Origin: Escherichia phage vB_EcoM_PHB13 | Sequence record: MK573636 | Reading direction: 5' to 3' (one strand) | DNA: 64,000 bases | Part shown: in pieces, positions 1-64,000 of the stretch | Position numbering within the stretch: position 1 is the first letter of the stretch | Layout of the letters: the number at the start of each line of letters is the position of its first letter | Translations under genes and position numbers: made by a program | Notes under the pieces: model-generated | Told to the model about the DNA's origin: nothing | The model's input: only the letters and a program-made list of their open reading frames with translations | Database searches by the model: none

Positions 1-975
1 AGATTCACGCATTACCGGAGCAAGTTCACGAATACGTTCGATTGATTCAGGATCACCACCACCATCTGCACCGACATAATCACGATCATTTGTCGGATTC
101 TCAATAATTTTAACAATAGAGATAGATGCAAGGGTATCCGCGTATGTGAAATTGACAGATCCGTTTGCTTCCGCGCCTTTAGTGCTAATATATTCAATTA
201 CGATATTAGCACCAGTTGACGGCTTAAGTCCACCAATATAATTTGCTTCCAGTGCACCGCCAGCAGCAGATAAAGTTGATTCACCCTCACCAAAGAAAAT
301 TTCAGTATGTCCGTCTACGGTTTCACGCATATAGAAAATATTACTAGCGCCAGTTGCATTAACAATACTTTCTCGCGTCCAGTCTTTCCATTCAGCACCG
401 TCTACCCACAACTTAACCTGAGCGCGGTCAATATCAGGATCGCGGATCAGAATTTGTTTCTTCGGATTAAATAACATCTCTGTACGAACGATACGACCTT
501 GTGCGACTTTAAGCATAGGCGTATATAAACCATTTGAACCCAAAACGCTTACAACATCCTCGGTAGTAACAAACGGGTAAGAAGTCTGGCGATCCACACT
601 TGCAATAAATTTAGTTCCTCGTGGGATTCGAATACTTGCCGGATTTCGTGGATGTGATACGTGCAACATAATAGTAGTTGATGCACTAGTTTTACTCGCT
701 GGCAAATATCCTAAATCTTGCGCGGCTTGAACAACTGAACTACGCTTAATTGCCGTTCTGATAAAAGATTCATATAGCGCGGCGTTAGCGAATTGCTGAA
801 TATACAGAGTGTTATATGCGAGCAAGTCCATCAATACGTTAATACCAGCACCATTAAAATCAAAATCTTTAAATTCTTCCTGGTTTCTCATCCAGTCTGT
901 TAATGCGCTTTTAATTTCATCGAATGTAGCAGCATTAAAAATATCAGGAATTTGTGTAATCTTTTGCTTTGTCAT
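1..975 (-). CDS. 6: baseplate wedge subunit gp6, N-terminal ~325 aa (gene runs off the window start)
   Basis: Reverse-complement translation from the ATG at ~975 ([13 protein letters not shown]...[12 protein letters not shown]...SSVVQAAQD...) stays open to the window edge and resembles the conserved N-terminus of T4 gp6. ATGA overlap with the 5.4 stop; synteny 53-5-5.1-5.4-6. Absent from the ORF track because it is truncated. Confidence 0.75.
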
Positions 976-1265
976 TTTATAAACACCTTCGGTGATGCCA
1001 TAGCGACGGTATCGCCACAGCTAATACGATCTGCCATTTGAATTGCTTTCTTTCCGGTAACAAATACTTTCGGGGTACTGGCGACCGTAGTTCCCCCGTG
1101 TGTATCATAAGGTTTTGTTGTTCTTGTATGTGGGGTAATAGAATCACCTTCTACTAATACAGGGATACCCTCAACAAATACCTTAGATTGAGTTGCATTA
1201 ATTACCGTAGGTGGGTAGTTTCCGTGCCCTGTAGTTTTAGCTTTATCGTAGGATAATCCAGCCAT
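972..1265 (-). CDS. 5.4: PAAR-repeat spike tip protein gp5.4
   Basis: 97 aa, same size as T4 gp5.4; immediately downstream of gp5/gp5.1; start overlaps the 5.1 stop. Confidence 0.8.
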
Positions 1266-1831
1266 TAAACACCCCTATGTACATAATCTCTTAGTTGCTG
1301 CGCCCACACATCCCAATTTCCAAAAACGGTTTGAGTATAAACTTTCTCTATTGTGTGCTCGGTTACTACCGGAGGAGGATTAGTTTCACCAGCACCCTCT
1401 CGGCTATTGGAACCACCACTATTTCCTTCACCAGAACCACCAGAAGACTCTGAAACAGATTGGATATAGGTTAGGGTTACTTTATAAGTATAAACCTCCT
1501 GTAGACGTGTAGGAGCGTTAAAATAATATAGATCTGCGGTAGTTGGATCTGGTAAATCATCAAAACTTCCGGCAGATTTTTTAATTCTATCTTTCGTTAT
1601 ATATTTAAGAGAATCCGCGCCAAGCGAAAAACTATCCCGATACTCACCAGATATTTTAGTTTCTTCAACGGTAACGCCCTTATTAGGGCGATACTCGCTG
1701 ATCTTAAACTCTTTAATCGTGTATGTGGTATTTGCATCCGGTGGCGTTGCTTTATAAGAGAACACCACCTCAAAGATTTCTCGCTCGCTGATATCCTCCA
1801 ATTTTGAACTCATCGGAAGAATTTCAACCAT
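1265..1831 (-). CDS. 5.1: baseplate-associated conserved protein gp5.1
   Basis: 188 aa ORF between gp5 and gp5.4 in the late baseplate operon; Gly/Ser-rich central segment. Confidence 0.55.
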
Positions 1832-1839
1832 TAGTTACC

Positions 1840-3639
1840 TCACCCAAGATCAATACGGCTACCATCAATTTTAACTGTACCAGATGCAATATCTTTAACG
1901 CTTGCACCACAATTACGGGACCAGTCACCATTAACCTGGTCTGATTTAGTGCCATTGACGGTCATATTAAAATTACCCTCAACGGTTAAATCATAGTTAC
2001 CTTTAATTGTTTCGGTAGTGTTACCCTCGATCATTAATTCAGCATTACCCTTGACGTTAGCCGTCAAATTGGCGTCAAGCTGCGCGGTAACATCACCTAC
2101 AACATGCATATTTGCAGTACCTTCAACGGTCTGATTAACATTGCCACGAATAAATTCAGTGACGTTACCATCAACGGTTTGCATCACATTACCCATATAA
2201 TAAACTTGCGCGTCACCTTCAACAACAACTTGCAGATTTCCTTTAACGTTGACTTTGCGACCTTGCTTAACGATCAAATAATCATCACCTTCAATCTTTT
2301 CTACCCTCGTTCCGTCCGGTCTGGTTTCTTCAAATGTACCAGAAGGATGTTTACGATGATAACGCTCGTGAGAAGGAGTATCATCAATCTCGATAATATG
2401 ACCGCTCTCTGACTCGTACACATGGTTATATGGATACCTTGCAGAATACGAACTCTTAGGCTCTTTAAACATGATTCGTGTGTCTTGTGGGGTAAACGGT
2501 GCTTCTGGGTCTTCTTCTGCTCTCTGCGTCTTATAGGCAGCAATACGGGCATTTCTCAAACGTGCTCGCGGATCATCCGAAATTGATTCCTCTTTCTTTG
2601 GAGCAATTACGCCATATGATTCTAAGTTACCAGTTAAAATAATTTTAGAAACACGGCTTGAACGTCCTGGAGTTTGGTTAGCCCATACCGATTGACGTAA
2701 TCCATCATAGGCTTGTTTCCATTCTTCCGCTAACATCGCAGCAAGACTATTCTTAAATTTACCCAATCCACCAACGCCCATTTGAAACGCCATATTTTCT
2801 AATGCCATACGACGAGAAGCATTACACTTATTATAGACAGGTGCAATTCGTGGATGTTTGCGCATATCACGACGAGTCTTTTCTATATCGTCAGCAAATA
2901 CTTTACTGACTTCTTCGGCTGTAAGTCTTCCGTTTGTAACTTCACGCCCTACCAGCTTAGAAAGTTCATTATTGATAATACCCAGATCACTGGTTTTCTT
3001 ATAAATGATCAAATGCCCGATTCCTATTGTCGGATATCCTTCTGAATCAAGATACCATTTCTCACGATATCCCTCATCGCCACGAAGCATTTTTTCTATT
3101 GTAAAATCAGGATTATCATCAACCGGAATTTGATCTAATGGCTCGTCGTCTGGATTTACTGCAACTCCAGTGTTTTCATCTCGAATATAGACACTATCAG
3201 GTTTTGTTGTTTGTCCGGTTTCTGGGTTAATACCGCCACGGGCAAGAATATTAACATCATTACCGATATAACGCGGATATGCACCGGAAGGGTCGCAAAA
3301 ACCTTCTGTAGTGAGTGGTTTCTCTGTATATTGTCCGGCAATAGTACCCAGAATAACGCAGTTTAAATAACGTTCATCTAAAGCCAAACCAAATACCATT
3401 GAACCTTCAACAATACCAGTAGGGCTTTGACCTATACCGGAGATCGCCGCGCTTGTAATATCTTGTACTGGCGTAATCCATAATAGATCTTCGGTTGGAA
3501 GACCTTGAATGTCACCGTGTGCGGATAGCGAAGGATGTATACCATGAATCCTAACCTGAACACGCCCCAGCATTAATGGGTCTTCCCTGTTTTCTACAAT
3601 TCCGGTAAACCATTTAACGGAGTTATTAAACATTAGCAT
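1840..3639 (-). CDS. 5: baseplate central spike / tail lysozyme gp5
   Basis: 599 aa. Central T4-lysozyme-like domain (...MLRGDEGYREKWYLDSEGYPTIGIGHLI...) and C-terminal beta-helix repeats (VxGNxxxxV repeated many times) are typical of the T4 cell-puncturing device. Confidence 0.9.
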   Translation of the reverse strand: MLMFNNSVKWFTGIVENREDPLMLGRVQVRIHGIHPSLSAHGDIQGLPTEDLLWITPVQDITSAAISGIGQSPTGIVEGSMVFGLALDERYLNCVILGTIAGQYTEKPLTTEGFCDPSGAYPRYIGNDVNILARGGINPETGQTTKPDSVYIRDENTGVAVNPDDEPLDQIPVDDNPDFTIEKMLRGDEGYREKWYLDSEGYPTIGIGHLIIYKKTSDLGIINNELSKLVGREVTNGRLTAEEVSKVFADDIEKTRRDMRKHPRIAPVYNKCNASRRMALENMAFQMGVGGLGKFKNSLAAMLAEEWKQAYDGLRQSVWANQTPGRSSRVSKIILTGNLESYGVIAPKKEESISDDPRARLRNARIAAYKTQRAEEDPEAPFTPQDTRIMFKEPKSSYSARYPYNHVYESESGHIIEIDDTPSHERYHRKHPSGTFEETRPDGTRVEKIEGDDYLIVKQGRKVNVKGNLQVVVEGDAQVYYMGNVMQTVDGNVTEFIRGNVNQTVEGTANMHVVGDVTAQLDANLTANVKGNAELMIEGNTTETIKGNYDLTVEGNFNMTVNGTKSDQVNGDWSRNCGASVKDIASGTVKIDGSRIDLG

Positions 3640-3650
3640 AATTAATCACC

Positions 3651-4205
3651 TTACACATCAGCCTTTTCCATTTCTCGAATGAATGCGTTAATAAATTGTT
3701 TAATTTGTGTAGGATCTATGATCTTGATCTTGCGTCGTTCCTCATTACGGAGGATCGCATCTTCCAGTGTGTCTACTGCCGATAATGCACCTTGAAACTG
3801 CAAATGACGATGATGAATATCCCCTTTATCATACCAGTTGCTTGATCCTTTCGGATATTCGGTAAGATTCCAATACTTGTTTCCGTCAATATCAACGTGG
3901 TATAATACTTGATTTCCTCCTACATTTGCATATCGTTGTTCGGCTGATTCATATGCTGTCTCTTGATCGGTGATCCAGTCATGAAACGGATCGTATACGT
4001 CATTAAGCATCAGCAAGATCCAATAAAGTTGCTGGTTTCCGTATACTTCATATGCAACTTGTTCCGGTCGTGGACTACCTTGAATGTAATATGTTTGTAT
4101 GTTATAATCAGAAATTATTGCGTTGAAATATGCGCGGTAATTGCGCACAATGTCAGTAATCATCTTGCCGTTGTATTCTATGGCAGGGAAGAAAGAAAAG
4201 AGCAT
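3651..4205 (-). CDS. 53: baseplate wedge subunit gp53
   Basis: 184 aa, first gene of the minus-strand late operon upstream of gp5; size and position match T4 gp53; late promoter motif just upstream. Confidence 0.75.
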   Translation of the reverse strand: MLFSFFPAIEYNGKMITDIVRNYRAYFNAIISDYNIQTYYIQGSPRPEQVAYEVYGNQQLYWILLMLNDVYDPFHDWITDQETAYESAEQRYANVGGNQVLYHVDIDGNKYWNLTEYPKGSSNWYDKGDIHHRHLQFQGALSAVDTLEDAILRNEERRKIKIIDPTQIKQFINAFIREMEKADV

Positions 4206-4237
4206 TTTATCACCCTCAATTGATAAATAGTATTATG

Positions 4238-4245
4238 TATTTATA
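4238..4245 (-). promoter_or_regulatory. T4-type late promoter (TATAAATA on the minus strand) for the 53-5-5.1-5.4-6 operon
   Basis: Plus-strand TATTTATA, i.e. TATAAATA on the minus strand, about 33 bp upstream of the gene 53 start, with a GAGGGTG Shine-Dalgarno between them. Confidence 0.5.
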
Positions 4246-4260
4246 ATAAAGGGTGCTAAA

Positions 4261-4734
4261 ATGGGAGGATCTAACACTTATAAGGGCAAGTATGTTCCTG
4301 AGAATAAGGAAAAATATAAAGGGGATATACGGAAAATCACATACCGTTCAAGCTGGGAATTGCATGTTTTTAAATGGTGTGACCGTAATCCTCATGTGGT
4401 TAAATGGGGGTCTGAGACCGTTGTAATTCCTTACAATTCATCAACAGACGGTAAGCGTCACAGATATTTTGTTGATGTTTATGTTAAGTTTGATGATGGA
4501 AAAGAGCATTTATGGGAAATTAAGCCAGCCAAAGAGACTAGACCACCAGAAAAGCCAAAGCGATTAACGACTAAAACAAAGCAGCGTTATATGATGGAGG
4601 CTTGGACGTGGACGAAAAATACCGAAAAGTGGGCAGCGGCAGTAGCATTGTGTAAAAAACATAATATGGAATTTAAAATCATAACCGAACACACATTAAA
4701 AAAGGTGTTCGGTTTTAAAGGTTTAAATAAGTGA
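4261..4734 (+). CDS. 4: head completion protein gp4
   Basis: 157 aa, divergent from gene 53 as in T4; contains ...ITYRSSWELHVFKWCDRNPHV... region; size matches T4 gp4 (150 aa). Confidence 0.75.
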   Translation: MGGSNTYKGKYVPENKEKYKGDIRKITYRSSWELHVFKWCDRNPHVVKWGSETVVIPYNSSTDGKRHRYFVDVYVKFDDGKEHLWEIKPAKETRPPEKPKRLTTKTKQRYMMEAWTWTKNTEKWAAAVALCKKHNMEFKIITEHTLKKVFGFKGLNK

Positions 4735-5745
4735 GTTCTTAAAGTCTTTTACTATAGTTTGATAGCATTGGTCGGGATACCCATTCTCGACCGCTATTTT
4801 TCTTGTTTTTCTATCGCTAGGCATACCATGTTCTTTCCACAGCTTATATATTTCGTCATAATATACCCAGACACCAGAATTTTTTCTGGGATTTAATTTT
4901 ATTAGGTCGTTTCCATTCTCCTTTATGTACTTATTTTTCATTTCTTTAACGATGTAATCATATGACCTATCTGGGTATCCACGTTTAATGGCCTCGCGCT
5001 TGAATACATATTGACCCGGCATATTCAGATCAATCCATAATGCATATAACTCATCAAATTTCCCCCATGTTTCTTTCGGTTTTTGTGAATCTGAAAGTAG
5101 TTTGGCGATTCTTTGTTTTTCTTCGTCTGACTTTGAGTTTATAGTTTGTAGAAGCCTTTCTCTTCGTAATTTAAGTTTTTCCTCTGATCTATTACTTAAC
5201 GCCTTTGATATTTTCTTTCCACGTTCTTTATACTTTCTTTCTCGTTCTTCATCGCTCAAGTTTCTAAAATGTTCTTTAACGGAATCAGTTCTTTTCTTAT
5301 GGCGACGTTTTAATTCTTCTTCATCAAGAGAAGCCATGAAACGTTTTTGTGATTCCGACATTTTCAGTCTAGATTCTTCCGTGTATACATGTTTTCGCTT
5401 TGCCTCTTCTGATATACCAGCAAGTTTCAACACAATATCTTCTGGCAATTCCTTCATAATATCAATTCTGGTATTAAACATCATAACAACAGACTTCCAA
5501 ATGGAATTTGTTGCTTTACTGAAATAGTAGTGTGCCATCATATGACGAACGGTGTTCAAGTGAACAGCATTAAAATCATGAATTTTAAGGTCTTCATATT
5601 CCTTCCAAATTGATTTTGGTAGAATATGATGCCTCTCTAATTCCCCATCCTTATCTGGGTTTTCACAAATTTCTAGATACTTTTCTAAATACTTGATATC
5701 TGCATTCGGAAACTGCATCAAAATTTTGTTCTTAATATCTTGCAT
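4723..5745 (-). CDS. free-standing HNH homing endonuclease (seg/mob-like)
   Basis: 340 aa. N-terminal His-Asn-His arrangement (ERHHILPKS...NAVHLNTVRHMMAH); C-terminal half carries two copies of a GYPD(R/Q)xY..IVK(E/D)xKN module consistent with a duplicated DNA-binding domain. Opposite strand, inserted between conserved genes 4 and 2. Confidence 0.5.
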   Translation of the reverse strand: MQDIKNKILMQFPNADIKYLEKYLEICENPDKDGELERHHILPKSIWKEYEDLKIHDFNAVHLNTVRHMMAHYYFSKATNSIWKSVVMMFNTRIDIMKELPEDIVLKLAGISEEAKRKHVYTEESRLKMSESQKRFMASLDEEELKRRHKKRTDSVKEHFRNLSDEERERKYKERGKKISKALSNRSEEKLKLRRERLLQTINSKSDEEKQRIAKLLSDSQKPKETWGKFDELYALWIDLNMPGQYVFKREAIKRGYPDRSYDYIVKEMKNKYIKENGNDLIKLNPRKNSGVWVYYDEIYKLWKEHGMPSDRKTRKIAVENGYPDQCYQTIVKDFKNSLI

Positions 5746-5871
5746 CTAATGTTCCTCCTGTGTTATAATGATATTTATCAACAAGTATCGCTGTTTATTT
5801 TCGTCTGCATTTTAGCAATAGCAAAGAGGATTGTCAAGTGTGTAACAAACATAAACATAGAGGATAATATT

Positions 5872-6693
5872 ATGAGCGTATTTGAAATAATCACCGAAGA
5901 CGAAAAGCCGTCTCCCCAAAAACGAAAGTCTAAACAGTGGGTCGAATTGGGTGTAGAATTTGCGAAGGCAAAAGCCAAAGGCATGACAGCTAAAGCATTT
6001 GCAGATTCTAAGGGAATAGCCTATGCGACTTTCACTAAAAGTATGTCTCGTTATGCAAGCGAAATTAAAACAGCAATAGAAGTTGAAAAACTAAAAGGGA
6101 AAGGTGCAAAGGGTCTCAATAAGCAGCAACGCGCAATGATGATGATTAATGATTTTCGTGCGTCTATGCGTGCTGTATCAAAGAGTCGTCCTAAAGAAAA
6201 ATCACAAGAGTGGTTTACTAAAACAATAAAATCGGGAATAAAGGGACACCAGATTGTAAAACCGCAAGTAGGGCGAATCTATACCTTTATGTATGATGCG
6301 AAGTATAAAGACACTTTGCCATATTGGGATGTTTTCCCGCTGATCATTTGTCTGGGTGATTCTAAGACAAAGGCGGGTAATACTGTAATGCTGGGTCTTA
6401 ACTTACACTATGTAACGCCTAAAGCCCGTCAGCAGTTTTTAGAGGCACTTTTAAAGCAATATGCATCTACTCCTACCTTGAGTAATAAAACACGCTTAAA
6501 AATCAAATGGAGCGATGTAAAAGGTATGCGTGGAAGTGATCACATGATCAAAGCATATCTACCGGGACACATTAAAACAAAACTTGTTGAGATTAGCCCG
6601 AAAGATTGGTCGAATATCATCTATATGCCAACATATCAGTTTATGTCAAAAGGCAAGAAATACGACGCAAGGAAAGTCTGGAAGGATGCATAA
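5872..6693 (+). CDS. 2: DNA end protector protein gp2
   Basis: 273 aa from the ATG at 5872 (SD AGAGGATAATATT-ATG); the ORF-track start at 5740 lies in the promoter region. Size and synteny (4-2-3-1) match T4 gp2. Confidence 0.8.
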   Translation: MSVFEIITEDEKPSPQKRKSKQWVELGVEFAKAKAKGMTAKAFADSKGIAYATFTKSMSRYASEIKTAIEVEKLKGKGAKGLNKQQRAMMMINDFRASMRAVSKSRPKEKSQEWFTKTIKSGIKGHQIVKPQVGRIYTFMYDAKYKDTLPYWDVFPLIICLGDSKTKAGNTVMLGLNLHYVTPKARQQFLEALLKQYASTPTLSNKTRLKIKWSDVKGMRGSDHMIKAYLPGHIKTKLVEISPKDWSNIIYMPTYQFMSKGKKYDARKVWKDA

Positions 6694-6699
6694 GATTAA

Positions 6700-6722
6700 G
6701 CCCGTCAATGACGGGCTTTTTA
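6700..6722 (+). terminator. intrinsic terminator after gene 2
   Basis: GCCCGTCAATGACGGGC hairpin followed by a T-tract. Confidence 0.6.
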
Positions 6723-6977
6723 TTATAGATCGATAGCATGAGCATAACCATGTAAGAAGTCTTTTAATTCTTCCTTATTGGTAACACGCTGTAAAATCTC
6801 TAATGCCTTGTCGCGATCACGTAATGCGCCTGAAAGGGATTTTATTTGGTCATCCCTTTCGGCAATCTGCTTAATCAGATCTGTATTGCATTTAGACAAA
6901 TAGAGAACTTCACCCCGCAATGTTGCTAATTCGTTATCCAAACGATCATAGAGTTTTAACAAAATGTCTTCTGTCAT
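6723..6977 (-). CDS. hypothetical coiled-coil protein
   Basis: 84 aa minus-strand ORF between genes 2 and 3; heptad-like charged sequence; no recognisable domain. Confidence 0.35.
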   Translation of the reverse strand: MTEDILLKLYDRLDNELATLRGEVLYLSKCNTDLIKQIAERDDQIKSLSGALRDRDKALEILQRVTNKEELKDFLHGYAHAIDL

Positions 6978-7166
6978 AAGAAGTCCTCGTATAGTACCCG
7001 TTTTATTTATTACTGTATAAAAATATAGTTATTGGTTAAAACATAACCAAAACGAAGAAAGATCTTTAGAATATAGAAAATTTGTTTCGGTTAAAAAGTA
7101 GTCAGTGCCTACGGCACGTCGCAAAGCGACAATTGTTAATAAATATTTTCATTTGAGGAATCGAAA

Positions 7167-7757
7167 ATGTCCAATCTCTTTAATTATGCTAACCCTAGTA
7201 ACTGGCAGATCAATATTCCAGATGGACAACTAACAAAAGGCTTTACTTTAAATGCTCAAGGTGTTACACTTCCGGCTATAACCATTCCACCGACTAAACA
7301 AGTTGCTGGTCAATATGGTTTGGCGGTCGCTGATTATCCTTCCAGTCATGTAGAGTTTGACCCGTTGGTAGTCCGGTTTATTGTCGATGAGCATTTGGAA
7401 AGCTATCTAAACCTTTACACATGGATGCTTTCTATAGTAGACTACAATAACGGTAACTCCACCGCGTGGAAGGATTCAATGCCGGAAGCCGTTCAAGTTC
7501 ACATGATGGACAACGAACGCCGTAACATTGTGTGCACTTTTAACTTTTATGGTTGTTGGTGTTCACAATTGGGGGAACTTGAGTTAACATACACCGATGA
7601 CATGCATGAATCTCTGGTGTGTACTGCAATTCTTCCATTTAAAACAATGAGCATTGAACGTGATGGTCAACTGATCGTTCCTCGCCCAGCAATTCAGGCG
7701 GCGGATCGTCAGCGAGTGGAAGGTATTAAAGCTATGCACCCTGCATTTAGAAAGTAA
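7167..7757 (+). CDS. 3: tail completion and sheath stabiliser gp3
   Basis: 196 aa; position between 2 and 1 as in T4. Confidence 0.7.
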   Translation: MSNLFNYANPSNWQINIPDGQLTKGFTLNAQGVTLPAITIPPTKQVAGQYGLAVADYPSSHVEFDPLVVRFIVDEHLESYLNLYTWMLSIVDYNNGNSTAWKDSMPEAVQVHMMDNERRNIVCTFNFYGCWCSQLGELELTYTDDMHESLVCTAILPFKTMSIERDGQLIVPRPAIQAADRQRVEGIKAMHPAFRK

Positions 7758-7772
7758 CAAGAGGCTTATATT

Positions 7773-8429
7773 ATGAAATTGATTGCACTTTGTGGTAAAA
7801 AGCGCGTAGGAAAAGACACTGCCGCGTTAATCATTGATGGACACAGTTATCAACTGGCAGCACCGATCAAAGAAATCTTATGCGAATGCCAACCAGACTT
7901 AGGTCTGACTTATCTTGACTTTGACGGGTTGGGGCGTGACAGAGAAGCCGATCTAGGTATTGATACATACACAGCGCATAAGTGGTTTATTCAGTGTCTG
8001 CTTATGCTAGATTCGAAGTATGGCGGTAGTTCCTTTACTTGTGATAGTCTGGCTGAGATTTACAAGGTCGTTAATGAGATCGGCGAAAAACATAATAACG
8101 TCTGGTCTATTCGTCTTATGTTAACCACTCTCGGTACTGACATAATGGTTAACTTGATTAATCCGCTTTATTGGTGTAATCTCTTCGTGAATGAGTTTAT
8201 GAAGCGCAAAAGTGAAGAAGGGTATTTTGTAGTAGTTGATGTGCGTCAGCCTATTGAAATTGCTCTCATGCGTACTATGGGTGCTAAGGTGTTGCATATT
8301 CAGCGTGATACCGGTATTGTATCGACTCACTCCACCGAAAAAGGAATTTTGCCTATTGACGGTGAAACCATTATCATAAATAATGGTACATTAGAAGAAT
8401 TTGAAAGCGCGATTCTCGCGAACATTTAA
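7773..8429 (+). CDS. 1: deoxynucleoside monophosphate kinase gp1
   Basis: 218 aa; N-terminal P-loop (LCGKKRVGKDT) with the T4 gp1 pattern; synteny 3-1-57A. Confidence 0.8.
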   Translation: MKLIALCGKKRVGKDTAALIIDGHSYQLAAPIKEILCECQPDLGLTYLDFDGLGRDREADLGIDTYTAHKWFIQCLLMLDSKYGGSSFTCDSLAEIYKVVNEIGEKHNNVWSIRLMLTTLGTDIMVNLINPLYWCNLFVNEFMKRKSEEGYFVVVDVRQPIEIALMRTMGAKVLHIQRDTGIVSTHSTEKGILPIDGETIIINNGTLEEFESAILANI

Positions 8430-8461
8430 TAAAAAGTTATCAACAAGTAGGAGATGTGAAT

Positions 8462-8722
8462 ATGTCCAATCAGCATGAACAAATGATTAATGTCCTGAAA
8501 GTACGTCTGTTCGACACTCAAGAAAAAGCCGCATTCTTAGAAGGCCAACTGAAAGATCGTGAGCGTGTATTGATGGAACTGGTACGCATTCTGGGTATTC
8601 AGCCAGACGAAAACGGGACTGTTTCCCTTGATGCTATTGTCGAAGAAGTGAAAGCACTTCTCCCTAAAGACGAAGCAGCGGAAGACGCAGAAGAGGAAGT
8701 AGAACTGATCACGGAGGCTTGA
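8462..8722 (+). CDS. 57A: tail-fibre assembly chaperone gp57A
   Basis: About 86 aa, acidic coiled-coil protein after AGGAG SD; position after gene 1 as in T4. Confidence 0.65.
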   Translation: MSNQHEQMINVLKVRLFDTQEKAAFLEGQLKDRERVLMELVRILGIQPDENGTVSLDAIVEEVKALLPKDEAAEDAEEEVELITEA

Positions 8723-9189
8723 TTATGACCCCGTTTAGAGAATCCGTTAAAGGTACATATGCGGCGGTTAAATTCACTGAGGATACACTAGACCGCATTG
8801 AAAAATTGCAGGAGTTCTACGATCTGCCTAATGCCGTTCCTCGTGATAAACTGCATAGCACTATCTTATATTCTCGTGTCTATGTTCCGTTTATCCCAGA
8901 AGAAGGGGAGAAGTTCTTAGGCTCTCTATGCCATCTGAAAGTGTTTGAAACTCAATCCGGTACTAATGCTCTTGTGCTGGCATTTGAAAGCGACTACATG
9001 CAATTCAGACACGATATCGGCACTGCTTTAGGTGCGACGTGGGATTATCCTGAATATGTACCGCATATCACGCTTTCTTATGATGTTGGTGCGCGTAAAT
9101 TTGGCACTGACCTAGAGTTCGATTTAGAGATTGTCCGATCTCATGAGTATGTCGAAGATCTAGACCTGGAGTGGACGACCAAACTGTAA
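8719..9189 (+). CDS. 57B: gp57B-like protein, 2H phosphoesterase fold
   Basis: 156 aa with two H-x-T/S-x motifs (HSTI, HITL) characteristic of the 2H phosphoesterase superfamily; T4 57B position. Confidence 0.6.
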   Translation: MIMTPFRESVKGTYAAVKFTEDTLDRIEKLQEFYDLPNAVPRDKLHSTILYSRVYVPFIPEEGEKFLGSLCHLKVFETQSGTNALVLAFESDYMQFRHDIGTALGATWDYPEYVPHITLSYDVGARKFGTDLEFDLEIVRSHEYVEDLDLEWTTKL

Positions 9190-9196
9190 TTTTATA

Positions 9197-9226
9197 CCCC
9201 GAAAATTTTTCGGGGTTTTTTGTTTT
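9197..9226 (+). terminator. intrinsic terminator after 57B
   Basis: CCCCGAAAATTTTTCGGGG hairpin plus T-tract. Confidence 0.65.
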
Positions 9227-9232
9227 TAGTTG

Positions 9233-9261
9233 TTGACAACCATAAACGACTATAGCATAAT
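9233..9261 (+). promoter_or_regulatory. sigma70-type early promoter cassette (TTGACA-N17-CATAAT) with conserved leader
   Basis: TTGACA, 17-bp spacer, CATAAT, then leader ATCGAAACGAAACAC...AGGAGAATCAAA-ATG. Confidence 0.6.
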
Positions 9262-9298
9262 GCACATATCGAAACGAAACACACTTAGGAGAATCAAA

Positions 9299-9676
9299 AT
9301 GATGATGATGTTTAAAGATAAATTCGAATGTCACTACACCCGTAACTTTGACTTAGTATCCCGCTACTACATTCATAAAGAAACTGGTACGCAAGTAGTT
9401 CTTGAATCTCACAGCGAAGTAGGATTCGATTCAACAAAAGTAGCAATTAGTGCTCGCTTCTGGGATAACGGCAAATTTGCTTATATCGCTTGGAACGACG
9501 ACGAAAATGTAATTACAGTAGCTTTCGGTGATGACTACTACACTAAAAAGACTTTCGATAGTAAGCCATCAAATGAATACCTGAAAGCGTATGTGCAGCA
9601 CATGTTCCAACGTGTTCTGACCGGAATGGAAATCAATGTCATGAAAGACATTGTAGACGAAGTAAAATATTCTTAA
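9299..9676 (+). CDS. hypothetical early protein
   Basis: ATG 8 nt after the GGAG of the conserved leader; the ORF-track start at 9230 is a TTG inside the -35 element. Confidence 0.5.
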   Translation: MMMMFKDKFECHYTRNFDLVSRYYIHKETGTQVVLESHSEVGFDSTKVAISARFWDNGKFAYIAWNDDENVITVAFGDDYYTKKTFDSKPSNEYLKAYVQHMFQRVLTGMEINVMKDIVDEVKYS

Positions 9677-9682
9677 AAATAG

Positions 9683-9711
9683 TTGACAATATGAAACGGG
9701 GGTAGTAAGAT
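9683..9711 (+). promoter_or_regulatory. sigma70-type early promoter cassette
   Basis: TTGACA-N17-TAAGAT followed by the AAGGAGAATCAAA-ATG leader. Confidence 0.55.
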
Positions 9712-9742
9712 ACCACCACAAACAAACGAAAGGAGAATCAAA

Positions 9743-9901
9743 ATGAAATTTATCGGTAAAACTTTTATGTTCGTAGCTGGTACTCTGTTTACTGCAACTC
9801 TGTTAGCTGGTGGGTTGGATATCTTTACTACATTTGAAACTTTCGGGTATACTGTAGCATCGGGTGCTCTCTTCGGATTGGGTTTAGCGATTAGCAAATA
9901 A
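9743..9901 (+). CDS. small hydrophobic protein (52 aa)
   Basis: ORF below the ORF-track size cutoff, directly behind a promoter cassette with consensus SD; predicted single or double TM peptide. Confidence 0.4.
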   Translation: MKFIGKTFMFVAGTLFTATLLAGGLDIFTTFETFGYTVASGALFGLGLAISK

Positions 9902-9910
9902 GGTGATAAT

Positions 9911-10114
9911 ATGGAATTGGATATGGTTAAAGCAAAATTTATGGGTAAGGATAAGAGCGGTAAAACATTTGTTATTAATAGAACATTGTTTCGCTCTGAC
10001 CTTAAGTGGGTGACACAACAATTTGCGGAAGTCAACGAGGCAGTTGTGACATGCTTCGTTGATGATAAAAAAGTTTTTGAAATTGATCGTCGTGGGGTGT
10101 CTAATGATCACTAA
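9911..10114 (+). CDS. hypothetical protein
   Basis: 67 aa ORF with AAGGTG SD. Confidence 0.4.
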   Translation: MELDMVKAKFMGKDKSGKTFVINRTLFRSDLKWVTQQFAEVNEAVVTCFVDDKKVFEIDRRGVSNDH

Positions 10115-10301
10115 ACTGTTTAGCAATACTTTGTTTATGATTGCATTTGTTTTCTTTCTGTGTCTGATGATCGGTGTTGTTACAGTAGGTAGCTATTCCG
10201 GTGTTACCTTAGATGATTTTTGCAAACTTGTTATGGTCTCGTTTATACCTAGTATTCTGCTCGCTTTATGTGGTGCTTTTAAATGGCTTTGTACGCTATG
10301 A
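10104..10301 (+). CDS. small membrane protein
   Basis: Hydrophobic 65 aa from an ATG overlapping the previous stop (ATGATCACTAA). Confidence 0.4.
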   Translation: MITKLFSNTLFMIAFVFFLCLMIGVVTVGSYSGVTLDDFCKLVMVSFIPSILLALCGAFKWLCTL

Positions 10302-10389
10302 ACGAAATAGAACGAATGATGTTGATAGGTGGACCTGAGTTCACTAAATTTGATGCAATTCTTATTGCGTTGGGTTTTCTTATGATCTG

Positions 10390-10629
10390 TTGTATGGTGG
10401 CGCTATGAGTAGTATAAAATATTTCGCTTTCTTGTGCTTTATGATGTTCTTTACATTCTTAGCATGTGTTTTCTTTACCTGGCTTGCTCATGTTGATAAT
10501 GCAACCGGACCGTTTTACTTCTTCTGTGTATTGTCTGTGTTGACTGGTGCTCTTGTTACGTGGATGATTCGAGATTGTTACGGAATGTATAAGTTTGAAA
10601 AGACTCGACCGAAATGGGGCAAACGATGA
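10390..10629 (+). CDS. small membrane protein
   Basis: 79 aa with two hydrophobic segments; start uncertain. Confidence 0.4.
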   Translation: MYGGAMSSIKYFAFLCFMMFFTFLACVFFTWLAHVDNATGPFYFFCVLSVLTGALVTWMIRDCYGMYKFEKTRPKWGKR

Positions 10630-10808
10630 AATTATTTGCGTGGCTAATTATTTTAAATGTAATTGTTAAGACCTTTCTCGCTGGTCTGATGATGGCGCAT
10701 AGCACCGAACCAGAAGAAGCATTAACGTATTTTGTTGCTTATGTGTTGGGATTCTTGCTTACTGCGTGGATGTGTGATGAATATCGAAGAATTGAGGTAA
10801 AACCATGA
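10614..10808 (+). CDS. small membrane protein
   Basis: 64 aa hydrophobic ORF overlapping its neighbours. Confidence 0.4.
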   Translation: MGQTMKLFAWLIILNVIVKTFLAGLMMAHSTEPEEALTYFVAYVLGFLLTAWMCDEYRRIEVKP

Positions 10809-11023
10809 AGATGACTTTTTATATCTTAGCAAGTATCATGCTTGTGATCTCTTCTGCACTATTTGCATTTCTTACCGTTTGGGGGATCTGCACTGATGCG
10901 AAGCCGTGGGATATCATAGAAAATACGGTTATGTTCCTGATCAGTGTCATGTGTCTTTTTGATGCATTTAACTCTATCAAGGAAGAAGATCAAAAACGTC
11001 GCGAGAGAAAGCGATATAAATAA
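10805..11023 (+). CDS. small membrane protein
   Basis: 72 aa with two TM segments and a basic C-terminus. Confidence 0.4.
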   Translation: MKMTFYILASIMLVISSALFAFLTVWGICTDAKPWDIIENTVMFLISVMCLFDAFNSIKEEDQKRRERKRYK

Positions 11024-11029
11024 TAGTGA

Positions 11030-11199
11030 ACTAAAGACAGCGCGGTTAGAATGATTTGGACGTCACCTAGCCGCATTTATTGCAGCGTATGGGGTGATCC
11101 GGTACGCTAAAGCATTCACTTGCTAGGCCGCTAGCAGGTTGGAGACAAGGAAGATTCGCTACCTTCCCCTATAAGCCACTCTTCGGAGTGGCTTTTTTA
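11030..11199 (+). ncRNA. candidate structured small RNA
   Basis: About 170 bp without ORF; TATAAATA late-promoter-like motif at 11015-11022 upstream; four consecutive predicted hairpins then an intrinsic terminator. Syntenic with the T4 tRNA/stable-RNA region, but no tRNA T-loop consensus. Confidence 0.3.
11174..11199 (+). terminator. intrinsic terminator
   Basis: AAGCCACTCTTCGGAGTGGCTT hairpin followed by TTTTTT. Confidence 0.65.
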
Positions 11200-11226
11200 T
11201 TGCCTAAATTTTTTTGAAAAAAGTGG

Positions 11227-11255
11227 TTGACACCAGACCCAGCCTATAGCATAAT
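11227..11255 (+). promoter_or_regulatory. sigma70-type early promoter cassette
   Basis: TTGACA-N17-CATAAT followed by ACACCCATCGAAACGAAACAC...GGAGAATCAAATT-ATG. Confidence 0.6.
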
Positions 11256-11301
11256 ACACCCATCGAAACGAAACACACTTTCTTAAACGGAGAATCAAAT
11301 T

Positions 11302-11487
11302 ATGGCACGTCGCATCACTAAAGCACTGAAAGCAGTAAGCAAAGAAAACGTAGTAGCTATTCTGGTAATCTGGGGTTATAACGAAGAATCCGCTAAACAG
11401 AAAGTTGAAGCAGGGTTTGAACTGGCAGTAAAAGCAATGCCGAATGATGACTCTGTAGGGCTGGCAAACTATATTGCATATTTCTGA
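11302..11487 (+). CDS. hypothetical early protein
   Basis: 61 aa behind a promoter cassette. Confidence 0.45.
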   Translation: MARRITKALKAVSKENVVAILVIWGYNEESAKQKVEAGFELAVKAMPNDDSVGLANYIAYF

Positions 11488-11495
11488 TAAAAGTG

Positions 11496-11524
11496 TTGAC
11501 AGGGGAGGATAACTCCCCTACAAT
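11496..11524 (+). promoter_or_regulatory. sigma70-type early promoter cassette with spacer palindrome
   Basis: TTGACA, then AGGGGAG-GATAA-CTCCCCT inverted repeat filling the spacer, then TACAAT. Confidence 0.55.
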
Positions 11525-11553
11525 ACAACCATCAACGAAACGGGAGAATCAAA

Positions 11554-11781
11554 ATGATTAACTTTAAAGACGCAGCAAAAGAAATTATCGACTTTGAGCG
11601 TGAACTGTTTGAGATGGAACCGCAGATGGGTAAAATGGAACTGGCTAACCAGATCTGGGCTACTAGACTGAATCCGGCTGATCGCTTAGAGATCATGAAC
11701 ATTGTAGGCGCAAGCGACATGAAAGGTGGTGCTATGGCTAAACTCCGCAAATGCACCGCATACATTGCTGATCAACTGTAA
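11554..11781 (+). CDS. hypothetical early protein
   Basis: 75 aa behind a promoter cassette. Confidence 0.45.
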   Translation: MINFKDAAKEIIDFERELFEMEPQMGKMELANQIWATRLNPADRLEIMNIVGASDMKGGAMAKLRKCTAYIADQL

Positions 11782-11792
11782 GAGGGTATATT

Positions 11793-11981
11793 ATGGGGGA
11801 GAAACCATTAGTACAACTAAGAGTACGCTATAACCAGATTTTAGCATTACTTAAAGCTGAGGGTGTAGATCCATCGGACCGCGAGGCTGTAAAAGCGTGT
11901 CTATCTGATACGGTACAACCAAAACAGAACTATGCTTGTTATATGTACTTTCAAAATCGATTGAATAACGTTAAGTGTTGA
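11793..11981 (+). CDS. hypothetical protein
   Basis: 62 aa ORF. Confidence 0.35.
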   Translation: MGEKPLVQLRVRYNQILALLKAEGVDPSDREAVKACLSDTVQPKQNYACYMYFQNRLNNVKC

Positions 11982-11990
11982 GGTGATACT

Positions 11991-12179
11991 ATGGAAGACA
12001 AAATTGAACAATTACGCGAATCCGCTAAAGAGCATGGTATGAGCGAAGAGTTTGTAGAATGGTTTATTTCTAAAAAGGCTGATTCCTGCGGGTGCTTTAC
12101 CTTCATCACTATGTCCATTATGTGGGAAGGTTGGAAAGGTGCGGTAGAAACTGCCCTAGAAATTATGAAAAAAGACTAA
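11991..12179 (+). CDS. hypothetical protein
   Basis: 62 aa ORF with SD. Confidence 0.35.
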   Translation: MEDKIEQLRESAKEHGMSEEFVEWFISKKADSCGCFTFITMSIMWEGWKGAVETALEIMKKD

Positions 12180-12188
12180 AAAAAGTTG

Positions 12189-12217
12189 TTGACACACGAT
12201 AGGGTGTATAGCATAAT
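12189..12217 (+). promoter_or_regulatory. sigma70-type early promoter cassette
   Basis: TTGACA-N17-CATAAT followed by ACACCCATCGAAACGAAACAC...AAGGAG...ATG. Confidence 0.6.
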
Positions 12218-12259
12218 ACACCCATCGAAACGAAACACGAACTACTAAGGAGTATCAAA

Positions 12260-12586
12260 ATGAAACCAGTATCTGTTAAAGTTATCTTCTCTGAATCTTC
12301 TGTATTCGCTAACGCAAACGAAGTATTCCACTTCGAAGACTTCGAGCGTAAAGCACAGGACGCGGCAGCAAAAGCCTATGAAAGCGAATATGACAAAACT
12401 CAAATCGAGGTTACTTTCGAAAACGGCACTACTTACGCTTGCCGCCTTGACCTGGGTGATCGTCTGTCTGGCTTCCGTCACCATGTAGAGAAGACAATCG
12501 CTTTCTCTAAAACCGAAAAAGGAAAACACTACTTTTCTGTTTTCGGTACTGAAAATCTGGATTTCTTGAAAACTGTTTCTTTCTAA
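12260..12586 (+). CDS. hypothetical early protein
   Basis: 108 aa behind a promoter cassette. Confidence 0.45.
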   Translation: MKPVSVKVIFSESSVFANANEVFHFEDFERKAQDAAAKAYESEYDKTQIEVTFENGTTYACRLDLGDRLSGFRHHVEKTIAFSKTEKGKHYFSVFGTENLDFLKTVSF

Positions 12587-12594
12587 GGTATATT

Positions 12595-12777
12595 ATGAAA
12601 AAGATTAATTGGTTAGCGAACATAGGCGCGGTCTGCGCCTTTAACATCCTCGGATGGATAATGTTACATTTTGATGAGCGAGTTTCAAAATGTGAGGGTG
12701 TATTGATTCTCGGATCTGCTAGCATATTCATTATGCTGTATGCAATTGCTGTTGACTTAAGCCGCGATGGTTGTTAA
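12595..12777 (+). CDS. small membrane protein
   Basis: 60 aa, two hydrophobic segments. Confidence 0.4.
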   Translation: MKKINWLANIGAVCAFNILGWIMLHFDERVSKCEGVLILGSASIFIMLYAIAVDLSRDGC

Positions 12778-12976
12778 TATGACGCTCAAGAATATGTTTT
12801 TTAACTTCGTAGGTGCTTCCATTCTTTCAATGCTATATCTTGTGATTGTATGGATGGGCGACTATGAATTAACTAACGATGAAAATTTGACAGTGTTTAC
12901 TGTCTTGACGATGATCATTTACACTGTCTTTCTTGTCTTGGATTTTATTGTGTTTCTTTACAAAACGGTGACTTGA
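12767..12976 (+). CDS. small membrane protein
   Basis: 69 aa hydrophobic. Confidence 0.4.
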   Translation: MVVNMTLKNMFFNFVGASILSMLYLVIVWMGDYELTNDENLTVFTVLTMIIYTVFLVLDFIVFLYKTVT

Positions 12977-13173
12977 TGACGATTAGTAAAAATGATATTG
13001 GTTTTGTTGCGGGTATCGCTAGCGTCTTTACTGTTGTTATTTTGCTAATGCTTTTACCCGGTGTATTCTCTGACCAGATTGAATTGTATGTAGCTTTTAT
13101 CTGTTGCATTTATACTTGGTTTGCAATGTTTGTGATTAGTCTAATTATGCAATTCGTCGTTAACAAATTTTAG
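12973..13173 (+). CDS. small membrane protein
   Basis: 66 aa hydrophobic. Confidence 0.4.
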   Translation: MMTISKNDIGFVAGIASVFTVVILLMLLPGVFSDQIELYVAFICCIYTWFAMFVISLIMQFVVNKF

Positions 13174-13194
13174 ATTTAATGTGAGGATTATATT

Positions 13195-13515
13195 ATGAGT
13201 AAACTGTTTGAAACTCCGCGCGAAATTCTGATCGATAAACTGAAAGAACGTGGTTTTAAGATCAAAGATGCAACCAAATACAGCCGAATTGATGAAATTA
13301 AGTTGCATTCTCTTGATGAACTGGTAGAATATGTTGCGGCAGTTGCTGATCCGCAGTTTGATGTGATTGTAGGTGACGTTGAATATCTCGATAATGTATA
13401 TTCATTCTTCACTTATGGTAAAATTGTGTCGGTGAAAATTTCATTCTGTGAAAATGTGGAGGTAGTTGCTAGTGAACCAGAAGAACCAACTGACAACGGT
13501 CCTACGGCAGCGTAA
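13195..13515 (+). CDS. hypothetical protein
   Basis: 106 aa behind a GAGGATTATATT-ATG type initiation region. Confidence 0.45.
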   Translation: MSKLFETPREILIDKLKERGFKIKDATKYSRIDEIKLHSLDELVEYVAAVADPQFDVIVGDVEYLDNVYSFFTYGKIVSVKISFCENVEVVASEPEEPTDNGPTAA

Positions 13516-13786
13516 CAAGGAAGACCGCCTGATTTATGCGCTGGCGGTTATCCTAGAAAAAGAATTACCGGATCTTGAGGTAGTCTTTACTGACCGACCA
13601 GTAGGCCAACGTTACGGAGGGTATGATAGCCTAGTTTATCCTTCATATAGCCTTGAAATGTGGGTAGAAGATTTTAAAAACCTGGCTGATACATCTAAAC
13701 CGCTTTATCTATGGGATGTTGAGTATAATTGCGATCCTAACTGGCCTGGTATTAATGTCTATGCGTCTATGACTTTGAAGGTGTGA
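13466..13786 (+). CDS. hypothetical protein
   Basis: 106 aa ORF; start uncertain, overlaps the preceding gene. Confidence 0.35.
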   Translation: MLVNQKNQLTTVLRQRNKEDRLIYALAVILEKELPDLEVVFTDRPVGQRYGGYDSLVYPSYSLEMWVEDFKNLADTSKPLYLWDVEYNCDPNWPGINVYASMTLKV

Positions 13787-13788
13787 TA

Positions 13789-13947
13789 ATGATTGAACAA
13801 ATGTTAACTGCAATGGTAATGGCTTTCTGTATGGTTGTTGTTATGATTGCAATGATCCCTAAAGAGAGAATGAGTCTTCTTGTCGCTGTCTGTATGGGTG
13901 TTGTTTGCGGATGGTTTGGAATCGCTTTAGAACAAGCTCTACGTTGA
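13789..13947 (+). CDS. small membrane protein (52 aa)
   Basis: Sub-cutoff hydrophobic ORF starting 2 nt after the previous stop. Confidence 0.3.
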   Translation: MIEQMLTAMVMAFCMVVVMIAMIPKERMSLLVAVCMGVVCGWFGIALEQALR

Positions 13948-14170
13948 TTAACAAAGCGGGTAGGGGAATGTACTACCCGCACTAAATTAGCTAACTGGAG
14001 GGCTTTCTATGGCGTTTTATTATAGTATGCTTTGTGCTGGGGTTGTGCTTCTATACTGGCGTATTCTGTTTGATTGGCTGGATAGACGGCGGATTCTCTA
14101 ATATCATTTTGCTTGCTGGATCAATCGCCTCGTTTCTGTTGATATGGCTTTTTTCTTATTTGTTTGGTAA

Positions 14171-14362
14171 ATGGGATTTATTATGAACAAATATATGTTT
14201 TGGGCGACCATTGCCTATGTTGTGATTGCTGTAGTCTGGGGACTCTGTGTTATCGTCGCTTCCCTTATATGGTGGGAATCACTTGGCGCGGGTTGTCTTA
14301 TTAGCGGCGCATCATGTCTTATCACTGGCGTGATTGTTGGTTTTCTTATGTCGGAGGATTGA
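14171..14362 (+). CDS. small membrane protein, holin-like candidate
   Basis: 63 aa with two TM segments, upstream of the endolysin. Confidence 0.4.
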   Translation: MGFIMNKYMFWATIAYVVIAVVWGLCVIVASLIWWESLGAGCLISGASCLITGVIVGFLMSED

Positions 14363-14364
14363 CA

Positions 14365-14580
14365 ATGGTTTTCTTCGGTCTTATTATAATGGTGCTTAAT
14401 GTCATTTGTGGCGTTGCTATGTTAGCTATGGCCTTTACTGTTCCTATGTCTGTTGACAGCGCCGCGTCAGTAGGTGTGTTGGGAATTGTAAACCTGTTTA
14501 CTGCCATAGCATGTTGGATCACCGGACGCGATGAGGTAATGTATTACTTTTATAAACGTAAACAGAGAAAAGGAAAATAA
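14365..14580 (+). CDS. small membrane protein, holin-like candidate
   Basis: About 72 aa, two TM segments and a highly basic C-terminal tail (KRKQRKGK), the classic holin layout. Confidence 0.4.
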   Translation: MVFFGLIIMVLNVICGVAMLAMAFTVPMSVDSAASVGVLGIVNLFTAIACWITGRDEVMYYFYKRKQRKGK

Positions 14581-14581
14581 T

Positions 14582-14773
14582 ATGAGATTTGCATTTGGTT
14601 TTACCGTGATGTTGATTATTGCTCTGAGTATGTGTACCGGAATGCTTGTATTTGGCCTTGCAAACGGATTTGGCATTTATAATAATCCGTGGGTTGATTG
14701 GGGAATGGTTGTCGTTAATGCGATCCTGATTGGTGCTAATACAAGAACTCTATGCAGGATCGCCGGAATCTAA
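14582..14773 (+). CDS. small membrane protein
   Basis: 63 aa with two TM segments, directly upstream of the endolysin. Confidence 0.4.
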   Translation: MRFAFGFTVMLIIALSMCTGMLVFGLANGFGIYNNPWVDWGMVVVNAILIGANTRTLCRIAGI

Positions 14774-14801
14774 ATATTATCACTCACAAAGGGGGTGAAT
14801 A

Positions 14802-15191
14802 ATGTTTAAATTATCTCAAAGAAGCAAAGATCGGCTTGTTGGTGTACATCCAGACCTAGTAAAAGTCGTTCATCGTGCATTAGAACTGACTCCGGTCGAT
14901 TTTGGTATTACGGAAGGTGTGCGTAGTCTAGAAACGCAAAAGAAATATGTTGCGGAAGGTAAATCTAAGACTATGAAATCTCGTCATCTTCACGGTTTCG
15001 CGGTTGACGTTGTAGCGTATCCTAAAGATAAGGATACATGGAACATGAAATATTACCGCATGATCGCTGATGCATTTAAACAAGCTGGTCGAGAATTGGG
15101 TGTTCCTGTTGAATGGGGTGGGGATTGGTCTAGTTTCAAAGATGGTCCTCATCTACAATTGCCACACAGCAAATACCCAGATCCAAAATAA
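14802..15191 (+). CDS. L-alanyl-D-glutamate peptidase endolysin (peptidase M15 / VanY-like)
   Basis: 129 aa with zinc-binding SRHLHGFAVD motif and a second His (DGPHLQ) diagnostic of M15 peptidases such as the T5 endolysin; occupies the approximate position of T4 gene e but is not a T4-type lysozyme. Confidence 0.75.
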   Translation: MFKLSQRSKDRLVGVHPDLVKVVHRALELTPVDFGITEGVRSLETQKKYVAEGKSKTMKSRHLHGFAVDVVAYPKDKDTWNMKYYRMIADAFKQAGRELGVPVEWGGDWSSFKDGPHLQLPHSKYPDPK

Positions 15192-15253
15192 AATATTAAC
15201 CATCAACGGGGAGACAATCTAAGGATCTCTCCCCGTTCACTGGAGACTTTACC

Positions 15254-15739
15254 ATGAATATTGATGTAAAATTAGAAAGTAAAGATTTGATTTATGCTGC
15301 GTGTGTATCTGCCGTAGATGGCATCATAGAACGCCGTAAGCGACGTAATTTTGCTGATGACCTAGATTCCATCGTCTCAATCAATTTAGGCCGTCAAACA
15401 GGGCATACAGACGCTACAATAAAGTTATATGACCATTATACGCGAAAAGGCTATAGTGTCTTTATCGTTTCAACGACGAGGGAACATGCCAAAACGATCC
15501 GAGAACGCGGTCGCGGTGAAAATGTAAATATTTCAAATGTAGATTGTACGTCGATCCGAACTTTCCTGAATCCGATCACATGGCGAGGTCGTAGTCTTGA
15601 CAAAACAATTTTTATCCTAGATACTACCATGCGCGGATTTACTGACAGCGTATTGCAGTTTTTAGAAGTAAATCGACTTAGTGTTGGGATGGGTAATGTA
15701 GAAGACCAACCTATTTTCATTGGCTTAGGTATCAACTAA
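15254..15739 (+). CDS. hypothetical protein
   Basis: 161 aa ORF; no confident domain. Confidence 0.4.
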   Translation: MNIDVKLESKDLIYAACVSAVDGIIERRKRRNFADDLDSIVSINLGRQTGHTDATIKLYDHYTRKGYSVFIVSTTREHAKTIRERGRGENVNISNVDCTSIRTFLNPITWRGRSLDKTIFILDTTMRGFTDSVLQFLEVNRLSVGMGNVEDQPIFIGLGIN

Positions 15740-15874
15740 TGAAAAATAAAGATAGCGTAGCTCGTCGATTCCGTGCTACAATTAAAAAGAATCGTAAAGT
15801 CCAACCTGATAAACTCTATGGTGTTTTGGTTGGTAAAATTAATGACGAACGTCCTGATCTATAAGAGGTGAATT

Positions 15875-16291
15875 ATGGAATTTAAAGCAATTCAAATCAT
15901 GAAAGGTGAGCATAAAGGTACTATTATCGGTGGACACTTCGCGCCTATGATTCTGGTATCCGAACCGAAAGCACTGATCGGCGCTAAAGTAATTGTTAGT
16001 AAGACTTTCGCAGAAGACCATGCGATCACCGCAGAAGACGTCGATTCTCTGGCACTGCACACAACTAGCTTCCGTCCTGTTATTGTAGATAATGGTGCTC
16101 CTGTTGTCGAAGGTGGTCAGCATTTGAATGTTAACGTATTGTTACGAGAAATGTTGCTGGACGCTGTTGAACATCCTGAGAAGTACCCGCAGCTTACAAT
16201 TCGCGTTTCTGGTTACGCAGTGCGCTTCAATAGTCTGACTCCAGACCAGCAACGTGATGTTATCGCTCGTACCTTTACCGAATCTCTCTAA
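15875..16291 (+). CDS. autonomous glycyl radical cofactor (GrcA/YfiD-like)
   Basis: 138 aa; C-terminal ~60 aa ([59 protein letters not shown]) is nearly identical to the glycyl-radical domain of enterobacterial GrcA/PFL, including the RVSGY motif. Confidence 0.85.
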
Positions 16292-16302
16292 TTTTTCATC
16301 AA

Positions 16303-16334
16303 GCCAATCCGAAAAGGGTTGGCTTTTTCGTTTT
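16303..16334 (+). terminator. intrinsic terminator after the grcA-like gene
   Basis: GCCAATCCGAAAAGGGTTGGC hairpin plus T-tract. Confidence 0.6.
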
Positions 16335-16377
16335 ATGATGATATGATGCAATCTCTTAATCAACTGAGGGTTTAATT

Positions 16378-17076
16378 ATGCATACAATGGTTAAAATGGT
16401 CTTCGGATCTCACTTGTACGGCCTTGATACTGAAAATTCCGATAAAGATTATCGTGGTATCTTTGTTCCGACTGCGAAAGAAATTATCTTAGGATCTATG
16501 AAAGAACACTATGACCAAAGCACTAGCGGTCAAGGTATCAAGAACACCAAAGACGATATTGACGTTAATGTGTTCAGTCTAAAACGGTTTATCAATCTGG
16601 CATGTAAAGGCGATATTGGCGCTATTGACATGGTGCACGCGCCTAGTAACATGTTGATTGAATCCTCCAGAGAATGGGAATACATCCGAACACATCGCGA
16701 TAAATTCTATCATGTTGGTATGTGGGGTTTGTCTGGTTATCTCAAAAAGCAGGTAGCCAAATCTGAAAAGTATTTCAGTAACTGGAAAGATCTTTCTCAT
16801 GCTCTGCGTGTTGGTTATCAGCTACTTGAAATCTATCAGACAGGTGATCTACAATTCCCGCTCGCGCGACGTTCTTCTATTTTAGCGTGTAAATTGGGTG
16901 AGAGAACCTTTGATAATGTGCGGGAAGAATTGAAAGATCTCTACGAGCGTGTTAAACTCGCGCGTGAAGAGGCAAAGAAAAACGGTATGCCGGAAGAACC
17001 AGATGTTGACTTTTGGAAAGATTTATTAGAATATATTCATCTGACCGTTGTTCTGGAACACTATACCCGTGGTTAG
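16378..17076 (+). CDS. predicted nucleotidyltransferase (Pol-beta superfamily)
   Basis: 232 aa with N-terminal GSxxxGxDxxxSDxD motif (GSHLYGLDTENSDKDYRGIF), the nucleotidyltransferase-fold signature. Confidence 0.5.
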   Translation: MHTMVKMVFGSHLYGLDTENSDKDYRGIFVPTAKEIILGSMKEHYDQSTSGQGIKNTKDDIDVNVFSLKRFINLACKGDIGAIDMVHAPSNMLIESSREWEYIRTHRDKFYHVGMWGLSGYLKKQVAKSEKYFSNWKDLSHALRVGYQLLEIYQTGDLQFPLARRSSILACKLGERTFDNVREELKDLYERVKLAREEAKKNGMPEEPDVDFWKDLLEYIHLTVVLEHYTRG

Positions 17077-17097
17077 TTAATATAGGAGATTAAGAAA

Positions 17098-17292
17098 ATG
17101 CAAGTTTATACCAATAGCAATAAAGGACAAGATATTACGCCCGGAAAGATGTATGATTTTACCCCGGCACGAGACGACGAACATCCACCGACTATCGGGT
17201 ATATTGAAGATGATGTGGGGTTTCGTATTACGATCCTTCTTGATGGTGGATGTTCTCATCTTCGCGGTGATAAATGGGAGTTAGTACCATGA
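17098..17292 (+). CDS. small paralogous protein A
   Basis: 64 aa; shares K(M/L)Y.FTP...GYI.DD.G...GCSHL...W motifs with the next two ORFs. Confidence 0.45.
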   Translation: MQVYTNSNKGQDITPGKMYDFTPARDDEHPPTIGYIEDDVGFRITILLDGGCSHLRGDKWELVP

Positions 17293-17534
17293 TGTATGTG
17301 ATGACACCTTATAGTAGTAGATCGTACATCACCCCAAATAAACTGTATAAGTTTACGCCAGATGAAAGAATGTCTACCTACGGTTACATCAAAGATGATA
17401 AAGGATACAAACTTTTTATTTCTCTGAAAAGCTGTGCATACTTAGACGACCGTCCGTGGACACTGATCGAAGAACCAAAACAACCTGAGAATAAAGGTCT
17501 TTGGAATGTGCTAAAAAAATTCTTGAAAAAGTAG
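17289..17534 (+). CDS. small paralogous protein B
   Basis: About 81 aa paralog of 17098; ATG after GGAG SD. Confidence 0.45.
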   Translation: MMYVMTPYSSRSYITPNKLYKFTPDERMSTYGYIKDDKGYKLFISLKSCAYLDDRPWTLIEEPKQPENKGLWNVLKKFLKK

Positions 17535-17563
17535 TTGACAGCATGAAACGGGGGTAGTAATAT
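17535..17563 (+). promoter_or_regulatory. sigma70-type early promoter cassette with spacer palindrome
   Basis: TTGACA...GGGGG-TAGTAATATA-CCCCC...; the -10 (TAATAT) lies in the loop of the palindrome; leader ATCGAAACAAAGGAG. Confidence 0.55.
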
Positions 17564-17591
17564 ACCCCCATCGAAACAAAGGAGTATTAAA

Positions 17592-17927
17592 ATGAGTGTT
17601 AAAGAAGTATTTGTTTATACTGACTATGAAGGGTGTGCCTATCTCACTGCTGGAAAACTTTACCGTTGTGAGATTATTCATGGTACGTTAGGTCGAATTA
17701 TGTGCGATCCTATTACAAAATTGTGGAAAAATAATCCTAGTGAGCGAGAAACTCTTATTAACCTAGATCCAGACGGTTGTTCACATTTGGACTATAGAAA
17801 ATGGCATATAGTTACACATGATGCTTATGGTATTCATCTTGCTACTAAAGAATTAACTATTGACAAGTTCAAGTTTAAAGAAATCCCGTTTGTATACTGG
17901 CTTCGCAATTTGTTTAAGAAAGGATAA
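17592..17927 (+). CDS. small paralogous protein C
   Basis: 111 aa, third member of the family (KLYRCE...DPDGCSHLDYRKW). Confidence 0.45.
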   Translation: MSVKEVFVYTDYEGCAYLTAGKLYRCEIIHGTLGRIMCDPITKLWKNNPSERETLINLDPDGCSHLDYRKWHIVTHDAYGIHLATKELTIDKFKFKEIPFVYWLRNLFKKG

Positions 17928-17931
17928 TAAA

Positions 17932-18354
17932 ATGGAAACAATTAACGTACATGTTCGCCGTAGTAAGCTGCGTAGATTCTTCGAAACCGAAATGCGCAAA
18001 ACCAATGCGCAGATCAAAGAAAAGTGCTTGAATGATGGTTACGGTGAGTATATTTTCATTCGCTTTAGTCCGCATATGATCGACCGTCTAACCGATCGTC
18101 ATATCGATGAACATAAGACAATGGAACTATTCAATAAGGTAGAAACTCGTTTGCCGGAGATCTTCGACTTCCTGAGAATGGAAGACCGACCTAATCGATT
18201 AGAAATTACTGACGGTAACATGTGGATCGGAATGACAGTAGATCTAATCGAAGAGGGTAAACCGTATCACGGTCTATGCTGCCGAATGATTATAGAGAAT
18301 CCAAAACGACTTGCGGGTAAAATGTCGGCTGTTGTTTTGAGGGTAGACCAATAA
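17932..18354 (+). CDS. hypothetical protein; possible RegB-like endoribonuclease by position and size
   Basis: 141 aa from the ATG at 17932 (METINVHVRRSKLRRFFETEMRK...RLEITDGNMW...). Located between the e-equivalent region and tk, where T4 carries regB (153 aa). Assignment is by synteny only. Confidence 0.3.
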   Translation: METINVHVRRSKLRRFFETEMRKTNAQIKEKCLNDGYGEYIFIRFSPHMIDRLTDRHIDEHKTMELFNKVETRLPEIFDFLRMEDRPNRLEITDGNMWIGMTVDLIEEGKPYHGLCCRMIIENPKRLAGKMSAVVLRVDQ

Positions 18355-18376
18355 TGGAAATTGGTTAAATTAATGC

Positions 18377-18405
18377 TTGACTTTCTGGTGATAGGGCTAT
18401 ATTAT
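18377..18405 (+). promoter_or_regulatory. sigma70-type promoter upstream of the transglycosylase gene
   Basis: AATGCTTGACT ... TATATTAT; -35 overlaps a TGCTT MotA-box-like motif. Confidence 0.4.
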
Positions 18406-18439
18406 GGAATCAGAAAGTTAAGCCAAACAGGAGAAATTA

Positions 18440-19030
18440 ATGTTAAAAGTTCTAAAAGCGATAGTATTGAGTCTGTCACTAGCCGTTGGTGCTACACACG
18501 CATCGACTAGCGCACCGATCAAAAAAGCGCCGATAGACAACTTTACAGCACACCAACTAGATAATTTACATTTCGCCTATCAATACGGCGAACAATTCGA
18601 GAAAAGCGGTAAGTTGAAAAAGCACCATCCGAATATTCGCTATAACGGAAAGGGTTTAGGCCACATCCTGGCGGGTATCGCATGGCAAGAATCAAGCGCG
18701 GGTGCAAACTTAGCACCAAAGAAAAATCATCATGCTTATGGATTATTTCAAAATTACCTTAAAACGGTGAAAGCGAAAAATGCAAAGCGCGGTGTTAAAA
18801 TGAGTGATCGCCAGACTATCAACTTTATAATGAATCGCGAGGTTTCTGCATTCTACGCGATGGATGAGTTAGCATACTGGCTGGATGTTCGAAACGGTAA
18901 TATCCGACTCGCGCTAGCTTCTTACAATGCAGGATGGAACTATAAAGCCGGTTTAGGTTATGCTGATGATGTACTAAAAAAGGCTAACCATCTAAAGAGT
19001 AAAGGCATTCTTAAAACTAAACGCTATTGA
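18440..19030 (+). CDS. secreted lytic transglycosylase-like protein (SLT domain)
   Basis: 196 aa; N-terminal signal peptide (MLKVLKAIVLSLSLAVGATHA); SLT signature AWQESS...GLFQ...YNAG. Confidence 0.6.
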   Translation: MLKVLKAIVLSLSLAVGATHASTSAPIKKAPIDNFTAHQLDNLHFAYQYGEQFEKSGKLKKHHPNIRYNGKGLGHILAGIAWQESSAGANLAPKKNHHAYGLFQNYLKTVKAKNAKRGVKMSDRQTINFIMNREVSAFYAMDELAYWLDVRNGNIRLALASYNAGWNYKAGLGYADDVLKKANHLKSKGILKTKRY

Positions 19031-19037
19031 GGAATGT

Positions 19038-19397
19038 ATGAAAAAGTTGACAATAATTGCTATGATTGCTATGATGTTCTCTGCTGGTGCGCTTGCTAGT
19101 AATGAGCGACCTTATCCAAAGTTCGAATACAAAGGATTTGAGATCAACAAAAAGATCATTAAAACCTTCTGTGATGATGATAACATGTGTAGCGATTTTA
19201 TAGCACTTGAACTCGACGAAGCCTATAAACAAGGTCGAGATGAAAAACGAAAAAATCGAGCGTGGGATCTGAGTATTGCCAGCTTTGCTAAAACAAAACG
19301 CAATCTGTGTGATACTGCCCCTGATAAGCAATTATGCTTTGCCTATCGAGACACACTGTTAAGCCGTTTTATGGCTGGGTTGTCTTCCCGTGACTAA
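19038..19397 (+). CDS. secreted hypothetical protein
   Basis: 119 aa with cleavable signal peptide (MKKLTIIAMIAMMFSAGALA) and four Cys; immediately downstream of the SLT gene. Confidence 0.45.
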   Translation: MKKLTIIAMIAMMFSAGALASNERPYPKFEYKGFEINKKIIKTFCDDDNMCSDFIALELDEAYKQGRDEKRKNRAWDLSIASFAKTKRNLCDTAPDKQLCFAYRDTLLSRFMAGLSSRD

Positions 19398-19412
19398 TTA
19401 GAGGTTTATATT

Positions 19413-19868
19413 ATGATTATTGATACTGTAAAGGGCGATCTCATCGCCCTGTTTAAACAAGGAAACGGTCATTTAATTCATGGTTGTAATTGTTTTCATA
19501 CTATGGGCGCTGGTATTGCTGCAAAGATCGCGAAAGAGTTCCCACAAGCGTTAGAGATTGACAAGCAAACTTCTCGCGGTAAGGTAGAAAAGCTGGGTGG
19601 GTTTAGTGTCTGGACGCATCAAGTTAATGGTTATAATTGGTGCGGGGTGAATCTCTATACCCAATTCCGACCGGGTCCAAATGCTGAATATGGTGCTATC
19701 CTGAAAGGATTTGAGACTATCAATGATGTTTTTGAAGGTGCTATACAGCCTTTCTATATTCCTAAAATCGGTTGCGGTATCGGTGGCCTTGAGTGGGAAT
19801 GTGTAGAAGAGATCATTAATATTGCTACTCCAGACATTAACATTGTGGTGGTTGAATATGACAAATAA
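19413..19868 (+). CDS. macro-domain protein (putative ADP-ribose binding / ADP-ribosylhydrolase)
   Basis: 151 aa; Gly-rich motifs (HGCNCFHTMGAGIAAKIA and IPKIGCGIGGL) in macrodomain-like arrangement. Confidence 0.5.
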   Translation: MIIDTVKGDLIALFKQGNGHLIHGCNCFHTMGAGIAAKIAKEFPQALEIDKQTSRGKVEKLGGFSVWTHQVNGYNWCGVNLYTQFRPGPNAEYGAILKGFETINDVFEGAIQPFYIPKIGCGIGGLEWECVEEIINIATPDINIVVVEYDK

Positions 19869-20052
19869 AAATGATCTATATTCCGGTGATTGGGTGAAAC
19901 GTCAGTCTGTAGAAAACGTAACTTGTTTTCGTTGTTTCACTGAATACAATATAAAAACCGCTCCTGTTAGTGTTCCAAAGACAGACGGGTATTATATTAA
20001 AGAACCGCATTGCCCTAAATGTAAATGTCGATTATATTGGAGTCATCTATGA
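19858..20052 (+). CDS. Cys-rich zinc-ribbon-like small protein
   Basis: About 64 aa with CxxC...CPKCKC motifs. Confidence 0.4.
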   Translation: MTNKNDLYSGDWVKRQSVENVTCFRCFTEYNIKTAPVSVPKTDGYYIKEPHCPKCKCRLYWSHL

Positions 20053-20267
20053 ATAAGCCTAATACCGCTCACATGAAGGAAAACTGCCGTTGTGGTAGAT
20101 GTGGTTGGCCTATCATCTTCACTTGCTGTAACGACGATATGCAGCGTTTACCGTGGGGAATGTGGGATTGGTGGATGTATTGCAGCAATAAAGGTTGCGA
20201 CCATCATGAAGGTGAAGGAGTCTTTCAGGAAACACCTGATTGGGTGGAGGTGATAGAAAATGCTTGA
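20049..20267 (+). CDS. Cys-rich small protein
   Basis: About 72 aa with CRCGRCG and CCND...CSNKGC motifs. Confidence 0.4.
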   Translation: MNKPNTAHMKENCRCGRCGWPIIFTCCNDDMQRLPWGMWDWWMYCSNKGCDHHEGEGVFQETPDWVEVIENA

Positions 20268-20553
20268 GACTATCATTAACCTTGTTATGTGGACTTTCAA
20301 TTTCGTTATTGTTATTATGGCGGGTATTGAGATTGTCAAGCAGTATCTGTTACAATCCAGAAATAAACATGTTGTAATTGATATGGACTCTCAAGGAAAT
20401 AAGCTGATCCGGTTAGAAGATGGTCGGGAATATTGGGTAGGTTATCCAAAGACACTACGCGGATTTATCTTTGCTATGGGTGTTTGCTTCTTTTTCCTTT
20501 GTATCTGGACTTATATCGGTTTAGGTCTTGTTGGATTTTTGGAGATTAATTAA
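20260..20553 (+). CDS. small membrane protein
   Basis: 97 aa with two TM segments; start overlaps the upstream stop, and its end overlaps the tk start (ATGGCG at 20553). Confidence 0.4.
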   Translation: MLETIINLVMWTFNFVIVIMAGIEIVKQYLLQSRNKHVVIDMDSQGNKLIRLEDGREYWVGYPKTLRGFIFAMGVCFFFLCIWTYIGLGLVGFLEIN

Positions 20554-21149
20554 TGGCGCAATTATATTTCTACTATGCATCTATGAACGCTGGCAAATCA
20601 ACTTCTCTGTTACAAAGTGCTTATAACTATACCGAACGTGATATGCGAGTATTAATTCTTAAGCCAGCGATTGATAATCGAGATTCAGAAAGTGAAGTCG
20701 TTTCCCGAATTGGCCTAAGTGTCCCAGCGATCACCTTCACTAAATCTGATGATCTTTTCGATTTGGTTTATCGTGAATCGTTAGGTAAGCGTAGACCGGA
20801 TCGATGGCGTCCAGATGCAGTTTTTGTAGACGAAGCCCAATTTATGACTAAAGAGCATGTTTTAGGCTTGTGTGCGCTTGTTGATGATGCTAATATCCCT
20901 GTACTGTGCTATGGCCTTCGCACTGACTTTCAGGGCAATCTATTTGAAGGATCTGCGGCATTAATGGCATTTGCTGATAAACTGGTCGAAATGAAGGGTA
21001 TTTGTCATTGTGGCAAGAAAGCGACTATGGTCCTTCGCGTAGATAAAGATGGTAATGTTATTCGCGATGGTGCTCAAATAGAAGTTGGTGCAGAGGATAA
21101 ATATGTTTCTGTGTGTCGTAAACATTTTATTGATGGTACTACCAAATAA
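20553..21149 (+). CDS. tk: thymidine kinase
   Basis: 198 aa; P-loop (ASMNAGKST) and C-terminal zinc ribbon (CHCGKKAT...CRKHF) of type II thymidine kinases; T4 tk position. Confidence 0.9.
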   Translation: MAQLYFYYASMNAGKSTSLLQSAYNYTERDMRVLILKPAIDNRDSESEVVSRIGLSVPAITFTKSDDLFDLVYRESLGKRRPDRWRPDAVFVDEAQFMTKEHVLGLCALVDDANIPVLCYGLRTDFQGNLFEGSAALMAFADKLVEMKGICHCGKKATMVLRVDKDGNVIRDGAQIEVGAEDKYVSVCRKHFIDGTTK

Positions 21150-21176
21150 GAGTTAATCATAAATAAAGCCCCGGAT

Positions 21177-21184
21177 TATAAATA
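21177..21184 (+). promoter_or_regulatory. T4-type late promoter motif TATAAATA upstream of the rI-like gene
   Basis: Exact TATAAATA about 34 bp upstream of the ATG at 21218. Confidence 0.45.
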
Positions 21185-21217
21185 TAACTGAATATTTTCA
21201 ATCTGGGGGAATGACTT

Positions 21218-21520
21218 ATGTCATTTATTCGTAAAACTCTAACAGCGGCAATATGCTTGACTGCGGTCGGAAGTGTCAGTGCTGATCAATATGATCCAAC
21301 TGGTGACTTTACTGATTATTTCGACGGCGCAATGATAGTATATGTAAACAAAATATCTCCTTCCATTGAAACCAGCCAGAAATTTCATGCCCATATTATG
21401 AAGATGTATGCTCGTAGTAAATGTATGGATTCTAGGCAGTGTTTTATTATGGGGGGATATGCCGCACAACAATTTGTTCTGTTGCATAATATGGAGAATC
21501 GAGAACATGAAATTCAGTGA
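21218..21520 (+). CDS. rI: lysis inhibition regulator RI-like periplasmic protein (antiholin)
   Basis: 100 aa with N-terminal signal-anchor sequence and a two-Cys C-terminal domain; directly after tk, as rI is in T4 (97 aa). Confidence 0.5.
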   Translation: MSFIRKTLTAAICLTAVGSVSADQYDPTGDFTDYFDGAMIVYVNKISPSIETSQKFHAHIMKMYARSKCMDSRQCFIMGGYAAQQFVLLHNMENREHEIQ

Positions 21521-21905
21521 TTTTCTAAAGACTTCCGAAGAGGGAAAGGCTAATAAAGTTGACCGCTTTATCGGTGAATGTCTGATGAGTGTTACTTATA
21601 TGCATTCTGCGCATTTTGGGGTAACTGGTCCTGGATCTTATGCAAAACATAAGGCTCTAGAAGAGTTCTATCTTGAAATGCAAGAATTGGTTGATAATTT
21701 CACTGAAACCAATATTGGGATCACTGGTCGTTATCAGCCAAAGTTGGTCGTCCGCAAGGAGATTAGCGAAATTGCCTATTTGCAAGAGTTAACGCAAATG
21801 GCTAGTGAGATTTATAATGATGTTGATAGCTCGTTACAGAGTGTTTTAGACGATATCAAAGCTCTATGCTTTAAAACAATTTATAAACTCACTCGACTGG
21901 CTTAA
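21507..21905 (+). CDS. hypothetical protein (rI.-1 position)
   Basis: About 133 aa from the ATG overlapping the rI-like stop. Confidence 0.4.
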   Translation: MKFSDFLKTSEEGKANKVDRFIGECLMSVTYMHSAHFGVTGPGSYAKHKALEEFYLEMQELVDNFTETNIGITGRYQPKLVVRKEISEIAYLQELTQMASEIYNDVDSSLQSVLDDIKALCFKTIYKLTRLA

Positions 21906-22139
21906 TGTTAGTCACCGTGGGATGCATACCATAAGTAAAAGAATACTAGCATTAACACAACTATTTGGCTTCCTCATAATTTCGCGTGTTCAATTACTGC
22001 CGAATCGGAAGACCCGTCTAAGACGAGGAAGGGTTATCATTGGAAAGGGATGGTGAATTGGTTACTATGTTTAACTAGTTTAGCAAAGGTCGATTCAAAC
22101 ACTACTATACAAATGGACGTGAATAAAATATAATCAAAA

Positions 22140-22164
22140 GCCATCCGAAAGGGTGGCTTTTTTG
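22140..22164 (+). terminator. intrinsic terminator
   Basis: GCCATCCGAAAGGGTGGC hairpin plus TTTTTT. Confidence 0.65.
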
Positions 22165-22174
22165 TTTTTAGGTG

Positions 22175-22203
22175 TTGACAACCGGAATAGTGTATAGCAT
22201 AAT
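22175..22203 (+). promoter_or_regulatory. sigma70-type early promoter cassette
   Basis: TTGACA-N17-CATAAT followed by GCACACATCGACAACAAAGGAGAATCAAAA-ATG. Confidence 0.6.
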
Positions 22204-22233
22204 GCACACATCGACAACAAAGGAGAATCAAAA

Positions 22234-22449
22234 ATGATTAATCCAGTAGCGGCAGCACTTGCTTCCGAAGAAACTTTGAAGTATATGGTAGAACATGCAG
22301 CAAAGAAAGGAGAAATTGTTACTGCCGATGAGATCGTAGAAACCATGCTCCGCGATCCGAATGGTAACACTGCAAAGTTTTTCGGTGATCATCTTAAACT
22401 GGCTTACAAAACAATTATGGAGACCGTGAAAAAATGCAAAATGATGTGA
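22234..22449 (+). CDS. hypothetical early protein
   Basis: 71 aa behind a promoter cassette. Confidence 0.45.
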   Translation: MINPVAAALASEETLKYMVEHAAKKGEIVTADEIVETMLRDPNGNTAKFFGDHLKLAYKTIMETVKKCKMM

Positions 22450-22772
22450 TTGAAGTTATTATGAATCAATACCGAAACCGGATTTGGTCTGGACGTATCA
22501 AAGAAGAAAAGGCAAAACGGATCATCGAAAAATATGCTGAAAAGACTAAGCAAGCGCCAACGGCTAACAGAGTTATGATTCTTAAATGTCTGGTGCTTTC
22601 CGGTGACGATATGCCTATTGATGCAGAGACAGCCACCGATTTTCATAAGACCTATCGCCAGTGTGATGTAATTTTTACTTCTGGCTTCGGTAGTTATGAC
22701 TCTATTATGTGGAATTTAATGCACCTTGACGCAACGATCTGGGATGTACTTTCGGAGGAGGGTTACAAATGA
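22434..22772 (+). CDS. hypothetical protein
   Basis: 112 aa ORF overlapping its neighbours. Confidence 0.4.
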   Translation: MQNDVIEVIMNQYRNRIWSGRIKEEKAKRIIEKYAEKTKQAPTANRVMILKCLVLSGDDMPIDAETATDFHKTYRQCDVIFTSGFGSYDSIMWNLMHLDATIWDVLSEEGYK

Positions 22773-23119
22773 ACATTGACATTCAACGACTAATTGATCA
22801 CCTTCACGCGGGAATACCTTATCATGGCGACGTTACCCGTGATATTCTTGATGTGTTGGAATATACCAAGCAAGTGATCAACGAAAAGCAAGCATTAGAA
22901 TCATGGATCGACGAGGCAATAGGAAACATTGCAACCGAAGATGAATTAGATAATCACTTTGGACCTGTTCTTGATGCTCTTATGGCTGCGCGTGATACCA
23001 AACTGAAACAGGATAAACAAGAATTTATCCTTGATGGTTTAGCTCGTTATCACAATGCAATTGATATTATGAATAACCAGCATGATTATGCTATTAGTGT
23101 TTTGCGAGGTCTGGCATGA
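22769..23119 (+). CDS. hypothetical protein
   Basis: 116 aa; ATGA overlap with the upstream gene. Confidence 0.4.
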   Translation: MNIDIQRLIDHLHAGIPYHGDVTRDILDVLEYTKQVINEKQALESWIDEAIGNIATEDELDNHFGPVLDALMAARDTKLKQDKQEFILDGLARYHNAIDIMNNQHDYAISVLRGLA

Positions 23120-23400
23120 AAGACACAAACGAATTTAACTGTATTCAGGTAAGCCCGAATTTTATTGTTCCATCACTGGTGACTAAGCTGAATGGTCATA
23201 TGGTCGCTTTGTCTTCCACACCGCCAGAATCAGGAAAGTTTATTACTATCGTAGTTTATGCGGGGCAAATTTTCTCTCATGATTGCTGCATGAAAAATGG
23301 TCAGTTGATGGTTGCAAATTATGACTACGGCGACCTTGAATGGGAAGTTTTAGGACTGGCTAAAGGCGCTGAAATTCTGGGCTATATTCGATTAATTTAA
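23116..23400 (+). CDS. hypothetical protein
   Basis: 94 aa; ATGA overlap. Confidence 0.4.
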   Translation: MKDTNEFNCIQVSPNFIVPSLVTKLNGHMVALSSTPPESGKFITIVVYAGQIFSHDCCMKNGQLMVANYDYGDLEWEVLGLAKGAEILGYIRLI

Positions 23401-23418
23401 ATTTTTTCTTAGAAAGTG

Positions 23419-23447
23419 TTGACAGCGATCCGGTGTCATTGCATAAT
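23419..23447 (+). promoter_or_regulatory. sigma70-type early promoter cassette
   Basis: TTGACA-N17-CATAAT followed by ACACCCATCGAAACGAGATAC...AGGAGAATCAAAA-ATG. Confidence 0.6.
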
Positions 23448-23488
23448 ACACCCATCGAAACGAGATACACTTTCTAGGAGAATCAAAA

Positions 23489-23710
23489 ATGGCAACTGTT
23501 AAAATTATCAAATCTTCCGCTGGTTTCGGTTTCATGCGTGGAGCTAAGTACCCGATGATTATTGAAAACGTTGCCATCGAAGATGGTATGGCTAAAGTGA
23601 CCAGCCGTCAATTGTTCGAAGCTGGTGTTAAAACTGCTGAATCATGGGCGCTTCGTTACCCAAACAAAACTTGGTCTTTCTTCCTGAATGGAGAAGCAGA
23701 GGTCATCTAA
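23489..23710 (+). CDS. small protein, KIEII/GVKLPII family member
   Basis: 73 aa; KIIKSSAGFGFMRGAKYPMIIE resembles the N-termini of ORFs at 26061, 26277 and 26534. Confidence 0.45.
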   Translation: MATVKIIKSSAGFGFMRGAKYPMIIENVAIEDGMAKVTSRQLFEAGVKTAESWALRYPNKTWSFFLNGEAEVI

Positions 23711-23728
23711 GTAATATTATTAATCAAT

Positions 23729-23750
23729 GCCCCTTAATTGGGGCTTTTCT
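23729..23750 (+). terminator. intrinsic terminator
   Basis: GCCCCTTAATTGGGGC hairpin plus T-rich tail. Confidence 0.5.
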
Positions 23751-23764
23751 TGTGAGGAAATTTT

Positions 23765-24544
23765 ATGGCAATATCTTCTGGATGGGTAGGATCATCTGCT
23801 GTGTCCGAGACTGGTCAACGGTGGATGAGTGCCGCAATGGAAGCTGTACGCTTAGGTCGTCCGGCGTATATGTCAGCAATGGTCGGACGTTCTAAAGAGA
23901 TTCATTATAGCATTGGTGCTAGTAACTCTTACAATAAAGATACGCTTATTAACTGGATGAAAGCACAAGGATCTACTCCGGTAGTAATTACTATCACAGG
24001 TAATATTGTTTCCCAATCTACTGGCGTTCCTTGTCTTGACTTCCCTAGCTCGTTAACAAACGAATATGTAACATTGATCATTAACTCCGGTGTTCATGTT
24101 TGGGGGCGTGGTGGTAATGGTGGCAATAACTCCGCTGGTGGTGCTGGTGGTAATGCAATTAACAACGGTATAGGCACACGCTTACGCATCACAAATAACG
24201 GTGTTATCGCAGGCGGTGGCGGTGGCGGTGGTGGCGGATATTATTCTCCTACGAAACCAATGAAATTAACCTTTGGTGGTGGCGGCGGTCGTCCATTTGG
24301 TGCTGCTGGTGGGTCTGCTAATATGGAACGGGGTGCTACTGCTGGTACTATTTCCGCGCCAGGTAAAGGGTCTGTCAACGGTGTATATAATGGCGGTAAC
24401 GGTGGTGATGCTGGCGGTGCTGGTGGTAAATGTAATATCCGTGGACAGGGATCGGAATATAATGGCGGTGCGGCTGGTAAGGCTGTTACTGGCAATGCCC
24501 CTCGCTGGGATAAAGTAGGCACGATCTACGGTGCTCGCGTGTAA
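23765..24544 (+). CDS. glycine-rich protein with gp38-adhesin-like polyglycine motifs
   Basis: 259 aa; about 110 aa N-terminal domain, then GGNGGNN, GGAGG, a run of nine Gly, GGGGG and GGNGGDAGGAGG segments resembling the glycine-rich motifs of T2-type gp38 adhesins and colicin translocation domains. Confidence 0.5.
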   Translation: MAISSGWVGSSAVSETGQRWMSAAMEAVRLGRPAYMSAMVGRSKEIHYSIGASNSYNKDTLINWMKAQGSTPVVITITGNIVSQSTGVPCLDFPSSLTNEYVTLIINSGVHVWGRGGNGGNNSAGGAGGNAINNGIGTRLRITNNGVIAGGGGGGGGGYYSPTKPMKLTFGGGGGRPFGAAGGSANMERGATAGTISAPGKGSVNGVYNGGNGGDAGGAGGKCNIRGQGSEYNGGAAGKAVTGNAPRWDKVGTIYGARV

Positions 24545-24550
24545 TTTTAT

Positions 24551-24587
24551 GGGCTATCCTTCGGGATAGCCTTTTTGTTTTTTGGGT
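24551..24587 (+). terminator. intrinsic terminator
   Basis: GGGCTATCCTTCGGGATAGCC hairpin plus T-tract. Confidence 0.65.
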
Positions 24588-24588
24588 G

Positions 24589-24616
24589 TTGACAATGAAA
24601 ATCATAGTGCTATAAT
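24589..24616 (+). promoter_or_regulatory. sigma70-type early promoter cassette
   Basis: TTGACA-N16-TATAAT followed by GCACACATACCAACTAAGGAGAATCAAAG-ATG. Confidence 0.6.
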
Positions 24617-24645
24617 GCACACATACCAACTAAGGAGAATCAAAG

Positions 24646-24936
24646 ATGACCGCTGAACAATTAATCAAACATATCCGCAACATTATTTGGGATCTGTCTG
24701 GTGATAAAGAGGAACAGGCTGAACGCATTTTAGCTAAACTCTATGAGCGCCGTGACCGTGGAGTATCCGTAAAGAAAGTAGAAACTTTCAAAGAGTTATC
24801 TTTCATCGAAGCTAAAAAGGATGGATTAATTTATCAGTTGACAGATGGTTACTGGTGCTATGATAATACTCGCTATGACACCGCGACTGATGCATTAAAA
24901 GCATGTAATGACCATCTTCGCAAAACTACAATTTGA
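24646..24936 (+). CDS. hypothetical early protein
   Basis: 96 aa behind a promoter cassette. Confidence 0.45.
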   Translation: MTAEQLIKHIRNIIWDLSGDKEEQAERILAKLYERRDRGVSVKKVETFKELSFIEAKKDGLIYQLTDGYWCYDNTRYDTATDALKACNDHLRKTTI

Positions 24937-24946
24937 GGATTATATT

Positions 24947-25144
24947 ATGAAGGTTAAAACATTGGCTGATATGGATGAGATCGAGACTCAAGTACATGCG
25001 GCGCTAGTCGGTTATGAGTTTGGTCGATTCCTTAATAAGTTCCATGATTATAAATGCTTAAATTGTGGTGCTCATAACGTAATTGGTGCTTGCTGTATTA
25101 ATCCTGTTATAGTACCATATAAAAGAAATGAAACAGAAGAGTGA
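24947..25144 (+). CDS. Cys-rich small protein
   Basis: About 65 aa from GAGGATTATATT-ATG; CxxC and CC motifs. Confidence 0.4.
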   Translation: MKVKTLADMDEIETQVHAALVGYEFGRFLNKFHDYKCLNCGAHNVIGACCINPVIVPYKRNETEE

Positions 25145-25154
25145 GGAATATAGA

Positions 25155-25412
25155 ATGAATGCCAACGAACAAGTAATACCGCCACCTTTCGGTCGCATTC
25201 CTATAGTTATCACAAAGTCAAATATGTCTTTCGTTGAGGTTGGTGAGCGTACACACATAACAACGATGCACGGAAAACAGTATATTTGGTCATCTTTCTG
25301 TAAATCGTATGAGCTTTTAAGCTGGGCGATTGATGTATGGAAAATTGAATATGAAGTAATTACAGAAGAGAGAGGAATACAAAATGAAAAAGTTGATGGC
25401 TACATTTCATGA
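25155..25412 (+). CDS. small paralogous protein
   Basis: About 85 aa; ITKSNMSFVEVGERTHITTM...SWAIDVWKIEYEVITEE duplicated in the next ORF. Confidence 0.45.
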   Translation: MNANEQVIPPPFGRIPIVITKSNMSFVEVGERTHITTMHGKQYIWSSFCKSYELLSWAIDVWKIEYEVITEERGIQNEKVDGYIS

Positions 25413-25474
25413 CATGCGAGATCTACCAGGTTTAGCACATATCGATTTTCCTGTTACTATGGAAGTGTCGGAAT

Positions 25475-25819
25475 ATGACGGTTATCATGATATTCTGTTC
25501 ATTAAAAAATACTGAGTTTATCCGCTTAGGCGCTAAACCTGCTGTGCTATACCCAGAAGGAAACCGGACAGCGGTCAGAAAAACAAATTCTGTTAAATTG
25601 TCATTTAGTTCAGATGTTGGCTTGGAACCCGCTTTCGGATATACTCCGGTCGAGATCACAAAATCGAATACTTCTTTCGTGAAAGTTGGAGAGAAAACGC
25701 ATATTTCAACTATGCCGAACGGTGCACAATATCTATGGTCCGATTTCTGCCAGCGTTATGAGCGTTTATCATGGGCTACCCGCTTATGGTGTGTTGAGTA
25801 TAAGGAGATCACAAAATGA
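25475..25819 (+). CDS. small paralogous protein
   Basis: Paralog of 25155 (EITKSNTSFVKVGEKTHISTM...SWATRLWCVEYKEITK); start uncertain. Confidence 0.4.
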   Translation: MTVIMIFCSLKNTEFIRLGAKPAVLYPEGNRTAVRKTNSVKLSFSSDVGLEPAFGYTPVEITKSNTSFVKVGEKTHISTMPNGAQYLWSDFCQRYERLSWATRLWCVEYKEITK

Positions 25820-26064
25820 TCACCGGATATATTCCATATTCAACGACAAAACACATTATCGGATTTGAAGACATAGAAAAGTCTTGCTTTCCTCTCAAGG
25901 TTGAAGTAGACTTTATTACAGCGAACGGATGGGCTTACGTCACTGTTTCAGAAATGAAGCGAGTGGGGTGGGAAAACTGCATACACCTACCGCATCTTAT
26001 CCTAGATGTTCGCGCTGGTGAAATTGATATTGCTGGAAAGATCTATGGAGATAATGTAACATGA
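25816..26064 (+). CDS. hypothetical protein
   Basis: 82 aa; ATGA overlap. Confidence 0.4.
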   Translation: MITGYIPYSTTKHIIGFEDIEKSCFPLKVEVDFITANGWAYVTVSEMKRVGWENCIHLPHLILDVRAGEIDIAGKIYGDNVT

Positions 26065-26258
26065 AAATTGAAATTATTGATGACGGTGGATTTTCTTTCA
26101 TGAATGGCGTTAAACTTCCTATTATCGTGGAAGGTCGTCGGTATGGGCTTGATTATCTTGTAGAAACGCAGGAACTACAAAAAGCTGGAGTGCCGATTAA
26201 AGGTTATTTTCCTGAGTATGAATGGTGTTTTCGTGCCAATGAAGCATGGGTAGTGTAA
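26061..26258 (+). CDS. small protein, KIEII/GVKLPII family
   Basis: 65 aa (MKIEIIDDGGFSFMNGVKLPIIVEG...YEWCF). Confidence 0.45.
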   Translation: MKIEIIDDGGFSFMNGVKLPIIVEGRRYGLDYLVETQELQKAGVPIKGYFPEYEWCFRANEAWVV

Positions 26259-26276
26259 CTAATTGAGGATTATATT

Positions 26277-26534
26277 ATGAAGATTGAAATTATTAGTGAT
26301 GCCGATTATTCTTTCTTGAAAGGTGTTAAACTTCCGATCATTGTTAGAGGAACTCCCTTCTATGATAGTTTTTTGGTAACGACCAAAGAATTACGCAAAG
26401 CTGGCGTTTCCTTTGAGGGAATTTACAATGATGATTATGAATGGTGTTTCTTGGATAGATTTGCCCGTAAAGCAGAAAAAGCACGAAAAGAATCATGCTT
26501 TGCTCGCTTTAATAACTGGTTGAGGAAGCTGTAA
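26277..26534 (+). CDS. small protein, KIEII/GVKLPII family
   Basis: 85 aa (MKIEIISDADYSFLKGVKLPIIVRG...YEWCF), tandem paralog. Confidence 0.45.
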   Translation: MKIEIISDADYSFLKGVKLPIIVRGTPFYDSFLVTTKELRKAGVSFEGIYNDDYEWCFLDRFARKAEKARKESCFARFNNWLRKL

Positions 26535-26872
26535 TGAACGAACCGAAAATGTATTTGTTGCTGAATGATTCAGGATACACCTTCTTACAAGGTGTCGAAA
26601 GTGATTCCCGTCCGATTGTATATGGCAAGGAGCATCCGACCATTCCTGGGATCATTCTTGTTACGACAAGATCACTTCGTCGAGTGTCGGAAAGCCCATA
26701 CCTACAAAACGTAAAGCAAGACCGAGAATGGGCTTTCGAGTTGGGTAAAGACCTTGTTGAATGGGTAAACTGTGAAGACAAGAACCAAAGAAATCATGAA
26801 AAGAAGATTGCACGACTTGAACATAGAAGAAAACTTGATGAAATCAAAAACAGGATTCTACAATCAATGTAA
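26534..26872 (+). CDS. small protein, KIEII/GVKLPII family (divergent)
   Basis: 112 aa (..DSGYTFLQGVESDSRPIVYG...REWAF). Confidence 0.4.
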   Translation: MNEPKMYLLLNDSGYTFLQGVESDSRPIVYGKEHPTIPGIILVTTRSLRRVSESPYLQNVKQDREWAFELGKDLVEWVNCEDKNQRNHEKKIARLEHRRKLDEIKNRILQSM

Positions 26873-27101
26873 CAGAGTATTCATTGTCCTGATGGAGTCG
26901 GAAAACTATCCTGAACTCTCTAAAACGCGTTTTCCGTGCGTTGTTGAAGCATATAAGGTAAATGCACCGGATAAACAGTTTATCGTGTTAGCTAGCGAAA
27001 TAGAGCGGCTAGGGGCGATTCCTAAACATGATGAATACGTGTTTCGTAAGGTGTACTCTGTACATCATTTTGATGTAGTAGTTAATTTACTAAAATCATA
27101 A
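26772..27101 (+). CDS. hypothetical protein
   Basis: ORF-track frame; the true start is probably an internal ATG near 26892 after the upstream stop. Confidence 0.3.
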   Translation: MKTRTKEIMKRRLHDLNIEENLMKSKTGFYNQCNRVFIVLMESENYPELSKTRFPCVVEAYKVNAPDKQFIVLASEIERLGAIPKHDEYVFRKVYSVHHFDVVVNLLKS

Positions 27102-27109
27102 AAAAGTTG

Positions 27110-27138
27110 TTGACAGGGGATCGCGTATCCCCTATACT
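27110..27138 (+). promoter_or_regulatory. sigma70-type early promoter cassette with spacer palindrome
   Basis: TTGACA-GGGGATCGCGTATCCCC-TATACT followed by ...ACGAAACACACTTTCTTAAGGAGAATCAAA-ATG. Confidence 0.55.
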
Positions 27139-27180
27139 ACACACATCAAAACGAAACACACTTTCTTAAGGAGAATCAAA

Positions 27181-27459
27181 ATGAGCAATCTGTCTTTCGC
27201 TAAAGTAGAAATTTCTAAAACTCGCGGTGGCTTTAAAATCAAAACTTCCAATATCACTTCCTGCCGTGGTTGCGACCAGTTTGCTCGTGACCTTGCTGTG
27301 AAGCTGGGTATCAAAACCTTTACCGTTGAGAGCGGATCTAACTGGACTACCCTGATTGTTGCTGCCGCTTGGATCAATGGCGAGTATGTGGAAAAAGCAT
27401 ACTTTGACATTTTCTACGACTACGAAGAAAAATGCTTTTATGCACTGCAAGACATGTAA
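27181..27459 (+). CDS. hypothetical early protein
   Basis: 92 aa behind a promoter cassette. Confidence 0.45.
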   Translation: MSNLSFAKVEISKTRGGFKIKTSNITSCRGCDQFARDLAVKLGIKTFTVESGSNWTTLIVAAAWINGEYVEKAYFDIFYDYEEKCFYALQDM

Positions 27460-27468
27460 GGAGGTATT

Positions 27469-27777
27469 ATGGATTTAAACGCGTTAGGCAGAAATCTTTC
27501 TATCTGGGCGGTAGGTGCAATGATCTCGTATCTTGTATTCTGCTTGTATGCCAGATTCGACAAGGACACTAAAGAGGTTGATATAGGAGCATTTTGTATT
27601 GCTGCGATCGTCTGGCCTATAACGTGGATTATTGTAGAAATTGTCATGATCTATAAAGGATTGAAATGTTTTGGTCTATCAATTGCTGGTAAGCCGGAAG
27701 CTAAACCGCGCACGCATAAAGGATTCAGTCCAAAACAGGAAGATGGCGGTCGATATAAACCGGAAGAAGATTTTTAA
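27469..27777 (+). CDS. small membrane protein
   Basis: 102 aa with two TM segments and a charged C-terminus. Confidence 0.4.
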   Translation: MDLNALGRNLSIWAVGAMISYLVFCLYARFDKDTKEVDIGAFCIAAIVWPITWIIVEIVMIYKGLKCFGLSIAGKPEAKPRTHKGFSPKQEDGGRYKPEEDF

Positions 27778-27783
27778 AAACTG

Positions 27784-27812
27784 TTGACATGAAAATGCGG
27801 TTATCCTATAAT
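27784..27812 (+). promoter_or_regulatory. sigma70-type early promoter cassette
   Basis: TTGACA-N17-TATAAT with ATGCGG...CCGCAT inverted repeat around the -10; leader of the GAGGATTATATT-ATG type. Confidence 0.55.
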
Positions 27813-27846
27813 AGCCGCATCAAATGAACGATGTGAGGATTATATT

Positions 27847-28155
27847 ATGTTTATCTCTTCTGCTACTCCAGTTAAAGTTTACGGCGAAACTGTGTATCTT
27901 CCGGCTGGCTATCGCTATGTTATCGTTGACCGTTACGGTGATGTATATGCTTTTAAAGGCCGTCCGGTTGAGATTGATGCTGAATATTGTACATGGGGAT
28001 ATAAAGCCGCTTACATGGATATTCCTGATTTGGGAGTACGCTTAGGAAGATTTGATAATGATGTTAAACCATGCTTGATTAAGTATGCATCCTATGGTAA
28101 AACTGTTAAACCAAATAGCGTCGGCTGGATTGATGACGGCGTTAACGTGAAATAA
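27847..28155 (+). CDS. hypothetical early protein
   Basis: 102 aa. Confidence 0.45.
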   Translation: MFISSATPVKVYGETVYLPAGYRYVIVDRYGDVYAFKGRPVEIDAEYCTWGYKAAYMDIPDLGVRLGRFDNDVKPCLIKYASYGKTVKPNSVGWIDDGVNVK

Positions 28156-28169
28156 TGTGAGGTGAATTT

Positions 28170-28463
28170 ATGCTGTCTACTCGTAAAATGGTTGTTGGTG
28201 TCGCTGAAAATGCTTTAGAAATCGCTGATGAGGCTTTGACCGTCGCTTATGTTCGACGTGAAGAACTGCTACTGAAACACGCGGATCTGTTGGTTGAACT
28301 GAAAGAGACTATGAAAGCGGGTAAAAGCAGTACCGCTATTGCCATTAAACTTTCTGATAGTGAAGATGAGATCGTGGAGATCCACACTAAGATCAAGGAA
28401 GTAGAAAAATACTCTGAAATGCTGCGACACAATCTTGATGAATTGGGGGTAAATCATGGCTAA
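28170..28463 (+). CDS. hypothetical protein
   Basis: 97 aa. Confidence 0.4.
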   Translation: MLSTRKMVVGVAENALEIADEALTVAYVRREELLLKHADLLVELKETMKAGKSSTAIAIKLSDSEDEIVEIHTKIKEVEKYSEMLRHNLDELGVNHG

Positions 28464-28677
28464 GTTACGATCTGGACGAATTTTAACGCTGGCTGAACTG
28501 AGAGAAAAAGGATTAGACCCTGATTCTGTCGGTATAAGACCTATTAATTACATTCTGTTTCTAGAGGGTAAACTCTTTACTAATGCTCATCCAGCATTAA
28601 ATGCACCACATTTTTATAAGTGCAATGACTTTAACGGTTATATCGTTCCAGAATATTTCTTAGAATTTGATGATTAG
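28456..28677 (+). CDS. hypothetical protein
   Basis: 73 aa. Confidence 0.4.
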   Translation: MAKLRSGRILTLAELREKGLDPDSVGIRPINYILFLEGKLFTNAHPALNAPHFYKCNDFNGYIVPEYFLEFDD

Positions 28678-28963
28678 TATAAAACACTCACCGACCGGAA
28701 AGGGGTCGGTGATTTTCAATGACGATAAACCGTTAATCTTAATTCGTAATGGTGACTGGACATTACACGATACCCGTGTTACTATCCATTCACCGCCTAA
28801 AGAGATTCAACGGGAATTGGTTAGGATCGCCCTAACCGATAAGCATAAAGAGGCGGTAGGCTATTCTCTTTTGAAGTTGGGTGTTGACTTTCCTTTCGAG
28901 TATACGCTAACATTCAGAGAGCAGTCAGTGCGATTAACAGAGATTCTATTCTCTGAGATATGA
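28667..28963 (+). CDS. hypothetical protein
   Basis: 98 aa. Confidence 0.4.
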   Translation: MMISIKHSPTGKGSVIFNDDKPLILIRNGDWTLHDTRVTIHSPPKEIQRELVRIALTDKHKEAVGYSLLKLGVDFPFEYTLTFREQSVRLTEILFSEI

Positions 28964-28973
28964 GGATTATATA

Positions 28974-29405
28974 ATGGTTTATCCAACTCCTAGTAAGATT
29001 TACATTGATGATACCCATTTTATGGTTGATATGATGGGTATAAAGTTTAGTGGTATTGTTAAAATTGTAGAATGGGAATTGCACGGTCAACCTGTCACTG
29101 ACTATGACCATTACATTCCTTTTTTGGGTGATGACAATTTTGTCTCGTTTGACCATGAAGGTTACATGATCTTTGAACAGTCTGACGTACCGACCTATCT
29201 GGCAATGATGCAAATTCCTACGAAGGTTTCTGTTGCTGAGGGTGATTGCGATTGCTGCGGTTGGTATAGTGTAACAGATATTAAGTTGCCATCCGGTAAA
29301 GAACTCTATAACGAAGACCATTTTGGAAACTGCAACTTTCCGTGTGATTGGGATGAATTTTTCGAACTGGTAGAAACTGAAAGAACTTATTTAAGGAAGG
29401 GATAA
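28974..29405 (+). CDS. hypothetical Cys-rich protein
   Basis: 143 aa; CDCC and CNFPC motifs. Confidence 0.4.
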   Translation: MVYPTPSKIYIDDTHFMVDMMGIKFSGIVKIVEWELHGQPVTDYDHYIPFLGDDNFVSFDHEGYMIFEQSDVPTYLAMMQIPTKVSVAEGDCDCCGWYSVTDIKLPSGKELYNEDHFGNCNFPCDWDEFFELVETERTYLRKG

Positions 29406-30220
29406 TGAAGAAAGCATTAGGTTTAATTCCCTATACTGGCAATAAGGAAAAGTTATTGCCTGGTGTTAGTAAGTATTTCCCTAAGCACTACAACCGCTTT
29501 GTTGATGCCTTTTGTGGTGGTTTGAGCGTGTCTCTGTATGTTGAAGGTGATGTGCTGGCTAATGACTATGATCACCGTTTAATTGACGCTTACAAGGCCA
29601 TTGATGCGTGTCCTGACCCAGTTTCTACGATCAAGCGGATTATTGCCGAGAATGGTTTGTCTCGCGATGATAAAGATGCTTACATGGCATTCCGCAAGAA
29701 GTATAACGAGAATCCAGATCCGCTATCTCTGTTTGTGTTGATTCAACATAGTTTTAGCAACATTAACCGCCATAACCGGAAGGGCGAATTTAATGCTAAT
29801 TTTGGTCGCCGGACTTTTAACGAAAACGCGGTAGAGCGTGTCCTGAATTTTAAGGAAGAAAACAAAGACGGTCGAATCAGTTTTACGTCTGGACGATATG
29901 ACGAGATCGAGATCTTGCCGGATGATTTCGTTTTCCTTGATCCGCCATATTGGATCACGTCGGCAGAATATAATAAGTTCTGGAGTGAAGAAGAAGAGAT
30001 TAAATTCTACATGTGGATAGAATCATTAATGTCTAGCGGTGCTAAGTTTGGATTAAGCAATGTTACTCACCACAAAGGGAAAGTTAACAACCATCTGCTC
30101 GATTTTATCGAACGTAATGATGTTTCTGTTGTTGAACTGGATAAAACATATTGTTTAGATCGTAGCGGGGGTAAAAAATCCGATACTAAGGAAGTTTATG
30201 TCACCAATGTTAAAATATGA
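29405..30220 (+). CDS. dam: DNA adenine methyltransferase (Dam-like, N6-A MTase)
   Basis: 271 aa; N-terminal AdoMet motif (FVDAFCGGLSV) and catalytic DPPY (FLDPPYW), typical of T4 Dam / GATC MTases. Confidence 0.85.
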   Translation: MKKALGLIPYTGNKEKLLPGVSKYFPKHYNRFVDAFCGGLSVSLYVEGDVLANDYDHRLIDAYKAIDACPDPVSTIKRIIAENGLSRDDKDAYMAFRKKYNENPDPLSLFVLIQHSFSNINRHNRKGEFNANFGRRTFNENAVERVLNFKEENKDGRISFTSGRYDEIEILPDDFVFLDPPYWITSAEYNKFWSEEEEIKFYMWIESLMSSGAKFGLSNVTHHKGKVNNHLLDFIERNDVSVVELDKTYCLDRSGGKKSDTKEVYVTNVKI

Positions 30221-30953
30221 GGTTATACACAAGACTCCAGAAGATAAACGTTTATATGATTTATATCATTCACGGTTTTATTATGATGATGGTTTTCTTA
30301 GGTGGAAGATTCACCCGCACCGAAAAGGTGTTATAAACGGATTAGCTGGAAGTGATACCCCCGATGGGTATCGTATTGTATGGACTGGCGAGCGATACGA
30401 ACGTATGCACCGTGTTATCTATCATATGTTTCATGGTCATTGTCCTAAGTATATAGATCATAAAGACCGAGATCGTTATAATAGCCGCATTGAAAACCTT
30501 AGAGAGACGACAAGCAAACAAAATAATATGAATATGAGCAAGACCAAATGCAAAACATATTCGAAGTATAAAGGTGTGTCGTTTAATAAGAATAAAGGTT
30601 ATTGGACTGGTGCAATAATGTTGGATGGGAAGTCGATACATTTAGGATATTTTCCCTCTGAGATCGGTGCGGCGTATGCATATAATCTTGCAGCGTTGAA
30701 ACATTTTGGTGATAGGTATTGTATAAACGAGATTGATGATATAGAATATGCAAAGTCTGAATATGGCAAGAAGCTCCAAAAAGCAGCAAGTTCCCGTCAT
30801 AGATACGTTTACAAAGTACCAAAACAAGGTAATTACGGTGCTAAAGTTCGCGGTGTGTATATAGGAAGATTTGACACAGAAGATGATGCGGCACGGGCAG
30901 TTAATGCCTATATTATTGAAAATGAACTTGATATAGAACTGAATGAGGTATAA
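30198..30953 (+). CDS. HNH-AP2 homing endonuclease
   Basis: 251 aa; HNH_3-type motif (IDHKDRDRYNSRIENLRETTSKQNNMN) followed by two AP2-like DNA-binding domains (YKGVSFNKNKGYWTGAI..., NYGAKVRGVYIGRFDTEDDAARAVNAYI). Start overlaps the last 23 nt of dam. Confidence 0.75.
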   Translation: MSPMLKYEVIHKTPEDKRLYDLYHSRFYYDDGFLRWKIHPHRKGVINGLAGSDTPDGYRIVWTGERYERMHRVIYHMFHGHCPKYIDHKDRDRYNSRIENLRETTSKQNNMNMSKTKCKTYSKYKGVSFNKNKGYWTGAIMLDGKSIHLGYFPSEIGAAYAYNLAALKHFGDRYCINEIDDIEYAKSEYGKKLQKAASSRHRYVYKVPKQGNYGAKVRGVYIGRFDTEDDAARAVNAYIIENELDIELNEV

Positions 30954-30954
30954 C

Positions 30955-31236
30955 ATGGTAGAAATTTTTGGTTTTGAGGGTTACAACTGTAAGTATTGCC
31001 AGAATGCAAAGCGACTTTGTGAATCGCGTAAGATCCCTTACATCTACATTCCGGTTAATGATGGTGTAGACGAAAACGGTCGTCCGGTAAAGATTGATTA
31101 TATCATTGCCGACATTCAGGATCGCGCAGGGGTAGAAGTTATTGCCACCATGCCGCAGATTTTCTATAATGGTGATTATATTGGTGGTTTTGATGAGTTC
31201 CGTTCCTTTGTAGTCAAAAACAAGATTAATGGTTAA
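30955..31236 (+). CDS. nrdC: glutaredoxin / thioredoxin NrdC
   Basis: About 93 aa with CKYC active site and C-terminal PQIFYNGDYIGGFDEF glutaredoxin signature; T4 nrdC position next to gene 49. Confidence 0.75.
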   Translation: MVEIFGFEGYNCKYCQNAKRLCESRKIPYIYIPVNDGVDENGRPVKIDYIIADIQDRAGVEVIATMPQIFYNGDYIGGFDEFRSFVVKNKING

Positions 31237-31260
31237 ATACCTTCTTTGGAGGGTGAATTT

Positions 31261-31734
31261 ATGTTACTGACTGCTAAGAGTGCTAAAGAGTACAAACAAG
31301 AACTATTCGAAAAACAAGGGGGCATTTGCCCCCTTTGTCAATTGCCACTTTTTGAGGATATGAGCAAAAACCATCTTGACCATGATCACGATCTAGATGG
31401 GAAAGGGCAAGGCCGCGTAAGGGGATTGCTTCATTCGTGTTGCAACCGCCTAGAAGGATCGTTGACCGGAGACTTTAAACGGTTTGGTGTTGGTGCTTTA
31501 GGTGCTGATTTCGTTGTTTGGGCTACAAACTATGTTAATTACATCAAAGGAGACTACACCGACAATCATTTACATCCTCAATATGCTGTTGATAAAGTAA
31601 AACGATTTTCACGCTTGACACGCGCGGAGATGGTTGCTATTATGGACGCAGAAGGTTTCGATTATTGTGACGCTGATACACGAGAAGAAATCACGAAGAA
31701 GTATAAGAAACAATTTATACAAAGATTAAGATAG
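31261..31734 (+). CDS. 49: endonuclease VII (Holliday junction resolvase) gp49
   Basis: 157 aa from MLLTAK; zinc site CPLCQ...HLDHDHDLDG...RGLLHSCCN and overall pattern match T4 endo VII. Confidence 0.85.
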   Translation: MLLTAKSAKEYKQELFEKQGGICPLCQLPLFEDMSKNHLDHDHDLDGKGQGRVRGLLHSCCNRLEGSLTGDFKRFGVGALGADFVVWATNYVNYIKGDYTDNHLHPQYAVDKVKRFSRLTRAEMVAIMDAEGFDYCDADTREEITKKYKKQFIQRLR

Positions 31735-31737
31735 TAG

Positions 31738-31766
31738 TTGACAATAAGAAATGGGAGTAGTAAAAT
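31738..31766 (+). promoter_or_regulatory. sigma70-type early promoter cassette with spacer palindrome
   Basis: TTGACA...GGGAGTAGTAAAATACTCCC...; the -10 is inside the palindrome; leader AAGGAGAATCAACA-ATG. Confidence 0.55.
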
Positions 31767-31797
31767 ACTCCCATCTAATCAAGAAGGAGAATCAACA

Positions 31798-32070
31798 ATG
31801 CGTAAGATGTTTAAATCCGGTGTGGCCTATGTTTTTAAATCTGAGCAAGCACGTAAAGACTTCTTAGAGGATGACTACGAAGGTTTGAAAGATACCTACG
31901 AAGTCATCAAGAATGGGTTTACTGTTCTTAAAGTGTCACCTATTGGTTATGTAAGTGAAATCTCGGTTGATGGGAAAACATATACCGCTAAAGACTTTGA
32001 TCCGCGTTGGGAATTTATGCTTCTTCCGTGTGACCGCATTCTGTTTCGTGCTGTTCAATTAGTGAAATGA
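31798..32070 (+). CDS. hypothetical protein, FKVL/ERKYFKRI-family module
   Basis: About 90 aa; the ORF-track start at 31738 is the promoter TTG. Shares the GFxVLKV...G.V...DG..YTA.DF module with the next two genes. Confidence 0.45.
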   Translation: MRKMFKSGVAYVFKSEQARKDFLEDDYEGLKDTYEVIKNGFTVLKVSPIGYVSEISVDGKTYTAKDFDPRWEFMLLPCDRILFRAVQLVK

Positions 32071-32084
32071 TAGAGGATTATATT

Positions 32085-32645
32085 ATGGTACAGAAAACGT
32101 ATAAATTGTATCCGGCTAAGTCTTCAACTGATGCTGTTTTTGAACGAGGTCGTTATTACACTTTCCGTAATGCTGAGTCCGCAGAGGAATTTATCAAACG
32201 ATGTCCGCAACATAATAAGTTCTTGTATGACGTGCTTTGTAACGGCTTTAAAGTTCTCACTGTTGATGCGATGGGGCGTGTGTATCTGGTAGAAACTCAT
32301 GAGTATGAAGGTGCATCTGTTCTGATTGCTGCAAACGAGCGCAAATACTTTAAACGCATCACTAAAAAGCAGTTTGAAGAAATGAAACCAGTTAAGAAAG
32401 AAGAATCTCTGGGAGATCTGATTAACTTGTTTGGTAAAGTTCGCTCGATCTCCTTTGCGATTGAAGATGACATTACTGACAATAAAATCTTTATCAAGAG
32501 CGCGGAAGACCTGAAAGAGTTTCTTATTGAAAATAGATTTCGGCTGGAAACCTTTCTTGAAAGTGAAATTATTCGACATGATACTTACGCTAAATTCAGC
32601 GCCGATAAAGTAGCTGAACTGAAAGAGATCCAAAAGTCACTTTAA
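32085..32645 (+). CDS. hypothetical protein, FKVL/ERKYFKRI family
   Basis: About 186 aa from GAGGATTATATT-ATG; contains ...GFKVLTVDAMGRVYLVE...ERKYFKRITKKQFEEM. Confidence 0.45.
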   Translation: MVQKTYKLYPAKSSTDAVFERGRYYTFRNAESAEEFIKRCPQHNKFLYDVLCNGFKVLTVDAMGRVYLVETHEYEGASVLIAANERKYFKRITKKQFEEMKPVKKEESLGDLINLFGKVRSISFAIEDDITDNKIFIKSAEDLKEFLIENRFRLETFLESEIIRHDTYAKFSADKVAELKEIQKSL

Positions 32646-32648
32646 CAC

Positions 32649-32677
32649 TTGACATGATGAAACGGGAGTAGTAAGAT
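32649..32677 (+). promoter_or_regulatory. sigma70-type early promoter cassette with spacer palindrome
   Basis: TTGACA...GGGAGTAGTAAGATACTCCC... Confidence 0.55.
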
Positions 32678-32708
32678 ACTCCCATTTAAACAACTAGAGG
32701 ATTATATT

Positions 32709-33887
32709 ATGGCTAAATTCTTTGAAGGTCATTACTATGCATTCCGTGAAGGTGGTAAAGATGAGTTTCTAGACTTTTCTCGCTATTCAATTATTCTGAC
32801 CGATGCTTCGCGCCGTGGTCATATTCGGGTTGCTGAAATCGTCGAAAAGGGCTTTAAAGTATTAGAAAAAGATGACAACGGTCATGTTATTACTATTGAA
32901 GCTGGAGATGTAGTTTATTCCGCTGAGGATATCGTTTATTATTGGGCTACTATGATTATGCACGATGAGCGTAAATACTTTAAACGCATCTCAAAAGAGG
33001 CATACGAAGCGATGAACAAGAAAGAGGATGCAATGCCGACTTACTTTGAAAAAGGTAAATGTTATTCGTTTACACCAGAAGGTTTGCAAGAATTTAAGCG
33101 ATTCTGGGGAGAGCATGATCCAGATCACAAAGAAGCTATGAAACTTGTTGATTTTGTCGAATATGGCTTTTTAGTTGAAGAAGAATTGCACGGATCAGCT
33201 ACCATGATCACCGCGAAAGGTGAAACTGTTAAGGCAGATCGTTTTTGTGATCAATGGGCTTGTGTGTTTGATGGTGGCGAATTTGAATACTTCGCGGAAA
33301 TCACGAAACAACAATTTCATTCTATGCAAGCGGATGGTCAGAGATTTAAAGTAGGTGAACGCTACAAGCCAAATCAGCATAATTTGCCATATTGGTTTAC
33401 CGCTGAAACTGTATCAAGTCATGTTGTTGAAATTGTTCAAAAGCTGGGACAAGGATTTAAGGTGACTAAAGTAGATGATTATGGAAGTGTTGACGCGGTT
33501 GAAATTGATGGTGTAGAATATACACCGAAATCTTTCGGGCTTTGCTGGTATCACTTGATCAGCAATGATGAACGTTATAACTTTGTTGAACTGCCATCTG
33601 AACCGGAAGAAGCACTAGAAGATCATGATCATCTGTCTGAACTGGTTAAACTGTTTGGTGATCTGCCGGATGGTGTAGGCGTGGCGGTAATGGGTGAAGG
33701 TACTGTTATTCGCAACCTGAAAGACCTTAAAAAGTTCTTGATTGACATGCTGCCTAAACTTGATGATAATCTCGATAAAGATATTCAGAATCGCAAAGAA
33801 ATTGTTAAAGATACTGAAAAAGAGATCGAAGAGATTCGAGCAATTCGCCAGAAGGTGAAAGCAGTAAAGAAAAAAGTTAGTGCTTGA
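32709..33887 (+). CDS. hypothetical protein, FKVL/ERKYFKRI family (multi-module)
   Basis: 392 aa with at least three related internal modules (GFKVLEKDDNGHV..ERKYFKRISKEAYEAM; GFLVEEELHG...; GFKVTKVDDYGSV...). Confidence 0.45.
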   Translation: MAKFFEGHYYAFREGGKDEFLDFSRYSIILTDASRRGHIRVAEIVEKGFKVLEKDDNGHVITIEAGDVVYSAEDIVYYWATMIMHDERKYFKRISKEAYEAMNKKEDAMPTYFEKGKCYSFTPEGLQEFKRFWGEHDPDHKEAMKLVDFVEYGFLVEEELHGSATMITAKGETVKADRFCDQWACVFDGGEFEYFAEITKQQFHSMQADGQRFKVGERYKPNQHNLPYWFTAETVSSHVVEIVQKLGQGFKVTKVDDYGSVDAVEIDGVEYTPKSFGLCWYHLISNDERYNFVELPSEPEEALEDHDHLSELVKLFGDLPDGVGVAVMGEGTVIRNLKDLKKFLIDMLPKLDDNLDKDIQNRKEIVKDTEKEIEEIRAIRQKVKAVKKKVSA

Positions 33888-33911
33888 CATGCGAAGGGAG
33901 TATGCTATAAT
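33884..33911 (+). promoter_or_regulatory. sigma70-type early promoter cassette with spacer palindrome
   Basis: TGCTTGACA-...GGGAGTATGCTATAATACTCCC...; consensus TATAAT within the palindrome. Confidence 0.55.
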
Positions 33912-33941
33912 ACTCCCACTTAACAACGAGAGGATTATATT

Positions 33942-34436
33942 ATGTGGGTACAAGATGTTTGGTATACTGTAACTAAAGAAAACCTTGACGCATTCAGCGA
34001 CCAATCTTGCGCTAATAGCTCAATTGCTGGTATACTTACTGATGTGTTTGGTGGTGTAGATAAAATTCGTTTTAAAGTTGTTGTTAGTTCGCTGGGTCAG
34101 GTGAAAGATCTTTACACCGAAGATAAAGACCTTGATCTTGAACTTCGTCTTCGTATTGATAATGCAAGTCTAGGTTATTGGTTTGAAGATAACGAATATG
34201 AATACTTCACACCAGCAATTAAAGTTTTTGCGACTAAACTGGAAGCTGTACTGAATCTACGACCAATTAATGTTGACGGCTACATTATCAAAAATATTCA
34301 GGATTGGGAGTTGTATCTAGATCAGGTTATCCGAAATAGTAAGCAGGAAGCCGCTAATAAGAAGCGACAAGAGATTAAACAGCTTAAAGCTGAACTGGAA
34401 GCGGCGGAAAAAGAATTAGCAGAACTGGTAAAATAA
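33942..34436 (+). CDS. hypothetical protein
   Basis: 164 aa; C-terminal coiled coil. Confidence 0.45.
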   Translation: MWVQDVWYTVTKENLDAFSDQSCANSSIAGILTDVFGGVDKIRFKVVVSSLGQVKDLYTEDKDLDLELRLRIDNASLGYWFEDNEYEYFTPAIKVFATKLEAVLNLRPINVDGYIIKNIQDWELYLDQVIRNSKQEAANKKRQEIKQLKAELEAAEKELAELVK

Positions 34437-34444
34437 CTATCAAC

Positions 34445-34468
34445 GAGCGGGAGAAATCCCGCTTTTTC
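34445..34468 (+). terminator. intrinsic terminator
   Basis: AGCGGGAGAAATCCCGCT hairpin plus TTTTT. Confidence 0.6.
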
Positions 34469-34480
34469 ATAGGTGATACA

Positions 34481-36343
34481 ATGGAAAAACTAATCAAAGA
34501 CATTACAGAGATCGCAACGGGTAAAGAAAACGAAGTAAGCAAAGAGAACGCGAACAAAGACGCGCGAACATTCCCGACACGTCGAGATCTGATTGCTGGT
34601 GCTGTGTCTAAACAGATTGCTAAAACCGTGTTACCTGAGCACATCTATAAAGCGCATGTAGACGGTGACATTCATTATCATGATATGGATTATGCACCCG
34701 CTATGCCGTTTACTAACTGCTGTCTTGTTAATCTCAAAGACATGTTAGAGAATGGTTTTAAATTGGGTAGCGCACAAATCGAAAGTCCGAAATCAATCGG
34801 CGTTGCTTGTGCTGTAACCGCTCAAATTATCGCACAGGTGGCAAGTCATCAATATGGCGGGACCACAATCGCAAACATCGACCAGGTGTTAGCGCCGTAT
34901 GTTAAGAAAACATATCATAAACACCTTGCTGATGCCGAAGCCTACGGAATCAAAGCTGATACTCTCTATGCACAAGAGAAAACAGAAAAAGAAACGTTAG
35001 ACGGATATCAGGCGTTGGAATATGAGATCAACACTTTGTTCTCTACCAACGGTCAAACACCTTTTGTGACTTTAACCTTTGGTATGGGTACTAGCTGGGA
35101 AGAAAAACTGATTCAGAAAGCGATCCTGAAAGTTCGAACTAAAGGTTTAGGTAAAGACGGTATAACTCCGGTGTTTCCTAAGCTGGTGATGTTCTTAGAA
35201 GAAGGATTAAACCTTAAACCGGAAGATCCGAACTACGACATTAAGCAACTTGCATTGGAATGTTCTAGTAAGCGTCTTTACCCTGATTATATCTCTGCGA
35301 AGAATAACCGTAGCATCACTGGATCTAGTGTTCCGGTTAGCCCGATGGGTTGTCGTAGCTTCCTGGGTGTGTGGCATAATGATAAAGGCGAGGAAGTATT
35401 AGACGGACGTAATAACTTAGGTGTTGTGACTCTGAATCTTCCGCGTATTGCCCTTATTGCCGCTCGTCGTGCTGGTAAAGCGTCTGTAATGCGCAGAATT
35501 GAGCTATTCGAACAAGAGCTAGCTAATCGTATGCCTATTTGCTTTGATGCGCTCATGAGTCGCGTAGACGCTTTAAAAGGGGCTAAAGCCAATGTTGCTC
35601 CGGTGCTGTATACAGAAGGTGCATTTTTCCGTATTCATCAAAACGATGAAATTTTGGAAGTGTTGAAAGATGGTCGCGCTAGTATCTCTCTTGGGTATAT
35701 TGGTTTACATGAGGTATTGAGCGTCCTGTTTGGTGTTCATCCGTTTGATTCGGAAGATGCGCAGCGATACGGTAAACATATTCTTAAGATCTTGCGTCAT
35801 TATACTGAAAAATGGAAGGATGAAACCGGACTTGGGTTTAGTCTTTACGGTACGCCAGCCGAGAGCCTTTGCTATCGATTTAATCGACTGGATCGAGAGC
35901 AATTTGGTATTGTTAAGGGTGCTACCGATAAAGACTGGTACACCAACTCATTCCACCTTGACGTAGACCGGAAAGTCACACCATTTGAGAAAATCGACTT
36001 TGAGAAAGATTATCACTGGCTGGCGTCCGGTGGCATGATCTCTTATGTTGAGTTCCCAGACATGAAAAACAACCTGAAAGGTCTTGAAACTGTAGTAGAC
36101 TATGCAATGGATAAATTGCACTACTTCGGTGTTAATACTCCTTCTGATGTATGTCATGTATGCGGATCTAATAAGGAAATGAGAGCGACCGAGTCTGGTT
36201 TTGTTTGCCCTGATTGCGGCAATGACAATCTGGAAAAGATGAATGTTATCCGTCGCGTTAGTGGATATCTTGGATCTGTTGATCTGCGTCCATTCAACCA
36301 CGGGAAACACTCCGAGATGGTAAACCGCGTTAAGCACATGTAA
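34481..36343 (+). CDS. nrdD: anaerobic ribonucleoside-triphosphate reductase NrdD
   Basis: 620 aa; class III RNR size with C-terminal zinc ribbon (CHVCG...CPDCG) and glycyl-radical region (RRVSGYLGS). Uninterrupted reading frame, no intron. Confidence 0.9.
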   Translation: MEKLIKDITEIATGKENEVSKENANKDARTFPTRRDLIAGAVSKQIAKTVLPEHIYKAHVDGDIHYHDMDYAPAMPFTNCCLVNLKDMLENGFKLGSAQIESPKSIGVACAVTAQIIAQVASHQYGGTTIANIDQVLAPYVKKTYHKHLADAEAYGIKADTLYAQEKTEKETLDGYQALEYEINTLFSTNGQTPFVTLTFGMGTSWEEKLIQKAILKVRTKGLGKDGITPVFPKLVMFLEEGLNLKPEDPNYDIKQLALECSSKRLYPDYISAKNNRSITGSSVPVSPMGCRSFLGVWHNDKGEEVLDGRNNLGVVTLNLPRIALIAARRAGKASVMRRIELFEQELANRMPICFDALMSRVDALKGAKANVAPVLYTEGAFFRIHQNDEILEVLKDGRASISLGYIGLHEVLSVLFGVHPFDSEDAQRYGKHILKILRHYTEKWKDETGLGFSLYGTPAESLCYRFNRLDREQFGIVKGATDKDWYTNSFHLDVDRKVTPFEKIDFEKDYHWLASGGMISYVEFPDMKNNLKGLETVVDYAMDKLHYFGVNTPSDVCHVCGSNKEMRATESGFVCPDCGNDNLEKMNVIRRVSGYLGSVDLRPFNHGKHSEMVNRVKHM

Positions 36344-36349
36344 TTTTCA

Positions 36350-36381
36350 GCCGATCCGAAAGGGTCGGCTTTTTCGTTTTT
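36350..36381 (+). terminator. intrinsic terminator after nrdD
   Basis: GCCGATCCGAAAGGGTCGGC hairpin plus T-tract. Confidence 0.65.
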
Positions 36382-36386
36382 GGGTG

Positions 36387-36414
36387 TTGACAACCTGATT
36401 AGCTAATGTATAAT
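36387..36414 (+). promoter_or_regulatory. sigma70-type early promoter cassette
   Basis: TTGACA-N16-TATAAT followed by ...CATCGAAAACAACGAGAGG...ATG. Confidence 0.6.
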
Positions 36415-36443
36415 GCTCACATCGAAAACAACGAGAGGACAAC

Positions 36444-36986
36444 ATGATGATGATGTTTTGTGTACTGAGCAAAGAAGTTAAACTTCGTAAACTGGAAATT
36501 GGCGATGGTGTTGTTGTTAAAATGCACGCTAGCACATTGGCTAGTTTTAATTTAAAGGAAAGTTTTTTTATTAGAGGAACGGTGGTTAATGTCTGCTGGA
36601 GTCAAGGCGAAGGAATCCGTAGCTTTTGCGTAATTGACGATGATAATAACCTGTATGTGATTCGCTATCATAATAATTCTGTATTGGTCTATACCGACAA
36701 TTCACGAGAATTATATACTCTTGAATTTGTTAAGCGTACTGATTGCGACCGATTTGTTCGTGCTTATGAAGAAGATGGCTGTTTTGCGACTGAAACAGAA
36801 ACAAATGAATATGTTCCTATGGAAGTAGGAGCAGAAATTAAACACAAGATCACGGATCGTATTTTTAAGGTTGTGGCGGTTGCTCATACTCAATTTGTAG
36901 CGCAAGCGCCGGATGAAGAATTTATTATCTACAATATTGGTAATGCAAGTTCTCATTTTCATAATGTACTATATCGCGACCTTTGA
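36444..36986 (+). CDS. hypothetical protein
   Basis: 180 aa between nrdD and nrdG, where T4 has mobC / I-TevIII; no nuclease motif recognised. Confidence 0.45.
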   Translation: MMMMFCVLSKEVKLRKLEIGDGVVVKMHASTLASFNLKESFFIRGTVVNVCWSQGEGIRSFCVIDDDNNLYVIRYHNNSVLVYTDNSRELYTLEFVKRTDCDRFVRAYEEDGCFATETETNEYVPMEVGAEIKHKITDRIFKVVAVAHTQFVAQAPDEEFIIYNIGNASSHFHNVLYRDL

Positions 36987-37003
36987 TAATGTGTGAGGTG
37001 AAT

Positions 37004-37531
37004 ATGAAATCATTAAACCGTAAGCGTAAAGCACAACGACACAAAGAACTAGCTAAAAAGATTGCTATTGAACTGGTTGAGCGTGAGGATAGCTATTTGT
37101 CTACGGGTCGTTTGTATACATTCCATGCATTGATTGATGGTAAGCCAGTGTTGCATAATCATGATTGTTTGGCACTGTTTCACGAAATCAAACCAATTCA
37201 TCGTGAATGGGATGACAACAAAGCAAAAGGTCAATATTTCCTTACTTGTTCGTGTGGTCATGCTGGATGTGCTGGATATTGGGAACCTGTTACTATCCGT
37301 GAGAAAAATGATACCATTCAATGGGTCGCCCGTACCCGCGATGGTTATGATAAAGGTGCTGATGGTACTGGAGATAACGTAGTTTACTTTAATCGTGATT
37401 GGTATTATATGGCGCGATGTATGATCCTGTTTTATCTTGACTCGATGCCGTATGAATATTTCAGTTTCCAGAATGGGACCGAACTGACAGGGAAGGAATG
37501 GTCTGACTACATTCGAAAAAATTTAAAATAA
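37004..37531 (+). CDS. hypothetical protein
   Basis: About 175 aa from GAGGTGAAT-ATG; contains CSCGHAGCAG. Confidence 0.45.
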   Translation: MKSLNRKRKAQRHKELAKKIAIELVEREDSYLSTGRLYTFHALIDGKPVLHNHDCLALFHEIKPIHREWDDNKAKGQYFLTCSCGHAGCAGYWEPVTIREKNDTIQWVARTRDGYDKGADGTGDNVVYFNRDWYYMARCMILFYLDSMPYEYFSFQNGTELTGKEWSDYIRKNLK

Positions 37532-37535
37532 ATGC

Positions 37536-37564
37536 TTGACGGGGATCGCGAGATCCCCTATACT
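37536..37564 (+). promoter_or_regulatory. sigma70-type early promoter cassette with spacer palindrome
   Basis: TGCTTGACG-GGGATCGCGAGATCCCC-TATACT followed by ...ACGAGATAC...AGGAGAATCAAAT-ATG. Confidence 0.55.
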
Positions 37565-37606
37565 ATATTCATCAAGACGAGATACAACTTTACAGGAGAA
37601 TCAAAT

Positions 37607-37759
37607 ATGTGGACTTTACTGATTTGGGAAACTGAAAACGCACAAGTAGAAATCCGTGAATACGAATACCTAAGCCCAGCTTATCTATTAGCATCTCGCG
37701 GTGGTTACTATAAAGCGCAGATTGTAAACGAGTTCGGGGTAATTGAATATGAGTTCTGA
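37607..37759 (+). CDS. small hypothetical protein (50 aa)
   Basis: ATG at consensus distance from the cassette SD; the ORF-track start at 37532 lies in the promoter. Confidence 0.4.
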   Translation: MWTLLIWETENAQVEIREYEYLSPAYLLASRGGYYKAQIVNEFGVIEYEF

Positions 37760-38252
37760 TACATACGGCAAACTACGCTATGCCGATATTAAAGATTGTG
37801 ATATGGTTAACGGTGAGGGAGTGAGAGTCTCCCTTTACGTTACCGGATGTTCACACGCATGTGATGGTTGCTTTAATGCTAGCCTACTCAATCCTAAGAA
37901 CGGGGAACCATTCACCGATGATACAATGGGATTGATTCTGGATCTGCTTAGACCTGATTTTATTCAGGGGCTAACATTCTTAGGTGGCGATCCACTGTAT
38001 AAACGCAATTTAAAGGGTGTACAGCGGATCATCGATGAAGTAAAATCATGGATGCCAAATAAAGATATTTGGCTATGGTCTGGTTATACCCTTGACCAAT
38101 TGAATGATGAGCAAAGAAAAATTGTAGAATCAGTTGACATGTTCATCGATGGGCGTTATATTAAAGATATGCCAACGAAGAAGCCGTGGCGGGGGTCTGA
38201 CAATCAAGTACAATACAAGATTGTTAATAGTATTCCAGTGAAAATTATTTGA
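37743..38252 (+). CDS. nrdG: anaerobic RNR activating protein NrdG (radical SAM)
   Basis: 169 aa with radical-SAM Cx3Cx2C cluster motif (GCSHACDGC) and NrdG size; T4 order nrdD-nrdG. Confidence 0.8.
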   Translation: MNMSSDTYGKLRYADIKDCDMVNGEGVRVSLYVTGCSHACDGCFNASLLNPKNGEPFTDDTMGLILDLLRPDFIQGLTFLGGDPLYKRNLKGVQRIIDEVKSWMPNKDIWLWSGYTLDQLNDEQRKIVESVDMFIDGRYIKDMPTKKPWRGSDNQVQYKIVNSIPVKII

Positions 38253-38262
38253 GGTGATTATT

Positions 38263-38790
38263 ATGGAATGGGAAGTTGGTAAAACTTACAAGATTGAATG
38301 CGAAGCGTCGAAAGCCGAACTGACTAAATTTTCGTCGTCTATTAACAGATGTATTGTTGACTTGTTGGCTGGTCGCCCGTTTAGGGTAGAAGACCTTGAC
38401 GATGATGGTGATGTTAGAGAAATTACTATTATTGGTAGTAATTTCGACTCTATGACGTTAAAAGAATCCCCTATTGGCTGTTCCGGTGTGTGGTTTTGGT
38501 CGGGTGAGCGTCGTTTCTTTACCGAAGTTACTATTGAACCTAAGATTCCAGATTCGGAAGAAAAAGAAGAAGACCTAACTTTAGAACGCCTGGGTCTGCT
38601 TATGGAAGCCTACGACATTCAGTTGATCGATAAGATGGGGTTACATAATAGCATTGCCAAAATTACTACCCTAGAAGGTATTAAGAGCGTGCTTGATGGT
38701 ATGCCTAGCCGGATCGGTGCTATCCGAGAATACAAGCAAACGCGCGACCGTATGATCCAATTAGAATCACGTATCAAAAATGAGAGATGA
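38263..38790 (+). CDS. WExGKTY-family protein (paralog 1)
   Basis: About 175 aa starting MEWEVGKTYK. Confidence 0.45.
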   Translation: MEWEVGKTYKIECEASKAELTKFSSSINRCIVDLLAGRPFRVEDLDDDGDVREITIIGSNFDSMTLKESPIGCSGVWFWSGERRFFTEVTIEPKIPDSEEKEEDLTLERLGLLMEAYDIQLIDKMGLHNSIAKITTLEGIKSVLDGMPSRIGAIREYKQTRDRMIQLESRIKNER

Positions 38791-38794
38791 TATT

Positions 38795-39259
38795 ATGAAA
38801 TGGGAAGCTGGTAAGACCTATGCGTGGAAAGATGTAAAAGATGCAAACCAATTTTTTAAATGGTATGATGTTGATTATTTGAAATATCTGAGATTACCGT
38901 TTAAAGTTGCGTCGGTTGATGCGAAAAAAGGATACGTGCGGTCTGTTTATCTTCATGATGGAACTTATATGAGTTCAACCGATGTAGGTCTATCTTGTTG
39001 GTTTCTGGATCATGACCGTAGCAGATTTGAAGAAATTATTATTCCAGAAGAATCTAAATTAATTGATCTTCTCAAGTTGGCGATGGATAATTATAAAATC
39101 CGCTTTGAATGCAAATCACATGCGGCTATCGGTGCTAACGCCTTGCGTCATATCTCCAGTTTTGAAGAGTTGAAAGATTTTCTTGACAAAATGCCGGAAA
39201 GGGTGCAAGCTATACAGGAAGCAGAGAAAGCATTAAACGAACTTGATAAAATCGGTTAA
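38795..39259 (+). CDS. WExGKTY-family protein (paralog 2)
   Basis: About 154 aa starting MKWEAGKTYAWKD. Confidence 0.45.
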   Translation: MKWEAGKTYAWKDVKDANQFFKWYDVDYLKYLRLPFKVASVDAKKGYVRSVYLHDGTYMSSTDVGLSCWFLDHDRSRFEEIIIPEESKLIDLLKLAMDNYKIRFECKSHAAIGANALRHISSFEELKDFLDKMPERVQAIQEAEKALNELDKIG

Positions 39260-39271
39260 GGGGAATATATT

Positions 39272-40096
39272 ATGAAATGGGAAATTGGTAAAACTTACAC
39301 CTGGAAAGACGAAAACGCTAAAACTGAGTTTATTACTAACGGAGAAGGTGTTCTTTCTCCACTTAACAGCGATATTAGTGCAGCTATTGGTGACAAGCCA
39401 TTTACCATCATCGAGATCGAGGGTAACGGTTGGATTGATGCAATAGAGCTAGACGGTGTTTATCATACGGCGAAAACTGCTACAGGAAAAGACATTTGGA
39501 AGTCAACATATTTGTTTAGTCCATTTGATAGAAAATTCTTTCGTGAAGTTGAAGAAGTTCCCCAGAAATGGGAAGTTGGTAAAACTTATACTTGGAAAGA
39601 TATTAAGGCTATGACCGACTTCTGTCATTATGCCGAAAACGTATCTAACCTTAATTATGTTATTGCACGAGCAATAAATTATAGACCTTTTACTGTTAAA
39701 AATGTTCGTCCATGTGGGCAAATTGATGTAATTGAAATTGATGGTAAAGACCATACTCTAATGAGCGCAACCGAAGATAGAGACCATAAAGGAACTAGCT
39801 GGTTTATTGATTCTGATAGAAAATTCTTTCGTGAAGTAGAAGAATTGGAAGTTATAACCACTGATTCTAAGATCGTTGGACAGTTGAAACGTCTGTTTAG
39901 TAGTCGTTACGGCCTGACAATGGTTAAATTTGGCGAAGCAAATGAAGGTAAAACCTTTGAACGTTTCGATGATTTCATTTCGGCACTTGACAAGATGGAT
40001 GAAATCATGCAAGATCGCCAGAAGATTAAAGACCTTCAAGAAGACATTAAACGTCGTGAAGTTGAATTTTTGATTGGTAAAGAGCGAGGATGGTAA
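39272..40096 (+). CDS. WExGKTY-family protein (paralog 3, internally duplicated)
   Basis: 274 aa with two copies of the module (MKWEIGKTYTWKD... and ...QKWEVGKTYTWKD..., each ending DRKFFREVEE). Confidence 0.45.
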   Translation: MKWEIGKTYTWKDENAKTEFITNGEGVLSPLNSDISAAIGDKPFTIIEIEGNGWIDAIELDGVYHTAKTATGKDIWKSTYLFSPFDRKFFREVEEVPQKWEVGKTYTWKDIKAMTDFCHYAENVSNLNYVIARAINYRPFTVKNVRPCGQIDVIEIDGKDHTLMSATEDRDHKGTSWFIDSDRKFFREVEELEVITTDSKIVGQLKRLFSSRYGLTMVKFGEANEGKTFERFDDFISALDKMDEIMQDRQKIKDLQEDIKRREVEFLIGKERGW

Positions 40097-40097
40097 T

Positions 40098-40583
40098 ATG
40101 TTTGTTGCTGGCGTGACCTATCAGTGGAAAGATAAGAAAACGAGAGAAGATTTTGCAAACTTTAGCGTTGCAAATGATGCAATAGCAGAGTTTATCGGCG
40201 ACCGTCCATTTAAAGTTATTGCATTTGATCACCACCATGCATCGGATGTGAATTATGTTTCTGTGATTGAAATTGATGGCACGGTATACACCTGCTGCAA
40301 TGTTGATGATGTACGGGAATACGCGCACAACTGGTTTTTGCAATCAGAAGAACGTCATTTTAAAGTGGTATCGGCAGAGCTATCATCCGAAGCAATGTTG
40401 GAACAATTTTTCAACAACTACGAAGTTTCTGTACGTCGCTATGGCGAAGAAGAAGTGTTTAAAATCGATGATTACAATCAGTTTAAACGAGTATTCGCCA
40501 CTAAGTTACAGCGTGATTTTGAACGCGAGAAGCGCATCAAGGAACTGGAAGAAGAATTGGAAAGATTAAAGGCTGAGAAATGA
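40098..40583 (+). CDS. WExGKTY-family protein (paralog 4)
   Basis: About 161 aa starting MFVAGVTYQWKD. Confidence 0.45.
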   Translation: MFVAGVTYQWKDKKTREDFANFSVANDAIAEFIGDRPFKVIAFDHHHASDVNYVSVIEIDGTVYTCCNVDDVREYAHNWFLQSEERHFKVVSAELSSEAMLEQFFNNYEVSVRRYGEEEVFKIDDYNQFKRVFATKLQRDFEREKRIKELEEELERLKAEK

Positions 40584-40849
40584 TCGAGATATACGGTATA
40601 CCGAAAGAGGCTTATCATTGTTATGGTTGTATTAGTGCAATGAAGCTACTGGATGATCTGGGTATTCCGTATACACTTAAACCAGTATTCAAGCAGGTCG
40701 GGGTTGACATTATTCCCGACCGTGATATGATTGAAGAACTGGCGGGGAGGCTAAACTCAAAGAGCCTCCGGTTTGTATACCCCCAGATATTCATTGACAA
40801 CGAGCACATTGGAGGCTATAAAGAACTGAGGGCGATTTATGATTATTGA
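40580..40849 (+). CDS. nrdH: glutaredoxin-like protein NrdH
   Basis: 89 aa with CYGC redox motif and C-terminal PQIFIDNEHIGGY glutaredoxin signature; T4 nrdH position. Confidence 0.7.
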   Translation: MIEIYGIPKEAYHCYGCISAMKLLDDLGIPYTLKPVFKQVGVDIIPDRDMIEELAGRLNSKSLRFVYPQIFIDNEHIGGYKELRAIYDY

Positions 40850-40997
40850 GAATTTAGTTTCGGTGTTCATTATTGCTTTATTTGCTATAATGACTTTACC
40901 GTTGAAGAAGTGTAAACACTGTAACGGAACAGGATTGCGTGGTGATGGGTGTTGCGCTCATTGTCATGGATCTGGTAAAGTAAGTATCATTAAGTAA
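40839..40997 (+). CDS. small membrane-anchored protein with DnaJ-type zinc-finger repeats (52 aa)
   Basis: Sub-cutoff ORF: N-terminal TM helix followed by two CxxCxGxG repeats (CKHCNGTG, CAHCHGSG). Start overlaps the end of nrdH in another frame. Confidence 0.35.
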   Translation: MIIENLVSVFIIALFAIMTLPLKKCKHCNGTGLRGDGCCAHCHGSGKVSIIK

Positions 40998-41018
40998 TTC
41001 TTGAGTGAGGAATATATT

Positions 41019-41306
41019 ATGTTAGTACACAATGCAATCGCACACATGGTTTATTCTCGATTTGGGCGCAGGGAAGAAATCAATATTACCGACGCAGATT
41101 TAGATCTGATGCAAGTAGAAGGTCAGACATATCTGAAAAATAACGGCGTGAATATCGGTAAAGCGCGTGTGCGTGAATTGTTGGTTGAATATATTCTCTC
41201 TGAATTTGGCATTAGTGCTTTCGGTGTGAAAGAGCTTGCACCTAAGCGCGAAATTTCTGATAAAATGATCAAGAAATGCCAGAAAGCACGACGTAAGGGT
41301 TTCTAA
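41019..41306 (+). CDS. hypothetical protein
   Basis: About 95 aa from GAGGAATATATT-ATG; stop overlaps the start of the NTPase gene. Confidence 0.45.
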   Translation: MLVHNAIAHMVYSRFGRREEINITDADLDLMQVEGQTYLKNNGVNIGKARVRELLVEYILSEFGISAFGVKELAPKREISDKMIKKCQKARRKGF

Positions 41307-42775
41307 TGAAGATTGAAACATTAATCGCATTGCCAGCGGCGGGGAAAACTGATGCTATACTTTCCCACGTCCTAGAGACAAAAGAAAAAGCGGTTATTGC
41401 TTCGCCATCTCGTGTTTTAAGTGAACAATCTTACAATAAGTTTAAAAGAATGGGCGGTCGTGCTGTCTTGATCGATAGCACAAGACTAAGAAGCCTTAAG
41501 ACAGTGCAAGCGTCGATAATGCAATCAGTTAAAGACGGTGCTGATGTGATATTCATTACACATACAGCGTTATCTAATATGGAACGTTCAAAAATGTTTG
41601 GTGAATATGCTCTTTACATTGATGAAGTTCCTCAACTGGTTGAATTTAATGAGTATCCGTTTAAGTCTAATCTTGAACTTATCACGAAGCATTGCGAACC
41701 AATCGCCGACGAATCGGAATGCCTACAGAACTTAGTTCTAAAAGACTCTGAGAAGGCCGCTATCAAAGAAAAGATAGAAAGTGCAAAGGATGGTACTGAT
41801 ATGATCGATTCTTCTCTTAGAGGGCTTTATGAGGCGTTATTAGAGAAGAAAATCAACGTTATGGTAAAACATAACGAAGGACACCGGAAGAATGGGTCGA
41901 AAATTGTTTTCTTGAACGATAACAAACACGGTACGTGGGGAGACTTTAAAAAGGTTACGATAGCATGTGCAAATCTCTTTGATACATATAGCGGGAAGTA
42001 TCTACGATACTATGCAAATTGCGATTTTGTTCCGAGTGCGCTAGAATCCAGACTATATTTCAAAGAGTATAAAAATACAGATAGAGTTAATATCATCCTT
42101 ATGACGGACTCCGAACGATGGTCGCGTCACCAGTCAGAAACAAACAATACCTTTGAACGTCTTGTTGATATGGTTAAAAATGAATGTGGTGATGACTTCA
42201 TTTATACCGTGAATCGGGACCGTGAAGCGTGCACAAATGGTATTGGCGAGCGGATACCTTACGGATCTTATGGTCTTAACTCTTACATTCATCATAAAAA
42301 TGTTGCTGTGATGTTCAGCTTTAACCCTCAACGATGGGAGATTGATATTTTAAAAGGTCTTGCTAATAGTTGTGATCTCCCGACAAATGAGTTTTTGAAA
42401 GCGCGTCATGTGTCTGATTATCTGGAACCAGCATTTCAATTATGTTTGCGTTGTAACCTGAGAGACAACGAGAGCAAGGAGAATGTTAATCTATATGTTC
42501 CTGATTGGGCGTTGGTAGATTATCTAAAAACGTTTCTACCTAATGCCAATGTAATAACAGACAGAATGATTCCGCTAGAATGTGGTGAGCGTAAAGGGCG
42601 AAAATCATTTAAAAAGATGTTCGATTTTAACGAGCAAGAGAATGCAAGATTTAACGGATTTAAGTACCGCATGAAGAAAAAGGGAAAAACTCTTGATCCG
42701 TCTGACGGTGAATCAGTAGAGATGGTTAGAGTGTGGATAACTAAGCAAAGAAAGTATAATGGCAATGGGGAATAG
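41306..42775 (+). CDS. P-loop NTPase of unknown function
   Basis: 489 aa; Walker A-like LPAAGKT near the N-terminus and Walker B-like ALYIDEV about 95 residues later; no further helicase motifs recognised. Lies between nrdH and gene 55, where T4 has only small 55.x ORFs. Confidence 0.5.
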   Translation: MKIETLIALPAAGKTDAILSHVLETKEKAVIASPSRVLSEQSYNKFKRMGGRAVLIDSTRLRSLKTVQASIMQSVKDGADVIFITHTALSNMERSKMFGEYALYIDEVPQLVEFNEYPFKSNLELITKHCEPIADESECLQNLVLKDSEKAAIKEKIESAKDGTDMIDSSLRGLYEALLEKKINVMVKHNEGHRKNGSKIVFLNDNKHGTWGDFKKVTIACANLFDTYSGKYLRYYANCDFVPSALESRLYFKEYKNTDRVNIILMTDSERWSRHQSETNNTFERLVDMVKNECGDDFIYTVNRDREACTNGIGERIPYGSYGLNSYIHHKNVAVMFSFNPQRWEIDILKGLANSCDLPTNEFLKARHVSDYLEPAFQLCLRCNLRDNESKENVNLYVPDWALVDYLKTFLPNANVITDRMIPLECGERKGRKSFKKMFDFNEQENARFNGFKYRMKKKGKTLDPSDGESVEMVRVWITKQRKYNGNGE

Positions 42776-42815
42776 CCCGAAAGGGTTATTTCCTAAATAA
42801 TAGCGAGGGTGCGAA

Positions 42816-43349
42816 GTGTCTGATTATGTAAACAATAAAGAGCTTTACGAAGAAATTTGCCGTTGGAAACAACAAATTGCAGCAGAAGGTCGGCAAGTTC
42901 CAATGAGCGATCAAATCGGCCTAGCAATTATGCAAATCTCTAAAAATCTATCACGTCGTTTTAACTTTTCTGGTTATAGTCAAACATGGCGCGAAGAAAT
43001 GATCGACGACGGAATCGAAGCGGCGGTCAAGGGTTTGATTAATTTTGACGAGACAAAGTATAAAAATCCTCATGCTTACATCACGCAAGCGTGCTTTAAT
43101 GCTTTTGTACAGCGCATTAAAAAAGAGAGAACAGCGACAGCCGCAAAATACAAATATTTTGTGCATCATGTATATGACGAACGCGACGCTGATATGTGCC
43201 AGATTGCTGATGAGGCATTCATACAGGACATTTACGATAAAATCAACAACTACGAGGAATCGGTCAATAAACCGAAAGCGCCAAAGGTTGAAGATGTATT
43301 GACTGAGGAATTGCCTAGCCTGGACCAATTTTATGAGATTGAAAATTAA
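42816..43349 (+). CDS. 55: late-transcription sigma factor gp55
   Basis: 177 aa (GTG start); size, order (nrdH...55...47) and conserved central region ([21 protein letters not shown]...[15 protein letters not shown]) fit T4 gp55. Confidence 0.8.
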
Positions 43350-43566
43350 CATTTCCCGTTTGCTGGAAGAAGCAGAGTTTGAAACTGACCTCGTGCCGTA
43401 TTTCGCCAAATTATTTTTGAGAGATTGCGGCGTTCCGGTGATTATCGATCCGTGCAATATCAAATCACCGGATCTTGAGGTCTTGACGGGTACAATCTCA
43501 CATAGCTATAATGTATCAGAAGATGAATTTTCTTTAATAATTGATTATATCCCAGAGGTAAAATAA
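43333..43566 (+). CDS. hypothetical protein
   Basis: 77 aa. Confidence 0.4.
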
Positions 43567-43567
43567 C

Positions 43568-43855
43568 ATGACTTACGATGAACAGCATGACAAGATTGCA
43601 GTGAATGAAGTAGACAAAGTACAAGCAGAACTAGAGGCTAAAGCCGCTAAGAAAGCGGAAAAGATCTTGCGTAAGAACTCGCGAGAGATTGCACGACTTA
43701 AGCGGTGGGCTGAACAAGCTATCATCGATGATAACCGTGATGCGTATATCTACGCTATCGGAAAGTTACGTGATATCTACAAACAGCCACACACGCCAGA
43801 ACTGCTTTCTGCTATGTGGATTAGTACACGGCAAACGGTATTAAGTATGCTGTAA
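43568..43855 (+). CDS. hypothetical protein
   Basis: 95 aa, basic and helical. Confidence 0.4.
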   Translation: MTYDEQHDKIAVNEVDKVQAELEAKAAKKAEKILRKNSREIARLKRWAEQAIIDDNRDAYIYAIGKLRDIYKQPHTPELLSAMWISTRQTVLSML

Positions 43856-43945
43856 TGGCTTTATAAGGGAGACTCCGAAAGGGGTTTCCCTTTTTATTTT
43901 TCTGTGATATAGTGAGAGCATCGAAAACGAAGAGAGGAAGAGACT

Positions 43946-44971
43946 ATGAAAATTTTGCTTTTAGGTGATCTGCATACTGGCATCGGTGGCGATGATCCGT
44001 GGGTGCATGAGTATATTTTAGACACGATCAAGAAAGCTGTTGATTATTCTAAAGAAAATGGTATTAAGATATGGATTCAAACAGGGGATTGGTTTGATTG
44101 TCGCAAGGCTATCACACATGAAACCATGAAATTTAACCGTACTAAGGTCATCCCATTACTGGAAGAGGCAGGAATCACCTGTTATATCACGGTCGGGAAT
44201 CATGATATGTTTAAACGCAATAAGATCCAGCCTAACGCGCCGCGTGAAGTGTTAAGCCAGTATGATTGCATTAAGGTTATTGATAAGCCAGAAACAGTTA
44301 CCTTTGATGGGGTATCATTCGACCTGTTCCCGTGGTTTTGTGATGACAATAAATCCGAGGTTTTAGAGTTTATTCAAAATTCATTCAGCGAATATTGTGT
44401 AGGCCATTGGGAATTGTCCGGCTACTATTTCTATAAAGGGTTAAAATCCGAAGGTTATAGCGCGGACTTCCTCAAGAAATACCGTGAAGTGTTTTCCGGT
44501 CACTTTCATACTATCAGTGATGGCGGTAACGTAACGTATATTGGCACACCATACACACTAACGGCTGGCGACGAAAATGATCCGCGTGGTTTTTGGGTAT
44601 TCGATACAGATACACACAAAAAGGAGTTTATCCAGAATGACAAAACTTATCATGTGCGTATCACTTACCCGTCAGATGATAAAATCGATGTAGAACGCTT
44701 TAAAGGGCTTAGTGTGCGCCTAATTGCAACGGTCGCTGATAATGGGTTAACTAAGTTAGAAAGCGCGTTAGAAGCCGTTGTGCATAAGCTAAAAGTTGTC
44801 CATAAGCTGGAGAGTAGCGCATCACAGGAAACAGGTGTTATTGAAGTTAAAAGCACTATTCAGATGGTCTATGAATATCTGGAAGAACAAAACCTAGAAC
44901 CGGAAGAACTTGCGGCGGTCAAGCGTATTTCTGATGAACTTTTAGCCGAAGTAAATAACGCAAAAAGTTAG
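43946..44971 (+). CDS. 47: recombination endonuclease subunit gp47 (Mre11-like)
   Basis: 341 aa; calcineurin-like phosphoesterase motifs (LGDLHTG, GDWFD, GNHD, GHFH); T4 gp47 is 339 aa. Confidence 0.85.
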   Translation: MKILLLGDLHTGIGGDDPWVHEYILDTIKKAVDYSKENGIKIWIQTGDWFDCRKAITHETMKFNRTKVIPLLEEAGITCYITVGNHDMFKRNKIQPNAPREVLSQYDCIKVIDKPETVTFDGVSFDLFPWFCDDNKSEVLEFIQNSFSEYCVGHWELSGYYFYKGLKSEGYSADFLKKYREVFSGHFHTISDGGNVTYIGTPYTLTAGDENDPRGFWVFDTDTHKKEFIQNDKTYHVRITYPSDDKIDVERFKGLSVRLIATVADNGLTKLESALEAVVHKLKVVHKLESSASQETGVIEVKSTIQMVYEYLEEQNLEPEELAAVKRISDELLAEVNNAKS

Positions 44972-45000
44972 TTGACGCGGGGAGAAATCCCCGTTATACT
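44972..45000 (+). promoter_or_regulatory. sigma70-type early promoter cassette with spacer palindrome
   Basis: TTGACG-CGGGGAGAAATCCCCG-TATACT. Confidence 0.55.
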
Positions 45001-45025
45001 CTCTAAAAATTGATTGGAGGTTGTT

Positions 45026-45271
45026 ATGGTTACTAATGCACTGAAAGAAATCAACGAAGGTTTGTCGAAATTCACTAAGATCCATGTATTTGAGGTTGTG
45101 CGAGATGGTCAGTATATGCTATCATTTCGGTCTAACTATGGTTTATGGACTCATGACGAAATCCCATTTGATCGTGAAAATATCACCAAAGAGTGGCTAA
45201 CAAACATCGTATCCCGTAAGGTTGCTGATATTACCCAGAATGTTATTGCTCGTGAATCGTGGAGTATGTAA
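45026..45271 (+). CDS. hypothetical protein
   Basis: About 81 aa after GGAGG SD. Confidence 0.4.
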   Translation: MVTNALKEINEGLSKFTKIHVFEVVRDGQYMLSFRSNYGLWTHDEIPFDRENITKEWLTNIVSRKVADITQNVIARESWSM

Positions 45272-45272
45272 A

Positions 45273-45590
45273 ATGAAAACACTTGCACAAAAAGTAGTAG
45301 AATTTAATGCAGCTTTGCCTATGTTTGCTCGACGTAAGGGGATCTCCGTTGATGTATGGTATTCTAAAGAGCATGAAGAAGTTCGGATGATGGTCGAAAA
45401 GCGACTCACCGATACTACTGTTAAGTGTAAGATTCGCTCTATTCCTCGCGCGGAAATAGAATTTGATGAAAGCTATTACTTTACGCTGCGTCATGTGCTG
45501 AAACAAGCAGTGGATGAACTTTTAGAAGACCTGAAACAATATGAGATTGAACGAGGAACATATTATGAATACGACTATGGTCGCGGCTGA
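45273..45590 (+). CDS. hypothetical protein
   Basis: About 105 aa. Confidence 0.4.
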   Translation: MKTLAQKVVEFNAALPMFARRKGISVDVWYSKEHEEVRMMVEKRLTDTTVKCKIRSIPRAEIEFDESYYFTLRHVLKQAVDELLEDLKQYEIERGTYYEYDYGRG

Positions 45591-46137
45591 TTCTGATTGG
45601 TTGGTAATGGAACATTTTATTAAATTGGTGCACACATACACACTAAAACAATCACATTGCAAGAATCCGATCTATGGCTATCTGAAAGCGCGTATTGCTA
45701 AAATGTGGGGTCAGCCAGTGGTTAAGATGTGGTATGATGACGGTTATCGTCGTTACCTTAAAGTGATTCATCCACAGGATTTGATGGTAACTATGGACAT
45801 TGGCGACTTTGTAAAAGACAAAGTAGAATCCATTATTAAGAGTGTGGTTGGTGAATATAATCCGATTGTATATGGTGCTTTCGTACAGTGGAAACAATCC
45901 AGCAAGTATTATTTTCCGAATACTCCATTGACGTTAACAGGTTGGATCTCTGTCATGCATAGTGGGGTATTCCTGGAAGCGTCAGAGACAATGTATAAAG
46001 GGTATATTCTCCCGCATCGACTGGTGAAATGTGATTACCGCTTGACTGTAGGTGAATTTCGCGATATTCTGGAACAGCAAGCGGAAGACCTGCAAGGTGA
46101 AATTGAAGAATTTTTAGAGGAACATAAACTAAAATGA
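45565..46137 (+). CDS. hypothetical protein
   Basis: About 190 aa from GAGGAACATATT-ATG. Confidence 0.4.
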   Translation: MNTTMVAADSDWLVMEHFIKLVHTYTLKQSHCKNPIYGYLKARIAKMWGQPVVKMWYDDGYRRYLKVIHPQDLMVTMDIGDFVKDKVESIIKSVVGEYNPIVYGAFVQWKQSSKYYFPNTPLTLTGWISVMHSGVFLEASETMYKGYILPHRLVKCDYRLTVGEFRDILEQQAEDLQGEIEEFLEEHKLK

Positions 46138-46397
46138 TTCTATCGATGACCTACCTTAGACACAGGGTTATAGAAGGTCTTCGCGAATATCTGGCATTGA
46201 ATAAAGGGATTTATGTTGATCCCTTTATGACATATGATCCTGCGACACTGGATTATGTGATCATGTTGCCAGATCGCAGAGACACATTAGTTAAAGTGAA
46301 GGCGGCAAGTGTTTACAACATTGATGAAGATGTGTTAGCATTTAATATTATGGAATGTGTGATTGCGGAGTGGCTTAATGGCAAAGTTAAATTTTAA
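46134..46397 (+). CDS. hypothetical protein
   Basis: 87 aa; ATGA overlap. Confidence 0.4.
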   Translation: MILSMTYLRHRVIEGLREYLALNKGIYVDPFMTYDPATLDYVIMLPDRRDTLVKVKAASVYNIDEDVLAFNIMECVIAEWLNGKVKF

Positions 46398-48060
46398 AAC
46401 CTTGCGCTATCAAAATATAATGAGCGTGGGTGCTGAACCTGTTGAGATTCAGCTAGACGGATTCAAAAAGACACTAATCACTGGTGTCAACGGTGCTGGT
46501 AAATCGACCATGATCGAGGCGCTTTGCTTTGTGTTGTTCGGTAAACCGTTTCGTAGTATCAAGAAAGGCCAATTGATTAACAGCGTCAACAAAAAGAAAC
46601 TGTTAGTCGAAGTCTGGTTTGAACTGGACGGGAAAGAGTTTTATATCAAACGTGGTCAAAAACCGGAAGTATTCGAAGTGCATCGAGACGGTCAAAAGAT
46701 CGACGAGAGCGCAAGCACCAAAGACTTTCAGGAATATTTTGAAGGTATCATAGGAATGAACCTAGCCAGCTTTAAACAGATCGTTGTTTTAGGCACTGCT
46801 GGTTATGTTCCGTTTATGAGTCTTCCGGCAGCGGGTCGCCGTAAACTGGTCGAGGATTTGCTTGATATTGCTACGCTAGGCGAAATGGATAAACTGAATA
46901 AAGCGTATGTGCGCGAGATAACCCAGAATATCCAAATGCAGGAAATGAAAGCTAATCACGTTCAGCAACAAATCAACACTCATAAAAAGTACATAGAGGA
47001 CGCGAGCAAGGCTAGTGCCGAGAATCTACAGCGTTTGCAGAATATGTATGATAAAGAGGTAGAATCGGCTAAAGCATTTAAAGCCGAAGAAACGCGCTTG
47101 ACCGATGAGCTATTGGCTGTTGTTATGCCGGAAGATCCTAGCGCGGCATTGGCTAAAATTAATACGGCTATCGCACAGATTGGTGCGCAGATCCAGAACT
47201 TTGACCGTGTTATCCATATGCACGAGAAAGGCGGGATCTGTCCTACGTGCACACAACCGATCATTCAAGGTAATGATCAAGCTGTACGCGAACAAAAAGC
47301 ACAAGCAGAACATAAACTGTCTCTGATTGACGAGAAACGCGTAGAATACGCAGAGAAGGCCAATTCTTTCCAGACAGCACAAACTAAGGTCTTGGAAATT
47401 AAACGCGCTATAGAGTCACAGAGAGCGAATTTAACAGCATCTGTAGGTCGGGCTAAACAGATCCAGAAAGAAATTCAGGAATTACAAAAAGAAAGGGTTG
47501 ACAATTCCGAAGAACTTGCTAAACTGGAACACGAACTGGTAGAGATTACTAATGAAAAATCAAAGCTAGTTCTTGAAAAATATCACCGTGGATTTGTAAC
47601 AGAAATGTTGAAGGATTCCGGTGTTAAGGCGTCTATCGTCAAGAAATATATTCCATATTTCAATGATCGGATTGCGTATTATCTTGATATCATGGAAGCG
47701 GATTATATCTTTACGCTAGATGAAGAGTTTAACGAAACAATCAAATCACGGGGGCGTGAATCGTTTTCGTATACATCGTTCAGTCAAGGCGAAAAGGCAC
47801 GTATTGACCTTGCGATGCTCTTTACATGGCGTGATGTTGCTGGTAAAGTATCTGGTACTAATATTTCTTTGTTGGTGCTCGACGAAATTTATGATGGGGC
47901 TACGGACGTTCAAGGCGTAAAAGCACTTGATTCCATCATTGACAAATTAGATGATAACGTGTATATTATCAGCCATCGTGACCATAACCCTGATGATTTT
48001 AGCCGTCATCTCAAGATGGTTAAACGTGGGCGATTCACTGAAATGAATGTTAACATTTGA
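46378..48060 (+). CDS. 46: recombination endonuclease subunit gp46 (Rad50/SbcC-like ATPase)
   Basis: 560 aa; N-terminal Walker A (GVNGAGKST), long central coiled coil with CxxC zinc hook (CPTC), C-terminal ABC signature/Walker B (SQGEKARIDLA...LLVLDE). Confidence 0.85.
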   Translation: MAKLNFKTLRYQNIMSVGAEPVEIQLDGFKKTLITGVNGAGKSTMIEALCFVLFGKPFRSIKKGQLINSVNKKKLLVEVWFELDGKEFYIKRGQKPEVFEVHRDGQKIDESASTKDFQEYFEGIIGMNLASFKQIVVLGTAGYVPFMSLPAAGRRKLVEDLLDIATLGEMDKLNKAYVREITQNIQMQEMKANHVQQQINTHKKYIEDASKASAENLQRLQNMYDKEVESAKAFKAEETRLTDELLAVVMPEDPSAALAKINTAIAQIGAQIQNFDRVIHMHEKGGICPTCTQPIIQGNDQAVREQKAQAEHKLSLIDEKRVEYAEKANSFQTAQTKVLEIKRAIESQRANLTASVGRAKQIQKEIQELQKERVDNSEELAKLEHELVEITNEKSKLVLEKYHRGFVTEMLKDSGVKASIVKKYIPYFNDRIAYYLDIMEADYIFTLDEEFNETIKSRGRESFSYTSFSQGEKARIDLAMLFTWRDVAGKVSGTNISLLVLDEIYDGATDVQGVKALDSIIDKLDDNVYIISHRDHNPDDFSRHLKMVKRGRFTEMNVNI

Positions 48061-48277
48061 CAGAGTAACGCAGCCGGAGTTAGAATTGTATACCTTAATC
48101 AATCTATATTCCGGTGAAGAATATGTAGTTAGTATGGGGGATATGAAAAACAGCATATACAGCGATGCAGACATAACAAAAATGTTGTCTTGTCGTCATC
48201 ATGAGTTTATGCTGGTCCCCAACTTTGATAAACTTGATTACCCTGATGCTGGGGTTGCAACAAACTTTAGAACGTGA
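48047..48277 (+). CDS. hypothetical protein
   Basis: 76 aa. Confidence 0.35.
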   Translation: MLTFDRVTQPELELYTLINLYSGEEYVVSMGDMKNSIYSDADITKMLSCRHHEFMLVPNFDKLDYPDAGVATNFRT

Positions 48278-48307
48278 TATACTGATTTTATTTTGGAGAT
48301 TAATATT

Positions 48308-48685
48308 ATGACTACTTCCGCAAACCTGGCTAAAATTACTGTAGCAGACATTCAGAACAAGAAAACCAGTCTCGAATTTGACCGAGCAATGAACAAGATC
48401 CGTAAAGCGTGGGTACTACAAATGCCAGAAAGCGAGAAAGCTAAAATGAAGGTTATCCCGCAGCAAGCACGCTTTGAACTGTACGCGCATATTGATGATA
48501 TGGTGCAAAAAGAATGGATCGCGGCAATGCGCAAGTATTACGATGATTCAATTGCTAAAGGCGCTAAAACTATTCGAGGTAAAGATATTCTCGAAAAGGG
48601 TTATCAGATTGACACCGATGAACTGCTGATTGAAGCCGCTAGCGTAGTAGTAACTCGTCTGATCGCAATTGCTGATGGGAAGTGA
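48308..48685 (+). CDS. hypothetical protein
   Basis: About 125 aa from GGAGATTAATATT-ATG. Confidence 0.4.
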   Translation: MTTSANLAKITVADIQNKKTSLEFDRAMNKIRKAWVLQMPESEKAKMKVIPQQARFELYAHIDDMVQKEWIAAMRKYYDDSIAKGAKTIRGKDILEKGYQIDTDELLIEAASVVVTRLIAIADGK

Positions 48686-48689
48686 TAGA

Positions 48690-49067
48690 ATGAAACGTAT
48701 GAGCTTAAAAGAACAATTAATGTTTATCGACCTTGACTATAAACTATTCCCGATACCGTTTGATTATGTCAAACGTGGCTGTGTGGTTAATTTTGATATT
48801 GGAACCGATAGCAACATTTGGCATTTTGTTGTTGATGAGTTTGTTGATAATGTGATTCGTCGTAAACTTGCGTTTGATGTTCGTGGTGATCTGGTATATC
48901 TCGAAGGTAAGAAGACCGCAAAGAATCCTGTTACTGTCTATGCTCTGCAACAATACTTGACAGCATACATTGGATTTAAGTATACTCATGCTATTGATGA
49001 GCAAGCTGCGGAAAACTTCCAAAACAAAATGCTCAAGATTCGTAACGAACACGCAGTAAACCCATAA
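48690..49067 (+). CDS. hypothetical protein, possible RNA polymerase-binding protein RpbA by position
   Basis: About 125 aa, immediately upstream of gene 45 where T4 has rpbA (129 aa). Synteny only. Confidence 0.3.
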   Translation: MKRMSLKEQLMFIDLDYKLFPIPFDYVKRGCVVNFDIGTDSNIWHFVVDEFVDNVIRRKLAFDVRGDLVYLEGKKTAKNPVTVYALQQYLTAYIGFKYTHAIDEQAAENFQNKMLKIRNEHAVNP

Positions 49068-49099
49068 TTAATTGATTAACATGATAAGGTGATTTGAAT

Positions 49100-49786
49100 A
49101 TGAAACTAACTAAAGAAACTGTTGCGATCCTGAAAAACTTTTCCGCTATTAACCCAGGTATCATCCTGAAAAAAGGAAACGTCCTGATCACCAAAAACAT
49201 GACAAACGTTGTATATGGTGAAGCGACTCTGAATCAAGAACTGGAACACGAAATCGGGATCTATGATCTTAACTCTTTCCTGGGCATTCTGAATCTGGTG
49301 GGCGATGAAGCAGATATTACGGTTGATAACCGCACCGGAAACATTCGTGTGTCTAATGATCGTCTGAAAATTAATTATCCTGGTGCTAGTGCTGCTGCTA
49401 TCGTATCACCGAAAGGCCGAGTTACTCCACCTGCAAGCGATGTAGATTACGAACTGAGCAACGACGATCTGAAACAGCTTATGAAAATGAGCAATCAGCT
49501 TAAAGTGGATCGCCTTGAATTTCTTCCGATTGATGGTCGTCTGATGATCAAAGGTTGGGAAGAGATTGACAAAAATAATCCTAATGAGATGTTTTGTCTT
49601 GATATGGGCGAATATACCGGAACCGCAGACTTCCATTTCTTTATTCGTAAAGATAACATGAAACTGGTTGCTACTGACTTCGGCGATTACAAACTTAGCT
49701 TCACTCGCCGTAAGGCTGTATGGCTGGCAAGTGAAACCGTATCTTATATGATCGCGTGTGACCTTGACTCAAGCTACACCGACTAA
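49100..49786 (+). CDS. 45: sliding clamp gp45
   Basis: 228 aa, same length as T4 gp45; N-terminus MKLTKETVAILKNFSAINPGIILKKG matches the T4 pattern. Confidence 0.85.
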   Translation: MKLTKETVAILKNFSAINPGIILKKGNVLITKNMTNVVYGEATLNQELEHEIGIYDLNSFLGILNLVGDEADITVDNRTGNIRVSNDRLKINYPGASAAAIVSPKGRVTPPASDVDYELSNDDLKQLMKMSNQLKVDRLEFLPIDGRLMIKGWEEIDKNNPNEMFCLDMGEYTGTADFHFFIRKDNMKLVATDFGDYKLSFTRRKAVWLASETVSYMIACDLDSSYTD

Positions 49787-49851
49787 TATAATATTTGTGG
49801 GGAGTGTAAATACTCCCCGTTTTAATGATGTAATTTGTGAGAGGTGATTAT

Positions 49852-50826
49852 ATGCTGAGTGTTAATGAAAATGAGTTTCAGTGGGAACAGAAATACCGTC
49901 CGAAATCAATTTCTGAATGTATTCTGCCGGAAGCAGATAAAAAGATCTTCGCGCAGATTGTTAAGCAAGGCCGAATCCCTTCTATGATCCTGCATAGCCC
50001 ATCGCCAGGTACTGGTAAAACAACCGTTGCTAAGGCGCTTTGCGAAGATGTGGGTGTTGATTATCTGTTTGTTAACGGCGCAGATTGTAAGATTGATTTT
50101 ATCCGCGATGAGATTACACGCTTTGCGCAGAGTGTATCACTCGATGAAGAAAAACGAGAAAAAGGCAAAGTTGTTATTATCGATGAGTATGACCGAGCGG
50201 GGTTGGCTGACGCTCAAAGACACTTGCGTAGTTTCTCTGAGGCATACTCAAACAACGTGACATTCATTATCACAGCAAACGATCTAGAAGGTATTATCCC
50301 GGCATTACGATCTCGATTTGATCCCATCACGTTTGGATCTCCGACTAAAGATGATCAGCTTCGCATGATGAAAGAAATGATCGTCCGGTGTAAAGCAATT
50401 CTTGATAAAGAAGGTGTACCAGTAGAAGAAATGCGCGTATTAGCGGAATTGGTTAAGCAGAACTTCCCAGACTTCCGGCGCGTAATGAAACTTTTGGACC
50501 GCTACGCTAAACATGGTAAAATTGATGCTGGCGTATTGAGCATGGTTATCGAAAGTAGCAATACCGAAGTAACCGATGTGGTGGAAGCACTTAAAACTAA
50601 ACAGTTTGCTAATGTGCGTAAACTCGCACCACGCTATACCAATACATACGCTCAATTTGTCAAGAAACTTTATAATGAGTTGTATACTCAAGTTAAGCCA
50701 GCTTCTATTATTCGTCTCACTGAGATTATCGGTGAAAATAATCAGATGTTTGCGCACGCGGCTGATAAAGAGATTCACATTGTCTTTTTGTTAATGCAAT
50801 TAATGGTTGAATTGGAGTTCGTATAA
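49852..50826 (+). CDS. 44: clamp loader large subunit gp44 (AAA+)
   Basis: About 324 aa; Walker A SPSPGTGKTT, Walker B VVIIDEYD, sensor SRF; T4 order 45-44-62. Confidence 0.85.
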   Translation: MLSVNENEFQWEQKYRPKSISECILPEADKKIFAQIVKQGRIPSMILHSPSPGTGKTTVAKALCEDVGVDYLFVNGADCKIDFIRDEITRFAQSVSLDEEKREKGKVVIIDEYDRAGLADAQRHLRSFSEAYSNNVTFIITANDLEGIIPALRSRFDPITFGSPTKDDQLRMMKEMIVRCKAILDKEGVPVEEMRVLAELVKQNFPDFRRVMKLLDRYAKHGKIDAGVLSMVIESSNTEVTDVVEALKTKQFANVRKLAPRYTNTYAQFVKKLYNELYTQVKPASIIRLTEIIGENNQMFAHAADKEIHIVFLLMQLMVELEFV

Positions 50827-51404
50827 TGTTAGGTCAATTTTTCGGTGAAGATGATACACAATTAAACGAGCATGAAATTGCATGGCGCTCTCGTGATTGG
50901 GAAAAGGTGTCTGAATTAGCTGACACATTCACCGAGAAAACCGACAATGCATTGTTTGCTCTGATGGATCATATCACCTTAGATAAACAGCGTGTTAATG
51001 TGGGAAACAATTCTGCATATAACCAGAGATGGATTAATACCGCTCTTTCCCAGCACGCAGATTGCCTATATAGCGCGTATGTGATGAATTTAATCGGTCA
51101 TGGCCTCCCAGATCAAATGCATTTTGATTATCTCTTACAGAGTATTTCTAAGGGGAAACGATACGGTAAATGGGCTAAACTAACAGAAGAATTGGACCAA
51201 AAATTGGTTTTAATGGCAGTGGCGAAAGCATATTGTGTAAATATGGATGACGCCCGGTTTTATCTCGATTTGGCTAATGAAAAGGGATATATGGACAAGT
51301 TATTGAAGCACATTAAACCGTATGCGACCGATGAACTTTTGGCGGGTGTTACTAAGAATCAGACAGAAAGGAAACGACTTAAAAAGATTATAGAAAGGTG
51401 GTAA
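50826..51404 (+). CDS. 62: clamp loader small subunit gp62
   Basis: 192 aa; ATGTTAG overlap with the gp44 stop; position as in T4. Confidence 0.7.
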   Translation: MLGQFFGEDDTQLNEHEIAWRSRDWEKVSELADTFTEKTDNALFALMDHITLDKQRVNVGNNSAYNQRWINTALSQHADCLYSAYVMNLIGHGLPDQMHFDYLLQSISKGKRYGKWAKLTEELDQKLVLMAVAKAYCVNMDDARFYLDLANEKGYMDKLLKHIKPYATDELLAGVTKNQTERKRLKKIIERW

Positions 51405-51405
51405 A

Positions 51406-51768
51406 ATGATTGAAATTAATTTGATTAGTCCTGAAAACTTCCTTAAAATTAAGGAGACTTTAACCCGCTGCGGCATTGCCAACAATCGTGACAAGACCCT
51501 GTATCAGTCTTGTCATATTCTCCAGAAGAAAGGGCGCTATTACATCGTTCATTTCAAGGAGTTGTTGAAATTAGATGGTCGTAGTGTTAAAATGACGTGG
51601 GAAGATGAATTACGCCGTAATAACATTGCAAAACTTCTTGCGCAGTGGAATCTGTGTACCCTGATTGATAGTGATTTTGAAACTACCGAAGTTAATAATT
51701 TCCGTGTACTGTCTTTCAAACAGAAAGAAGAGTGGACGCTGATCGAGAAATATCAGATCGGACGCTAA
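51406..51768 (+). CDS. regA: translational repressor RegA
   Basis: 120 aa; MIEINL...HILQKKGRYYIVHFKELL; T4 RegA is 122 aa at the same position. Confidence 0.8.
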   Translation: MIEINLISPENFLKIKETLTRCGIANNRDKTLYQSCHILQKKGRYYIVHFKELLKLDGRSVKMTWEDELRRNNIAKLLAQWNLCTLIDSDFETTEVNNFRVLSFKQKEEWTLIEKYQIGR

Positions 51769-51789
51769 GATACTGATGGGATAGGGGTA

Positions 51790-51818
51790 TTGACAAACTA
51801 AGTCGATTCCCCTATAAT
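51790..51818 (+). promoter_or_regulatory. sigma70-type promoter upstream of gene 43 with palindrome around the -35
   Basis: AGGGG-TATTGACAAACTAAGTCGATT-CCCCT then TATAAT; canonical TTGACA-N17-TATAAT. Confidence 0.55.
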
Positions 51819-51850
51819 GAGTGTCTTTCGTAAGTGAAGGAGTTTATATT

Positions 51851-54529
51851 ATGTATTTTCTGTCATGTGAGCGAGTAGGTGATAAGATCTACGAGCGTTA
51901 TATTGATGATGCTGGACAAGAACAAGAGCGTTACGTTGAATATACGCCAACTTTATTTCATCATGCCGCGCCTGGTATGGTTACGAATTATAAAGATATC
52001 TATGGCAAGCCTTGCATTGCTAAAAAATTCCCCTCTATGAACGAGGCCAACAAATGGCGTAAAAAGATGGGGGAGATGGGGCAAGAGGCACTAGGGATGG
52101 ATGATTTTATCATCTCCTATCTGTCTGATACGTATAAAGGCGAGATTCGATATGACCGAAATAAAATCCGTGTAGCATGGGTTGATATCGAGGTCACTGC
52201 CCCAGAATTTCCTAAACCAGAAGAAGCGAAATATCCTATCGATGCAATTACGCATTATGATTCCGTACATGATCGTTTCTTTGTATTTGATTTGAAAGGA
52301 AAAAACGGTGAATCTTGGGAAGCAAGCAAGTCTATTCTTCGCCCAGATATTGTAGAACGTGTTGTTTATAACGTCTATGACACAGAAGATGAATTGCTGT
52401 TAGAATACATCCGATTCTTTGAGGAAAACCGACCCGTTGGTTTCACTGGCTGGAACACAGAAACATTCGATATTCCATATATCATTAAACGTATCAGTAA
52501 TAAGTTCGGAAGTAGAACCGCTAACCGTCTAAGCCCGTGCGGTAAGATTAAATCCCGAATCTCACAGGATGATTTTGGCAACGAGCGTGAAGCATTTACG
52601 ATCATGGGGATCGAAAGCCTTGATTATATTGACCTGTACAAGAAATTTAGCTTTACGACTCAACCAACATATGCATTAGATTATGTTGCTGAATACGAGA
52701 CAGGAATCGGTAAGGTTGATTATGATGGTCCGTTAAAGAAATTGCGTGATGACAACCATCAACTTTACATCGATTATAACATCGGCGACGTTGATCGTGT
52801 GCTGGCGATTGATAAAAAGCGTGGATTTATCGATCTGGTGTATAGCCTATGTTTCTATGCAAAGATTAAATTTAACCATGTTTATAACCCGATGAAAGTA
52901 TGGGATGCTATTATCTTCGGATCTCTGAAAGCTGAGGGTAAAGTAGTACCGGAAAATAAGATACAACCTAAGCAGACGTATCCAGGCGCATTTGTAAAAG
53001 AACCTGTGCCAAATGCTTACCGTTGGATGATGAGCTTTGACTTAACAAGTTTGTACCCATCTATTATTCGACAGGTTAATATTTCGCCTGAAACAATCGC
53101 TGGATCTTTTGATGCTGCACCGATGCACGAGTATATCAATAAAACTGCACCACGTCCTAGTGATGAGTATTCTTGCTCGCCTAACGGATGGATGTATCGA
53201 AAAGATATTCATGGTATCGTACCGATTGAGATTAAAAAGGTATTCGATCAGCGTAAGCAGTACAAAAACATGATGTTGGCATGTGATCGCAATGCTGAAC
53301 TATGTAAAGCGATTCTACACGATGAAAATCATGTTTATGGGGGAACCATTAGCTATAGCGTTGAAGTGCGTCACGACTTCGATGAAGCGTTTAAATCGAT
53401 GCTTTCTGAATTAAGTAAAGACGCCTTAGAGAAATTGCTGGAAGAATGTAAAGACGAGTCGATCTTGTGCAATACAAACCAGCTTTCTCGAAAAGTTTTG
53501 ATCAACTCCCTTTATGGTGCGTTGGGGAATCCTAAATTCCGTTTTTATGATCTCCGTAACGCTAGTGCGATCACACTGTTCGGTCAGCTTGCAATTCAGT
53601 GGATTGAGCGTAAGATTAACGAATACTTAAACGAGCTTTGCGGAACAACCGATTTTGCATATGTTCGTTATTGTGATACTGACTCCGTTTATGTGCTGGT
53701 TAACAATGTTGTTGATAAGGTTGGCGGGGAAGACCGTTTCGACGATACCGAAAAACTTGTTGACTTCCTTGATAATTTCGGTAAACATCGAATGGAACCT
53801 ATTATCGACAAGGGATATCGCGAGTTATGCGAGTACATGAACAACTATGAGCACTTGATGTTTATGGACCGCGAGGCAATTGCTGGTCCTCCGTTGAAAT
53901 CTGCGGGTATCGGTGGATTCTGGACTGGTAAAAAGCGTTATGCTCTTAATGTTTGGGATATGGAAGGAACGCGCTTTGCTGAACCTAAGCTAAAAATCAT
54001 GGGCTTGGAAACGCAACGTAGCTCCACCCCGAAAGCATGTCAGAAATCACTGAAAGAATGTATTCGCCGTATGTTGCAGGAAGGTGAAGAGTCATTGCAG
54101 GAATACTACGGTATTTTTGAGCAAGAATTTAGAAAACTTGACTATCTTGATGTTGCTGCGGTATCATCTGCAAACAACCTACAGAAATACAGCGATTCAA
54201 ACGGGTATCCGATTAAGGGTTGTCCGTATGCGGTTAAGAGTGTATTGTGTTATAATCGTAATGCTCGAAAATTCGGACTAGATCCGATTCGTGAAGGCGA
54301 GAAGGTTATGATTGTACCGCTGAAAGATCGAAATCCGTTTGGAGAAATCTGTTTTGGTTGGTTGTCCGGTACTCGTATTCCTCCAGAGATTGAAAGCGAG
54401 GTGTTAAAGTGGTTAGACTGGTCTTTGTTGTTTAATAAGACTTTCGTCAAACCACTGGAGAACATTACAACGGCTGCAAAGCTGCAATATGAAAAAGTGG
54501 CATCTCTTACAGACCTGTTTGACATTTAA
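51851..54529 (+). CDS. 43: DNA polymerase gp43 (family B)
   Basis: 892 aa from the ATG at 51851; exonuclease motifs (WVDIEV, YNIGDVD), polymerase motifs (SFDLTSLYPSIIRQ, KILINSLYGALG, YCDTDSVY); strong resemblance to T4 gp43 throughout. Confidence 0.92.
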   Translation: MYFLSCERVGDKIYERYIDDAGQEQERYVEYTPTLFHHAAPGMVTNYKDIYGKPCIAKKFPSMNEANKWRKKMGEMGQEALGMDDFIISYLSDTYKGEIRYDRNKIRVAWVDIEVTAPEFPKPEEAKYPIDAITHYDSVHDRFFVFDLKGKNGESWEASKSILRPDIVERVVYNVYDTEDELLLEYIRFFEENRPVGFTGWNTETFDIPYIIKRISNKFGSRTANRLSPCGKIKSRISQDDFGNEREAFTIMGIESLDYIDLYKKFSFTTQPTYALDYVAEYETGIGKVDYDGPLKKLRDDNHQLYIDYNIGDVDRVLAIDKKRGFIDLVYSLCFYAKIKFNHVYNPMKVWDAIIFGSLKAEGKVVPENKIQPKQTYPGAFVKEPVPNAYRWMMSFDLTSLYPSIIRQVNISPETIAGSFDAAPMHEYINKTAPRPSDEYSCSPNGWMYRKDIHGIVPIEIKKVFDQRKQYKNMMLACDRNAELCKAILHDENHVYGGTISYSVEVRHDFDEAFKSMLSELSKDALEKLLEECKDESILCNTNQLSRKVLINSLYGALGNPKFRFYDLRNASAITLFGQLAIQWIERKINEYLNELCGTTDFAYVRYCDTDSVYVLVNNVVDKVGGEDRFDDTEKLVDFLDNFGKHRMEPIIDKGYRELCEYMNNYEHLMFMDREAIAGPPLKSAGIGGFWTGKKRYALNVWDMEGTRFAEPKLKIMGLETQRSSTPKACQKSLKECIRRMLQEGEESLQEYYGIFEQEFRKLDYLDVAAVSSANNLQKYSDSNGYPIKGCPYAVKSVLCYNRNARKFGLDPIREGEKVMIVPLKDRNPFGEICFGWLSGTRIPPEIESEVLKWLDWSLLFNKTFVKPLENITTAAKLQYEKVASLTDLFDI

Positions 54530-54590
54530 GATAAAGTGTGTATAATGGCGGGTGTTGGGTGACGATACCCGCCAATGTGAGAAATATATT

Positions 54591-54779
54591 ATGAGAGACA
54601 TTGAAAAGATTAAACGTGAACGTGAGGAAGGCATAGAGCATTTCAAGAAAGTTCACGGAAATCACAGTAACGAAGTATTTGTGACGATCAATGTTGATGC
54701 GATGAAAAAGTTAATTCAAGAGCACTACAAAGATCGAATAACAATGAAGCAATTAAAGTATTACGGATTAACTGAATAG
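54591..54779 (+). CDS. small hypothetical protein
   Basis: About 62 aa from GAGAAATATATT-ATG; the only ORF between genes 43 and uvsX. Confidence 0.4.
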   Translation: MRDIEKIKREREEGIEHFKKVHGNHSNEVFVTINVDAMKKLIQEHYKDRITMKQLKYYGLTE

Positions 54780-54790
54780 AGGTATTAATA

Positions 54791-55861
54791 ATGTCTGTAC
54801 TGGAAAAACTGAAAAAGAACTCTACCCTGAAAACTACTGCGGTACTGTCTAAATCCAGCTTCTTTAACGAAAAAACAAATACTCGCACTAAGATCCCGAT
54901 GCTGAATATTGCGTTTTCCGGTGATCTTAAAAAAGGCTTTCAATCTGGTCTGATTTTCTTTGCTGGTCCGTCTAAGCACTTTAAATCAAACATGGGATTA
55001 ACCTGTGTTAGTGCATACATGAAACAGAATCCTGATGCGGCTTGTTTGTTCTTTGATTCTGAGTTCGGTATTACTCCCGCTTATCTGGAATCTATGGGCG
55101 TAGATCCTGATCGCGTAGTGCATGTTCCAATCAAGAACATCGAAGAACTTAAATTTGAAATCATGAACCAGCTTGAGCAAATTACCCGTGAAGATAAAGT
55201 GATCATCTTTATTGACTCAATTGGTAACTTAGCAAGTAAAAAAGAAGTTGAAGACGCGATTAATGAGAAATCCGCACAGGATATGACGCGAGCGAAAGCA
55301 CTTAAAGGCTTGTTCCGTATGGTTACGCCGTATCTGACTATGAATGATATCCCGTGCATCGCTATTAACCACACTTACGAAACGCAAGAAATGTTTAGTA
55401 AGACCGTTATGTCCGGCGGTACGGGCGCGATGTACAGCGCGAATGAAGTTTTTATTATCGGTCGTCGCCAGCAGAAAGAAGGTACAGAGTTGACTGGTTA
55501 TGAGTTTATATTGAAGGCCGATAAGTCACGAACTGTTAAAGAAGGGTCGAAGTTCCCGATTGATGTAACGTTTAGCGGTGGTATTAACCCATATTCCGGT
55601 TTACTGGATCTCGCAATCGAGCTTGGGTGGGTCGTCAGCCCGTCGAAAGGTTGGTATTCTCGTTCCATTCTGAATACTGAAACAGGAGAAATGGAAACAG
55701 AAGAACGCAAGTTCCGTGCTAAAGAAACTAATAGTGTTGATTTTTGGAGACCGCTTCTGACTAATGATAAGTTTAACGAAGCGATTAACGAACACTATCA
55801 GCTGGGTCAAGTTATAAGCGATGAGGCAGTTGACAAAGAAGTCGAAGATATGTTAGCATAA
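54791..55861 (+). CDS. uvsX: RecA-like recombinase UvsX
   Basis: 356 aa; Walker A AGPSKHFKS, conserved IAINHTYETQEMFSKTVMSGGTG region typical of T4 UvsX. Confidence 0.85.
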   Translation: MSVLEKLKKNSTLKTTAVLSKSSFFNEKTNTRTKIPMLNIAFSGDLKKGFQSGLIFFAGPSKHFKSNMGLTCVSAYMKQNPDAACLFFDSEFGITPAYLESMGVDPDRVVHVPIKNIEELKFEIMNQLEQITREDKVIIFIDSIGNLASKKEVEDAINEKSAQDMTRAKALKGLFRMVTPYLTMNDIPCIAINHTYETQEMFSKTVMSGGTGAMYSANEVFIIGRRQQKEGTELTGYEFILKADKSRTVKEGSKFPIDVTFSGGINPYSGLLDLAIELGWVVSPSKGWYSRSILNTETGEMETEERKFRAKETNSVDFWRPLLTNDKFNEAINEHYQLGQVISDEAVDKEVEDMLA

Positions 55862-55872
55862 CAATGGTAGTA

Positions 55873-55895
55873 AAGGGGCTACGTGCCCCTTTTTC
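55873..55895 (+). terminator. intrinsic terminator after uvsX
   Basis: GGGGCTACGTGCCCC hairpin plus TTTTT. Confidence 0.6.
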
Positions 55896-55916
55896 ATATC
55901 TAGAGAGGATTATATT

Positions 55917-56234
55917 ATGGATAAGAAACCAACAAGTTTAGAAGAAGCACACAGCTTGATTCAAGAAGCAATGAAGACAGTTATCCAGGAACTGATAATT
56001 GTTGATGAAGAGGGAGAACATCATATTGTCTATATTCATAATGTTGAATACGATCCAGACACTAAAGGTATTGTGGTCGACTACTCCACGCCGTCAGATC
56101 GTGATGTGGTATATCCACACGTCATTAAGGCGTTAACCGCGCAGATCAAAGAAGCAGAAGAAAAGTTGAAAAAAGAAACTTTCTGGTATAAACTCAAGAC
56201 CTTTGTTATGCGTGTAGTTGGGGGCTATGTATGA
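55917..56234 (+). CDS. 40: gp40-like head vertex assembly chaperone (by position)
   Basis: 105 aa between uvsX and the gene 41 helicase, as gene 40 is in T4; C-terminal hydrophobic tail. Confidence 0.4.
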   Translation: MDKKPTSLEEAHSLIQEAMKTVIQELIIVDEEGEHHIVYIHNVEYDPDTKGIVVDYSTPSDRDVVYPHVIKALTAQIKEAEEKLKKETFWYKLKTFVMRVVGGYV

Positions 56235-57643
56235 TTAAAACTATCTTTTCACAGTTGATTTACAATGGCGCATTCTTTACGAATGTATGGCCTCACCTTA
56301 AAGCGGACTACTTCACCGAAGACGAAGAAAAACTGATTTATAAGCTGATTAAAAAGCACGTAGACGAATATTCCAATATTCCTACGCCAACAGCATTACA
56401 GATTGCTTTAGACAAGGAGAGAGGCAATCAGACAACATATGAAGGGGCTAAAACTCTTCTTGATTCGCTTGAGAATACACCGGAAGACCTTGATTGGTTA
56501 ATGAAGGAAACCGAAAAATTTATTCGTGACCGTGCCATGTATAATGCAATGTCACGGGCGCTAGAGATTCAGGCGAACGCACAACTACCAAAAGAGAAAC
56601 AGAATAAGAAATTGCCGAGTGAGGGTGCTATTCCTGAGATCATGCAGGAAGCACTATCCATTACGTTTGATTCTGATGTAGGTCATGACTGGTTTAATGA
56701 CTTTGAAAAACGATTCTTGCTATATCAGACTAAGGCGAATAAGATCCCGTTTAAGCTGCCGATGTTGAATAAAATCACGAAAGGAGGTGCGGAAAGAAAA
56801 ACGCTAAATGTGTTGCTTGCTGGTGTAAACGTTGGTAAATCGCTTGGCTTGTGTTCTCTTGCTGCGGATTATATGGAATGTGGTTATGATGTATTGTATA
56901 TATCAATGGAGATGGCAGAGCATGTCGTAGCAAAACGTATCGACGCAAACTTGCTTGACATTACATTAGATGAATTGGATAATGGTAATGTTTCTTTTGC
57001 GGAATATTCCGCACGCATGAAGCGTGTTAAGAATAAGAAGATCGGAGATCGTCCGGTTGGAAAATTGATGATCAAGCAGTATCCGACTGGTGGCGCAAAC
57101 TCCAATCACTTTGAGGCGTTAATGAATGAATTGCGACTCAAGAAACAGTTTAAACCTGATGTTGTGATTGTTGACTATCTGGGGATTTGCGCATCGTCTC
57201 GCTTGCGTGTATACTCTGAAAATAGTTACACACTAGTTAAGGCGATTGCGGAAGAACTGCGAGGATTTTTTGTTAAGTGGGATGTTGTTGGTTGGACTGC
57301 GGCACAGACTACCCGCGCGGGTTGGGATGCTTCCGACCTTAACATGAGTGATACCGCTGAATCAGCAGGTCTTCCGGCTACTGCCGACTTTATGTTGGGT
57401 GTTATCGAAACCGAAGACCTGGCTAAAATGGGCGTCCAACTCATGAAGCAGATCAAGTCTCGTTACGGTGATAAGAACTATTATTCACGGTTTAACGTTG
57501 GTGTGAAGAAAGGCAATCAGCGTTGGTATGAAGTACCAAACCAGATCGCAGATCAGGAGAATACACAAGTTAAACCACAAAGCGCACAGCAAGCCGAGAA
57601 ACGCGAAAAACTCGACGAGCTAGCAAATACCATGACTTTCTAA
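56231..57643 (+). CDS. 41: replicative DNA helicase gp41 (DnaB-like)
   Basis: 470 aa; Walker A AGVNVGKS, Walker B VVIVDYLG, DnaB-family layout; T4 gp41 is 475 aa. Confidence 0.85.
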   Translation: MIKTIFSQLIYNGAFFTNVWPHLKADYFTEDEEKLIYKLIKKHVDEYSNIPTPTALQIALDKERGNQTTYEGAKTLLDSLENTPEDLDWLMKETEKFIRDRAMYNAMSRALEIQANAQLPKEKQNKKLPSEGAIPEIMQEALSITFDSDVGHDWFNDFEKRFLLYQTKANKIPFKLPMLNKITKGGAERKTLNVLLAGVNVGKSLGLCSLAADYMECGYDVLYISMEMAEHVVAKRIDANLLDITLDELDNGNVSFAEYSARMKRVKNKKIGDRPVGKLMIKQYPTGGANSNHFEALMNELRLKKQFKPDVVIVDYLGICASSRLRVYSENSYTLVKAIAEELRGFFVKWDVVGWTAAQTTRAGWDASDLNMSDTAESAGLPATADFMLGVIETEDLAKMGVQLMKQIKSRYGDKNYYSRFNVGVKKGNQRWYEVPNQIADQENTQVKPQSAQQAEKREKLDELANTMTF

Positions 57644-57693
57644 TAAAATGCGCCCTACGGGGCGCTGGTGAATGATTTGATAGGAGATATAAC

Positions 57694-58329
57694 ATGATCG
57701 CTAATGCTTTACCGCCAAAATGGATCGTAAGTCGCTTTTATACTCTCAAGGAAGGTAACGCACCTGATGGTCGTCCGATCCGAGATCTGTTTCTGGAGAT
57801 GACTACCGCCGAAGCACAATTTTATAATGATCTGACAGACGATAAGCCGTTTCTTGTAAATTCTGTGGATCTTGATGGTAATGTTACGTCAATTATCGCA
57901 CATGGTGGGGAAGTGAAAAATATTACTTCTCTGCGTGAACACGGTTGGGAAATTGCTTGTGTATTTCCTGCGGATGTACGCGGATTCTTTGATGAGGTAT
58001 CTGATATTAAAGTAAATGCACTAGAACCATATGACGAGATCCCACCACTGAAAGAAGAAAAAGAGTTGACACCGGAAGATGTAGATAGTACACTACACCC
58101 AGACCTATTTAAGAAGATTAGCGGTTTATGGACTGTTACCCTGCATCCAACCGCATTAGGTCTAGAATTGGGTATGCCAACTTATTCTGATATTGATAAT
58201 TGGACTAAGCATATTGATAAAGATGTTGAAAAACAGCGAAATAATGCTAAAATGCAACTTAAAGAGAAACGAAAAGATCTTGAACGACAACTGAAAGAAA
58301 CCAAACATTTGCTTTCTACGTTCGCTTGA
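57694..58329 (+). CDS. hypothetical protein
   Basis: 211 aa. Confidence 0.4.
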   Translation: MIANALPPKWIVSRFYTLKEGNAPDGRPIRDLFLEMTTAEAQFYNDLTDDKPFLVNSVDLDGNVTSIIAHGGEVKNITSLREHGWEIACVFPADVRGFFDEVSDIKVNALEPYDEIPPLKEEKELTPEDVDSTLHPDLFKKISGLWTVTLHPTALGLELGMPTYSDIDNWTKHIDKDVEKQRNNAKMQLKEKRKDLERQLKETKHLLSTFA

Positions 58330-58359
58330 TCTATAATGAAACTCTAAGGAGACTATATT

Positions 58360-58734
58360 ATGAAAAATATGATTACGCCGGAAGATGTAGCATTTAAAAC
58401 CGCAAATAACGGAGACATTCTTATTTTTATCGACGGTAAACATGCTGGTATGGTTGAACCGGAAGGACGCTGGGGAGTCGCCGAACTTTATGATGTGGCT
58501 GGTGTAGATCCGAAAACTGCAATTGTTTTTCTGGCGGATAAAGATCAAATGCGTCGAAAAATTGCTGCGCTCTATAATGAAGCATTGTATTTCTACGAAC
58601 CGTTTCATCGTATTAAAACGATCTCCCGCGTGACTCGAAAAGATGTTAATGCTTGTGTTATCAAGATTGTAGAGAATCAGGATAAACTGACGAAAGACCA
58701 GATTGTTGACTTACTGAAAGAGATTATTCTATGA
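58360..58734 (+). CDS. hypothetical protein
   Basis: 124 aa from AGGAGACTATATT-ATG. Confidence 0.4.
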   Translation: MKNMITPEDVAFKTANNGDILIFIDGKHAGMVEPEGRWGVAELYDVAGVDPKTAIVFLADKDQMRRKIAALYNEALYFYEPFHRIKTISRVTRKDVNACVIKIVENQDKLTKDQIVDLLKEIIL

Positions 58735-59054
58735 TTGGCTTTAAACAGTTTGTTGAAGAAAATAAACTCAAAGAAGATATGACCGCTGGCGATGCTGGCG
58801 GCAATCCTGAGAAGATCGCAGCAGGTGAAACGAGCGGATCTATTACCAATCGTGGACCTAGTGTAGCGGGTAAAGAAAAACGCAAAAAGGAGAAAGACGG
58901 TGCTTAGTATCATCATGTTTATCGTTGGCTTGCTGTCCGCTATTATCGGTGTTGTTGTTTTCGGATTATCTGGACACAAAACAAAAACAGAAAAGTTATC
59001 CGAGATCACAATGTATGTTGGTGTAGTTCTCATTCTGTTGTCGGTGGCGCTTAA

Positions 59055-59258
59055 ATGATTACGATGAAATGTCTTAAAAGCACATATGCACTTTTTGAAG
59101 CCGGAAAAGAATATGAATTTACAGAACTTGACCCGGTAGGACGTTTTCGTGTATTCTCTTACACATCGCCAGATGGTAGTGTCTACAAATTTGGCTTAGA
59201 TGAAAACGGAGAGAATGAAAATGAAAGTGTAGGAACTTTCATGAAATTTGAGCTATAA
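59055..59258 (+). CDS. hypothetical protein
   Basis: 67 aa. Confidence 0.35.
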   Translation: MITMKCLKSTYALFEAGKEYEFTELDPVGRFRVFSYTSPDGSVYKFGLDENGENENESVGTFMKFEL

Positions 59259-59267
59259 GAGGTTATT

Positions 59268-60296
59268 ATGATTTACTACGCAGATTATGAAATAGCGGAA
59301 AAAGCCATATACGGCGAACGAAATTTTAAACGGTTGCATACTAGCTCATTTACGCTGGTCTGTAGTTGTCCGATCTGCGGTGACTCAAAGAAAAATCATA
59401 CTCAAGCGCGATTCCGTATCTATACCTATAAGGATAGTTTGCGTTGCGGCTGTTTCAACTGTAACTACAATCAGCCGTTAGGTGAATTTCTCAAACAGTA
59501 TAAGCCGGACCTATTCAGGGAATGGCTTATGGAACGACGGAAGGAACAAGGCGACCACAAGAACACCACGTTCAAGCCACTGAAAAAGGTAGAAAAGCCG
59601 GAGATTAAGAAAGTGCAAACATTGCCTTTCTGCGAGAGATTAGATACTCTTCCGGCTAATCATCCTATAATAAAGTATGTCAGTGATCGTTGCATCCCTC
59701 ACGATAAATGGGATCTTCTGTATTTCACGAGAGAATGGCAAAAGGTAGCAAATCACATTAAGGCTGATACTTTCAAGAATCCACAACCTGAACCGCGTTT
59801 AGTGATTCCTATCTTTAACCGCGAGAACAAGATAGAATCCATTCAGGGGCGAGCATTGAGAAAGGATTACGGAAAGACCAAATATATGACGATTAAAACT
59901 CACGAGTTAGCGAGTAAGGTCTATGGTCTTGAACGCGCCGATCCGAGTAAACCAGTGTATTTCTTAGAAGGTCCGATCGATTCATTGTTTATTGATAACG
60001 GGTGTGCAATTACTGGCGGTACGTTGGGATTAGATGAAATCCCTTTCCCAGACCAGCGAGTGTTTGTACTTGATGCGGAACCACGGTCTGCCGATACAAT
60101 GCACCGACTGGAAAAGTTTATCAACGCAGGGGAAAAGATTGTATTATGGGATCGTTGCCCGTGGCATTCTAAAGACGTTAACGCCATGATTCAGGATGAG
60201 GGTGCTACACGCGACCAGATCATGGAATATATCAAAGAGAACACCGTACAAGGTCTGATGGCTAAAATGCGGTTTATGAAATATTGTAAATTTTAA
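59268..60296 (+). CDS. 61: DNA primase gp61
   Basis: 342 aa, same length as T4 gp61; N-terminal zinc ribbon (CSCPICGD...CGCFNC) followed by TOPRIM region. Confidence 0.85.
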   Translation: MIYYADYEIAEKAIYGERNFKRLHTSSFTLVCSCPICGDSKKNHTQARFRIYTYKDSLRCGCFNCNYNQPLGEFLKQYKPDLFREWLMERRKEQGDHKNTTFKPLKKVEKPEIKKVQTLPFCERLDTLPANHPIIKYVSDRCIPHDKWDLLYFTREWQKVANHIKADTFKNPQPEPRLVIPIFNRENKIESIQGRALRKDYGKTKYMTIKTHELASKVYGLERADPSKPVYFLEGPIDSLFIDNGCAITGGTLGLDEIPFPDQRVFVLDAEPRSADTMHRLEKFINAGEKIVLWDRCPWHSKDVNAMIQDEGATRDQIMEYIKENTVQGLMAKMRFMKYCKF

Positions 60297-60310
60297 TTAA
60301 TGAGGTGAAT

Positions 60311-60829
60311 ATGTCAGAATTTAATTCTTGTGCTGGTCTGGTTAACGAAAAAGATATTAACGCGGCTATCGCCGCATATCATCACGCTATTGCAGAAGGT
60401 AAAGATCCGTTTCAGGTGATGCTCGAAATGCAAACTGGTTTGCAGGTTGCATTATCCGAAAAATTTGATTGGGTCCCAAATCCAACTAAGCTAGAGACTT
60501 GCGGTGAAATGCTGGATTGGATGCAACGGATGGATGACGCTATCGCAGACGAAACACGAGAGCTTTACACATCGCTGGGTGGAATGTCCAATGGTAAAGA
60601 TGCAAGTGCAATCTGGAAAATGTGGAAAAAGAACCACGGAGAAGCGCGAGCGCGTAAATTCTCTGAACTGTCACCGGAAGATCAGCTTGAAGTGAAATTT
60701 GAATTTGTGGACGCGATCCACTTCATTCTGTCAAAGATGATCCCGCTGGGTATTGACGCTCAAGAACTCTTTATTCTGTACTATCTGAAAAATGCTGAAA
60801 ACTTCGCCCGTCAAGAACGCGGCTACTAA
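60311..60829 (+). CDS. gp56-like nucleotide pyrophosphatase candidate (assignment by position and size)
   Basis: About 172 aa acidic protein after gene 61, where T4 carries gene 56 (dCTPase, 171 aa). No active-site motif verified. Confidence 0.4.
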   Translation: MSEFNSCAGLVNEKDINAAIAAYHHAIAEGKDPFQVMLEMQTGLQVALSEKFDWVPNPTKLETCGEMLDWMQRMDDAIADETRELYTSLGGMSNGKDASAIWKMWKKNHGEARARKFSELSPEDQLEVKFEFVDAIHFILSKMIPLGIDAQELFILYYLKNAENFARQERGY

Positions 60830-60865
60830 AAATTAGTTGACACTACTCTATCATGGTTTTATTAT

Positions 60866-60896
60866 GCCTCCCGTCGAAAGATTGGAGGCTTTTTTA
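60866..60896 (+). terminator. terminator-like hairpin sequestering the SD of the downstream gene
   Basis: GCCTCCCGTCGAAAGATTGGAGGC hairpin plus TTTTTT, ending 3 nt before the ATG at 60899; the only GGAGG upstream of that ATG is the 3-prime arm of the stem. Confidence 0.5.
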
Positions 60897-60898
60897 TT

Positions 60899-61402
60899 AT
60901 GCAATTTACACCAGAAGAACTTAACATCATTGATGAGGTGATGAACTCTAAAGAAAATATCGATATGTCGATCCTTAATGGATTGATTGAAAAGACTGAG
61001 CGGTTAGTGCATCATGAAGCCTTGTATCGCGGTGTGAGCAAAAGAGAAGGTCGTAAGCTGGATACCTTAATTGTAGGCGATTCTTTCGTTGTAGAGCGTC
61101 CTATGAGCTTTACGCCACTGCAATCAACAGCAGAGGACTTTGCAACCGATGTTTATGCAACAGGAAAGATTATTGCAATAAAACCTACCAAGCCTTGCAT
61201 GAATTATTACGAACATGCTATTGACCGAGTGGTGTCTAAAGAGTATGACAATCCGACTACTCGACTGTCTTTGTATGCTATGTTGGCAGATGAGCGCGAG
61301 TGCATATACAAGACAGGGACGACCATGATCCTTGACGAGATCGAGGAAGTTTACGCGTGTAATGGCGATCTGATAGAGATTTACAAATTTTCTTTAATTT
61401 AA
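60899..61402 (+). CDS. putative mono-ADP-ribosyltransferase (ModA/ModB-like)
   Basis: 167 aa with an ordered R (ALYRGVSKR) - S/T (MSFTPLQST) - ExE (DERE) triad like R-S-E ADP-ribosyltransferases; position corresponds to T4 modA/modB between 56 and srd. Confidence 0.4.
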   Translation: MQFTPEELNIIDEVMNSKENIDMSILNGLIEKTERLVHHEALYRGVSKREGRKLDTLIVGDSFVVERPMSFTPLQSTAEDFATDVYATGKIIAIKPTKPCMNYYEHAIDRVVSKEYDNPTTRLSLYAMLADERECIYKTGTTMILDEIEEVYACNGDLIEIYKFSLI

Positions 61403-61405
61403 GTG

Positions 61406-61434
61406 TTGACAGCACAAACCAGATAGACAATAAT
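61406..61434 (+). promoter_or_regulatory. sigma70-type early promoter cassette
   Basis: TTGACA-N17-(C)AATAAT followed by ACACACATACCAACTAAGGAGAATCAATT-ATG, a leader identical to the one at 24617-24645. Confidence 0.55.
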
Positions 61435-61463
61435 ACACACATACCAACTAAGGAGAATCAATT

Positions 61464-62219
61464 ATGAAACTGTTTGCTTTTAAATCTAACGAAGAATTGG
61501 CGCTGGTTGTTTTCCGTCTGAACTCTATCATGGCTGGTGCTTCACGTCGCAACAAAGACTTCTCTATGAGCTTAGTCACTGTGCGTAACATTTACCGACA
61601 GACTCATTGCGCCTATTCCGGTGAGGCTTTCGGTGAAGGTGATGATGGACTCTCCTTAGAGCGCATTGATTGCAATCTGGGATATGTTGATGGCAATGTA
61701 ATTCCGGTTAAACTGAAATACAATTCTTTCCGTGGCAATCACACTATCGAATCTCTTAAAGAGATCCAGGAACTAGGAACTAACGGTAAACTTTCTGATG
61801 ATGAAATTGCCCTACGTGCGAAGTACATCGAGTGGATCGAACTTAACGAGAATCGCATCAAAAATCAGGAAATGGCAATCGAAGAAAAGAAATTAGCAAT
61901 CGAGCGCCATAAAAAGCACAACGAACCGGAGAAAGCAGAGGCAGCCGAGCGAGCGATTAAAAATACTCTCTTCCGTATGGAAGAACGTTATCAGAAAATT
62001 GCAGATCTCAAGCAAGCCCTTAGCGAAATCAACAAGAAAGAAGAAAAACTTAAGGCTATTGCAAACAATACCGAAATCGTGCTAAAATATACCAGCGTTT
62101 TGATTGAATCTCTTTCTAAGTATGAGAACTTAACGCCAGCACAAAAAGAACGCGTGAAATACGGGCTTCCGATTGATGCGTCGTGGATTGAATTGATGAA
62201 AGCGAAGGTAGGTTTATAA
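61464..62219 (+). CDS. Srd-like protein (by synteny)
   Basis: 251 aa; position between the mod-like gene and dda.1/dda matches T4 srd (about 250 aa). Confidence 0.35.
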   Translation: MKLFAFKSNEELALVVFRLNSIMAGASRRNKDFSMSLVTVRNIYRQTHCAYSGEAFGEGDDGLSLERIDCNLGYVDGNVIPVKLKYNSFRGNHTIESLKEIQELGTNGKLSDDEIALRAKYIEWIELNENRIKNQEMAIEEKKLAIERHKKHNEPEKAEAAERAIKNTLFRMEERYQKIADLKQALSEINKKEEKLKAIANNTEIVLKYTSVLIESLSKYENLTPAQKERVKYGLPIDASWIELMKAKVGL

Positions 62220-62533
62220 TGCATGTATTTGCTGTATGTTATCGTGATAAAGACGGATTCTTTCAATACTCAGTGGACGCGAAGGGTCGCGTCCTAACTT
62301 GCGAAACACATGATGCTGCGTTAGCGTCAATGTGTGATCAGATAGATTATTGTGAGAGTCTATTGGCGGGTGAACCGAAATACAAGGTTGTACCTAAACG
62401 AAAATTTGGCATAATCCGGTCTTCTGAAATTGTTCGGGATGGTATCGAATATAAAATTCCTGAATATGAAAAAGAACGGGTACGGCGAGAACTCAATACT
62501 ATCTGTGTTCGCAAGGTGAGGATTTTAGGATAA
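62219..62533 (+). CDS. hypothetical protein (dda.1 position)
   Basis: 104 aa; ATGA overlaps at both ends. Confidence 0.4.
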   Translation: MHVFAVCYRDKDGFFQYSVDAKGRVLTCETHDAALASMCDQIDYCESLLAGEPKYKVVPKRKFGIIRSSEIVRDGIEYKIPEYEKERVRRELNTICVRKVRILG

Positions 62534-63924
62534 TGAGCAGAGTATTAACTTTCGATATGTTAACAGACGGGCAAAAACATGCTTTTGATGTTCTAATGAA
62601 ACGCATTGAACAAAAGAAGCATACAACTGTCCGTGGTGCGGCGGGTACTGGTAAAACCGCAATGATGAAATTCATTGTTCAGGAAATGGTCCGTCGTGGT
62701 GTAACTGGTGTGGTTTTGGCAACGCCTACCCACCAGGCTAAAAAAGTTTTGAGTAAAGCGGTAGGTCGTCAAGCATTTACTTTACATGCTTTATTGCGTC
62801 TTAATCCGACCAACTATGAAGATACTCAAGTATTTGAACAAAAAGATACTCCTAAGCTAGATGATGTTCAGATCATCATTGTTGATGAAGCGAGTATGGT
62901 CGATAAGAAGTTATTTGATATTCTCATGAAGAGTATCAACGGTCGAATTGTTGTTATTGCAGTTGGCGATCCGCACCAGTTACGACCAGTTGATCCAAGC
63001 GGTGCAACGTCAATTTCTCCTTTCTTCACGGATGAAAATTTTCAAAACGTGGAGTTGACAGAAATTAAACGATCTAATGCACCGATCATTGATGTGGCGA
63101 CCGCTGTCCGTAACGGTAAATGGGTATTCGAAAAGCAGTGCGGTAACGAGGGTGTATTCCATAGCTCAACTCTGCCGGAGTTTATGAAGCATTATTTCGA
63201 AACCGTTAAAACGCCGGAAGACCTTCTAGAAAACCGTATTCTGGCTTACACTAACAAGAGCGTCGAAAAACTCAATGAAATTGTGCGTAAGCGCGTTTAT
63301 AACACCGATGAACCCGTGATTGTAGATGAAATTCTGGTTACTCAGGAACCGTTGATCGAATATCTGCGAGATGAACGCGGGAAGAAAATTCCCAATGTTA
63401 TTTTTAACAATGGTGAGATGATCCGGGTTAAAGAGGTTATACCGCGTGAATTTACATTACGTTGCACGGGGGTAGATCCGCAACCAGTTTTAGGCTATAC
63501 TCTGAAAGTGGAAAGCGTCGATGATGACGAAGACAAAGAAATCCTAAATCAGAAAGTCGGTTTAGATGCAGTCGGAATCACTACAGATAAACCAGATTTA
63601 GTAGAAATCAACATTCTGACAGAACAACGTCAGAAGAACATTTTCTCTATCTATCTGAATACGGTCGCCGGACAATATCGCGAAATGAAGAAAGAGAATC
63701 CAAAATTTAAACCAGATTGGGATTCCTTCTGGACGATGAAACGTATGTTCTTGAATGTAAAAGCATTACCAGCTTGCACCATTCATAAGTCACAAGGGAT
63801 CAGCGTAGACCGCGTGTTCCTGTATACTCCTTGTATGTGTACAGACAATGTTGACTTTGAATTGGCAATGCAGTTATTATATGTGGGTGTTACCCGTGCG
63901 CGGTATCGAGTAGACTATATTTGA
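62533..63924 (+). CDS. dda: SF1 DNA helicase Dda
   Basis: 463 aa; Walker A GAAGTGKT, motif II IIVDEASM, conserved ATPTHQAKK and ELTEIKRSNAPIIDVATAVRNGKW regions closely matching T4 Dda. Confidence 0.85.
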   Translation: MSRVLTFDMLTDGQKHAFDVLMKRIEQKKHTTVRGAAGTGKTAMMKFIVQEMVRRGVTGVVLATPTHQAKKVLSKAVGRQAFTLHALLRLNPTNYEDTQVFEQKDTPKLDDVQIIIVDEASMVDKKLFDILMKSINGRIVVIAVGDPHQLRPVDPSGATSISPFFTDENFQNVELTEIKRSNAPIIDVATAVRNGKWVFEKQCGNEGVFHSSTLPEFMKHYFETVKTPEDLLENRILAYTNKSVEKLNEIVRKRVYNTDEPVIVDEILVTQEPLIEYLRDERGKKIPNVIFNNGEMIRVKEVIPREFTLRCTGVDPQPVLGYTLKVESVDDDEDKEILNQKVGLDAVGITTDKPDLVEINILTEQRQKNIFSIYLNTVAGQYREMKKENPKFKPDWDSFWTMKRMFLNVKALPACTIHKSQGISVDRVFLYTPCMCTDNVDFELAMQLLYVGVTRARYRVDYI

Positions 63925-63934
63925 GGAAATTATT

Positions 63935-64000
63935 ATGATTATGCGAAGTATCCCAGAATTTAATGATGTGACGGTAAGCCGTCACAATGGAACTGTTACC
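63935..64000 (+). CDS. start of a further early gene (truncated by the window end)
   Basis: ATG after AGGAAATTATT SD; open to the window edge (MIMRSIPEFNDVTVSRHNGTVT...). Confidence 0.3.
   Translation, partial: MIMRSIPEFNDVTVSRHNGTVT

Follow-up and report, generated by a model that had tools for sequence, protein, structure and literature searches.

Between gene 57B and the endolysin gene of the RB49-like T4-type coliphages lies a dense run of very small hydrophobic ORFs, raising the questions of whether these ORFs are genes and what such a concentration of membrane proteins would do for the phage. The window analysed here, a stretch of 64,000 nucleotides, represents a Krischvirus, a member of this RB49-like group, with ~97% identity to published genomes. 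The left flank of the region is formed by 57B (8719-9189), a member of the Acb1 anti-CBASS nuclease family (Pfam Acb1, E=1.5e-51; RB49 annotation 57B), and the right flank by ORF102c (14802-15191), an M15 endolysin of the L-alanyl-D-glutamate peptidase type (PHROG 465 endolysin, E=9e-69; Pfam Peptidase_M15_4); all features described here are on the + strand. The nine small ORFs of the original prediction are all present, each corresponding to an annotated RB49 gene (ORF124c, 122c, 120c, 119c, 118c, 112c, 111c, 110c and 107c), but this count is too low, as ORF121c, ORF105c, ORF104c, ORF103c and a frameshifted ORF106c were overlooked. Four of the nine starts are likewise upstream alternatives, the likelier starts, chosen on the basis of orthologue annotation and ATGA/TGATG coupling, being located at 10405 (not 10390) for ORF120c, 10626 (not 10614) for ORF119c, 12779 (not 12767) for ORF111c and 12976 (not 12973) for ORF110c. 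The position between 57B and a lysis region is correct, but the endolysin stands alone here, with the holin, antiholin and spanins encoded elsewhere. The cluster comprises 14-15 tiny membrane-protein genes over ~5 kb, arranged in block A (9743-11023), block B (12595-13173) and block C (13789-14773), and its right end is at 14773, 28 nt short of the endolysin gene, rather than at 13947. The cluster itself is already on record, as RB49-type genes have been annotated since 2003 and the genes and their TM predictions are public. The description of such clusters as poorly characterised holds, no experimental work on the Krischvirus cluster proteins having been found in the literature.

The small hydrophobic ORFs are clustered beyond chance. 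Of the small hydrophobic ORFs on the + strand of the window, 19 in number, 12 are found at 8-16 kb, and RB49 as a whole has 20 novel ORFs with predicted TM helices, 13 of which fall within the 22 consecutive genes of this region (hypergeometric P ~5e-12). A T-rich coding strand could produce hydrophobic ORFs that are not genes: the AT skew here reaches -0.43, a hydrophobic 46-codon ORF at 8239-8379 is provably spurious, since the dNMP kinase gene covers it in another frame, and some cluster ORFs are left out of several genome annotations. In the cluster, however, the annotated frame has a pooled omega of 0.31 (P = 6e-32), the two control frames giving 0.98 and 1.62, and T occupies 46% of codon position 2, compared to 30% in the soluble neighbours, an enrichment limited to this position and to the annotated frame. 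The ORFs are furthermore tiled back-to-back with ATGA overlaps between adjoining genes, are intact in nearly all genomes compared and remain open even in variants with 71-87% protein identity. The frame-controlled selection test effectively refutes a spurious origin, to which a negligible probability can be assigned, and the cluster members are very probably real inner-membrane microprotein genes, predicted to be transcribed early. They are under purifying selection, yet every single one is dispensable.

The one or two TM helices per protein that were originally proposed are borne out by Kyte-Doolittle hydropathy, a published TMHMM table (Nolan 2006) and an AlphaFold2 model. The cluster encodes ~14 mutually unrelated, genus-specific microproteins of 36-74 aa, and the typical product is 52-74 aa long with two TM helices, the exception being ORF121c. 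The AlphaFold2 model of ORF110c is a hairpin (pLDDT 86) with helices at residues 5-31 and 37-64. Together with hydropathy, the positive-inside pattern and the TMHMM predictions, this indicates that nearly all of the proteins are inner-membrane hairpins of two helices in N-in/C-in orientation, whose periplasmic loops are short and mostly acidic. Block A opens with ORF124c (9743-9901), coding for a weakly hydrophobic, Gly/Ala/Thr-rich two-TM protein of 52 aa, which forms its own PHROG (16462) and is intact across all genomes examined (omega 0.17-0.24). It is followed by dmd (9911-10114), which codes for a soluble protein, the antitoxin against RnlA/LsoA (Pfam Dmd, E=7.6e-16). The two-TM gene ORF122c (10104-10301; 65 aa) shares 11 nt with the end of dmd and is the most variable gene of the block (omega ~0.6), while ORF121c (10298-10408; 36 aa), coding for only one TM helix, at the C-terminus, has an ATGA overlap at both ends; in 7 of 14 genomes, the longer version of it that starts at 10283 (41 aa) contains a stop codon. 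The two-TM products of the remaining genes are a 74 aa protein with a basic C-terminal tail (ORF120c, 10405-10629; omega 0.08-0.11), which matches only clusters of at least 99% identity in a search of 5.8 billion proteins, a 60 aa protein with an acidic loop (ORF119c, 10626-10808; omega 0.36) and a 72 aa protein with an MKM start and a highly charged C-terminal tail (ORF118c, 10805-11023; omega 0.14-0.17). Block B codes for three two-TM proteins: ORF112c (12595-12777; 60 aa, omega ~0.4), ORF111c (12779-12976; 65 aa) and the type 1 form of ORF110c (12976-13173; 65 aa). In W115 and PTE-Eco09 a frameshift interrupts ORF111c, and the JK32 copy is truncated at the N-terminus. In block C, ORF107c (13789-13947; 52 aa, two TM helices, omega 0.12-0.26) is disrupted in pEJ01, and a 26-aa N-terminal fragment of it is duplicated in Skers. 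The adjacent ORF106c is a remnant (14009-14186), an 11-bp deletion having frameshifted the copy in the window, while alignment and an integrity table across genomes show an intact 62-aa two-TM gene in most relatives. Two TM helices are also predicted in ORF105c (14183-14362; 59 aa, omega 0.21-0.24), the second of them rich in Gly/Ala/Ser/Cys, in ORF104c (14365-14580; 71 aa, omega 0.13-0.18), which bears the basic C-terminal tail YKRKQRKGK, and, by TMHMM, in ORF103c (14582-14773; 63 aa, omega 0.24-0.26).

The original placement of the cluster in a T4-type early hyperplastic region is supported by the location of the blocks downstream of predicted sigma70 early promoters, early expression being called from a promoter scan, the GEC-3S annotation and the HMM-predicted early promoters of Nolan. 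Upstream of ORF125c is a PeSL-type element (9196-9261) consisting of a terminator hairpin (9196-9216; dG -12.8 kcal/mol) and a sigma70-like promoter (9233-9261), which is present as terminator and promoter in the GEC-3S annotation and corresponds to Nolan Pe:60694. The predicted early promoter of block A (9683-9711; TTGACA-17-TAAGAT, 10/12 matches), annotated in GEC-3S and equivalent to Nolan Pe:60244, is predicted to drive ORF124c, dmd and ORF122c to ORF118c. The block is closed by a second PeSL-type element (11173-11255), in which a terminator (11173-11194; dG -14.8 kcal/mol, z -5.1) precedes the promoter for ORF117c (11227-11255); it is likewise found in the GEC-3S annotation and matches a Nolan terminator and Pe:58699. 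A further predicted early promoter (12189-12217; TTGACA-17-CATAAT, 11/12 matches; Nolan Pe:57746) heads a unit comprising ORF113c, an LPD25 domain protein, block B, ORF109c/108c, block C and the endolysin gene, with no other early or late promoter predicted from there to beyond the endolysin and no late promoter in the cluster region among the Nolan predictions. All blocks are thus predicted to lie within sigma70 early transcription units, with block A co-operonic with dmd. The predicted co-transcription of block C with the endolysin would also be compatible with a role in lysis.

Gene order is the same across all 58 Krischvirus records as well as two divergent metagenomic contigs. Every cluster protein is an ORFan confined to the Krischviruses in all libraries searched, an exhaustive search of 1.84 billion representatives yielding no ORF104c relative outside the Krischvirus variants, and the proteins are not paralogs of one another. 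Among natural isolates, single genes are lost, duplicated, frameshifted or allele-swapped. The locus is an instance of the phenomenon described by Arbiol et al. (2010) for the PeSL-flanked ORFan cassettes of RB49 and phi1, which belong to the same phage group, carry strong sigma70-like early promoters and stem-loop terminators and undergo insertion, deletion and replacement between close relatives. The three blocks are, however, sets of translationally coupled genes within a PeSL-bounded hyperplastic region, blocks A and C being coupled with no PeSL around each gene, and a concentration of membrane proteins is not discussed in the PeSL papers. In the nearest sister lineage, Gualtarvirus (Providencia phage PSTRCR_127), this hyperplastic region also encodes consecutive small membrane proteins, ahead of the gene for a homologous M15 endolysin. 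These proteins are larger (86-176 aa, 2-4 TM helices), are clear mutual paralogs, having the C-terminal tail Y[IV]K[HQ]CRG in common, and show no homology to those of Krischvirus.

As to function, superinfection exclusion or membrane perturbation was the original suggestion, and both are candidate roles. The hairpins would enter the host inner membrane within minutes of infection, where each may work alone through helix-helix binding to one particular membrane-embedded partner; one target common to all is improbable. Their likeliest purpose would be competition and defence at the envelope, either by blocking genome entry of superinfecting phages, as T4 Imm does via tape-measure binding, or by neutralising host abortive-infection or defence effectors acting in the membrane. 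Taken as one statement, this anatomy and mechanism are put forward tentatively, at rather less than even confidence, and exclusion or counter-defence as the main role is itself doubtful. RB49 has no annotated imm or sp, and the exclusion role is therefore vacant. The neighbours Acb1 (57B) and Dmd are counter-defence genes, and the LPD25 domain protein ORF113c belongs to the same context, an argument of guilt by association. T4 Imm is a comparably small protein of the inner membrane (9.3 kDa), which stops genome translocation by binding to the tape-measure protein (preprint). Its gene is likewise accessory and non-essential and lies within a plastic region of a T4-type genome; its early expression and its mode of action, direct contact between proteins within or at the membrane, correspond to what is predicted or proposed for the hairpins. 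Imm shares no sequence or profile similarity with the Krischvirus proteins and differs in its 83-94 aa length, periplasmic N-terminus and four-helix arrangement with core helices 2-4 (preprint), in contrast to N-in hairpins of 52-74 aa. Sequence and profile searches matched no cluster protein to Imm, Spackle, holin, toxin or other exclusion- or defence-related families. The dmd-tifA-adfA 'anti-TA island' of T4 also combines dmd with small accessory genes behind an early promoter, and these partners, once of unknown function, proved to be counter-defence factors (Srikant et al. 2022). TifA and AdfA are, however, soluble, while the partners of the Krischvirus dmd are membrane hairpins showing no similarity to them.

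Alternatively, the proteins of block C (ORF107c to ORF103c), perhaps together with ORF118c and ORF120c, could be holin-, antiholin- or pinholin-like partners of the M15 endolysin. No promoter separates block C from the endolysin gene 28 nt downstream, ORF104c, ORF118c and ORF120c resemble class II holins and pinholins such as S21-68 of phage 21 (60-75 aa, two TM helices, N-in/C-in, charged or basic C-terminal tail), ORF118c begins with MKM, and the homologous endolysin of Sashavirus lies within a holin/endolysin/2-TMD protein/spanin cassette. The Pfam holin matches (E 0.03-0.9) are, however, far below the cut-off and indicate no family membership, the Sasha cassette proteins show no similarity, and Krischvirus genomes already encode a T4-type holin (t), antiholin (rI) and spanins (pseT.3/pseT.2) elsewhere. 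The cluster is predicted to be transcribed from early promoters only, and an early holin would harm the phage. A predicted hairpin (14772-14807; dG -10.7 kcal/mol, z -4.7) masks the endolysin Shine-Dalgarno and AUG, the surrounding 51 nt being invariant in 15 genomes, which suggests that endolysin translation is uncoupled from block C. As ORF106c and ORF107c are also broken in natural isolates, and Slopekvirus has the same endolysin with no small TM genes upstream, a lysis function is improbable. Somewhat less improbable, though still unlikely, is that the hairpins act on host machinery of the inner membrane, inhibiting or re-tuning it (cell division, peptidoglycan or lipid synthesis, transporters, respiration or proton-motive force), optimising the infected cell rather than fighting phages or defences. 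Predicted early expression would fit such a role, as would the Gly/Ala/Ser-rich helices of ORF124c and ORF105c, which would suit oligomeric channels. Some novel ORFs are under-represented in shotgun plasmid libraries, suggesting toxicity (Nolan et al.), and in a staphylococcal phage, a small membrane protein made early is reported to stop cell division and peptidoglycan synthesis (PMC11237401). Host machinery is, however, highly conserved, and effectors directed at it would be expected beyond one genus and would not be expected to be lost or swapped among 95%-identical isolates; searches of Pfam and NCBIfam linked the cluster proteins to none of the known small membrane toxins or regulators.

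The ORF110c locus is dimorphic, a type-2 allele ~33% identical to type 1 occurring in 11 of the 58 records, with ORF111c missing from the genomes that carry it. An Imm-type prediction, that the ORF110c allele tracks the tape-measure protein gp29, failed, as the two ORF110c types do not co-vary with the two gp29 types, which argues against the dimorphism tracking this protein. Within the ORF110c family, divergence affects TM1 and the loop but leaves TM2 largely unchanged, and the cytoplasmic tail of ORF104c is unchanged even in a variant of 79% overall identity; from these sequence patterns, a binder-like constraint may act on both elements. Between ORF107c and ORF106c, an RNA stem-loop (13956-13980; dG -15.6 kcal/mol, z -3.7) is present, in which a T-run is absent and, across genomes, the 8-bp stem is conserved while the loop is hypervariable.

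A Kyte-Doolittle scan identified 15 small hydrophobic ORFs, arranged in three blocks on the + strand between 57B and the M15 endolysin gene (ORF102c in the RB49 nomenclature used here). Block A (9743-11023) comprises six genes for transmembrane (TM) proteins together with the soluble dmd, block B (12595-13173) three TM genes and block C (13789-14773) five genes, one of which is frameshifted in the window. The nine ORFs listed in the original prediction, which had described a dense cluster of very small proteins with one or two TM helices, are all present; that observation is correct, yet understated. The helix numbers agree with the independent TMHMM table of Nolan et al. (2006), in which 12 cluster proteins have two TM helices and ORF121c has one. 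Orthologue annotation and ATGA overlaps favour starts at 10405, 10626, 12779 and 12976, the four starts first proposed being upstream alternatives, and the upstream ATG of ORF121c is associated with a stop codon in seven of 14 genomes, which argues that the 36-aa product is the real form. The 58 Krischvirus records (including RB49, Phi1, JSE, GEC-3S and Sf20) are 96-97% identical to the 6.5 kb around the cluster. In the RB49 record, which is the reverse complement of the + strand of the window, ORF124c, ORF122c-ORF118c, ORF112c-ORF110c and ORF107c-ORF103c are annotated as hypothetical proteins, with dmd within the series and the endolysin ORF102c next, and 11 of the cluster ORFs already carry the label 'putative membrane protein' in the related W115 record. 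Records of the genes and of their predicted TM helices have been publicly available since 2003-2006, and the biology of hyperplastic regions bounded by PeSL elements (a sigma70-like early promoter plus a stem-loop) had been described previously, so that the cluster is a known, uncharacterised feature.

RB49 has 20 novel ORFs with predicted TM helices, and 13 of them fall inside this run of 22 adjacent genes (P about 5e-12). In the 64-kb window, small hydrophobic ORFs of the + strand number 19, of which 12 map to positions 8-16 kb. T-richness is confined to codon position 2 (46% versus 30%). When the 13 intact TM genes were compared across 18 genomes and contigs, 206 synonymous and 230 non-synonymous changes gave a selection ratio (omega) of about 0.31 in the annotated frame (P=6e-32 versus neutrality), as against 0.98 and 1.62 in the control frames of the same DNA and 0.17 in the soluble neighbour genes. 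The TM genes are thus real and their constraint is somewhat relaxed, ORF110c type 1 (omega 0.7) and ORF122c (0.6) being the least constrained. A 46-codon hydrophobic ORF at 8239-8379, considered as a further member, was rejected as spurious, lying out of frame within the dNMP kinase gene, and serves as a cautionary control.

The encoded proteins are 36-74 aa in length and consist almost entirely of TM helix, with loops of 6-18 residues and without a soluble domain. Their charge distribution indicates an N-in/C-in topology with short, mostly acidic loops, and basic C-terminal tails occur in ORF120c, ORF118c and ORF104c. The AlphaFold2 model of ORF110c is a confident hairpin (pLDDT 86), for which a fold search returned only non-significant, generic hairpins (E>=7). 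The TM microproteins (9743-14773) are rich in cysteine (3.5% versus 1.2% in the soluble neighbours) and methionine (7.6% versus 3.1%), and in several of them a cysteine immediately follows TM2.

Each cluster protein constitutes its own small PHROG (numbers 15016-21837), and Pfam, NCBIfam and PADLOC yielded nothing above cut-off for them. No Pfam or NCBIfam match to type I toxin-like families (Hok, TisB, Ldr, Ibs and similar) was found using sequence profiles alone. All-versus-all blastp among the 14 proteins gave nothing significant after composition correction. A tblastn search of 50,697 phage genomes with all 14 matched the 58 Krischvirus records and no others; the designation ORFan excludes only homologues above roughly 40% identity, the methods being less sensitive below about 40% for 60-aa TM proteins, and database-scale tblastn failed to link even the two types of ORF110c, which are 33% identical. 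Among 5.8 billion proteins, ORF120c is represented only by clusters of at least 99% identity, and for ORF104c, HMMER run exhaustively over 1.84 billion representatives recovered a single variant (79% identical) besides one chimeric fragment and a spurious repeat protein. A profile search with ORF110c retrieved Krischvirus-type variants only, and an IMG/VR scan around ORF113c a single locus. Two metagenomic contigs of more divergent lineages share the same gene order.

Sigma70-type promoters are predicted upstream of ORF125c, ORF124c, ORF117c, ORF116c and ORF113c. The promoter and terminator elements lie at 9196-9261 (+ strand, with a strong hairpin terminator at 9196-9216), 9683-9711 (found by the scan and annotated in GEC-3S), 11173-11255 (+ strand, with a strong hairpin terminator at 11173-11194), 11496-11524 (predicted) and 12189-12217 (+ strand, predicted promoter). 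They agree with those annotated in the related phage GEC-3S, and the promoters also with the early promoters Pe:60694, 60244, 58699, 58430 and 57746 predicted with an HMM by Nolan et al. (2006), who predicted no early promoter between 57696 and 52389 and no late promoter between 48756 and 64518 (RB49 coordinates). On this map, block A and dmd would form a single early operon, and block B, ORF109c/108c, block C and the endolysin gene would all lie downstream of the putative ORF113c promoter. Within the blocks, genes are separated by 1-2 nt or overlap at ATGA. The sequence TATAAATA is found once only in the region, overlapping the stop codon of ORF118c. The Shine-Dalgarno sequence and AUG of the endolysin gene (14772-14807) are enclosed in a 14-bp hairpin (dG -10.7 kcal/mol, z -4.7), and the surrounding 51-nt stretch is invariant in 15 genomes, with no late promoter predicted upstream. 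This conserved masking of the start suggests that block C may be expressed from read-through early transcripts without the endolysin, and it is reminiscent of T4 gene e, whose translation is masked on early transcripts. A further RNA stem-loop (13956-13980) between ORF107c and ORF106c combines a conserved 8-bp stem with a hypervariable loop, and because it lacks a T-run it may act as an attenuator or as a processing/stability element. An Rfam scan of 8000-15500 gave no matches.

The layout corresponds to the PeSL-bounded hyperplastic regions described for RB49 and phi1: ORFans are bounded by sigma70-like early promoter and stem-loop elements, and cassettes are inserted, deleted or replaced among very close relatives (ORF111c/110c replaced, ORF106c and ORF107c lost, partial duplications). 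Compared with RB49, GEC-3S and W115, ORF106c of the window (14009-14186) has an 11-bp deletion that shifts its frame, making it either a natural pseudogene or the product of a sequencing error; ECD7 and Cognac carry independent damage to the gene. W115 and PTE-Eco09 have a frameshift in ORF111c, which in JK32 is truncated at its N-terminus, and ORF107c is disrupted in pEJ01. The partial tandem duplication of ORF106c in JK32 (L019:9064-9518) and the duplicated 26-aa N-terminal fragment of ORF107c in Skers (L005:5832-5936) indicate probable ongoing recombination within block C. ORF110c (12976-13173) is dimorphic, with a type-2 form of the same length and topology but about 33% identity in 11 of the 58 records (compare L006:3872-4066 and L018:7831-8031). 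The two types occur in genomes that are otherwise about 95% identical, and type-2 genomes lack ORF111c. The two types share a largely invariant TM2 and diverge in TM1 and the loop.

The cluster genes very probably encode real, accessory inner-membrane microproteins with predicted early transcription, and this anatomy points to putative stand-alone intramembrane binders made early in infection. As to their function, the best-supported, if tentative, suggestion is exclusion or counter-defence acting at the membrane; modulation of host physiology ranks below it as a rather doubtful alternative, and a role in lysis timing comes last and is unlikely. The strongest precedent comes from T4, whose small inner-membrane protein Imm reportedly binds the tape-measure protein and so prevents translocation of the genome. 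For the cluster, membrane hairpins and early promoters are predicted; the topology is unlike that described for Imm, and none of the 14 proteins matched a family of this kind in Pfam (even at E<=1), NCBIfam, PHROG or PADLOC. Were ORF110c Imm-like, its alleles would be expected to co-vary with gp29, a proxy applied to ORF110c alone as the other 13 proteins are too invariant for it. The gp29 protein is dimorphic, the version of PTE-Eco09, JK32, AV108 and Whisky being only 54-66% identical to that of RB49, and the type-2 ORF110c genomes MIZ4/5, JSE, phiS, Makalu and SSG23 have a gp29 that is 95.8-99% identical to RB49. The two allele partitions do not coincide, the divergent-gp29 set meeting the type-2 set only in Whisky, and this specific prediction of an Imm-type ORF110c that tracks the tape-measure protein therefore fails. 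The gp48 tube-cap gene is likewise dimorphic (75-78% identical to RB49 in PTE-Eco09, JK32, AV108 and Whisky), and the divergent gp29/gp48 pair, which lies outside the window (RB49 107252-110043; L020:43053-45844), looks like a swapped tail-hub module. In size and nearly all-helical make-up the cluster proteins do not fit the T4 Spackle (Sp) type, a secreted periplasmic protein that has a cleavable signal peptide and a soluble lysozyme-inhibiting domain.

The case for lysis timing draws on ORF104c, with two TM helices, the tail YKRKQRKGK and a position one gene upstream of the endolysin gene, and on block C ending 28 nt before that gene, all of which are generic features. It is weakened by the annotation of holin t, rI and the spanins elsewhere in RB49, by promoter predictions that are early only for a unit in which no late promoter is present, by the masked endolysin start and by the lack of any link to the Sashavirus cassette proteins that accompany the same endolysin. 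Late expression alongside the endolysin as the sole hole-forming factor, as expected of a class II holin or pinholin, does not fit a unit whose only predicted promoter is early. Against the holin families of Pfam the best E-values were 0.029-0.9 (10-15 bits versus cut-offs of 27-28 bits), and NCBIfam returned nothing. The possibility that block C travelled with the endolysin gene was rejected, neither the Sashavirus holin nor its 2-TMD protein being similar to block C, and in Slopekvirus the endolysin gene is not preceded by small TM genes.

A broader form of the exclusion and counter-defence reading, more doubtful than the tentative guess on which it builds, is that the three blocks together make up a membrane-targeted island of about 14 unrelated hairpin microproteins, each of which would neutralise a different threat embedded in the membrane. 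The threats would include TM effectors of abortive-infection systems (CBASS, retron or Rex-type), membrane sensors such as Zorya or Kiwa, and the channel through which the DNA of competing phages enters. Such an island would have the genes for the cytoplasmic counter-defence proteins Acb1 and Dmd as neighbours and would turn over through PeSL-mediated cassette exchange. A search for Krischvirus expression or exclusion literature found nothing specific. The finding itself is ordinary, since the genes were annotated as hypothetical proteins and their TM helices had been predicted in print in 2006. Genes for small membrane proteins are, however, among the least understood parts of phage genomes, and the few solved cases (T4 Imm, HK97 gp15, holins and antiholins) govern key steps such as genome entry and lysis. 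With about two-thirds of the predicted membrane ORFans of an RB49-type phage, known counter-defence genes alongside, natural knock-outs and allele swaps, the locus is compact and genetically tractable, which suits it to a search for new mechanisms of exclusion or anti-defence inside the membrane.

Among the neighbours, 57B (8719-9189) is a clear member of the Acb1 anti-CBASS nuclease family (Pfam E=1.5e-51), although it is elsewhere annotated as 'conserved hypothetical' or 'RNA ligase', dmd (9911-10114) encodes the RnlA/LsoA antitoxin and ORF113c an LPD25 domain protein. In T4, tifA is co-operonic with dmd and adfA lies close by, forming an 'anti-TA island'. The Krischvirus dmd genes differ by ten non-synonymous changes versus one synonymous change, which suggests, on a small number of sites, that selection may be relaxed or diversifying; MIZ5, PTE-Eco09 and Cognac carry shortened or frameshifted copies of the gene. 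Elsewhere RB49 encodes holin t, rI, rI.-1, rIIA/B and the spanins pseT.2/pseT.3, and imm, sp, ac and rIII are not annotated in its genome. In the soluble middle block (11302-11981), which appears to have undergone horizontal exchange, ORF117c (Pfam DUF7421) shares about 77% DNA identity with roughly 50-kb siphophages (tiwna, JMPW2, pSf-1 and others) and ORF116c-115c are 78% identical to phage GaoY1-9D. An AP2-domain homing-endonuclease gene, absent from the window, is inserted just 3' of the endolysin gene in KMB43 (L008:6366-6941), PTE-Eco09 (L009:6349-6924) and JK32 (L019:10569-10836). In Gualtarvirus, the nearest sister lineage, the same region carries its own run of paralogous proteins with 2-4 TM helices that are not homologous to the Krischvirus set, and membrane-protein clusters therefore recur in this hyperplastic region and are not a peculiarity of Krischvirus. 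In the Gualtarvirus Providencia phage PSTRCR_127 (L023:2640-4997), five membrane proteins of 86-176 aa with 2-4 TM helices are encoded close together upstream of the M15 endolysin gene, and the Y[IV]K[HQ]C(RG) tail common to the C-termini of four of the five appears to mark an undescribed paralogous family.

Follow-up and report, generated by a model that had tools for sequence, protein, structure and literature searches.

T4-type virulent phages are among the best-studied viruses and, to our knowledge, very few of their non-coding RNAs beyond tRNAs have been described; no RNA genes at all are annotated in RB49-like phages. In bacteria, small RNAs embedded in 3'UTRs, such as those of the DapZ and MicL class, use the terminator of the mRNA but have a promoter of their own, which is located inside the upstream ORF or at its end. 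In T4, the small stable non-coding RNAs encoded by rnaC and rnaD (species 1 and 2 RNA) lie a few kb downstream of 57B, where they immediately adjoin tRNA genes, and rnaC ends in the tRNA-like T-arm sequence GGTTCGAATCC. RNAI (Rfam family RF00106) and multi-hairpin antisense or ProQ-type RNAs consist of consecutive stem-loops with a terminator at the end. Lastly, phages of the RB49/phi1 type carry PeSL cassettes (Arbiol et al. 2010, PMC2839356; Comeau et al. 2014, PMC4122927). In these repeated units, a stem-loop terminator is directly followed by AT-rich DNA and an early promoter of the sigma70-like type, and the stem-loops are as efficient as the rrnB T1 terminator in vivo (PMC2839356).

Here, we analyzed a 64,000-nucleotide stretch of phage DNA (the window; all positions refer to it) with a focus on the 150-base interval that separates the last stop codon of the dmd operon from a PeSL terminator (11024–11172, the body). 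We consider it most likely that this 150-base stretch represents a candidate for an undescribed phage small RNA of ~175 nt. As in the DapZ/MicL class, the promoter motif of the candidate coincides with the final codons of the upstream ORF, the operon terminator with its U tail is shared, and the RNA could arise from its own promoter as well as by processing of a longer mRNA. Unlike in that class, the motif is of the phage gp55-type late promoter and not of a host sigma promoter; moreover, typical seed-type sRNAs are shorter than the candidate and much less structured. The terminator of the candidate is Rho-independent and has a U tail of six or more nt, as expected for Hfq/ProQ-type sRNAs. The candidate is encoded downstream of 57B, as are T4 rnaC and rnaD, but it has no sequence or profile similarity to them, lacks a T-arm sequence such as that of rnaC, and has a promoter motif and a terminator of its own at its boundaries rather than tRNA genes. 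With RNAI and multi-hairpin antisense or ProQ-type RNAs it shares the stem-loop series that ends in a terminator; however, it scores far under the RNAI gathering threshold (23.4 bits against 47, E = 0.03), the alignment falls on generic hairpins and the terminator, and it has neither similarity to plasmids nor an antisense partner.

A non-coding spacer behind the dmd operon

The 521 bases around the element match 58 phage records with 95–99% identity, all from Krischvirus and including RB49, phi1, JSE, GEC-3S, and ECD7; by sequence, we assign the window to an RB49-like T4-type coliphage of this genus. Because the match is mostly on the minus strand of these records, the plus strand of the window corresponds to the early-gene direction. 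The gene order in RB49 and GEC-3S is 1, 57A, 57B, two small ORFs, dmd, five small ORFs, the gap, and ORF117c, with the element ~1.9 kb after 57B and with ORF118c as the last of the five small ORFs that follow dmd. The 72-aa protein encoded upstream of the gap exists in only six 90%-identity clusters, all of which are Krischvirus-like, and its stop codon TAA is at 11021–11023; the product of the downstream gene, ORF117, is Pfam DUF7421. The features of the locus are collected in Table 1.

Table 1 Features of the locus between the end of the dmd operon and ORF117c
Feature	Positions	Strand	Basis or remark
ORF118c homologue, 72 aa, hydrophobic, last ORF of the dmd early operon	10805–11023	+	ORF list and RB49/GEC-3S gene order
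Exact T4-type late-promoter motif TATAAATA, positions −13 to −6	11015–11022	+	
Predicted single-stranded 5' leader of the late transcript, GAACUAAAGACAGC	11028–11041	+	
Hairpin 1, 8 bp + 4 bp, loop UUGGAC	11042–11074	+	Minimum-free-energy fold
AU-rich single-stranded linker AUUUAUUGC	11075–11083	+	
Hairpin 2, 7-bp lower stem, hypervariable apical part 11091–11099	11084–11108	+	
Hairpin 3, 8 bp + 4-bp extension, loop GCCG	11115–11143	+	Minimum-free-energy fold
Hairpin 4, GGAAG/CUUCC, 9-nt loop AUUCGCUAC	11149–11167	+	Minimum-free-energy fold
Intrinsic terminator, 9-bp stem, cUUCGg loop, U6AUU tail	11173–11201	+	Terminator scan; stem-loop half of PeSL
Early promoter of PeSL, sigma70-type, strong, TTGACA-17 nt-CATAAT	11227–11255	+	Outside the RNA body
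ORF117c	11302–11487	+	First real ORF after the gap

The ORF-free stretch that an initial sequence-only reading of this DNA had noted after the stop codon at 11023 extends over 278 nt (11024–11301), up to the next real ORF at 11302, and consists of the ~150-nt body followed by the terminator and then the early promoter. In the RB49 annotation (feature tables), this gap is the fourth largest intergenic interval; beyond ~7.2 kb of the window, the gap region and 21906–22233 are the only stretches of at least 150 nt on the plus strand without an ORF of at least 45 aa. We consider it barely credible that the spacer encodes a very small protein, e.g. from the 19-codon ORF starting with ATG at 11051 on the plus strand or from the 28-aa ORF at 11076–10990 on the minus strand. 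The ORFs that overlap the gap are mechanical ones of 28–36 aa, stops are present in all six frames of the body region, and the hypothetical short proteins that some genome records annotate here vary between records and span the terminator or the promoter. More importantly, relatives carry 1-nt indels at 11036, 11091–11095, and 11166, which rule out a conserved reading frame, and those at 11036 and 11091–11095 shift the frames of these small ORFs; by inspection, no Shine-Dalgarno sequence precedes the ATG at 11051. The body is non-coding.

The strong intrinsic terminator that had been placed at 11174–11199 from the letters alone is present but is not special to this unit, being the known PeSL stem-loop. 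The terminator scan returned a single site, with the stem at 11173–11194 followed by TTTTATTGCC; the folded stem has a free energy of −14.3 kcal/mol and is followed by UUUUUUAUU. The early promoter further downstream drives the ORF at 11302–11487. Both elements are annotated in the gap in the GEC-3S record and, in RB49, TransTerm places a terminator at 58720–58737 (confidence 100) and the early promoter Pe:58699 has a score of 43.6 (Nolan et al. 2006, PMC1524935). By sequence comparison, we identify 11173–11255 as the known PeSL cassette. The combination of features that makes up PeSL is found for 11173–11255 only: the body is not part of the repeated unit, neither the window nor the complete RB49 genome contains a repeat or paralogue of it, and whereas the 521-nt query matches 2–4 places per record, the 150-nt body matches one. 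Thus, the locus resembles other PeSL loci in its terminator and promoter, its hyperplastic region, its genome repeats, and its breaks in metagenome assemblies, and differs from them in the structured body upstream of the stem-loop, which is single-copy and outside the repeated cassette. The body interval is not discussed in the paper describing PeSL (PMC2839356), and in records and literature we found neither a description of the 150 bases that precede the terminator nor RNA-seq, Northern, or 5'-end evidence for a transcript. We therefore classify the body as an unannotated, single-copy candidate that is restricted to the genus Krischvirus, with a terminator that belongs to an already known cassette.

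Predicted fold of the plus-strand RNA

The plus-strand RNA 11024–11205 folds with −66.1 kcal/mol compared to −51.0 ± 3.9 kcal/mol for 200 dinucleotide shuffles (z = −3.92), none of which (0/200) reached as good a value. Of all 150-nt segments of the 64 kb, only one folds more stably than that at 11051 (−52.8; mean −31.3, sd 6.3), and 11037–11186 is the third-highest G+C peak (52% vs 40.2% overall); such outliers in G+C content and fold stability are expected for a structural RNA in an AT-rich genome. The other long spacer, 21906–22233, has no significant structure (z = −1.36).

All four hairpins that had been proposed at the outset are recovered at their places in the minimum-free-energy fold. 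Their stems pair GCGGTTA/TAGCCGC in hairpin 1 (11042–11048/11068–11074, including one G-U pair), AGCGTA/TACGCT in hairpin 2 (11084–11089/11103–11108), TGCTAG/CTAGCA in hairpin 3 (11121–11126/11131–11136), and GGAAG/CTTCC in hairpin 4 (11149–11153/11163–11167), and the linkers between the four hairpins are 5–9 nt in length. The late transcript would, therefore, be laid out as a short single-stranded 5' leader, four hairpins, and a terminator hairpin with a U tail. Hairpin 1 is unchanged across 18 sequences apart from one substitution in the loop. Position 11036 in the leader is G, A, or deleted among relatives, and position 11082 in the linker between hairpins 1 and 2 is G, A, or U; this linker is possibly an RNase E site. 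A three-pair closing extension of hairpin 2 (11081–11083 with 11112–11114), which the single-sequence fold contains, conflicts with the substitutions seen at 11082 and 11112 and was rejected, and in the lower extension of hairpin 3 one pair is broken in one relative. RNAalifold recovered hairpins 1–3 and the terminator and replaced hairpin 4 by a pairing of 11024–11032 with the hairpin-4 loop region. Because of this alternative pairing, hairpin 4 is the least certain of the four.

The minus strand also folds, but the plus strand is the more stable of the two (minus strand, −58.9 kcal/mol, z = −3.1). On the plus strand, hairpins 1–3 contain five G-U pairs, of which the two in hairpin 1 are A-C mismatches on the opposite strand. 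Because these pairs, as well as the G-U intermediates among relatives, keep pairing only in plus-strand RNA, they support the plus strand, and so does the terminator, which in the scan is functional on the plus strand only.

Conservation among relatives and searches for known RNA families

The comparative set comprised 13 isolate sequences together with 9 metagenomic or IMG/VR contigs retrieved via the upstream protein (its six 90%-identity clusters) and DNA anchors. All matching phage records (58/58) cover the body completely (100%), and the body is also found in the 9 metagenomic or IMG/VR contigs. Site variability was compared among 17 full-length sequences using Fisher tests against the body. 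Without the hairpin-2 loop, 9/135 sites of the body are variable (6.7%; pi = 0.012), compared to 14/61 third codon positions in ORF117 (23%; pi = 0.048; p = 0.003), 37/69 in ORF118 (54%; pi = 0.13; p = 1e-13), and 18/63 sites in the PeSL promoter region (29%; p = 8e-5). These comparisons indicate that the body is under purifying selection relative to the synonymous sites of both flanking genes. The hairpin-2 apical loop, by contrast, varies at 6/9 sites (pi = 0.23), and this hypervariability makes it less likely that the low diversity stems from a recent sweep. With the exception of this loop, the loops and linkers are conserved equally to the stems.

We also considered that the constraint is on the DNA, with the body being a protein-binding, recombination, or replication site, or that the body is a non-functional leftover of PeSL shuffling that was spread recently by recombination. 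The part of the genome around the locus is hyperplastic and mosaic, and its identity to a divergent lineage ranges from 67% to 100%. In that lineage, ORF118 is ~75% and the spacer ~94% identical, and the identity profile places the body inside a low-divergence block from ~10995 to ~11560 that takes in ORF117. Because this block extends through ORF117, the contrast between ORF118 and the spacer could, on its own, reflect mosaic recombination, and spacer-specific conservation as suggested by a single divergent contig was rejected. Given this caveat, the constraint test was redone against the synonymous sites of ORF117, the most conserved neighboring gene; the diversity of the body is ~four-fold below that of these sites, which are in the same block. 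Variable columns are not significantly rarer in stems than outside of them (p = 0.13), and the constraint could, therefore, act on the sequence rather than on RNA structure. Several observations speak against the DNA-level as well as the neutral version: many haplotypes of the hairpin-2 loop have arisen in an otherwise fixed body, the changes in stems are of the G-U wobble type with pairing kept only in plus-strand RNA, G+C content and fold stability are outliers, and the body has no repeats or paralogues. We regard this explanation as rather improbable and as weaker than a role exclusively in cis (see below).

The alignment for compensatory changes that had been suggested as a check on the structure gave a mixed result. 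Pair 11085/11107 is G-C in 14 sequences, G-U in one, and A-U in two, and pairs 11084/11108 and 11151/11165 change from A-U to G-U; accordingly, the lower stem of hairpin 2 has both wobble and compensatory changes in relatives, and these are consistent with pairing on the plus strand only. Moreover, all 11 distinct hairpin-2 haplotypes (11/11) fold to the same hairpin, with −10 to −16 kcal/mol. However, 41/45 pairs are invariant, only one pair has changed on both sides, and the covariation score was reached by 12/500 shuffles; formal covariation is weak. What the alignment can support is, in our view, strong sequence constraint together with structure-consistent substitutions and not proven covariation.

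The sequence-only reading had also remarked that the locus corresponds to the place where T4 carries its tRNA and stable RNA C/D genes, and that a tRNA T-loop consensus is lacking. The latter agrees with the searches for known families: ARAGORN found no tRNA or tmRNA gene in the window, and there was no match in the whole window to Rfam 15 at gathering thresholds and none to the tRNA clan even at E ≤ 10. At E ≤ 10, Rfam returned only sub-threshold, terminator-driven matches, of which that to RNAI was the best. Of the correspondence with T4, the position stands roughly but a sequence relationship does not. In principle, the element could be related, in degenerate form, to the T4 tRNA cluster or to stable RNAs C and D and have been kept at the syntenic place after 57B, and the rough synteny (the T4 order is 57B, ipI, tRNAs, rnaD, rnaC) as well as the lack of tRNA genes in RB49 (PMC1524935) would fit with this. 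Nevertheless, in addition to the negative tRNA searches, blastn-short against T4 rnaC, rnaD, and the tRNA region gave only chance matches of 7–9 nt, and a covariance model built from 18 sequences of the element had no match in the T4 locus. At the level of sequence and profile, such a relic is largely refuted, and we judge it very improbable. Within the window, the covariance model also matched 24446–24580, which was rejected as a paralogue because it consists only of a similar PeSL terminator at the end of a gp38-like ORF.

Outside Krischvirus, no similar DNA was found in the phage collection at blastn sensitivity. Similarly, the body had no blastn match of ~20 nt or longer in E. coli genomes and no match in plasmids, two 21-nt anchors had no exact match in 185,579 GTDB species genomes, and scans of IMG/VR and JGI metagenomes returned Krischvirus-like contigs only. 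ORF117 homologues with 75–80% identity are present in ~50-kb Drexlerviridae-like (T1-like) siphoviruses, the loci of which share only the −10/5'UTR segment and are without the structured body. Because the body is absent there, it goes with the upstream operon or stands alone, and a link of the body to the downstream ORF117 module was rejected.

The late-promoter motif and the proposed small RNA

The exact late-promoter motif TATAAATA that the sequence-only reading had reported is precisely where it was said to be and is built from the last codons, TAT AAA TAA, of the upstream ORF. Within the 64-kb window the motif is not enriched (3 found vs 6.2 expected), and its significance comes from its genome-wide distribution in RB49. 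In the complete RB49 genome (164 kb, both strands), there are 14 exact copies vs ~20 expected from composition, and 12 of these 14 are located 21–43 nt upstream of the start codons of late genes, i.e. rI, 53, 9, 18, 22, 23, 24, uvsW, 51, the gene 31 homologue, 34, and the next tail-fiber gene. One of the other two follows the gene 23 terminator and is separated by a 365-nt leader from a 50-aa ORF (RB49p162), and one is the element's own site; none (0/14) is at a random intragenic place. The element's site is the only exact copy in RB49 with a terminator ahead of any ORF, and the overlap TAT-AAA-TAA, in which the stop codon of the upstream gene is within the motif, recurs at the gene 21/22 junction. 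Because TATAAATA is almost purged from the genome except where it is active, the copy at the 5' edge of the body is very likely a working late promoter. The late-promoter motif is placed at −13 to −6 from the start (PMC1524935), and this rule predicts a start near G11028 and an RNA of ~172–175 nt up to the U tract. A published HMM list of late promoters in RB49 has 17 sites, among them the rI promoter (window position 21177) but not the element's site (Nolan et al. 2006, PMC1524935, Additional file 5). In contig MAVA01000028.1, a 14-nt deletion of GATATAAATAATAG removes TATAAATA and leaves the body intact; the same contig has a 2-nt insertion in the A run of the ORF.

Our working hypothesis is that ~11028–11201 of the plus strand is a discrete, highly structured small RNA of ~172–175 nt that is specific to RB49-like phages and is made both from the late promoter and from the 3' end of the dmd operon; our confidence in this candidate is evenly divided. 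Early in infection, the sequence would be transcribed as the 3' end of the operon comprising dmd and five genes for small membrane proteins. Late in infection, a separate transcript would start from the gp55-type late promoter overlapping the stop codon of the last ORF, and both kinds of transcript would end at the strong intrinsic terminator. We infer that a discrete transcript accumulates and that its ends are close to those predicted here. Because loops and linkers are as conserved as stems, we further infer that the RNA acts in trans as a specifically recognized folded particle, which could be a protein-binding or decoy RNA or a ProQ/Hfq-type regulator. Complementarity to phage mRNAs in the window and the RB49 genome was at best 10–12 nt, at the level of shuffled controls. 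Also, GGAGACAAGGA (11143–11153, with the GGAG of the linker between hairpins 3 and 4) fits the RegB/S1 cleavage site, a single-stranded 11-mer GGAGRAYARAA, only poorly; it matches at 7/11 positions and has a C at position 6, which is reported to be extremely rare (PMC1702504).

Most of what led the sequence-only reading to suggest a small RNA is retained, namely a non-coding and structured body with the promoter motif at its 5' end and the terminator at its 3' end, to which constraint, wobble or compensatory substitutions in the stems, and the specificity of the motif in RB49 are added; the connection to T4 is positional only, and a role of the body in cis is a serious rival. On the promoter side, motif specificity in RB49 speaks for the small RNA, whereas the contig without TATAAATA and the 17-site list speak against it. 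In cis, the body could function without any separate small RNA as the 3'UTR of the dmd-ORF118 operon mRNA, where it might, for example, block 3' exonucleases, set RNase E entry, or dock a host sRNA. Alternatively, it could be a late leader in which an attenuating terminator limits transcription from TATAAATA into ORF117 and later genes. The location of the body directly between the last ORF of the operon and the terminator fits with the former, and the long leader of RB49p162 documents that long untranslated late leaders exist in RB49. Likewise, contig MAVA01000028.1 is a natural variant that retains the body in the absence of the promoter motif, and the host sRNA ArcZ stabilizes a T2 operon transcript (bioRxiv 10.64898/2026.06.19.733364). 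However, a generic 3' stabilizer needs hairpins only and would not need such sequence conservation, which makes it less likely given that loops and linkers are as invariant as stems. In the case of an attenuator, there is no convincing antiterminator alternative to the terminator; the best competitor pairing sits within the strong hairpin 3 and was rejected. Finally, most other PeSL terminators in the genome are without such a body, 24446–24580 matching at the level of the terminator only and 21906–22233 being unstructured. Taken jointly, the 3'UTR and leader versions are possible but, in our estimate, unlikely.

If a conserved, structured RNA is made from this late promoter, it could be a regulatory or counter-defense RNA of a genus that is common in phage therapy collections. 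More specifically, we speculate that the small RNA is a late-expressed decoy or inhibitor of a host RNA-binding protein or of an RNA-targeting defense nuclease. It would then be the RNA equivalent of Dmd, the protein antitoxin of this operon, and the hypervariable apical loop of hairpin 2 would be the contact surface in an arms race. We regard this as a long shot; if true, this would be the first RNA-based counter-defense or host-takeover factor described in a T4-type phage. The candidate is a single-copy unit of 150 nt with defined ends, for which nature provides at least 11 hairpin-2 variants and one promoter deletion. Independently of its function, the near-exclusive occurrence of TATAAATA at real late promoters offers a simple way to seek further non-coding late transcripts.

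A natural variant without the promoter motif

Contig MAVA01000028.1 (3330-3345, corresponding to 11010-11027 in the window) carries a 14-nt deletion that removes the late-promoter motif TATAAATA together with the stop codons, and a 2-nt insertion is also present in the A run of ORF118. Because of these two changes, its ORF118 has a different end (70 aa). Despite the loss of TATAAATA, the structured body of the candidate small RNA is unbroken in this contig. At position 11166, which belongs to the 3' flank of the fourth stem-loop (hairpin 4), the window has CCCC versus CCC in 17/17 other compared sequences; this is a private 1-nt insertion of the window.

Other late-promoter copies and long non-coding segments

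Besides the copy preceding the structured body, a single + strand TATAAATA is present in the window, and this copy is the counterpart of the published RB49 late promoter Pl:48756. In RB49, the TATAAATA past gene 23 is followed by a 365-nt leader without an ORF and then by the 50-aa ORF RB49p162; this leader is a further unusually long non-coding segment of a late transcript and might contain an RNA element.

Positions of these and further features
Feature	Position	Strand	Context
TATAAATA	21177-21184	+	33 nt upstream of rI homologue (ORF 21218-21520), directly after tk
Second long ORF-free spacer, ~240 nt	21906-22233	+	after rI.-1 homologue
Glycine-rich 259-aa ORF	23765-24544	+	gp38-like adhesin in RB49
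Exact TATAAATA and leader	L043 44996-45368 = RB49 94996-95368 (outside window)		just past gene 23 terminator

In contrast to the candidate small RNA, the second long spacer showed no significant structure when its fold was tested (z = -1.36); downstream of it lies another terminator and early promoter of the PeSL type, the repeated stem-loop terminator/promoter cassette. The sole secondary match of the covariance model was the PeSL-type terminator at the end of the glycine-rich ORF, which also contains the top G+C peak of the window.

The early promoter and ORF117

In the PeSL early promoter, the -35 and -10 hexamers are both invariant among relatives, but the spacer that separates them (11234-11243) is a local variation hotspot, and we used the spacer variation as an internal neutral yardstick. 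The ORF117 homologue (11302-11487; 61 aa, Pfam DUF7421) has homologues, 75-80% identical, in E. coli and Shigella siphoviruses that are Drexlerviridae-like (T1-like) and ~50 kb in size (L026-L041), where a similar -10/5'UTR segment accompanies them. These sequence similarities suggest that the promoter and gene moved horizontally as a module between unrelated phage families.

Four metagenome contigs (L006, L018, L019, and L020) end ~170-250 nt past ORF118. These breaks coincide with the PeSL terminator/promoter or closely follow it, which would be the expected pattern if this repeated cassette interrupted assembly.

Follow-up and report, generated by a model that had tools for sequence, protein, structure and literature searches.

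A GrcA/YfiD-type glycyl-radical protein encoded by vs.6 of an RB49-like Escherichia phage, a probable spare part for host pyruvate formate-lyase

The product of the gene vs.6 of Escherichia phage vB_EcoM_PHB13 (sequence record MK573636) is very likely a phage-borne spare part of the GrcA/YfiD type for the pyruvate formate-lyase (PFL) of the host, and the Krischvirus ortholog of T4 Vs.6, as judged by its likeness to the characterized proteins of this kind. Our analysis covered a window of 64,000 nucleotides of this record, to which all positions refer unless stated otherwise, and the evidence it provided lies in homology and orthology, in the conserved motif, in purifying selection and in the gene's old age. 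What the gene does in T4, the family to which it belongs and the label it bears in close relatives had all been established before, so that the finding is right but already known and the current understanding is unchanged by these results. A literature search for phage-specific work on GrcA yielded nothing beyond Wagner et al. 2001.

The coding sequence (15875..16291, + strand) comprises 138 codons and a stop, from ATG to TAA, as given by the ORF list; PHROG 1209 and the annotation of phage RB49 identify it as vs.6. A preliminary description of this DNA had placed a GrcA/YfiD homolog here, and both the extent of the ORF and the identity of the product were borne out. The gene falls into a phage-specific N-terminal half (residues 1-76, 15875..16102, + strand) and a C-terminal glycyl-radical domain (residues 77-138, 16103..16288, + strand), delimited with PF01228, the alignments to GrcA and PflB, and Foldseek. 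Read from the sequence, a Shine-Dalgarno-like AAGAGGTG (15863..15870, + strand) lies 4 nt 5' of the ATG and overlaps the stop codon of a preceding 41-aa ORF. An intrinsic-terminator-like hairpin was found on the other side of the gene in a terminator scan (16301..16335, + strand; a 10-bp stem with a 5-nt loop, then a T-rich tail). It starts 10 nt 3' of the vs.6 stop, has a folding energy of -16.4 kcal/mol (z=-3.5, RNA fold) and is also kept in phage JK32 and in the metagenomic contig L100. By its sequence context vs.6 seems to be the end of one transcription unit and nrdC.11 the start of another.

The spacer between vs.6 and nrdC.11 (16292..16377, + strand) measures 86 bp and represents an 'empty site' relative to nine relatives that carry an HNH endonuclease gene (see below). 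The gene nrdC.11 itself (16378-17076) matches the Pfam RlaP nucleotidyltransferase family. Just 5' of it, and overlapping the tail of the vs.6 terminator, we observed a sigma-70-like promoter match (16319-16347; TTGGCT, a 17-nt spacer and TATGAT, with an upstream TG). On the 5' side, the 41-aa ORF (15739-15864), which is basic, is packed tightly between a vs.8-like ORF and vs.6, with a 1-base overlap with the stop codon of the former and its own end inside the ribosome-binding site of the latter. It gave no Pfam match, and conserved, annotated copies of it are present in RB49, JK32 and L100. The label vs.8 of the ORF at 15254..15739 was taken only from the RB49 annotation; tblastn of T4 Vs.8 gave no match to this ORF at E<=1e-3.

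The window derives from a Krischvirus (RB49-like) phage, the 2.5 kb around vs.6 being 96-97% identical to E. coli phages of this group, and the same gene is annotated as vs.6 in RB49. PHROG 1209 covered the product over its full length, the N-terminal half of the phage type included (E=7.3e-51; residues 3-138 matched positions 1-121 of the 121-position profile). When the proteins of T4 were run against the window with tblastn, collinear matches were obtained for vs.6 (15884-16288), regB (17938-18345), vs.1, tk.4 and tk, which puts the gene at the place in the vs/regB/tk early region that is expected for this orthologous group. The gene is the syntenic ortholog of T4 vs.6 (Y06I), which occupies the same place upstream of regB-vs.1-tk.4-tk, a position that is conserved across genera of the Straboviridae. 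T4 Vs.6 was 58% identical to the window protein over residues 2-120, and T4-type records showed about 60% identity over 98% of the length. The two proteins agree in 54 of 62 residues of the radical domain and in 25 of 58 positions (43%) of the N-terminal half, where they have the signature KA.QI..G.HKGTI ... A+.IVSKTF.ED. in common; the window protein is longer (138 aa versus 120 aa in T4), with about 18 residues inserted in this half.

We found a homolog encoded in about 1580 phage records, among them most of the T4-like genera as well as T5-like and some jumbo phages. The labels for the gene across public phage genomes are inconsistent (e.g. hypothetical protein, pyruvate formate-lyase, acetyltransferase and 2-ketobutyrate formate-lyase), and neighbouring calls in phage records are even labelled 'ribonucleotide reductase subunit' or 'thioredoxin'. 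Several close relatives carry the annotation "autonomous glycyl radical cofactor".

The relation to the glycyl-radical proteins of the host was clear, and well above what chance would give, at the level of family, structure and sequence. The vs.6 product matched Pfam Gly_radical (PF01228; E=1.6e-16, 61.2 bits against a cut-off of 22.2, residues 78-119), the NMR structure of E. coli YfiD/GrcA (6owr, E=1.9e-32) and structures of PFL (E of about 5e-27). It is thus a small stand-alone protein of 138 aa, within the range of about 120-140 aa that is expected for spare-part proteins with PF01228 at the C-terminus, and the 700-residue catalytic barrel of PflB and TdcE is absent from it. When the last 62 residues were compared without gaps and anchored at the end, 56 were identical to E. 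coli K-12 GrcA (55 of the last 60), 58 to the variant of GrcA that Salmonella, Kosakonia and Pseudocitrobacter have, and 50 each to PflB and TdcE. Residues 77-138 duplicate the C-terminus of PFL (residues 698-759) in sequence as well as in fold, i.e. the segment that a spare part is thought to replace. The near-identity of the C-terminal 60 residues to the GrcA/PFL domain, suggested before from inspection by eye, was accordingly confirmed by alignment, and the peptide quoted in its support corresponds to residues 110-138.

The motif RVSGYAV (residues 110-116, 16202..16222, + strand), recognized from the sequence and from the alignments to GrcA and PFL, is found in exactly this form in E. coli GrcA. 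The predicted radical site is Gly113 (codon GGT, 16211-16213, + strand), which aligns with Gly734 of PFL and Gly102 of GrcA, and R110, S112, G113, Y114 and A115 were invariant among 75 homologs. At the diagnostic positions P123, R127, A131 and E136-S137-L138 the phage protein has the residues of GrcA and not those of PflB. A chimera of GrcA and PflB was considered on account of the PflB-like stretch REMLLDA and rejected, since LLDAVEH is the usual GrcA variant of Salmonella, Kosakonia and Pseudocitrobacter and only Met93 remains as a PflB-like residue. The NCBIfam equivalog model for GrcA (TIGR04365) was not matched above its cut-off of 170 bits by the vs.6 product (131.9 bits), whereas E. coli GrcA passed (234 bits). 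The validated T4 Vs.6 protein also stayed below the cut-off (151.1 bits), which means that the model delimits bacterial GrcA and not the phage subfamily; the shortfall does not count against the function.

E. coli GrcA and the phage protein have the same architecture, with a variable N-terminal half followed by a PFL-type glycyl-radical domain. The N-terminal half was indeed divergent, as had been noted before: its 76 residues agreed with GrcA in 19 of 63 aligned columns (about 30%), although homology was recognisable from about residue 37 onward. In an AlphaFold model built on the 75 homologs (mean pLDDT 79), the C-terminal domain had YfiD (6owr) and PFL (2pfl, 1cm5) as best Foldseek matches, and the N-terminal half was predicted as a small four-stranded domain with short strands and block-mean pLDDT values of about 59-87. 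The phage half is thus predicted to be rich in beta structure, whereas a disordered N-terminus has been reported for YfiD. Foldseek gave no significant neighbour for the fold of this half (only KOW-like matches, with E of about 0.5), a word-indexed search for it in other architectures gave just one member of the family, and phmmer against 1.84 billion representatives gave the family itself and one short, probably spurious match. In YfiD, efficient binding to cleaved PFL as well as activation depend on residues 1-60, and catalysis does not (PMC8683613). By analogy with these residues, the phage N-terminal half is presumably a module that helps docking onto cleaved PFL; given its divergence and the additional 18 or so residues compared with T4, docking of the vs.6 product could differ from that of GrcA and T4 Vs.6.

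The function is best understood from the two relatives that were studied biochemically. According to the summary of Wagner et al. 2001 (pmid 11444864) in PMC8683613, PFL activase was shown to introduce a glycyl radical into both T4 Y06I and E. coli YfiD. Both proteins then form a complex with oxygen-cleaved PFL by which activity is restored, again as this work (BBRC 285:456) is related in PMC8683613. These two are the only experimentally validated spare-part proteins (PMC8683613; PMC13450708). The role in maintaining glycyl-radical enzymes that had been proposed for the gene is therefore supported by way of its T4 ortholog, and sequence similarity points to host PFL, possibly TdcE, as the likely client and not to the NrdD of the phage. 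That the vs.6 product is itself activated by PflA and reconstitutes cleaved PFL we infer from these relatives; as for E. coli GrcA, the expected activase would be PflA and the expected client cleaved PflB. A benefit to the phage in vivo is likewise something we infer.

The proposed course of events would be as follows. Oxygen would destroy the Gly734 radical of active host PFL, with the chain being cut at this position, and the 138-aa phage protein would bind the cleaved enzyme, its N-terminal half aiding in docking and its C-terminal 62 residues standing in for the lost tail. The host activase PflA would then place a new radical on Gly113 within RVSGYAV, and PFL activity would be regained without re-synthesis of a protein of 760 aa. 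The need for such a protein in the phage may lie in the shutoff of host gene expression by T4-type phages, after which the host would be unable to replace PflB or to induce grcA, so that neither PflB nor host GrcA could be renewed. With PFL kept running, the production of acetyl-CoA and ATP would be preserved, and also that of formate, the reductant of class III ribonucleotide reductases of the E. coli type.

Two other roles of the protein at the level of host PFL were considered. In one, the vs.6 product serves other or additional clients or states, for instance TdcE (2-ketobutyrate formate-lyase), to the tail of which it shows as many identities as to that of PflB (50/62), or it provides a radical domain for full-length inactive PflB. 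We judge this unlikely; we have no counter-argument to it, and it would extend the main explanation and not contradict it. In the other, the protein acts as a decoy that titrates the host PFL activase or blocks cleaved PFL, so that PFL is switched off and pyruvate is redirected. A mimic of the radical domain could in principle compete for PflA, and the N-terminal half is unlike that of GrcA, but the T4 ortholog restores activity and does not inhibit (PMC8683613), and the strict conservation of the catalytic glycine and of the complete RVSGYAV activase substrate motif would be unnecessary in a pure blocker, which makes a decoy very improbable.

The preliminary description had also pointed to NrdD and NrdG in this phage, and both were found. 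NrdD, the anaerobic class III ribonucleotide reductase, is encoded at 34481..36343 (+ strand; Pfam NRDD, E=1.8e-175) and is very close to T4 NrdD (structure 1h78, E=5e-255), and NrdG, its radical-SAM activase, at 37743..38252 (+ strand; Pfam Fer4_12, E=2.4e-43, and Radical_SAM), in synteny with nrdG of RB49. Their presence in the same window raises the alternative that the vs.6 product is a spare part for phage NrdD, activated by phage NrdG and directly protecting anaerobic dNTP synthesis, the more so as oxygen cleaves all glycyl-radical enzymes in the same way and reviewers have speculated about spare parts for further enzymes (PMC8683613). A replacement tail must reproduce the C-terminal domain of its client, however, and the vs.6 product has only RVSGY in common with the NrdD of the window (BLASTP E=1.7), whereas its last 62 residues show 81-90% identity to PflB, TdcE and GrcA. 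The C-terminal domain consequently does not duplicate the glycyl-radical domain of NrdD, and a copy of the NrdD tail is out of the question; moreover, T4 Y06I works with PFL and PFL activase (PMC8683613). We regard this alternative as extremely improbable. RVSGY is located at the radical site of NrdD (residues 592-596, 36254-36268), as it is in PFL and GrcA, and the rest of NrdD is unlike the vs.6 product.

With host PFL as the preferred client, the link of NrdD and NrdG to vs.6 is real as a co-occurrence and otherwise probably indirect. A formate-dependent class III ribonucleotide reductase has been suggested as a consumer of formate made by PFL (PMC13450708), and Mulliez et al. 1995 is cited there for formate as the class III reductant. 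By analogy, phage NrdD probably uses formate produced by PFL, which would feed NrdD and NrdG under anaerobic or microaerobic conditions, e.g. in the gut.

The acquisition of the gene from an enterobacterial host, as proposed earlier, is essentially upheld, with one qualification: the family is ultimately host-like, and the sequence comparisons date the acquisition in this phage as old and not recent. For the 186 nt of the conserved domain, DNA identity to grcA, pflB and tdcE of E. coli was 73%, with third codon positions identical in only 44-48% of cases (44% for grcA). The best blastn match among 5,426 E. coli genomes reached 75.7% over 185 nt, to pflB, and the best DNA identity among 83 bacterial sequences (80 loci taken from a genome collection at species level, with grcA, pflB and tdcE of E. 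coli added) was 78.5%. The GC content at third codon positions (GC3) was 0.368 in the N-terminal and 0.419 in the C-terminal half, both within the phage range of 0.29-0.45 obtained from 20 long ORFs of the window, and no discontinuity in codon usage or GC between the halves was found. The comparison of codon usage between the halves that had been suggested as a check thus showed no jump in the window; a jump in GC3 occurs in T4 instead (0.19 versus 0.40). With DNA identity of at most 78.5% and phage-like composition in both halves, a recent capture from the host was rejected.

These data also bear on the possibility that vs.6 stems from the recent capture of a piece of host grcA or pflB and has no selected function in the phage. 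The high amino-acid identity to the host proteins would fit such an origin, as would the fact that the 3' half of the T4 gene is truly near-verbatim host DNA, but this possibility is already refuted by the DNA-level comparison (identity of only 73-78.5%, phage-like composition in both halves). It is further opposed by the conserved position across Straboviridae genera and by the excess of synonymous over non-synonymous codon differences (11 against 2) between the vs.6 genes of the window and RB49, and we attach next to no probability to it. The low DNA identity in combination with the phage-like GC3 implies that the identity at the protein level reflects functional constraint, i.e. selection, and the contrast between the C- and N-terminal halves reflects the constraint that the tail must fit both the PFL and the PFL activase of the host. 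The comparisons at the DNA level chiefly show that a protein closely matching the product of a host gene is no sure sign of a recent transfer.

T4 itself is a case of recent host-to-phage conversion. Its vs.6 gene (NC_000866 7558-7920, minus strand) is a chimera at the DNA level, in which the part from the EGG codons to the stop is identical to E. coli K-12 grcA (positions 67-450 of the extracted locus) at 178 of 186 nt (95.7%, against 73% and a phage-like composition for vs.6 of the window) and at 59 of 62 third positions, and identity collapses at once on both sides. GC3 rises from 0.19 to 0.40 between the halves, and the similarity of the 3' half falls with host phylogeny (95-96% for Escherichia, 89% for Citrobacter). 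The sequence comparison indicates a recent gene conversion of the 3' half by host grcA, so that a recent transfer, which the earlier wording might suggest, applies to T4 and not to the window.

Exchange of the radical domain was also apparent among the Krischviruses. We compared the two halves in alignments (window residues 1-69 versus 77-138) and found mean pairwise identities of 0.62 for the N-terminal and 0.93 for the C-terminal half in bacterial GrcA, and of 0.53 and 0.83 in T4-like proteins. In Krischvirus-type proteins the pattern was inverted (0.92 and 0.74), with an N-terminal half that is nearly invariant and a radical domain that is mosaic, although the residues of the radical motif are still invariant. 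For instance, vs.6 of JK32 was at least 97% identical to the gene of the window for about 205 nt and then about 63%, and vs.6 of contig L100 was window-like over nt 1-330 and JK32-like over nt 331-414. This divergent 'type B' 3' half was present in exactly nine phage records, and a gene for a 197-aa NUMOD4/HNH endonuclease occurred in these nine and no others, in each case about 50 nt downstream of vs.6, but the nine records may be one clade and the association does not represent nine independent events. The region of vs.6 and the HNH gene spans 1201-2258 in JK32 and 1501-2559 in L100 (positions in the extracted loci); in the window and in RB49 the endonuclease gene is absent and there is only the 86-bp spacer. 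For the type B radical domain that the JK32-like phages carry, no donor was found, the nearest sequences outside Krischvirus showing at most about 80% protein identity.

Free-standing homing endonucleases are familiar from the T-even phages, where the seg and mob genes take part in 'intronless homing'. By analogy, the type B tail together with the HNH gene looks like the co-conversion tracts of an intronless-homing endonuclease. The likeness to seg and mob lies in the HNH gene adjoining vs.6 in the nine Krischviruses, the divergent 3' half of vs.6 and the variable switch points, and it does not apply to the window, from which the endonuclease is absent. That the radical-domain half of vs.6 is an exchangeable cassette in T4-like phages is a possible but doubtful reading of these sequences. 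The exchange patterns themselves are well founded in the sequences, but that they have a functional or adaptive meaning, and are not a by-product of recombination and of the spread of selfish elements, is speculative. If the cassette reading is true, the window would carry an endonuclease-free and possibly cleavage-sensitive allele, and the allele types might differ in the host enzyme or activase that they serve; we regard the cassette-like exchange as a modestly interesting side result.

Many close relatives still have this gene as "hypothetical protein" or, wrongly, as "pyruvate formate-lyase", and vs.6 / phage autonomous glycyl radical cofactor (GrcA-like) would be a fitting name. For the biology of the phage, the gene would mean that a host fermentation enzyme is kept alive during infection with a patch of 14 kDa, and that the formate production of the host may plausibly be coupled to anaerobic nucleotide reduction by the phage, which would be relevant to growth in the gut.
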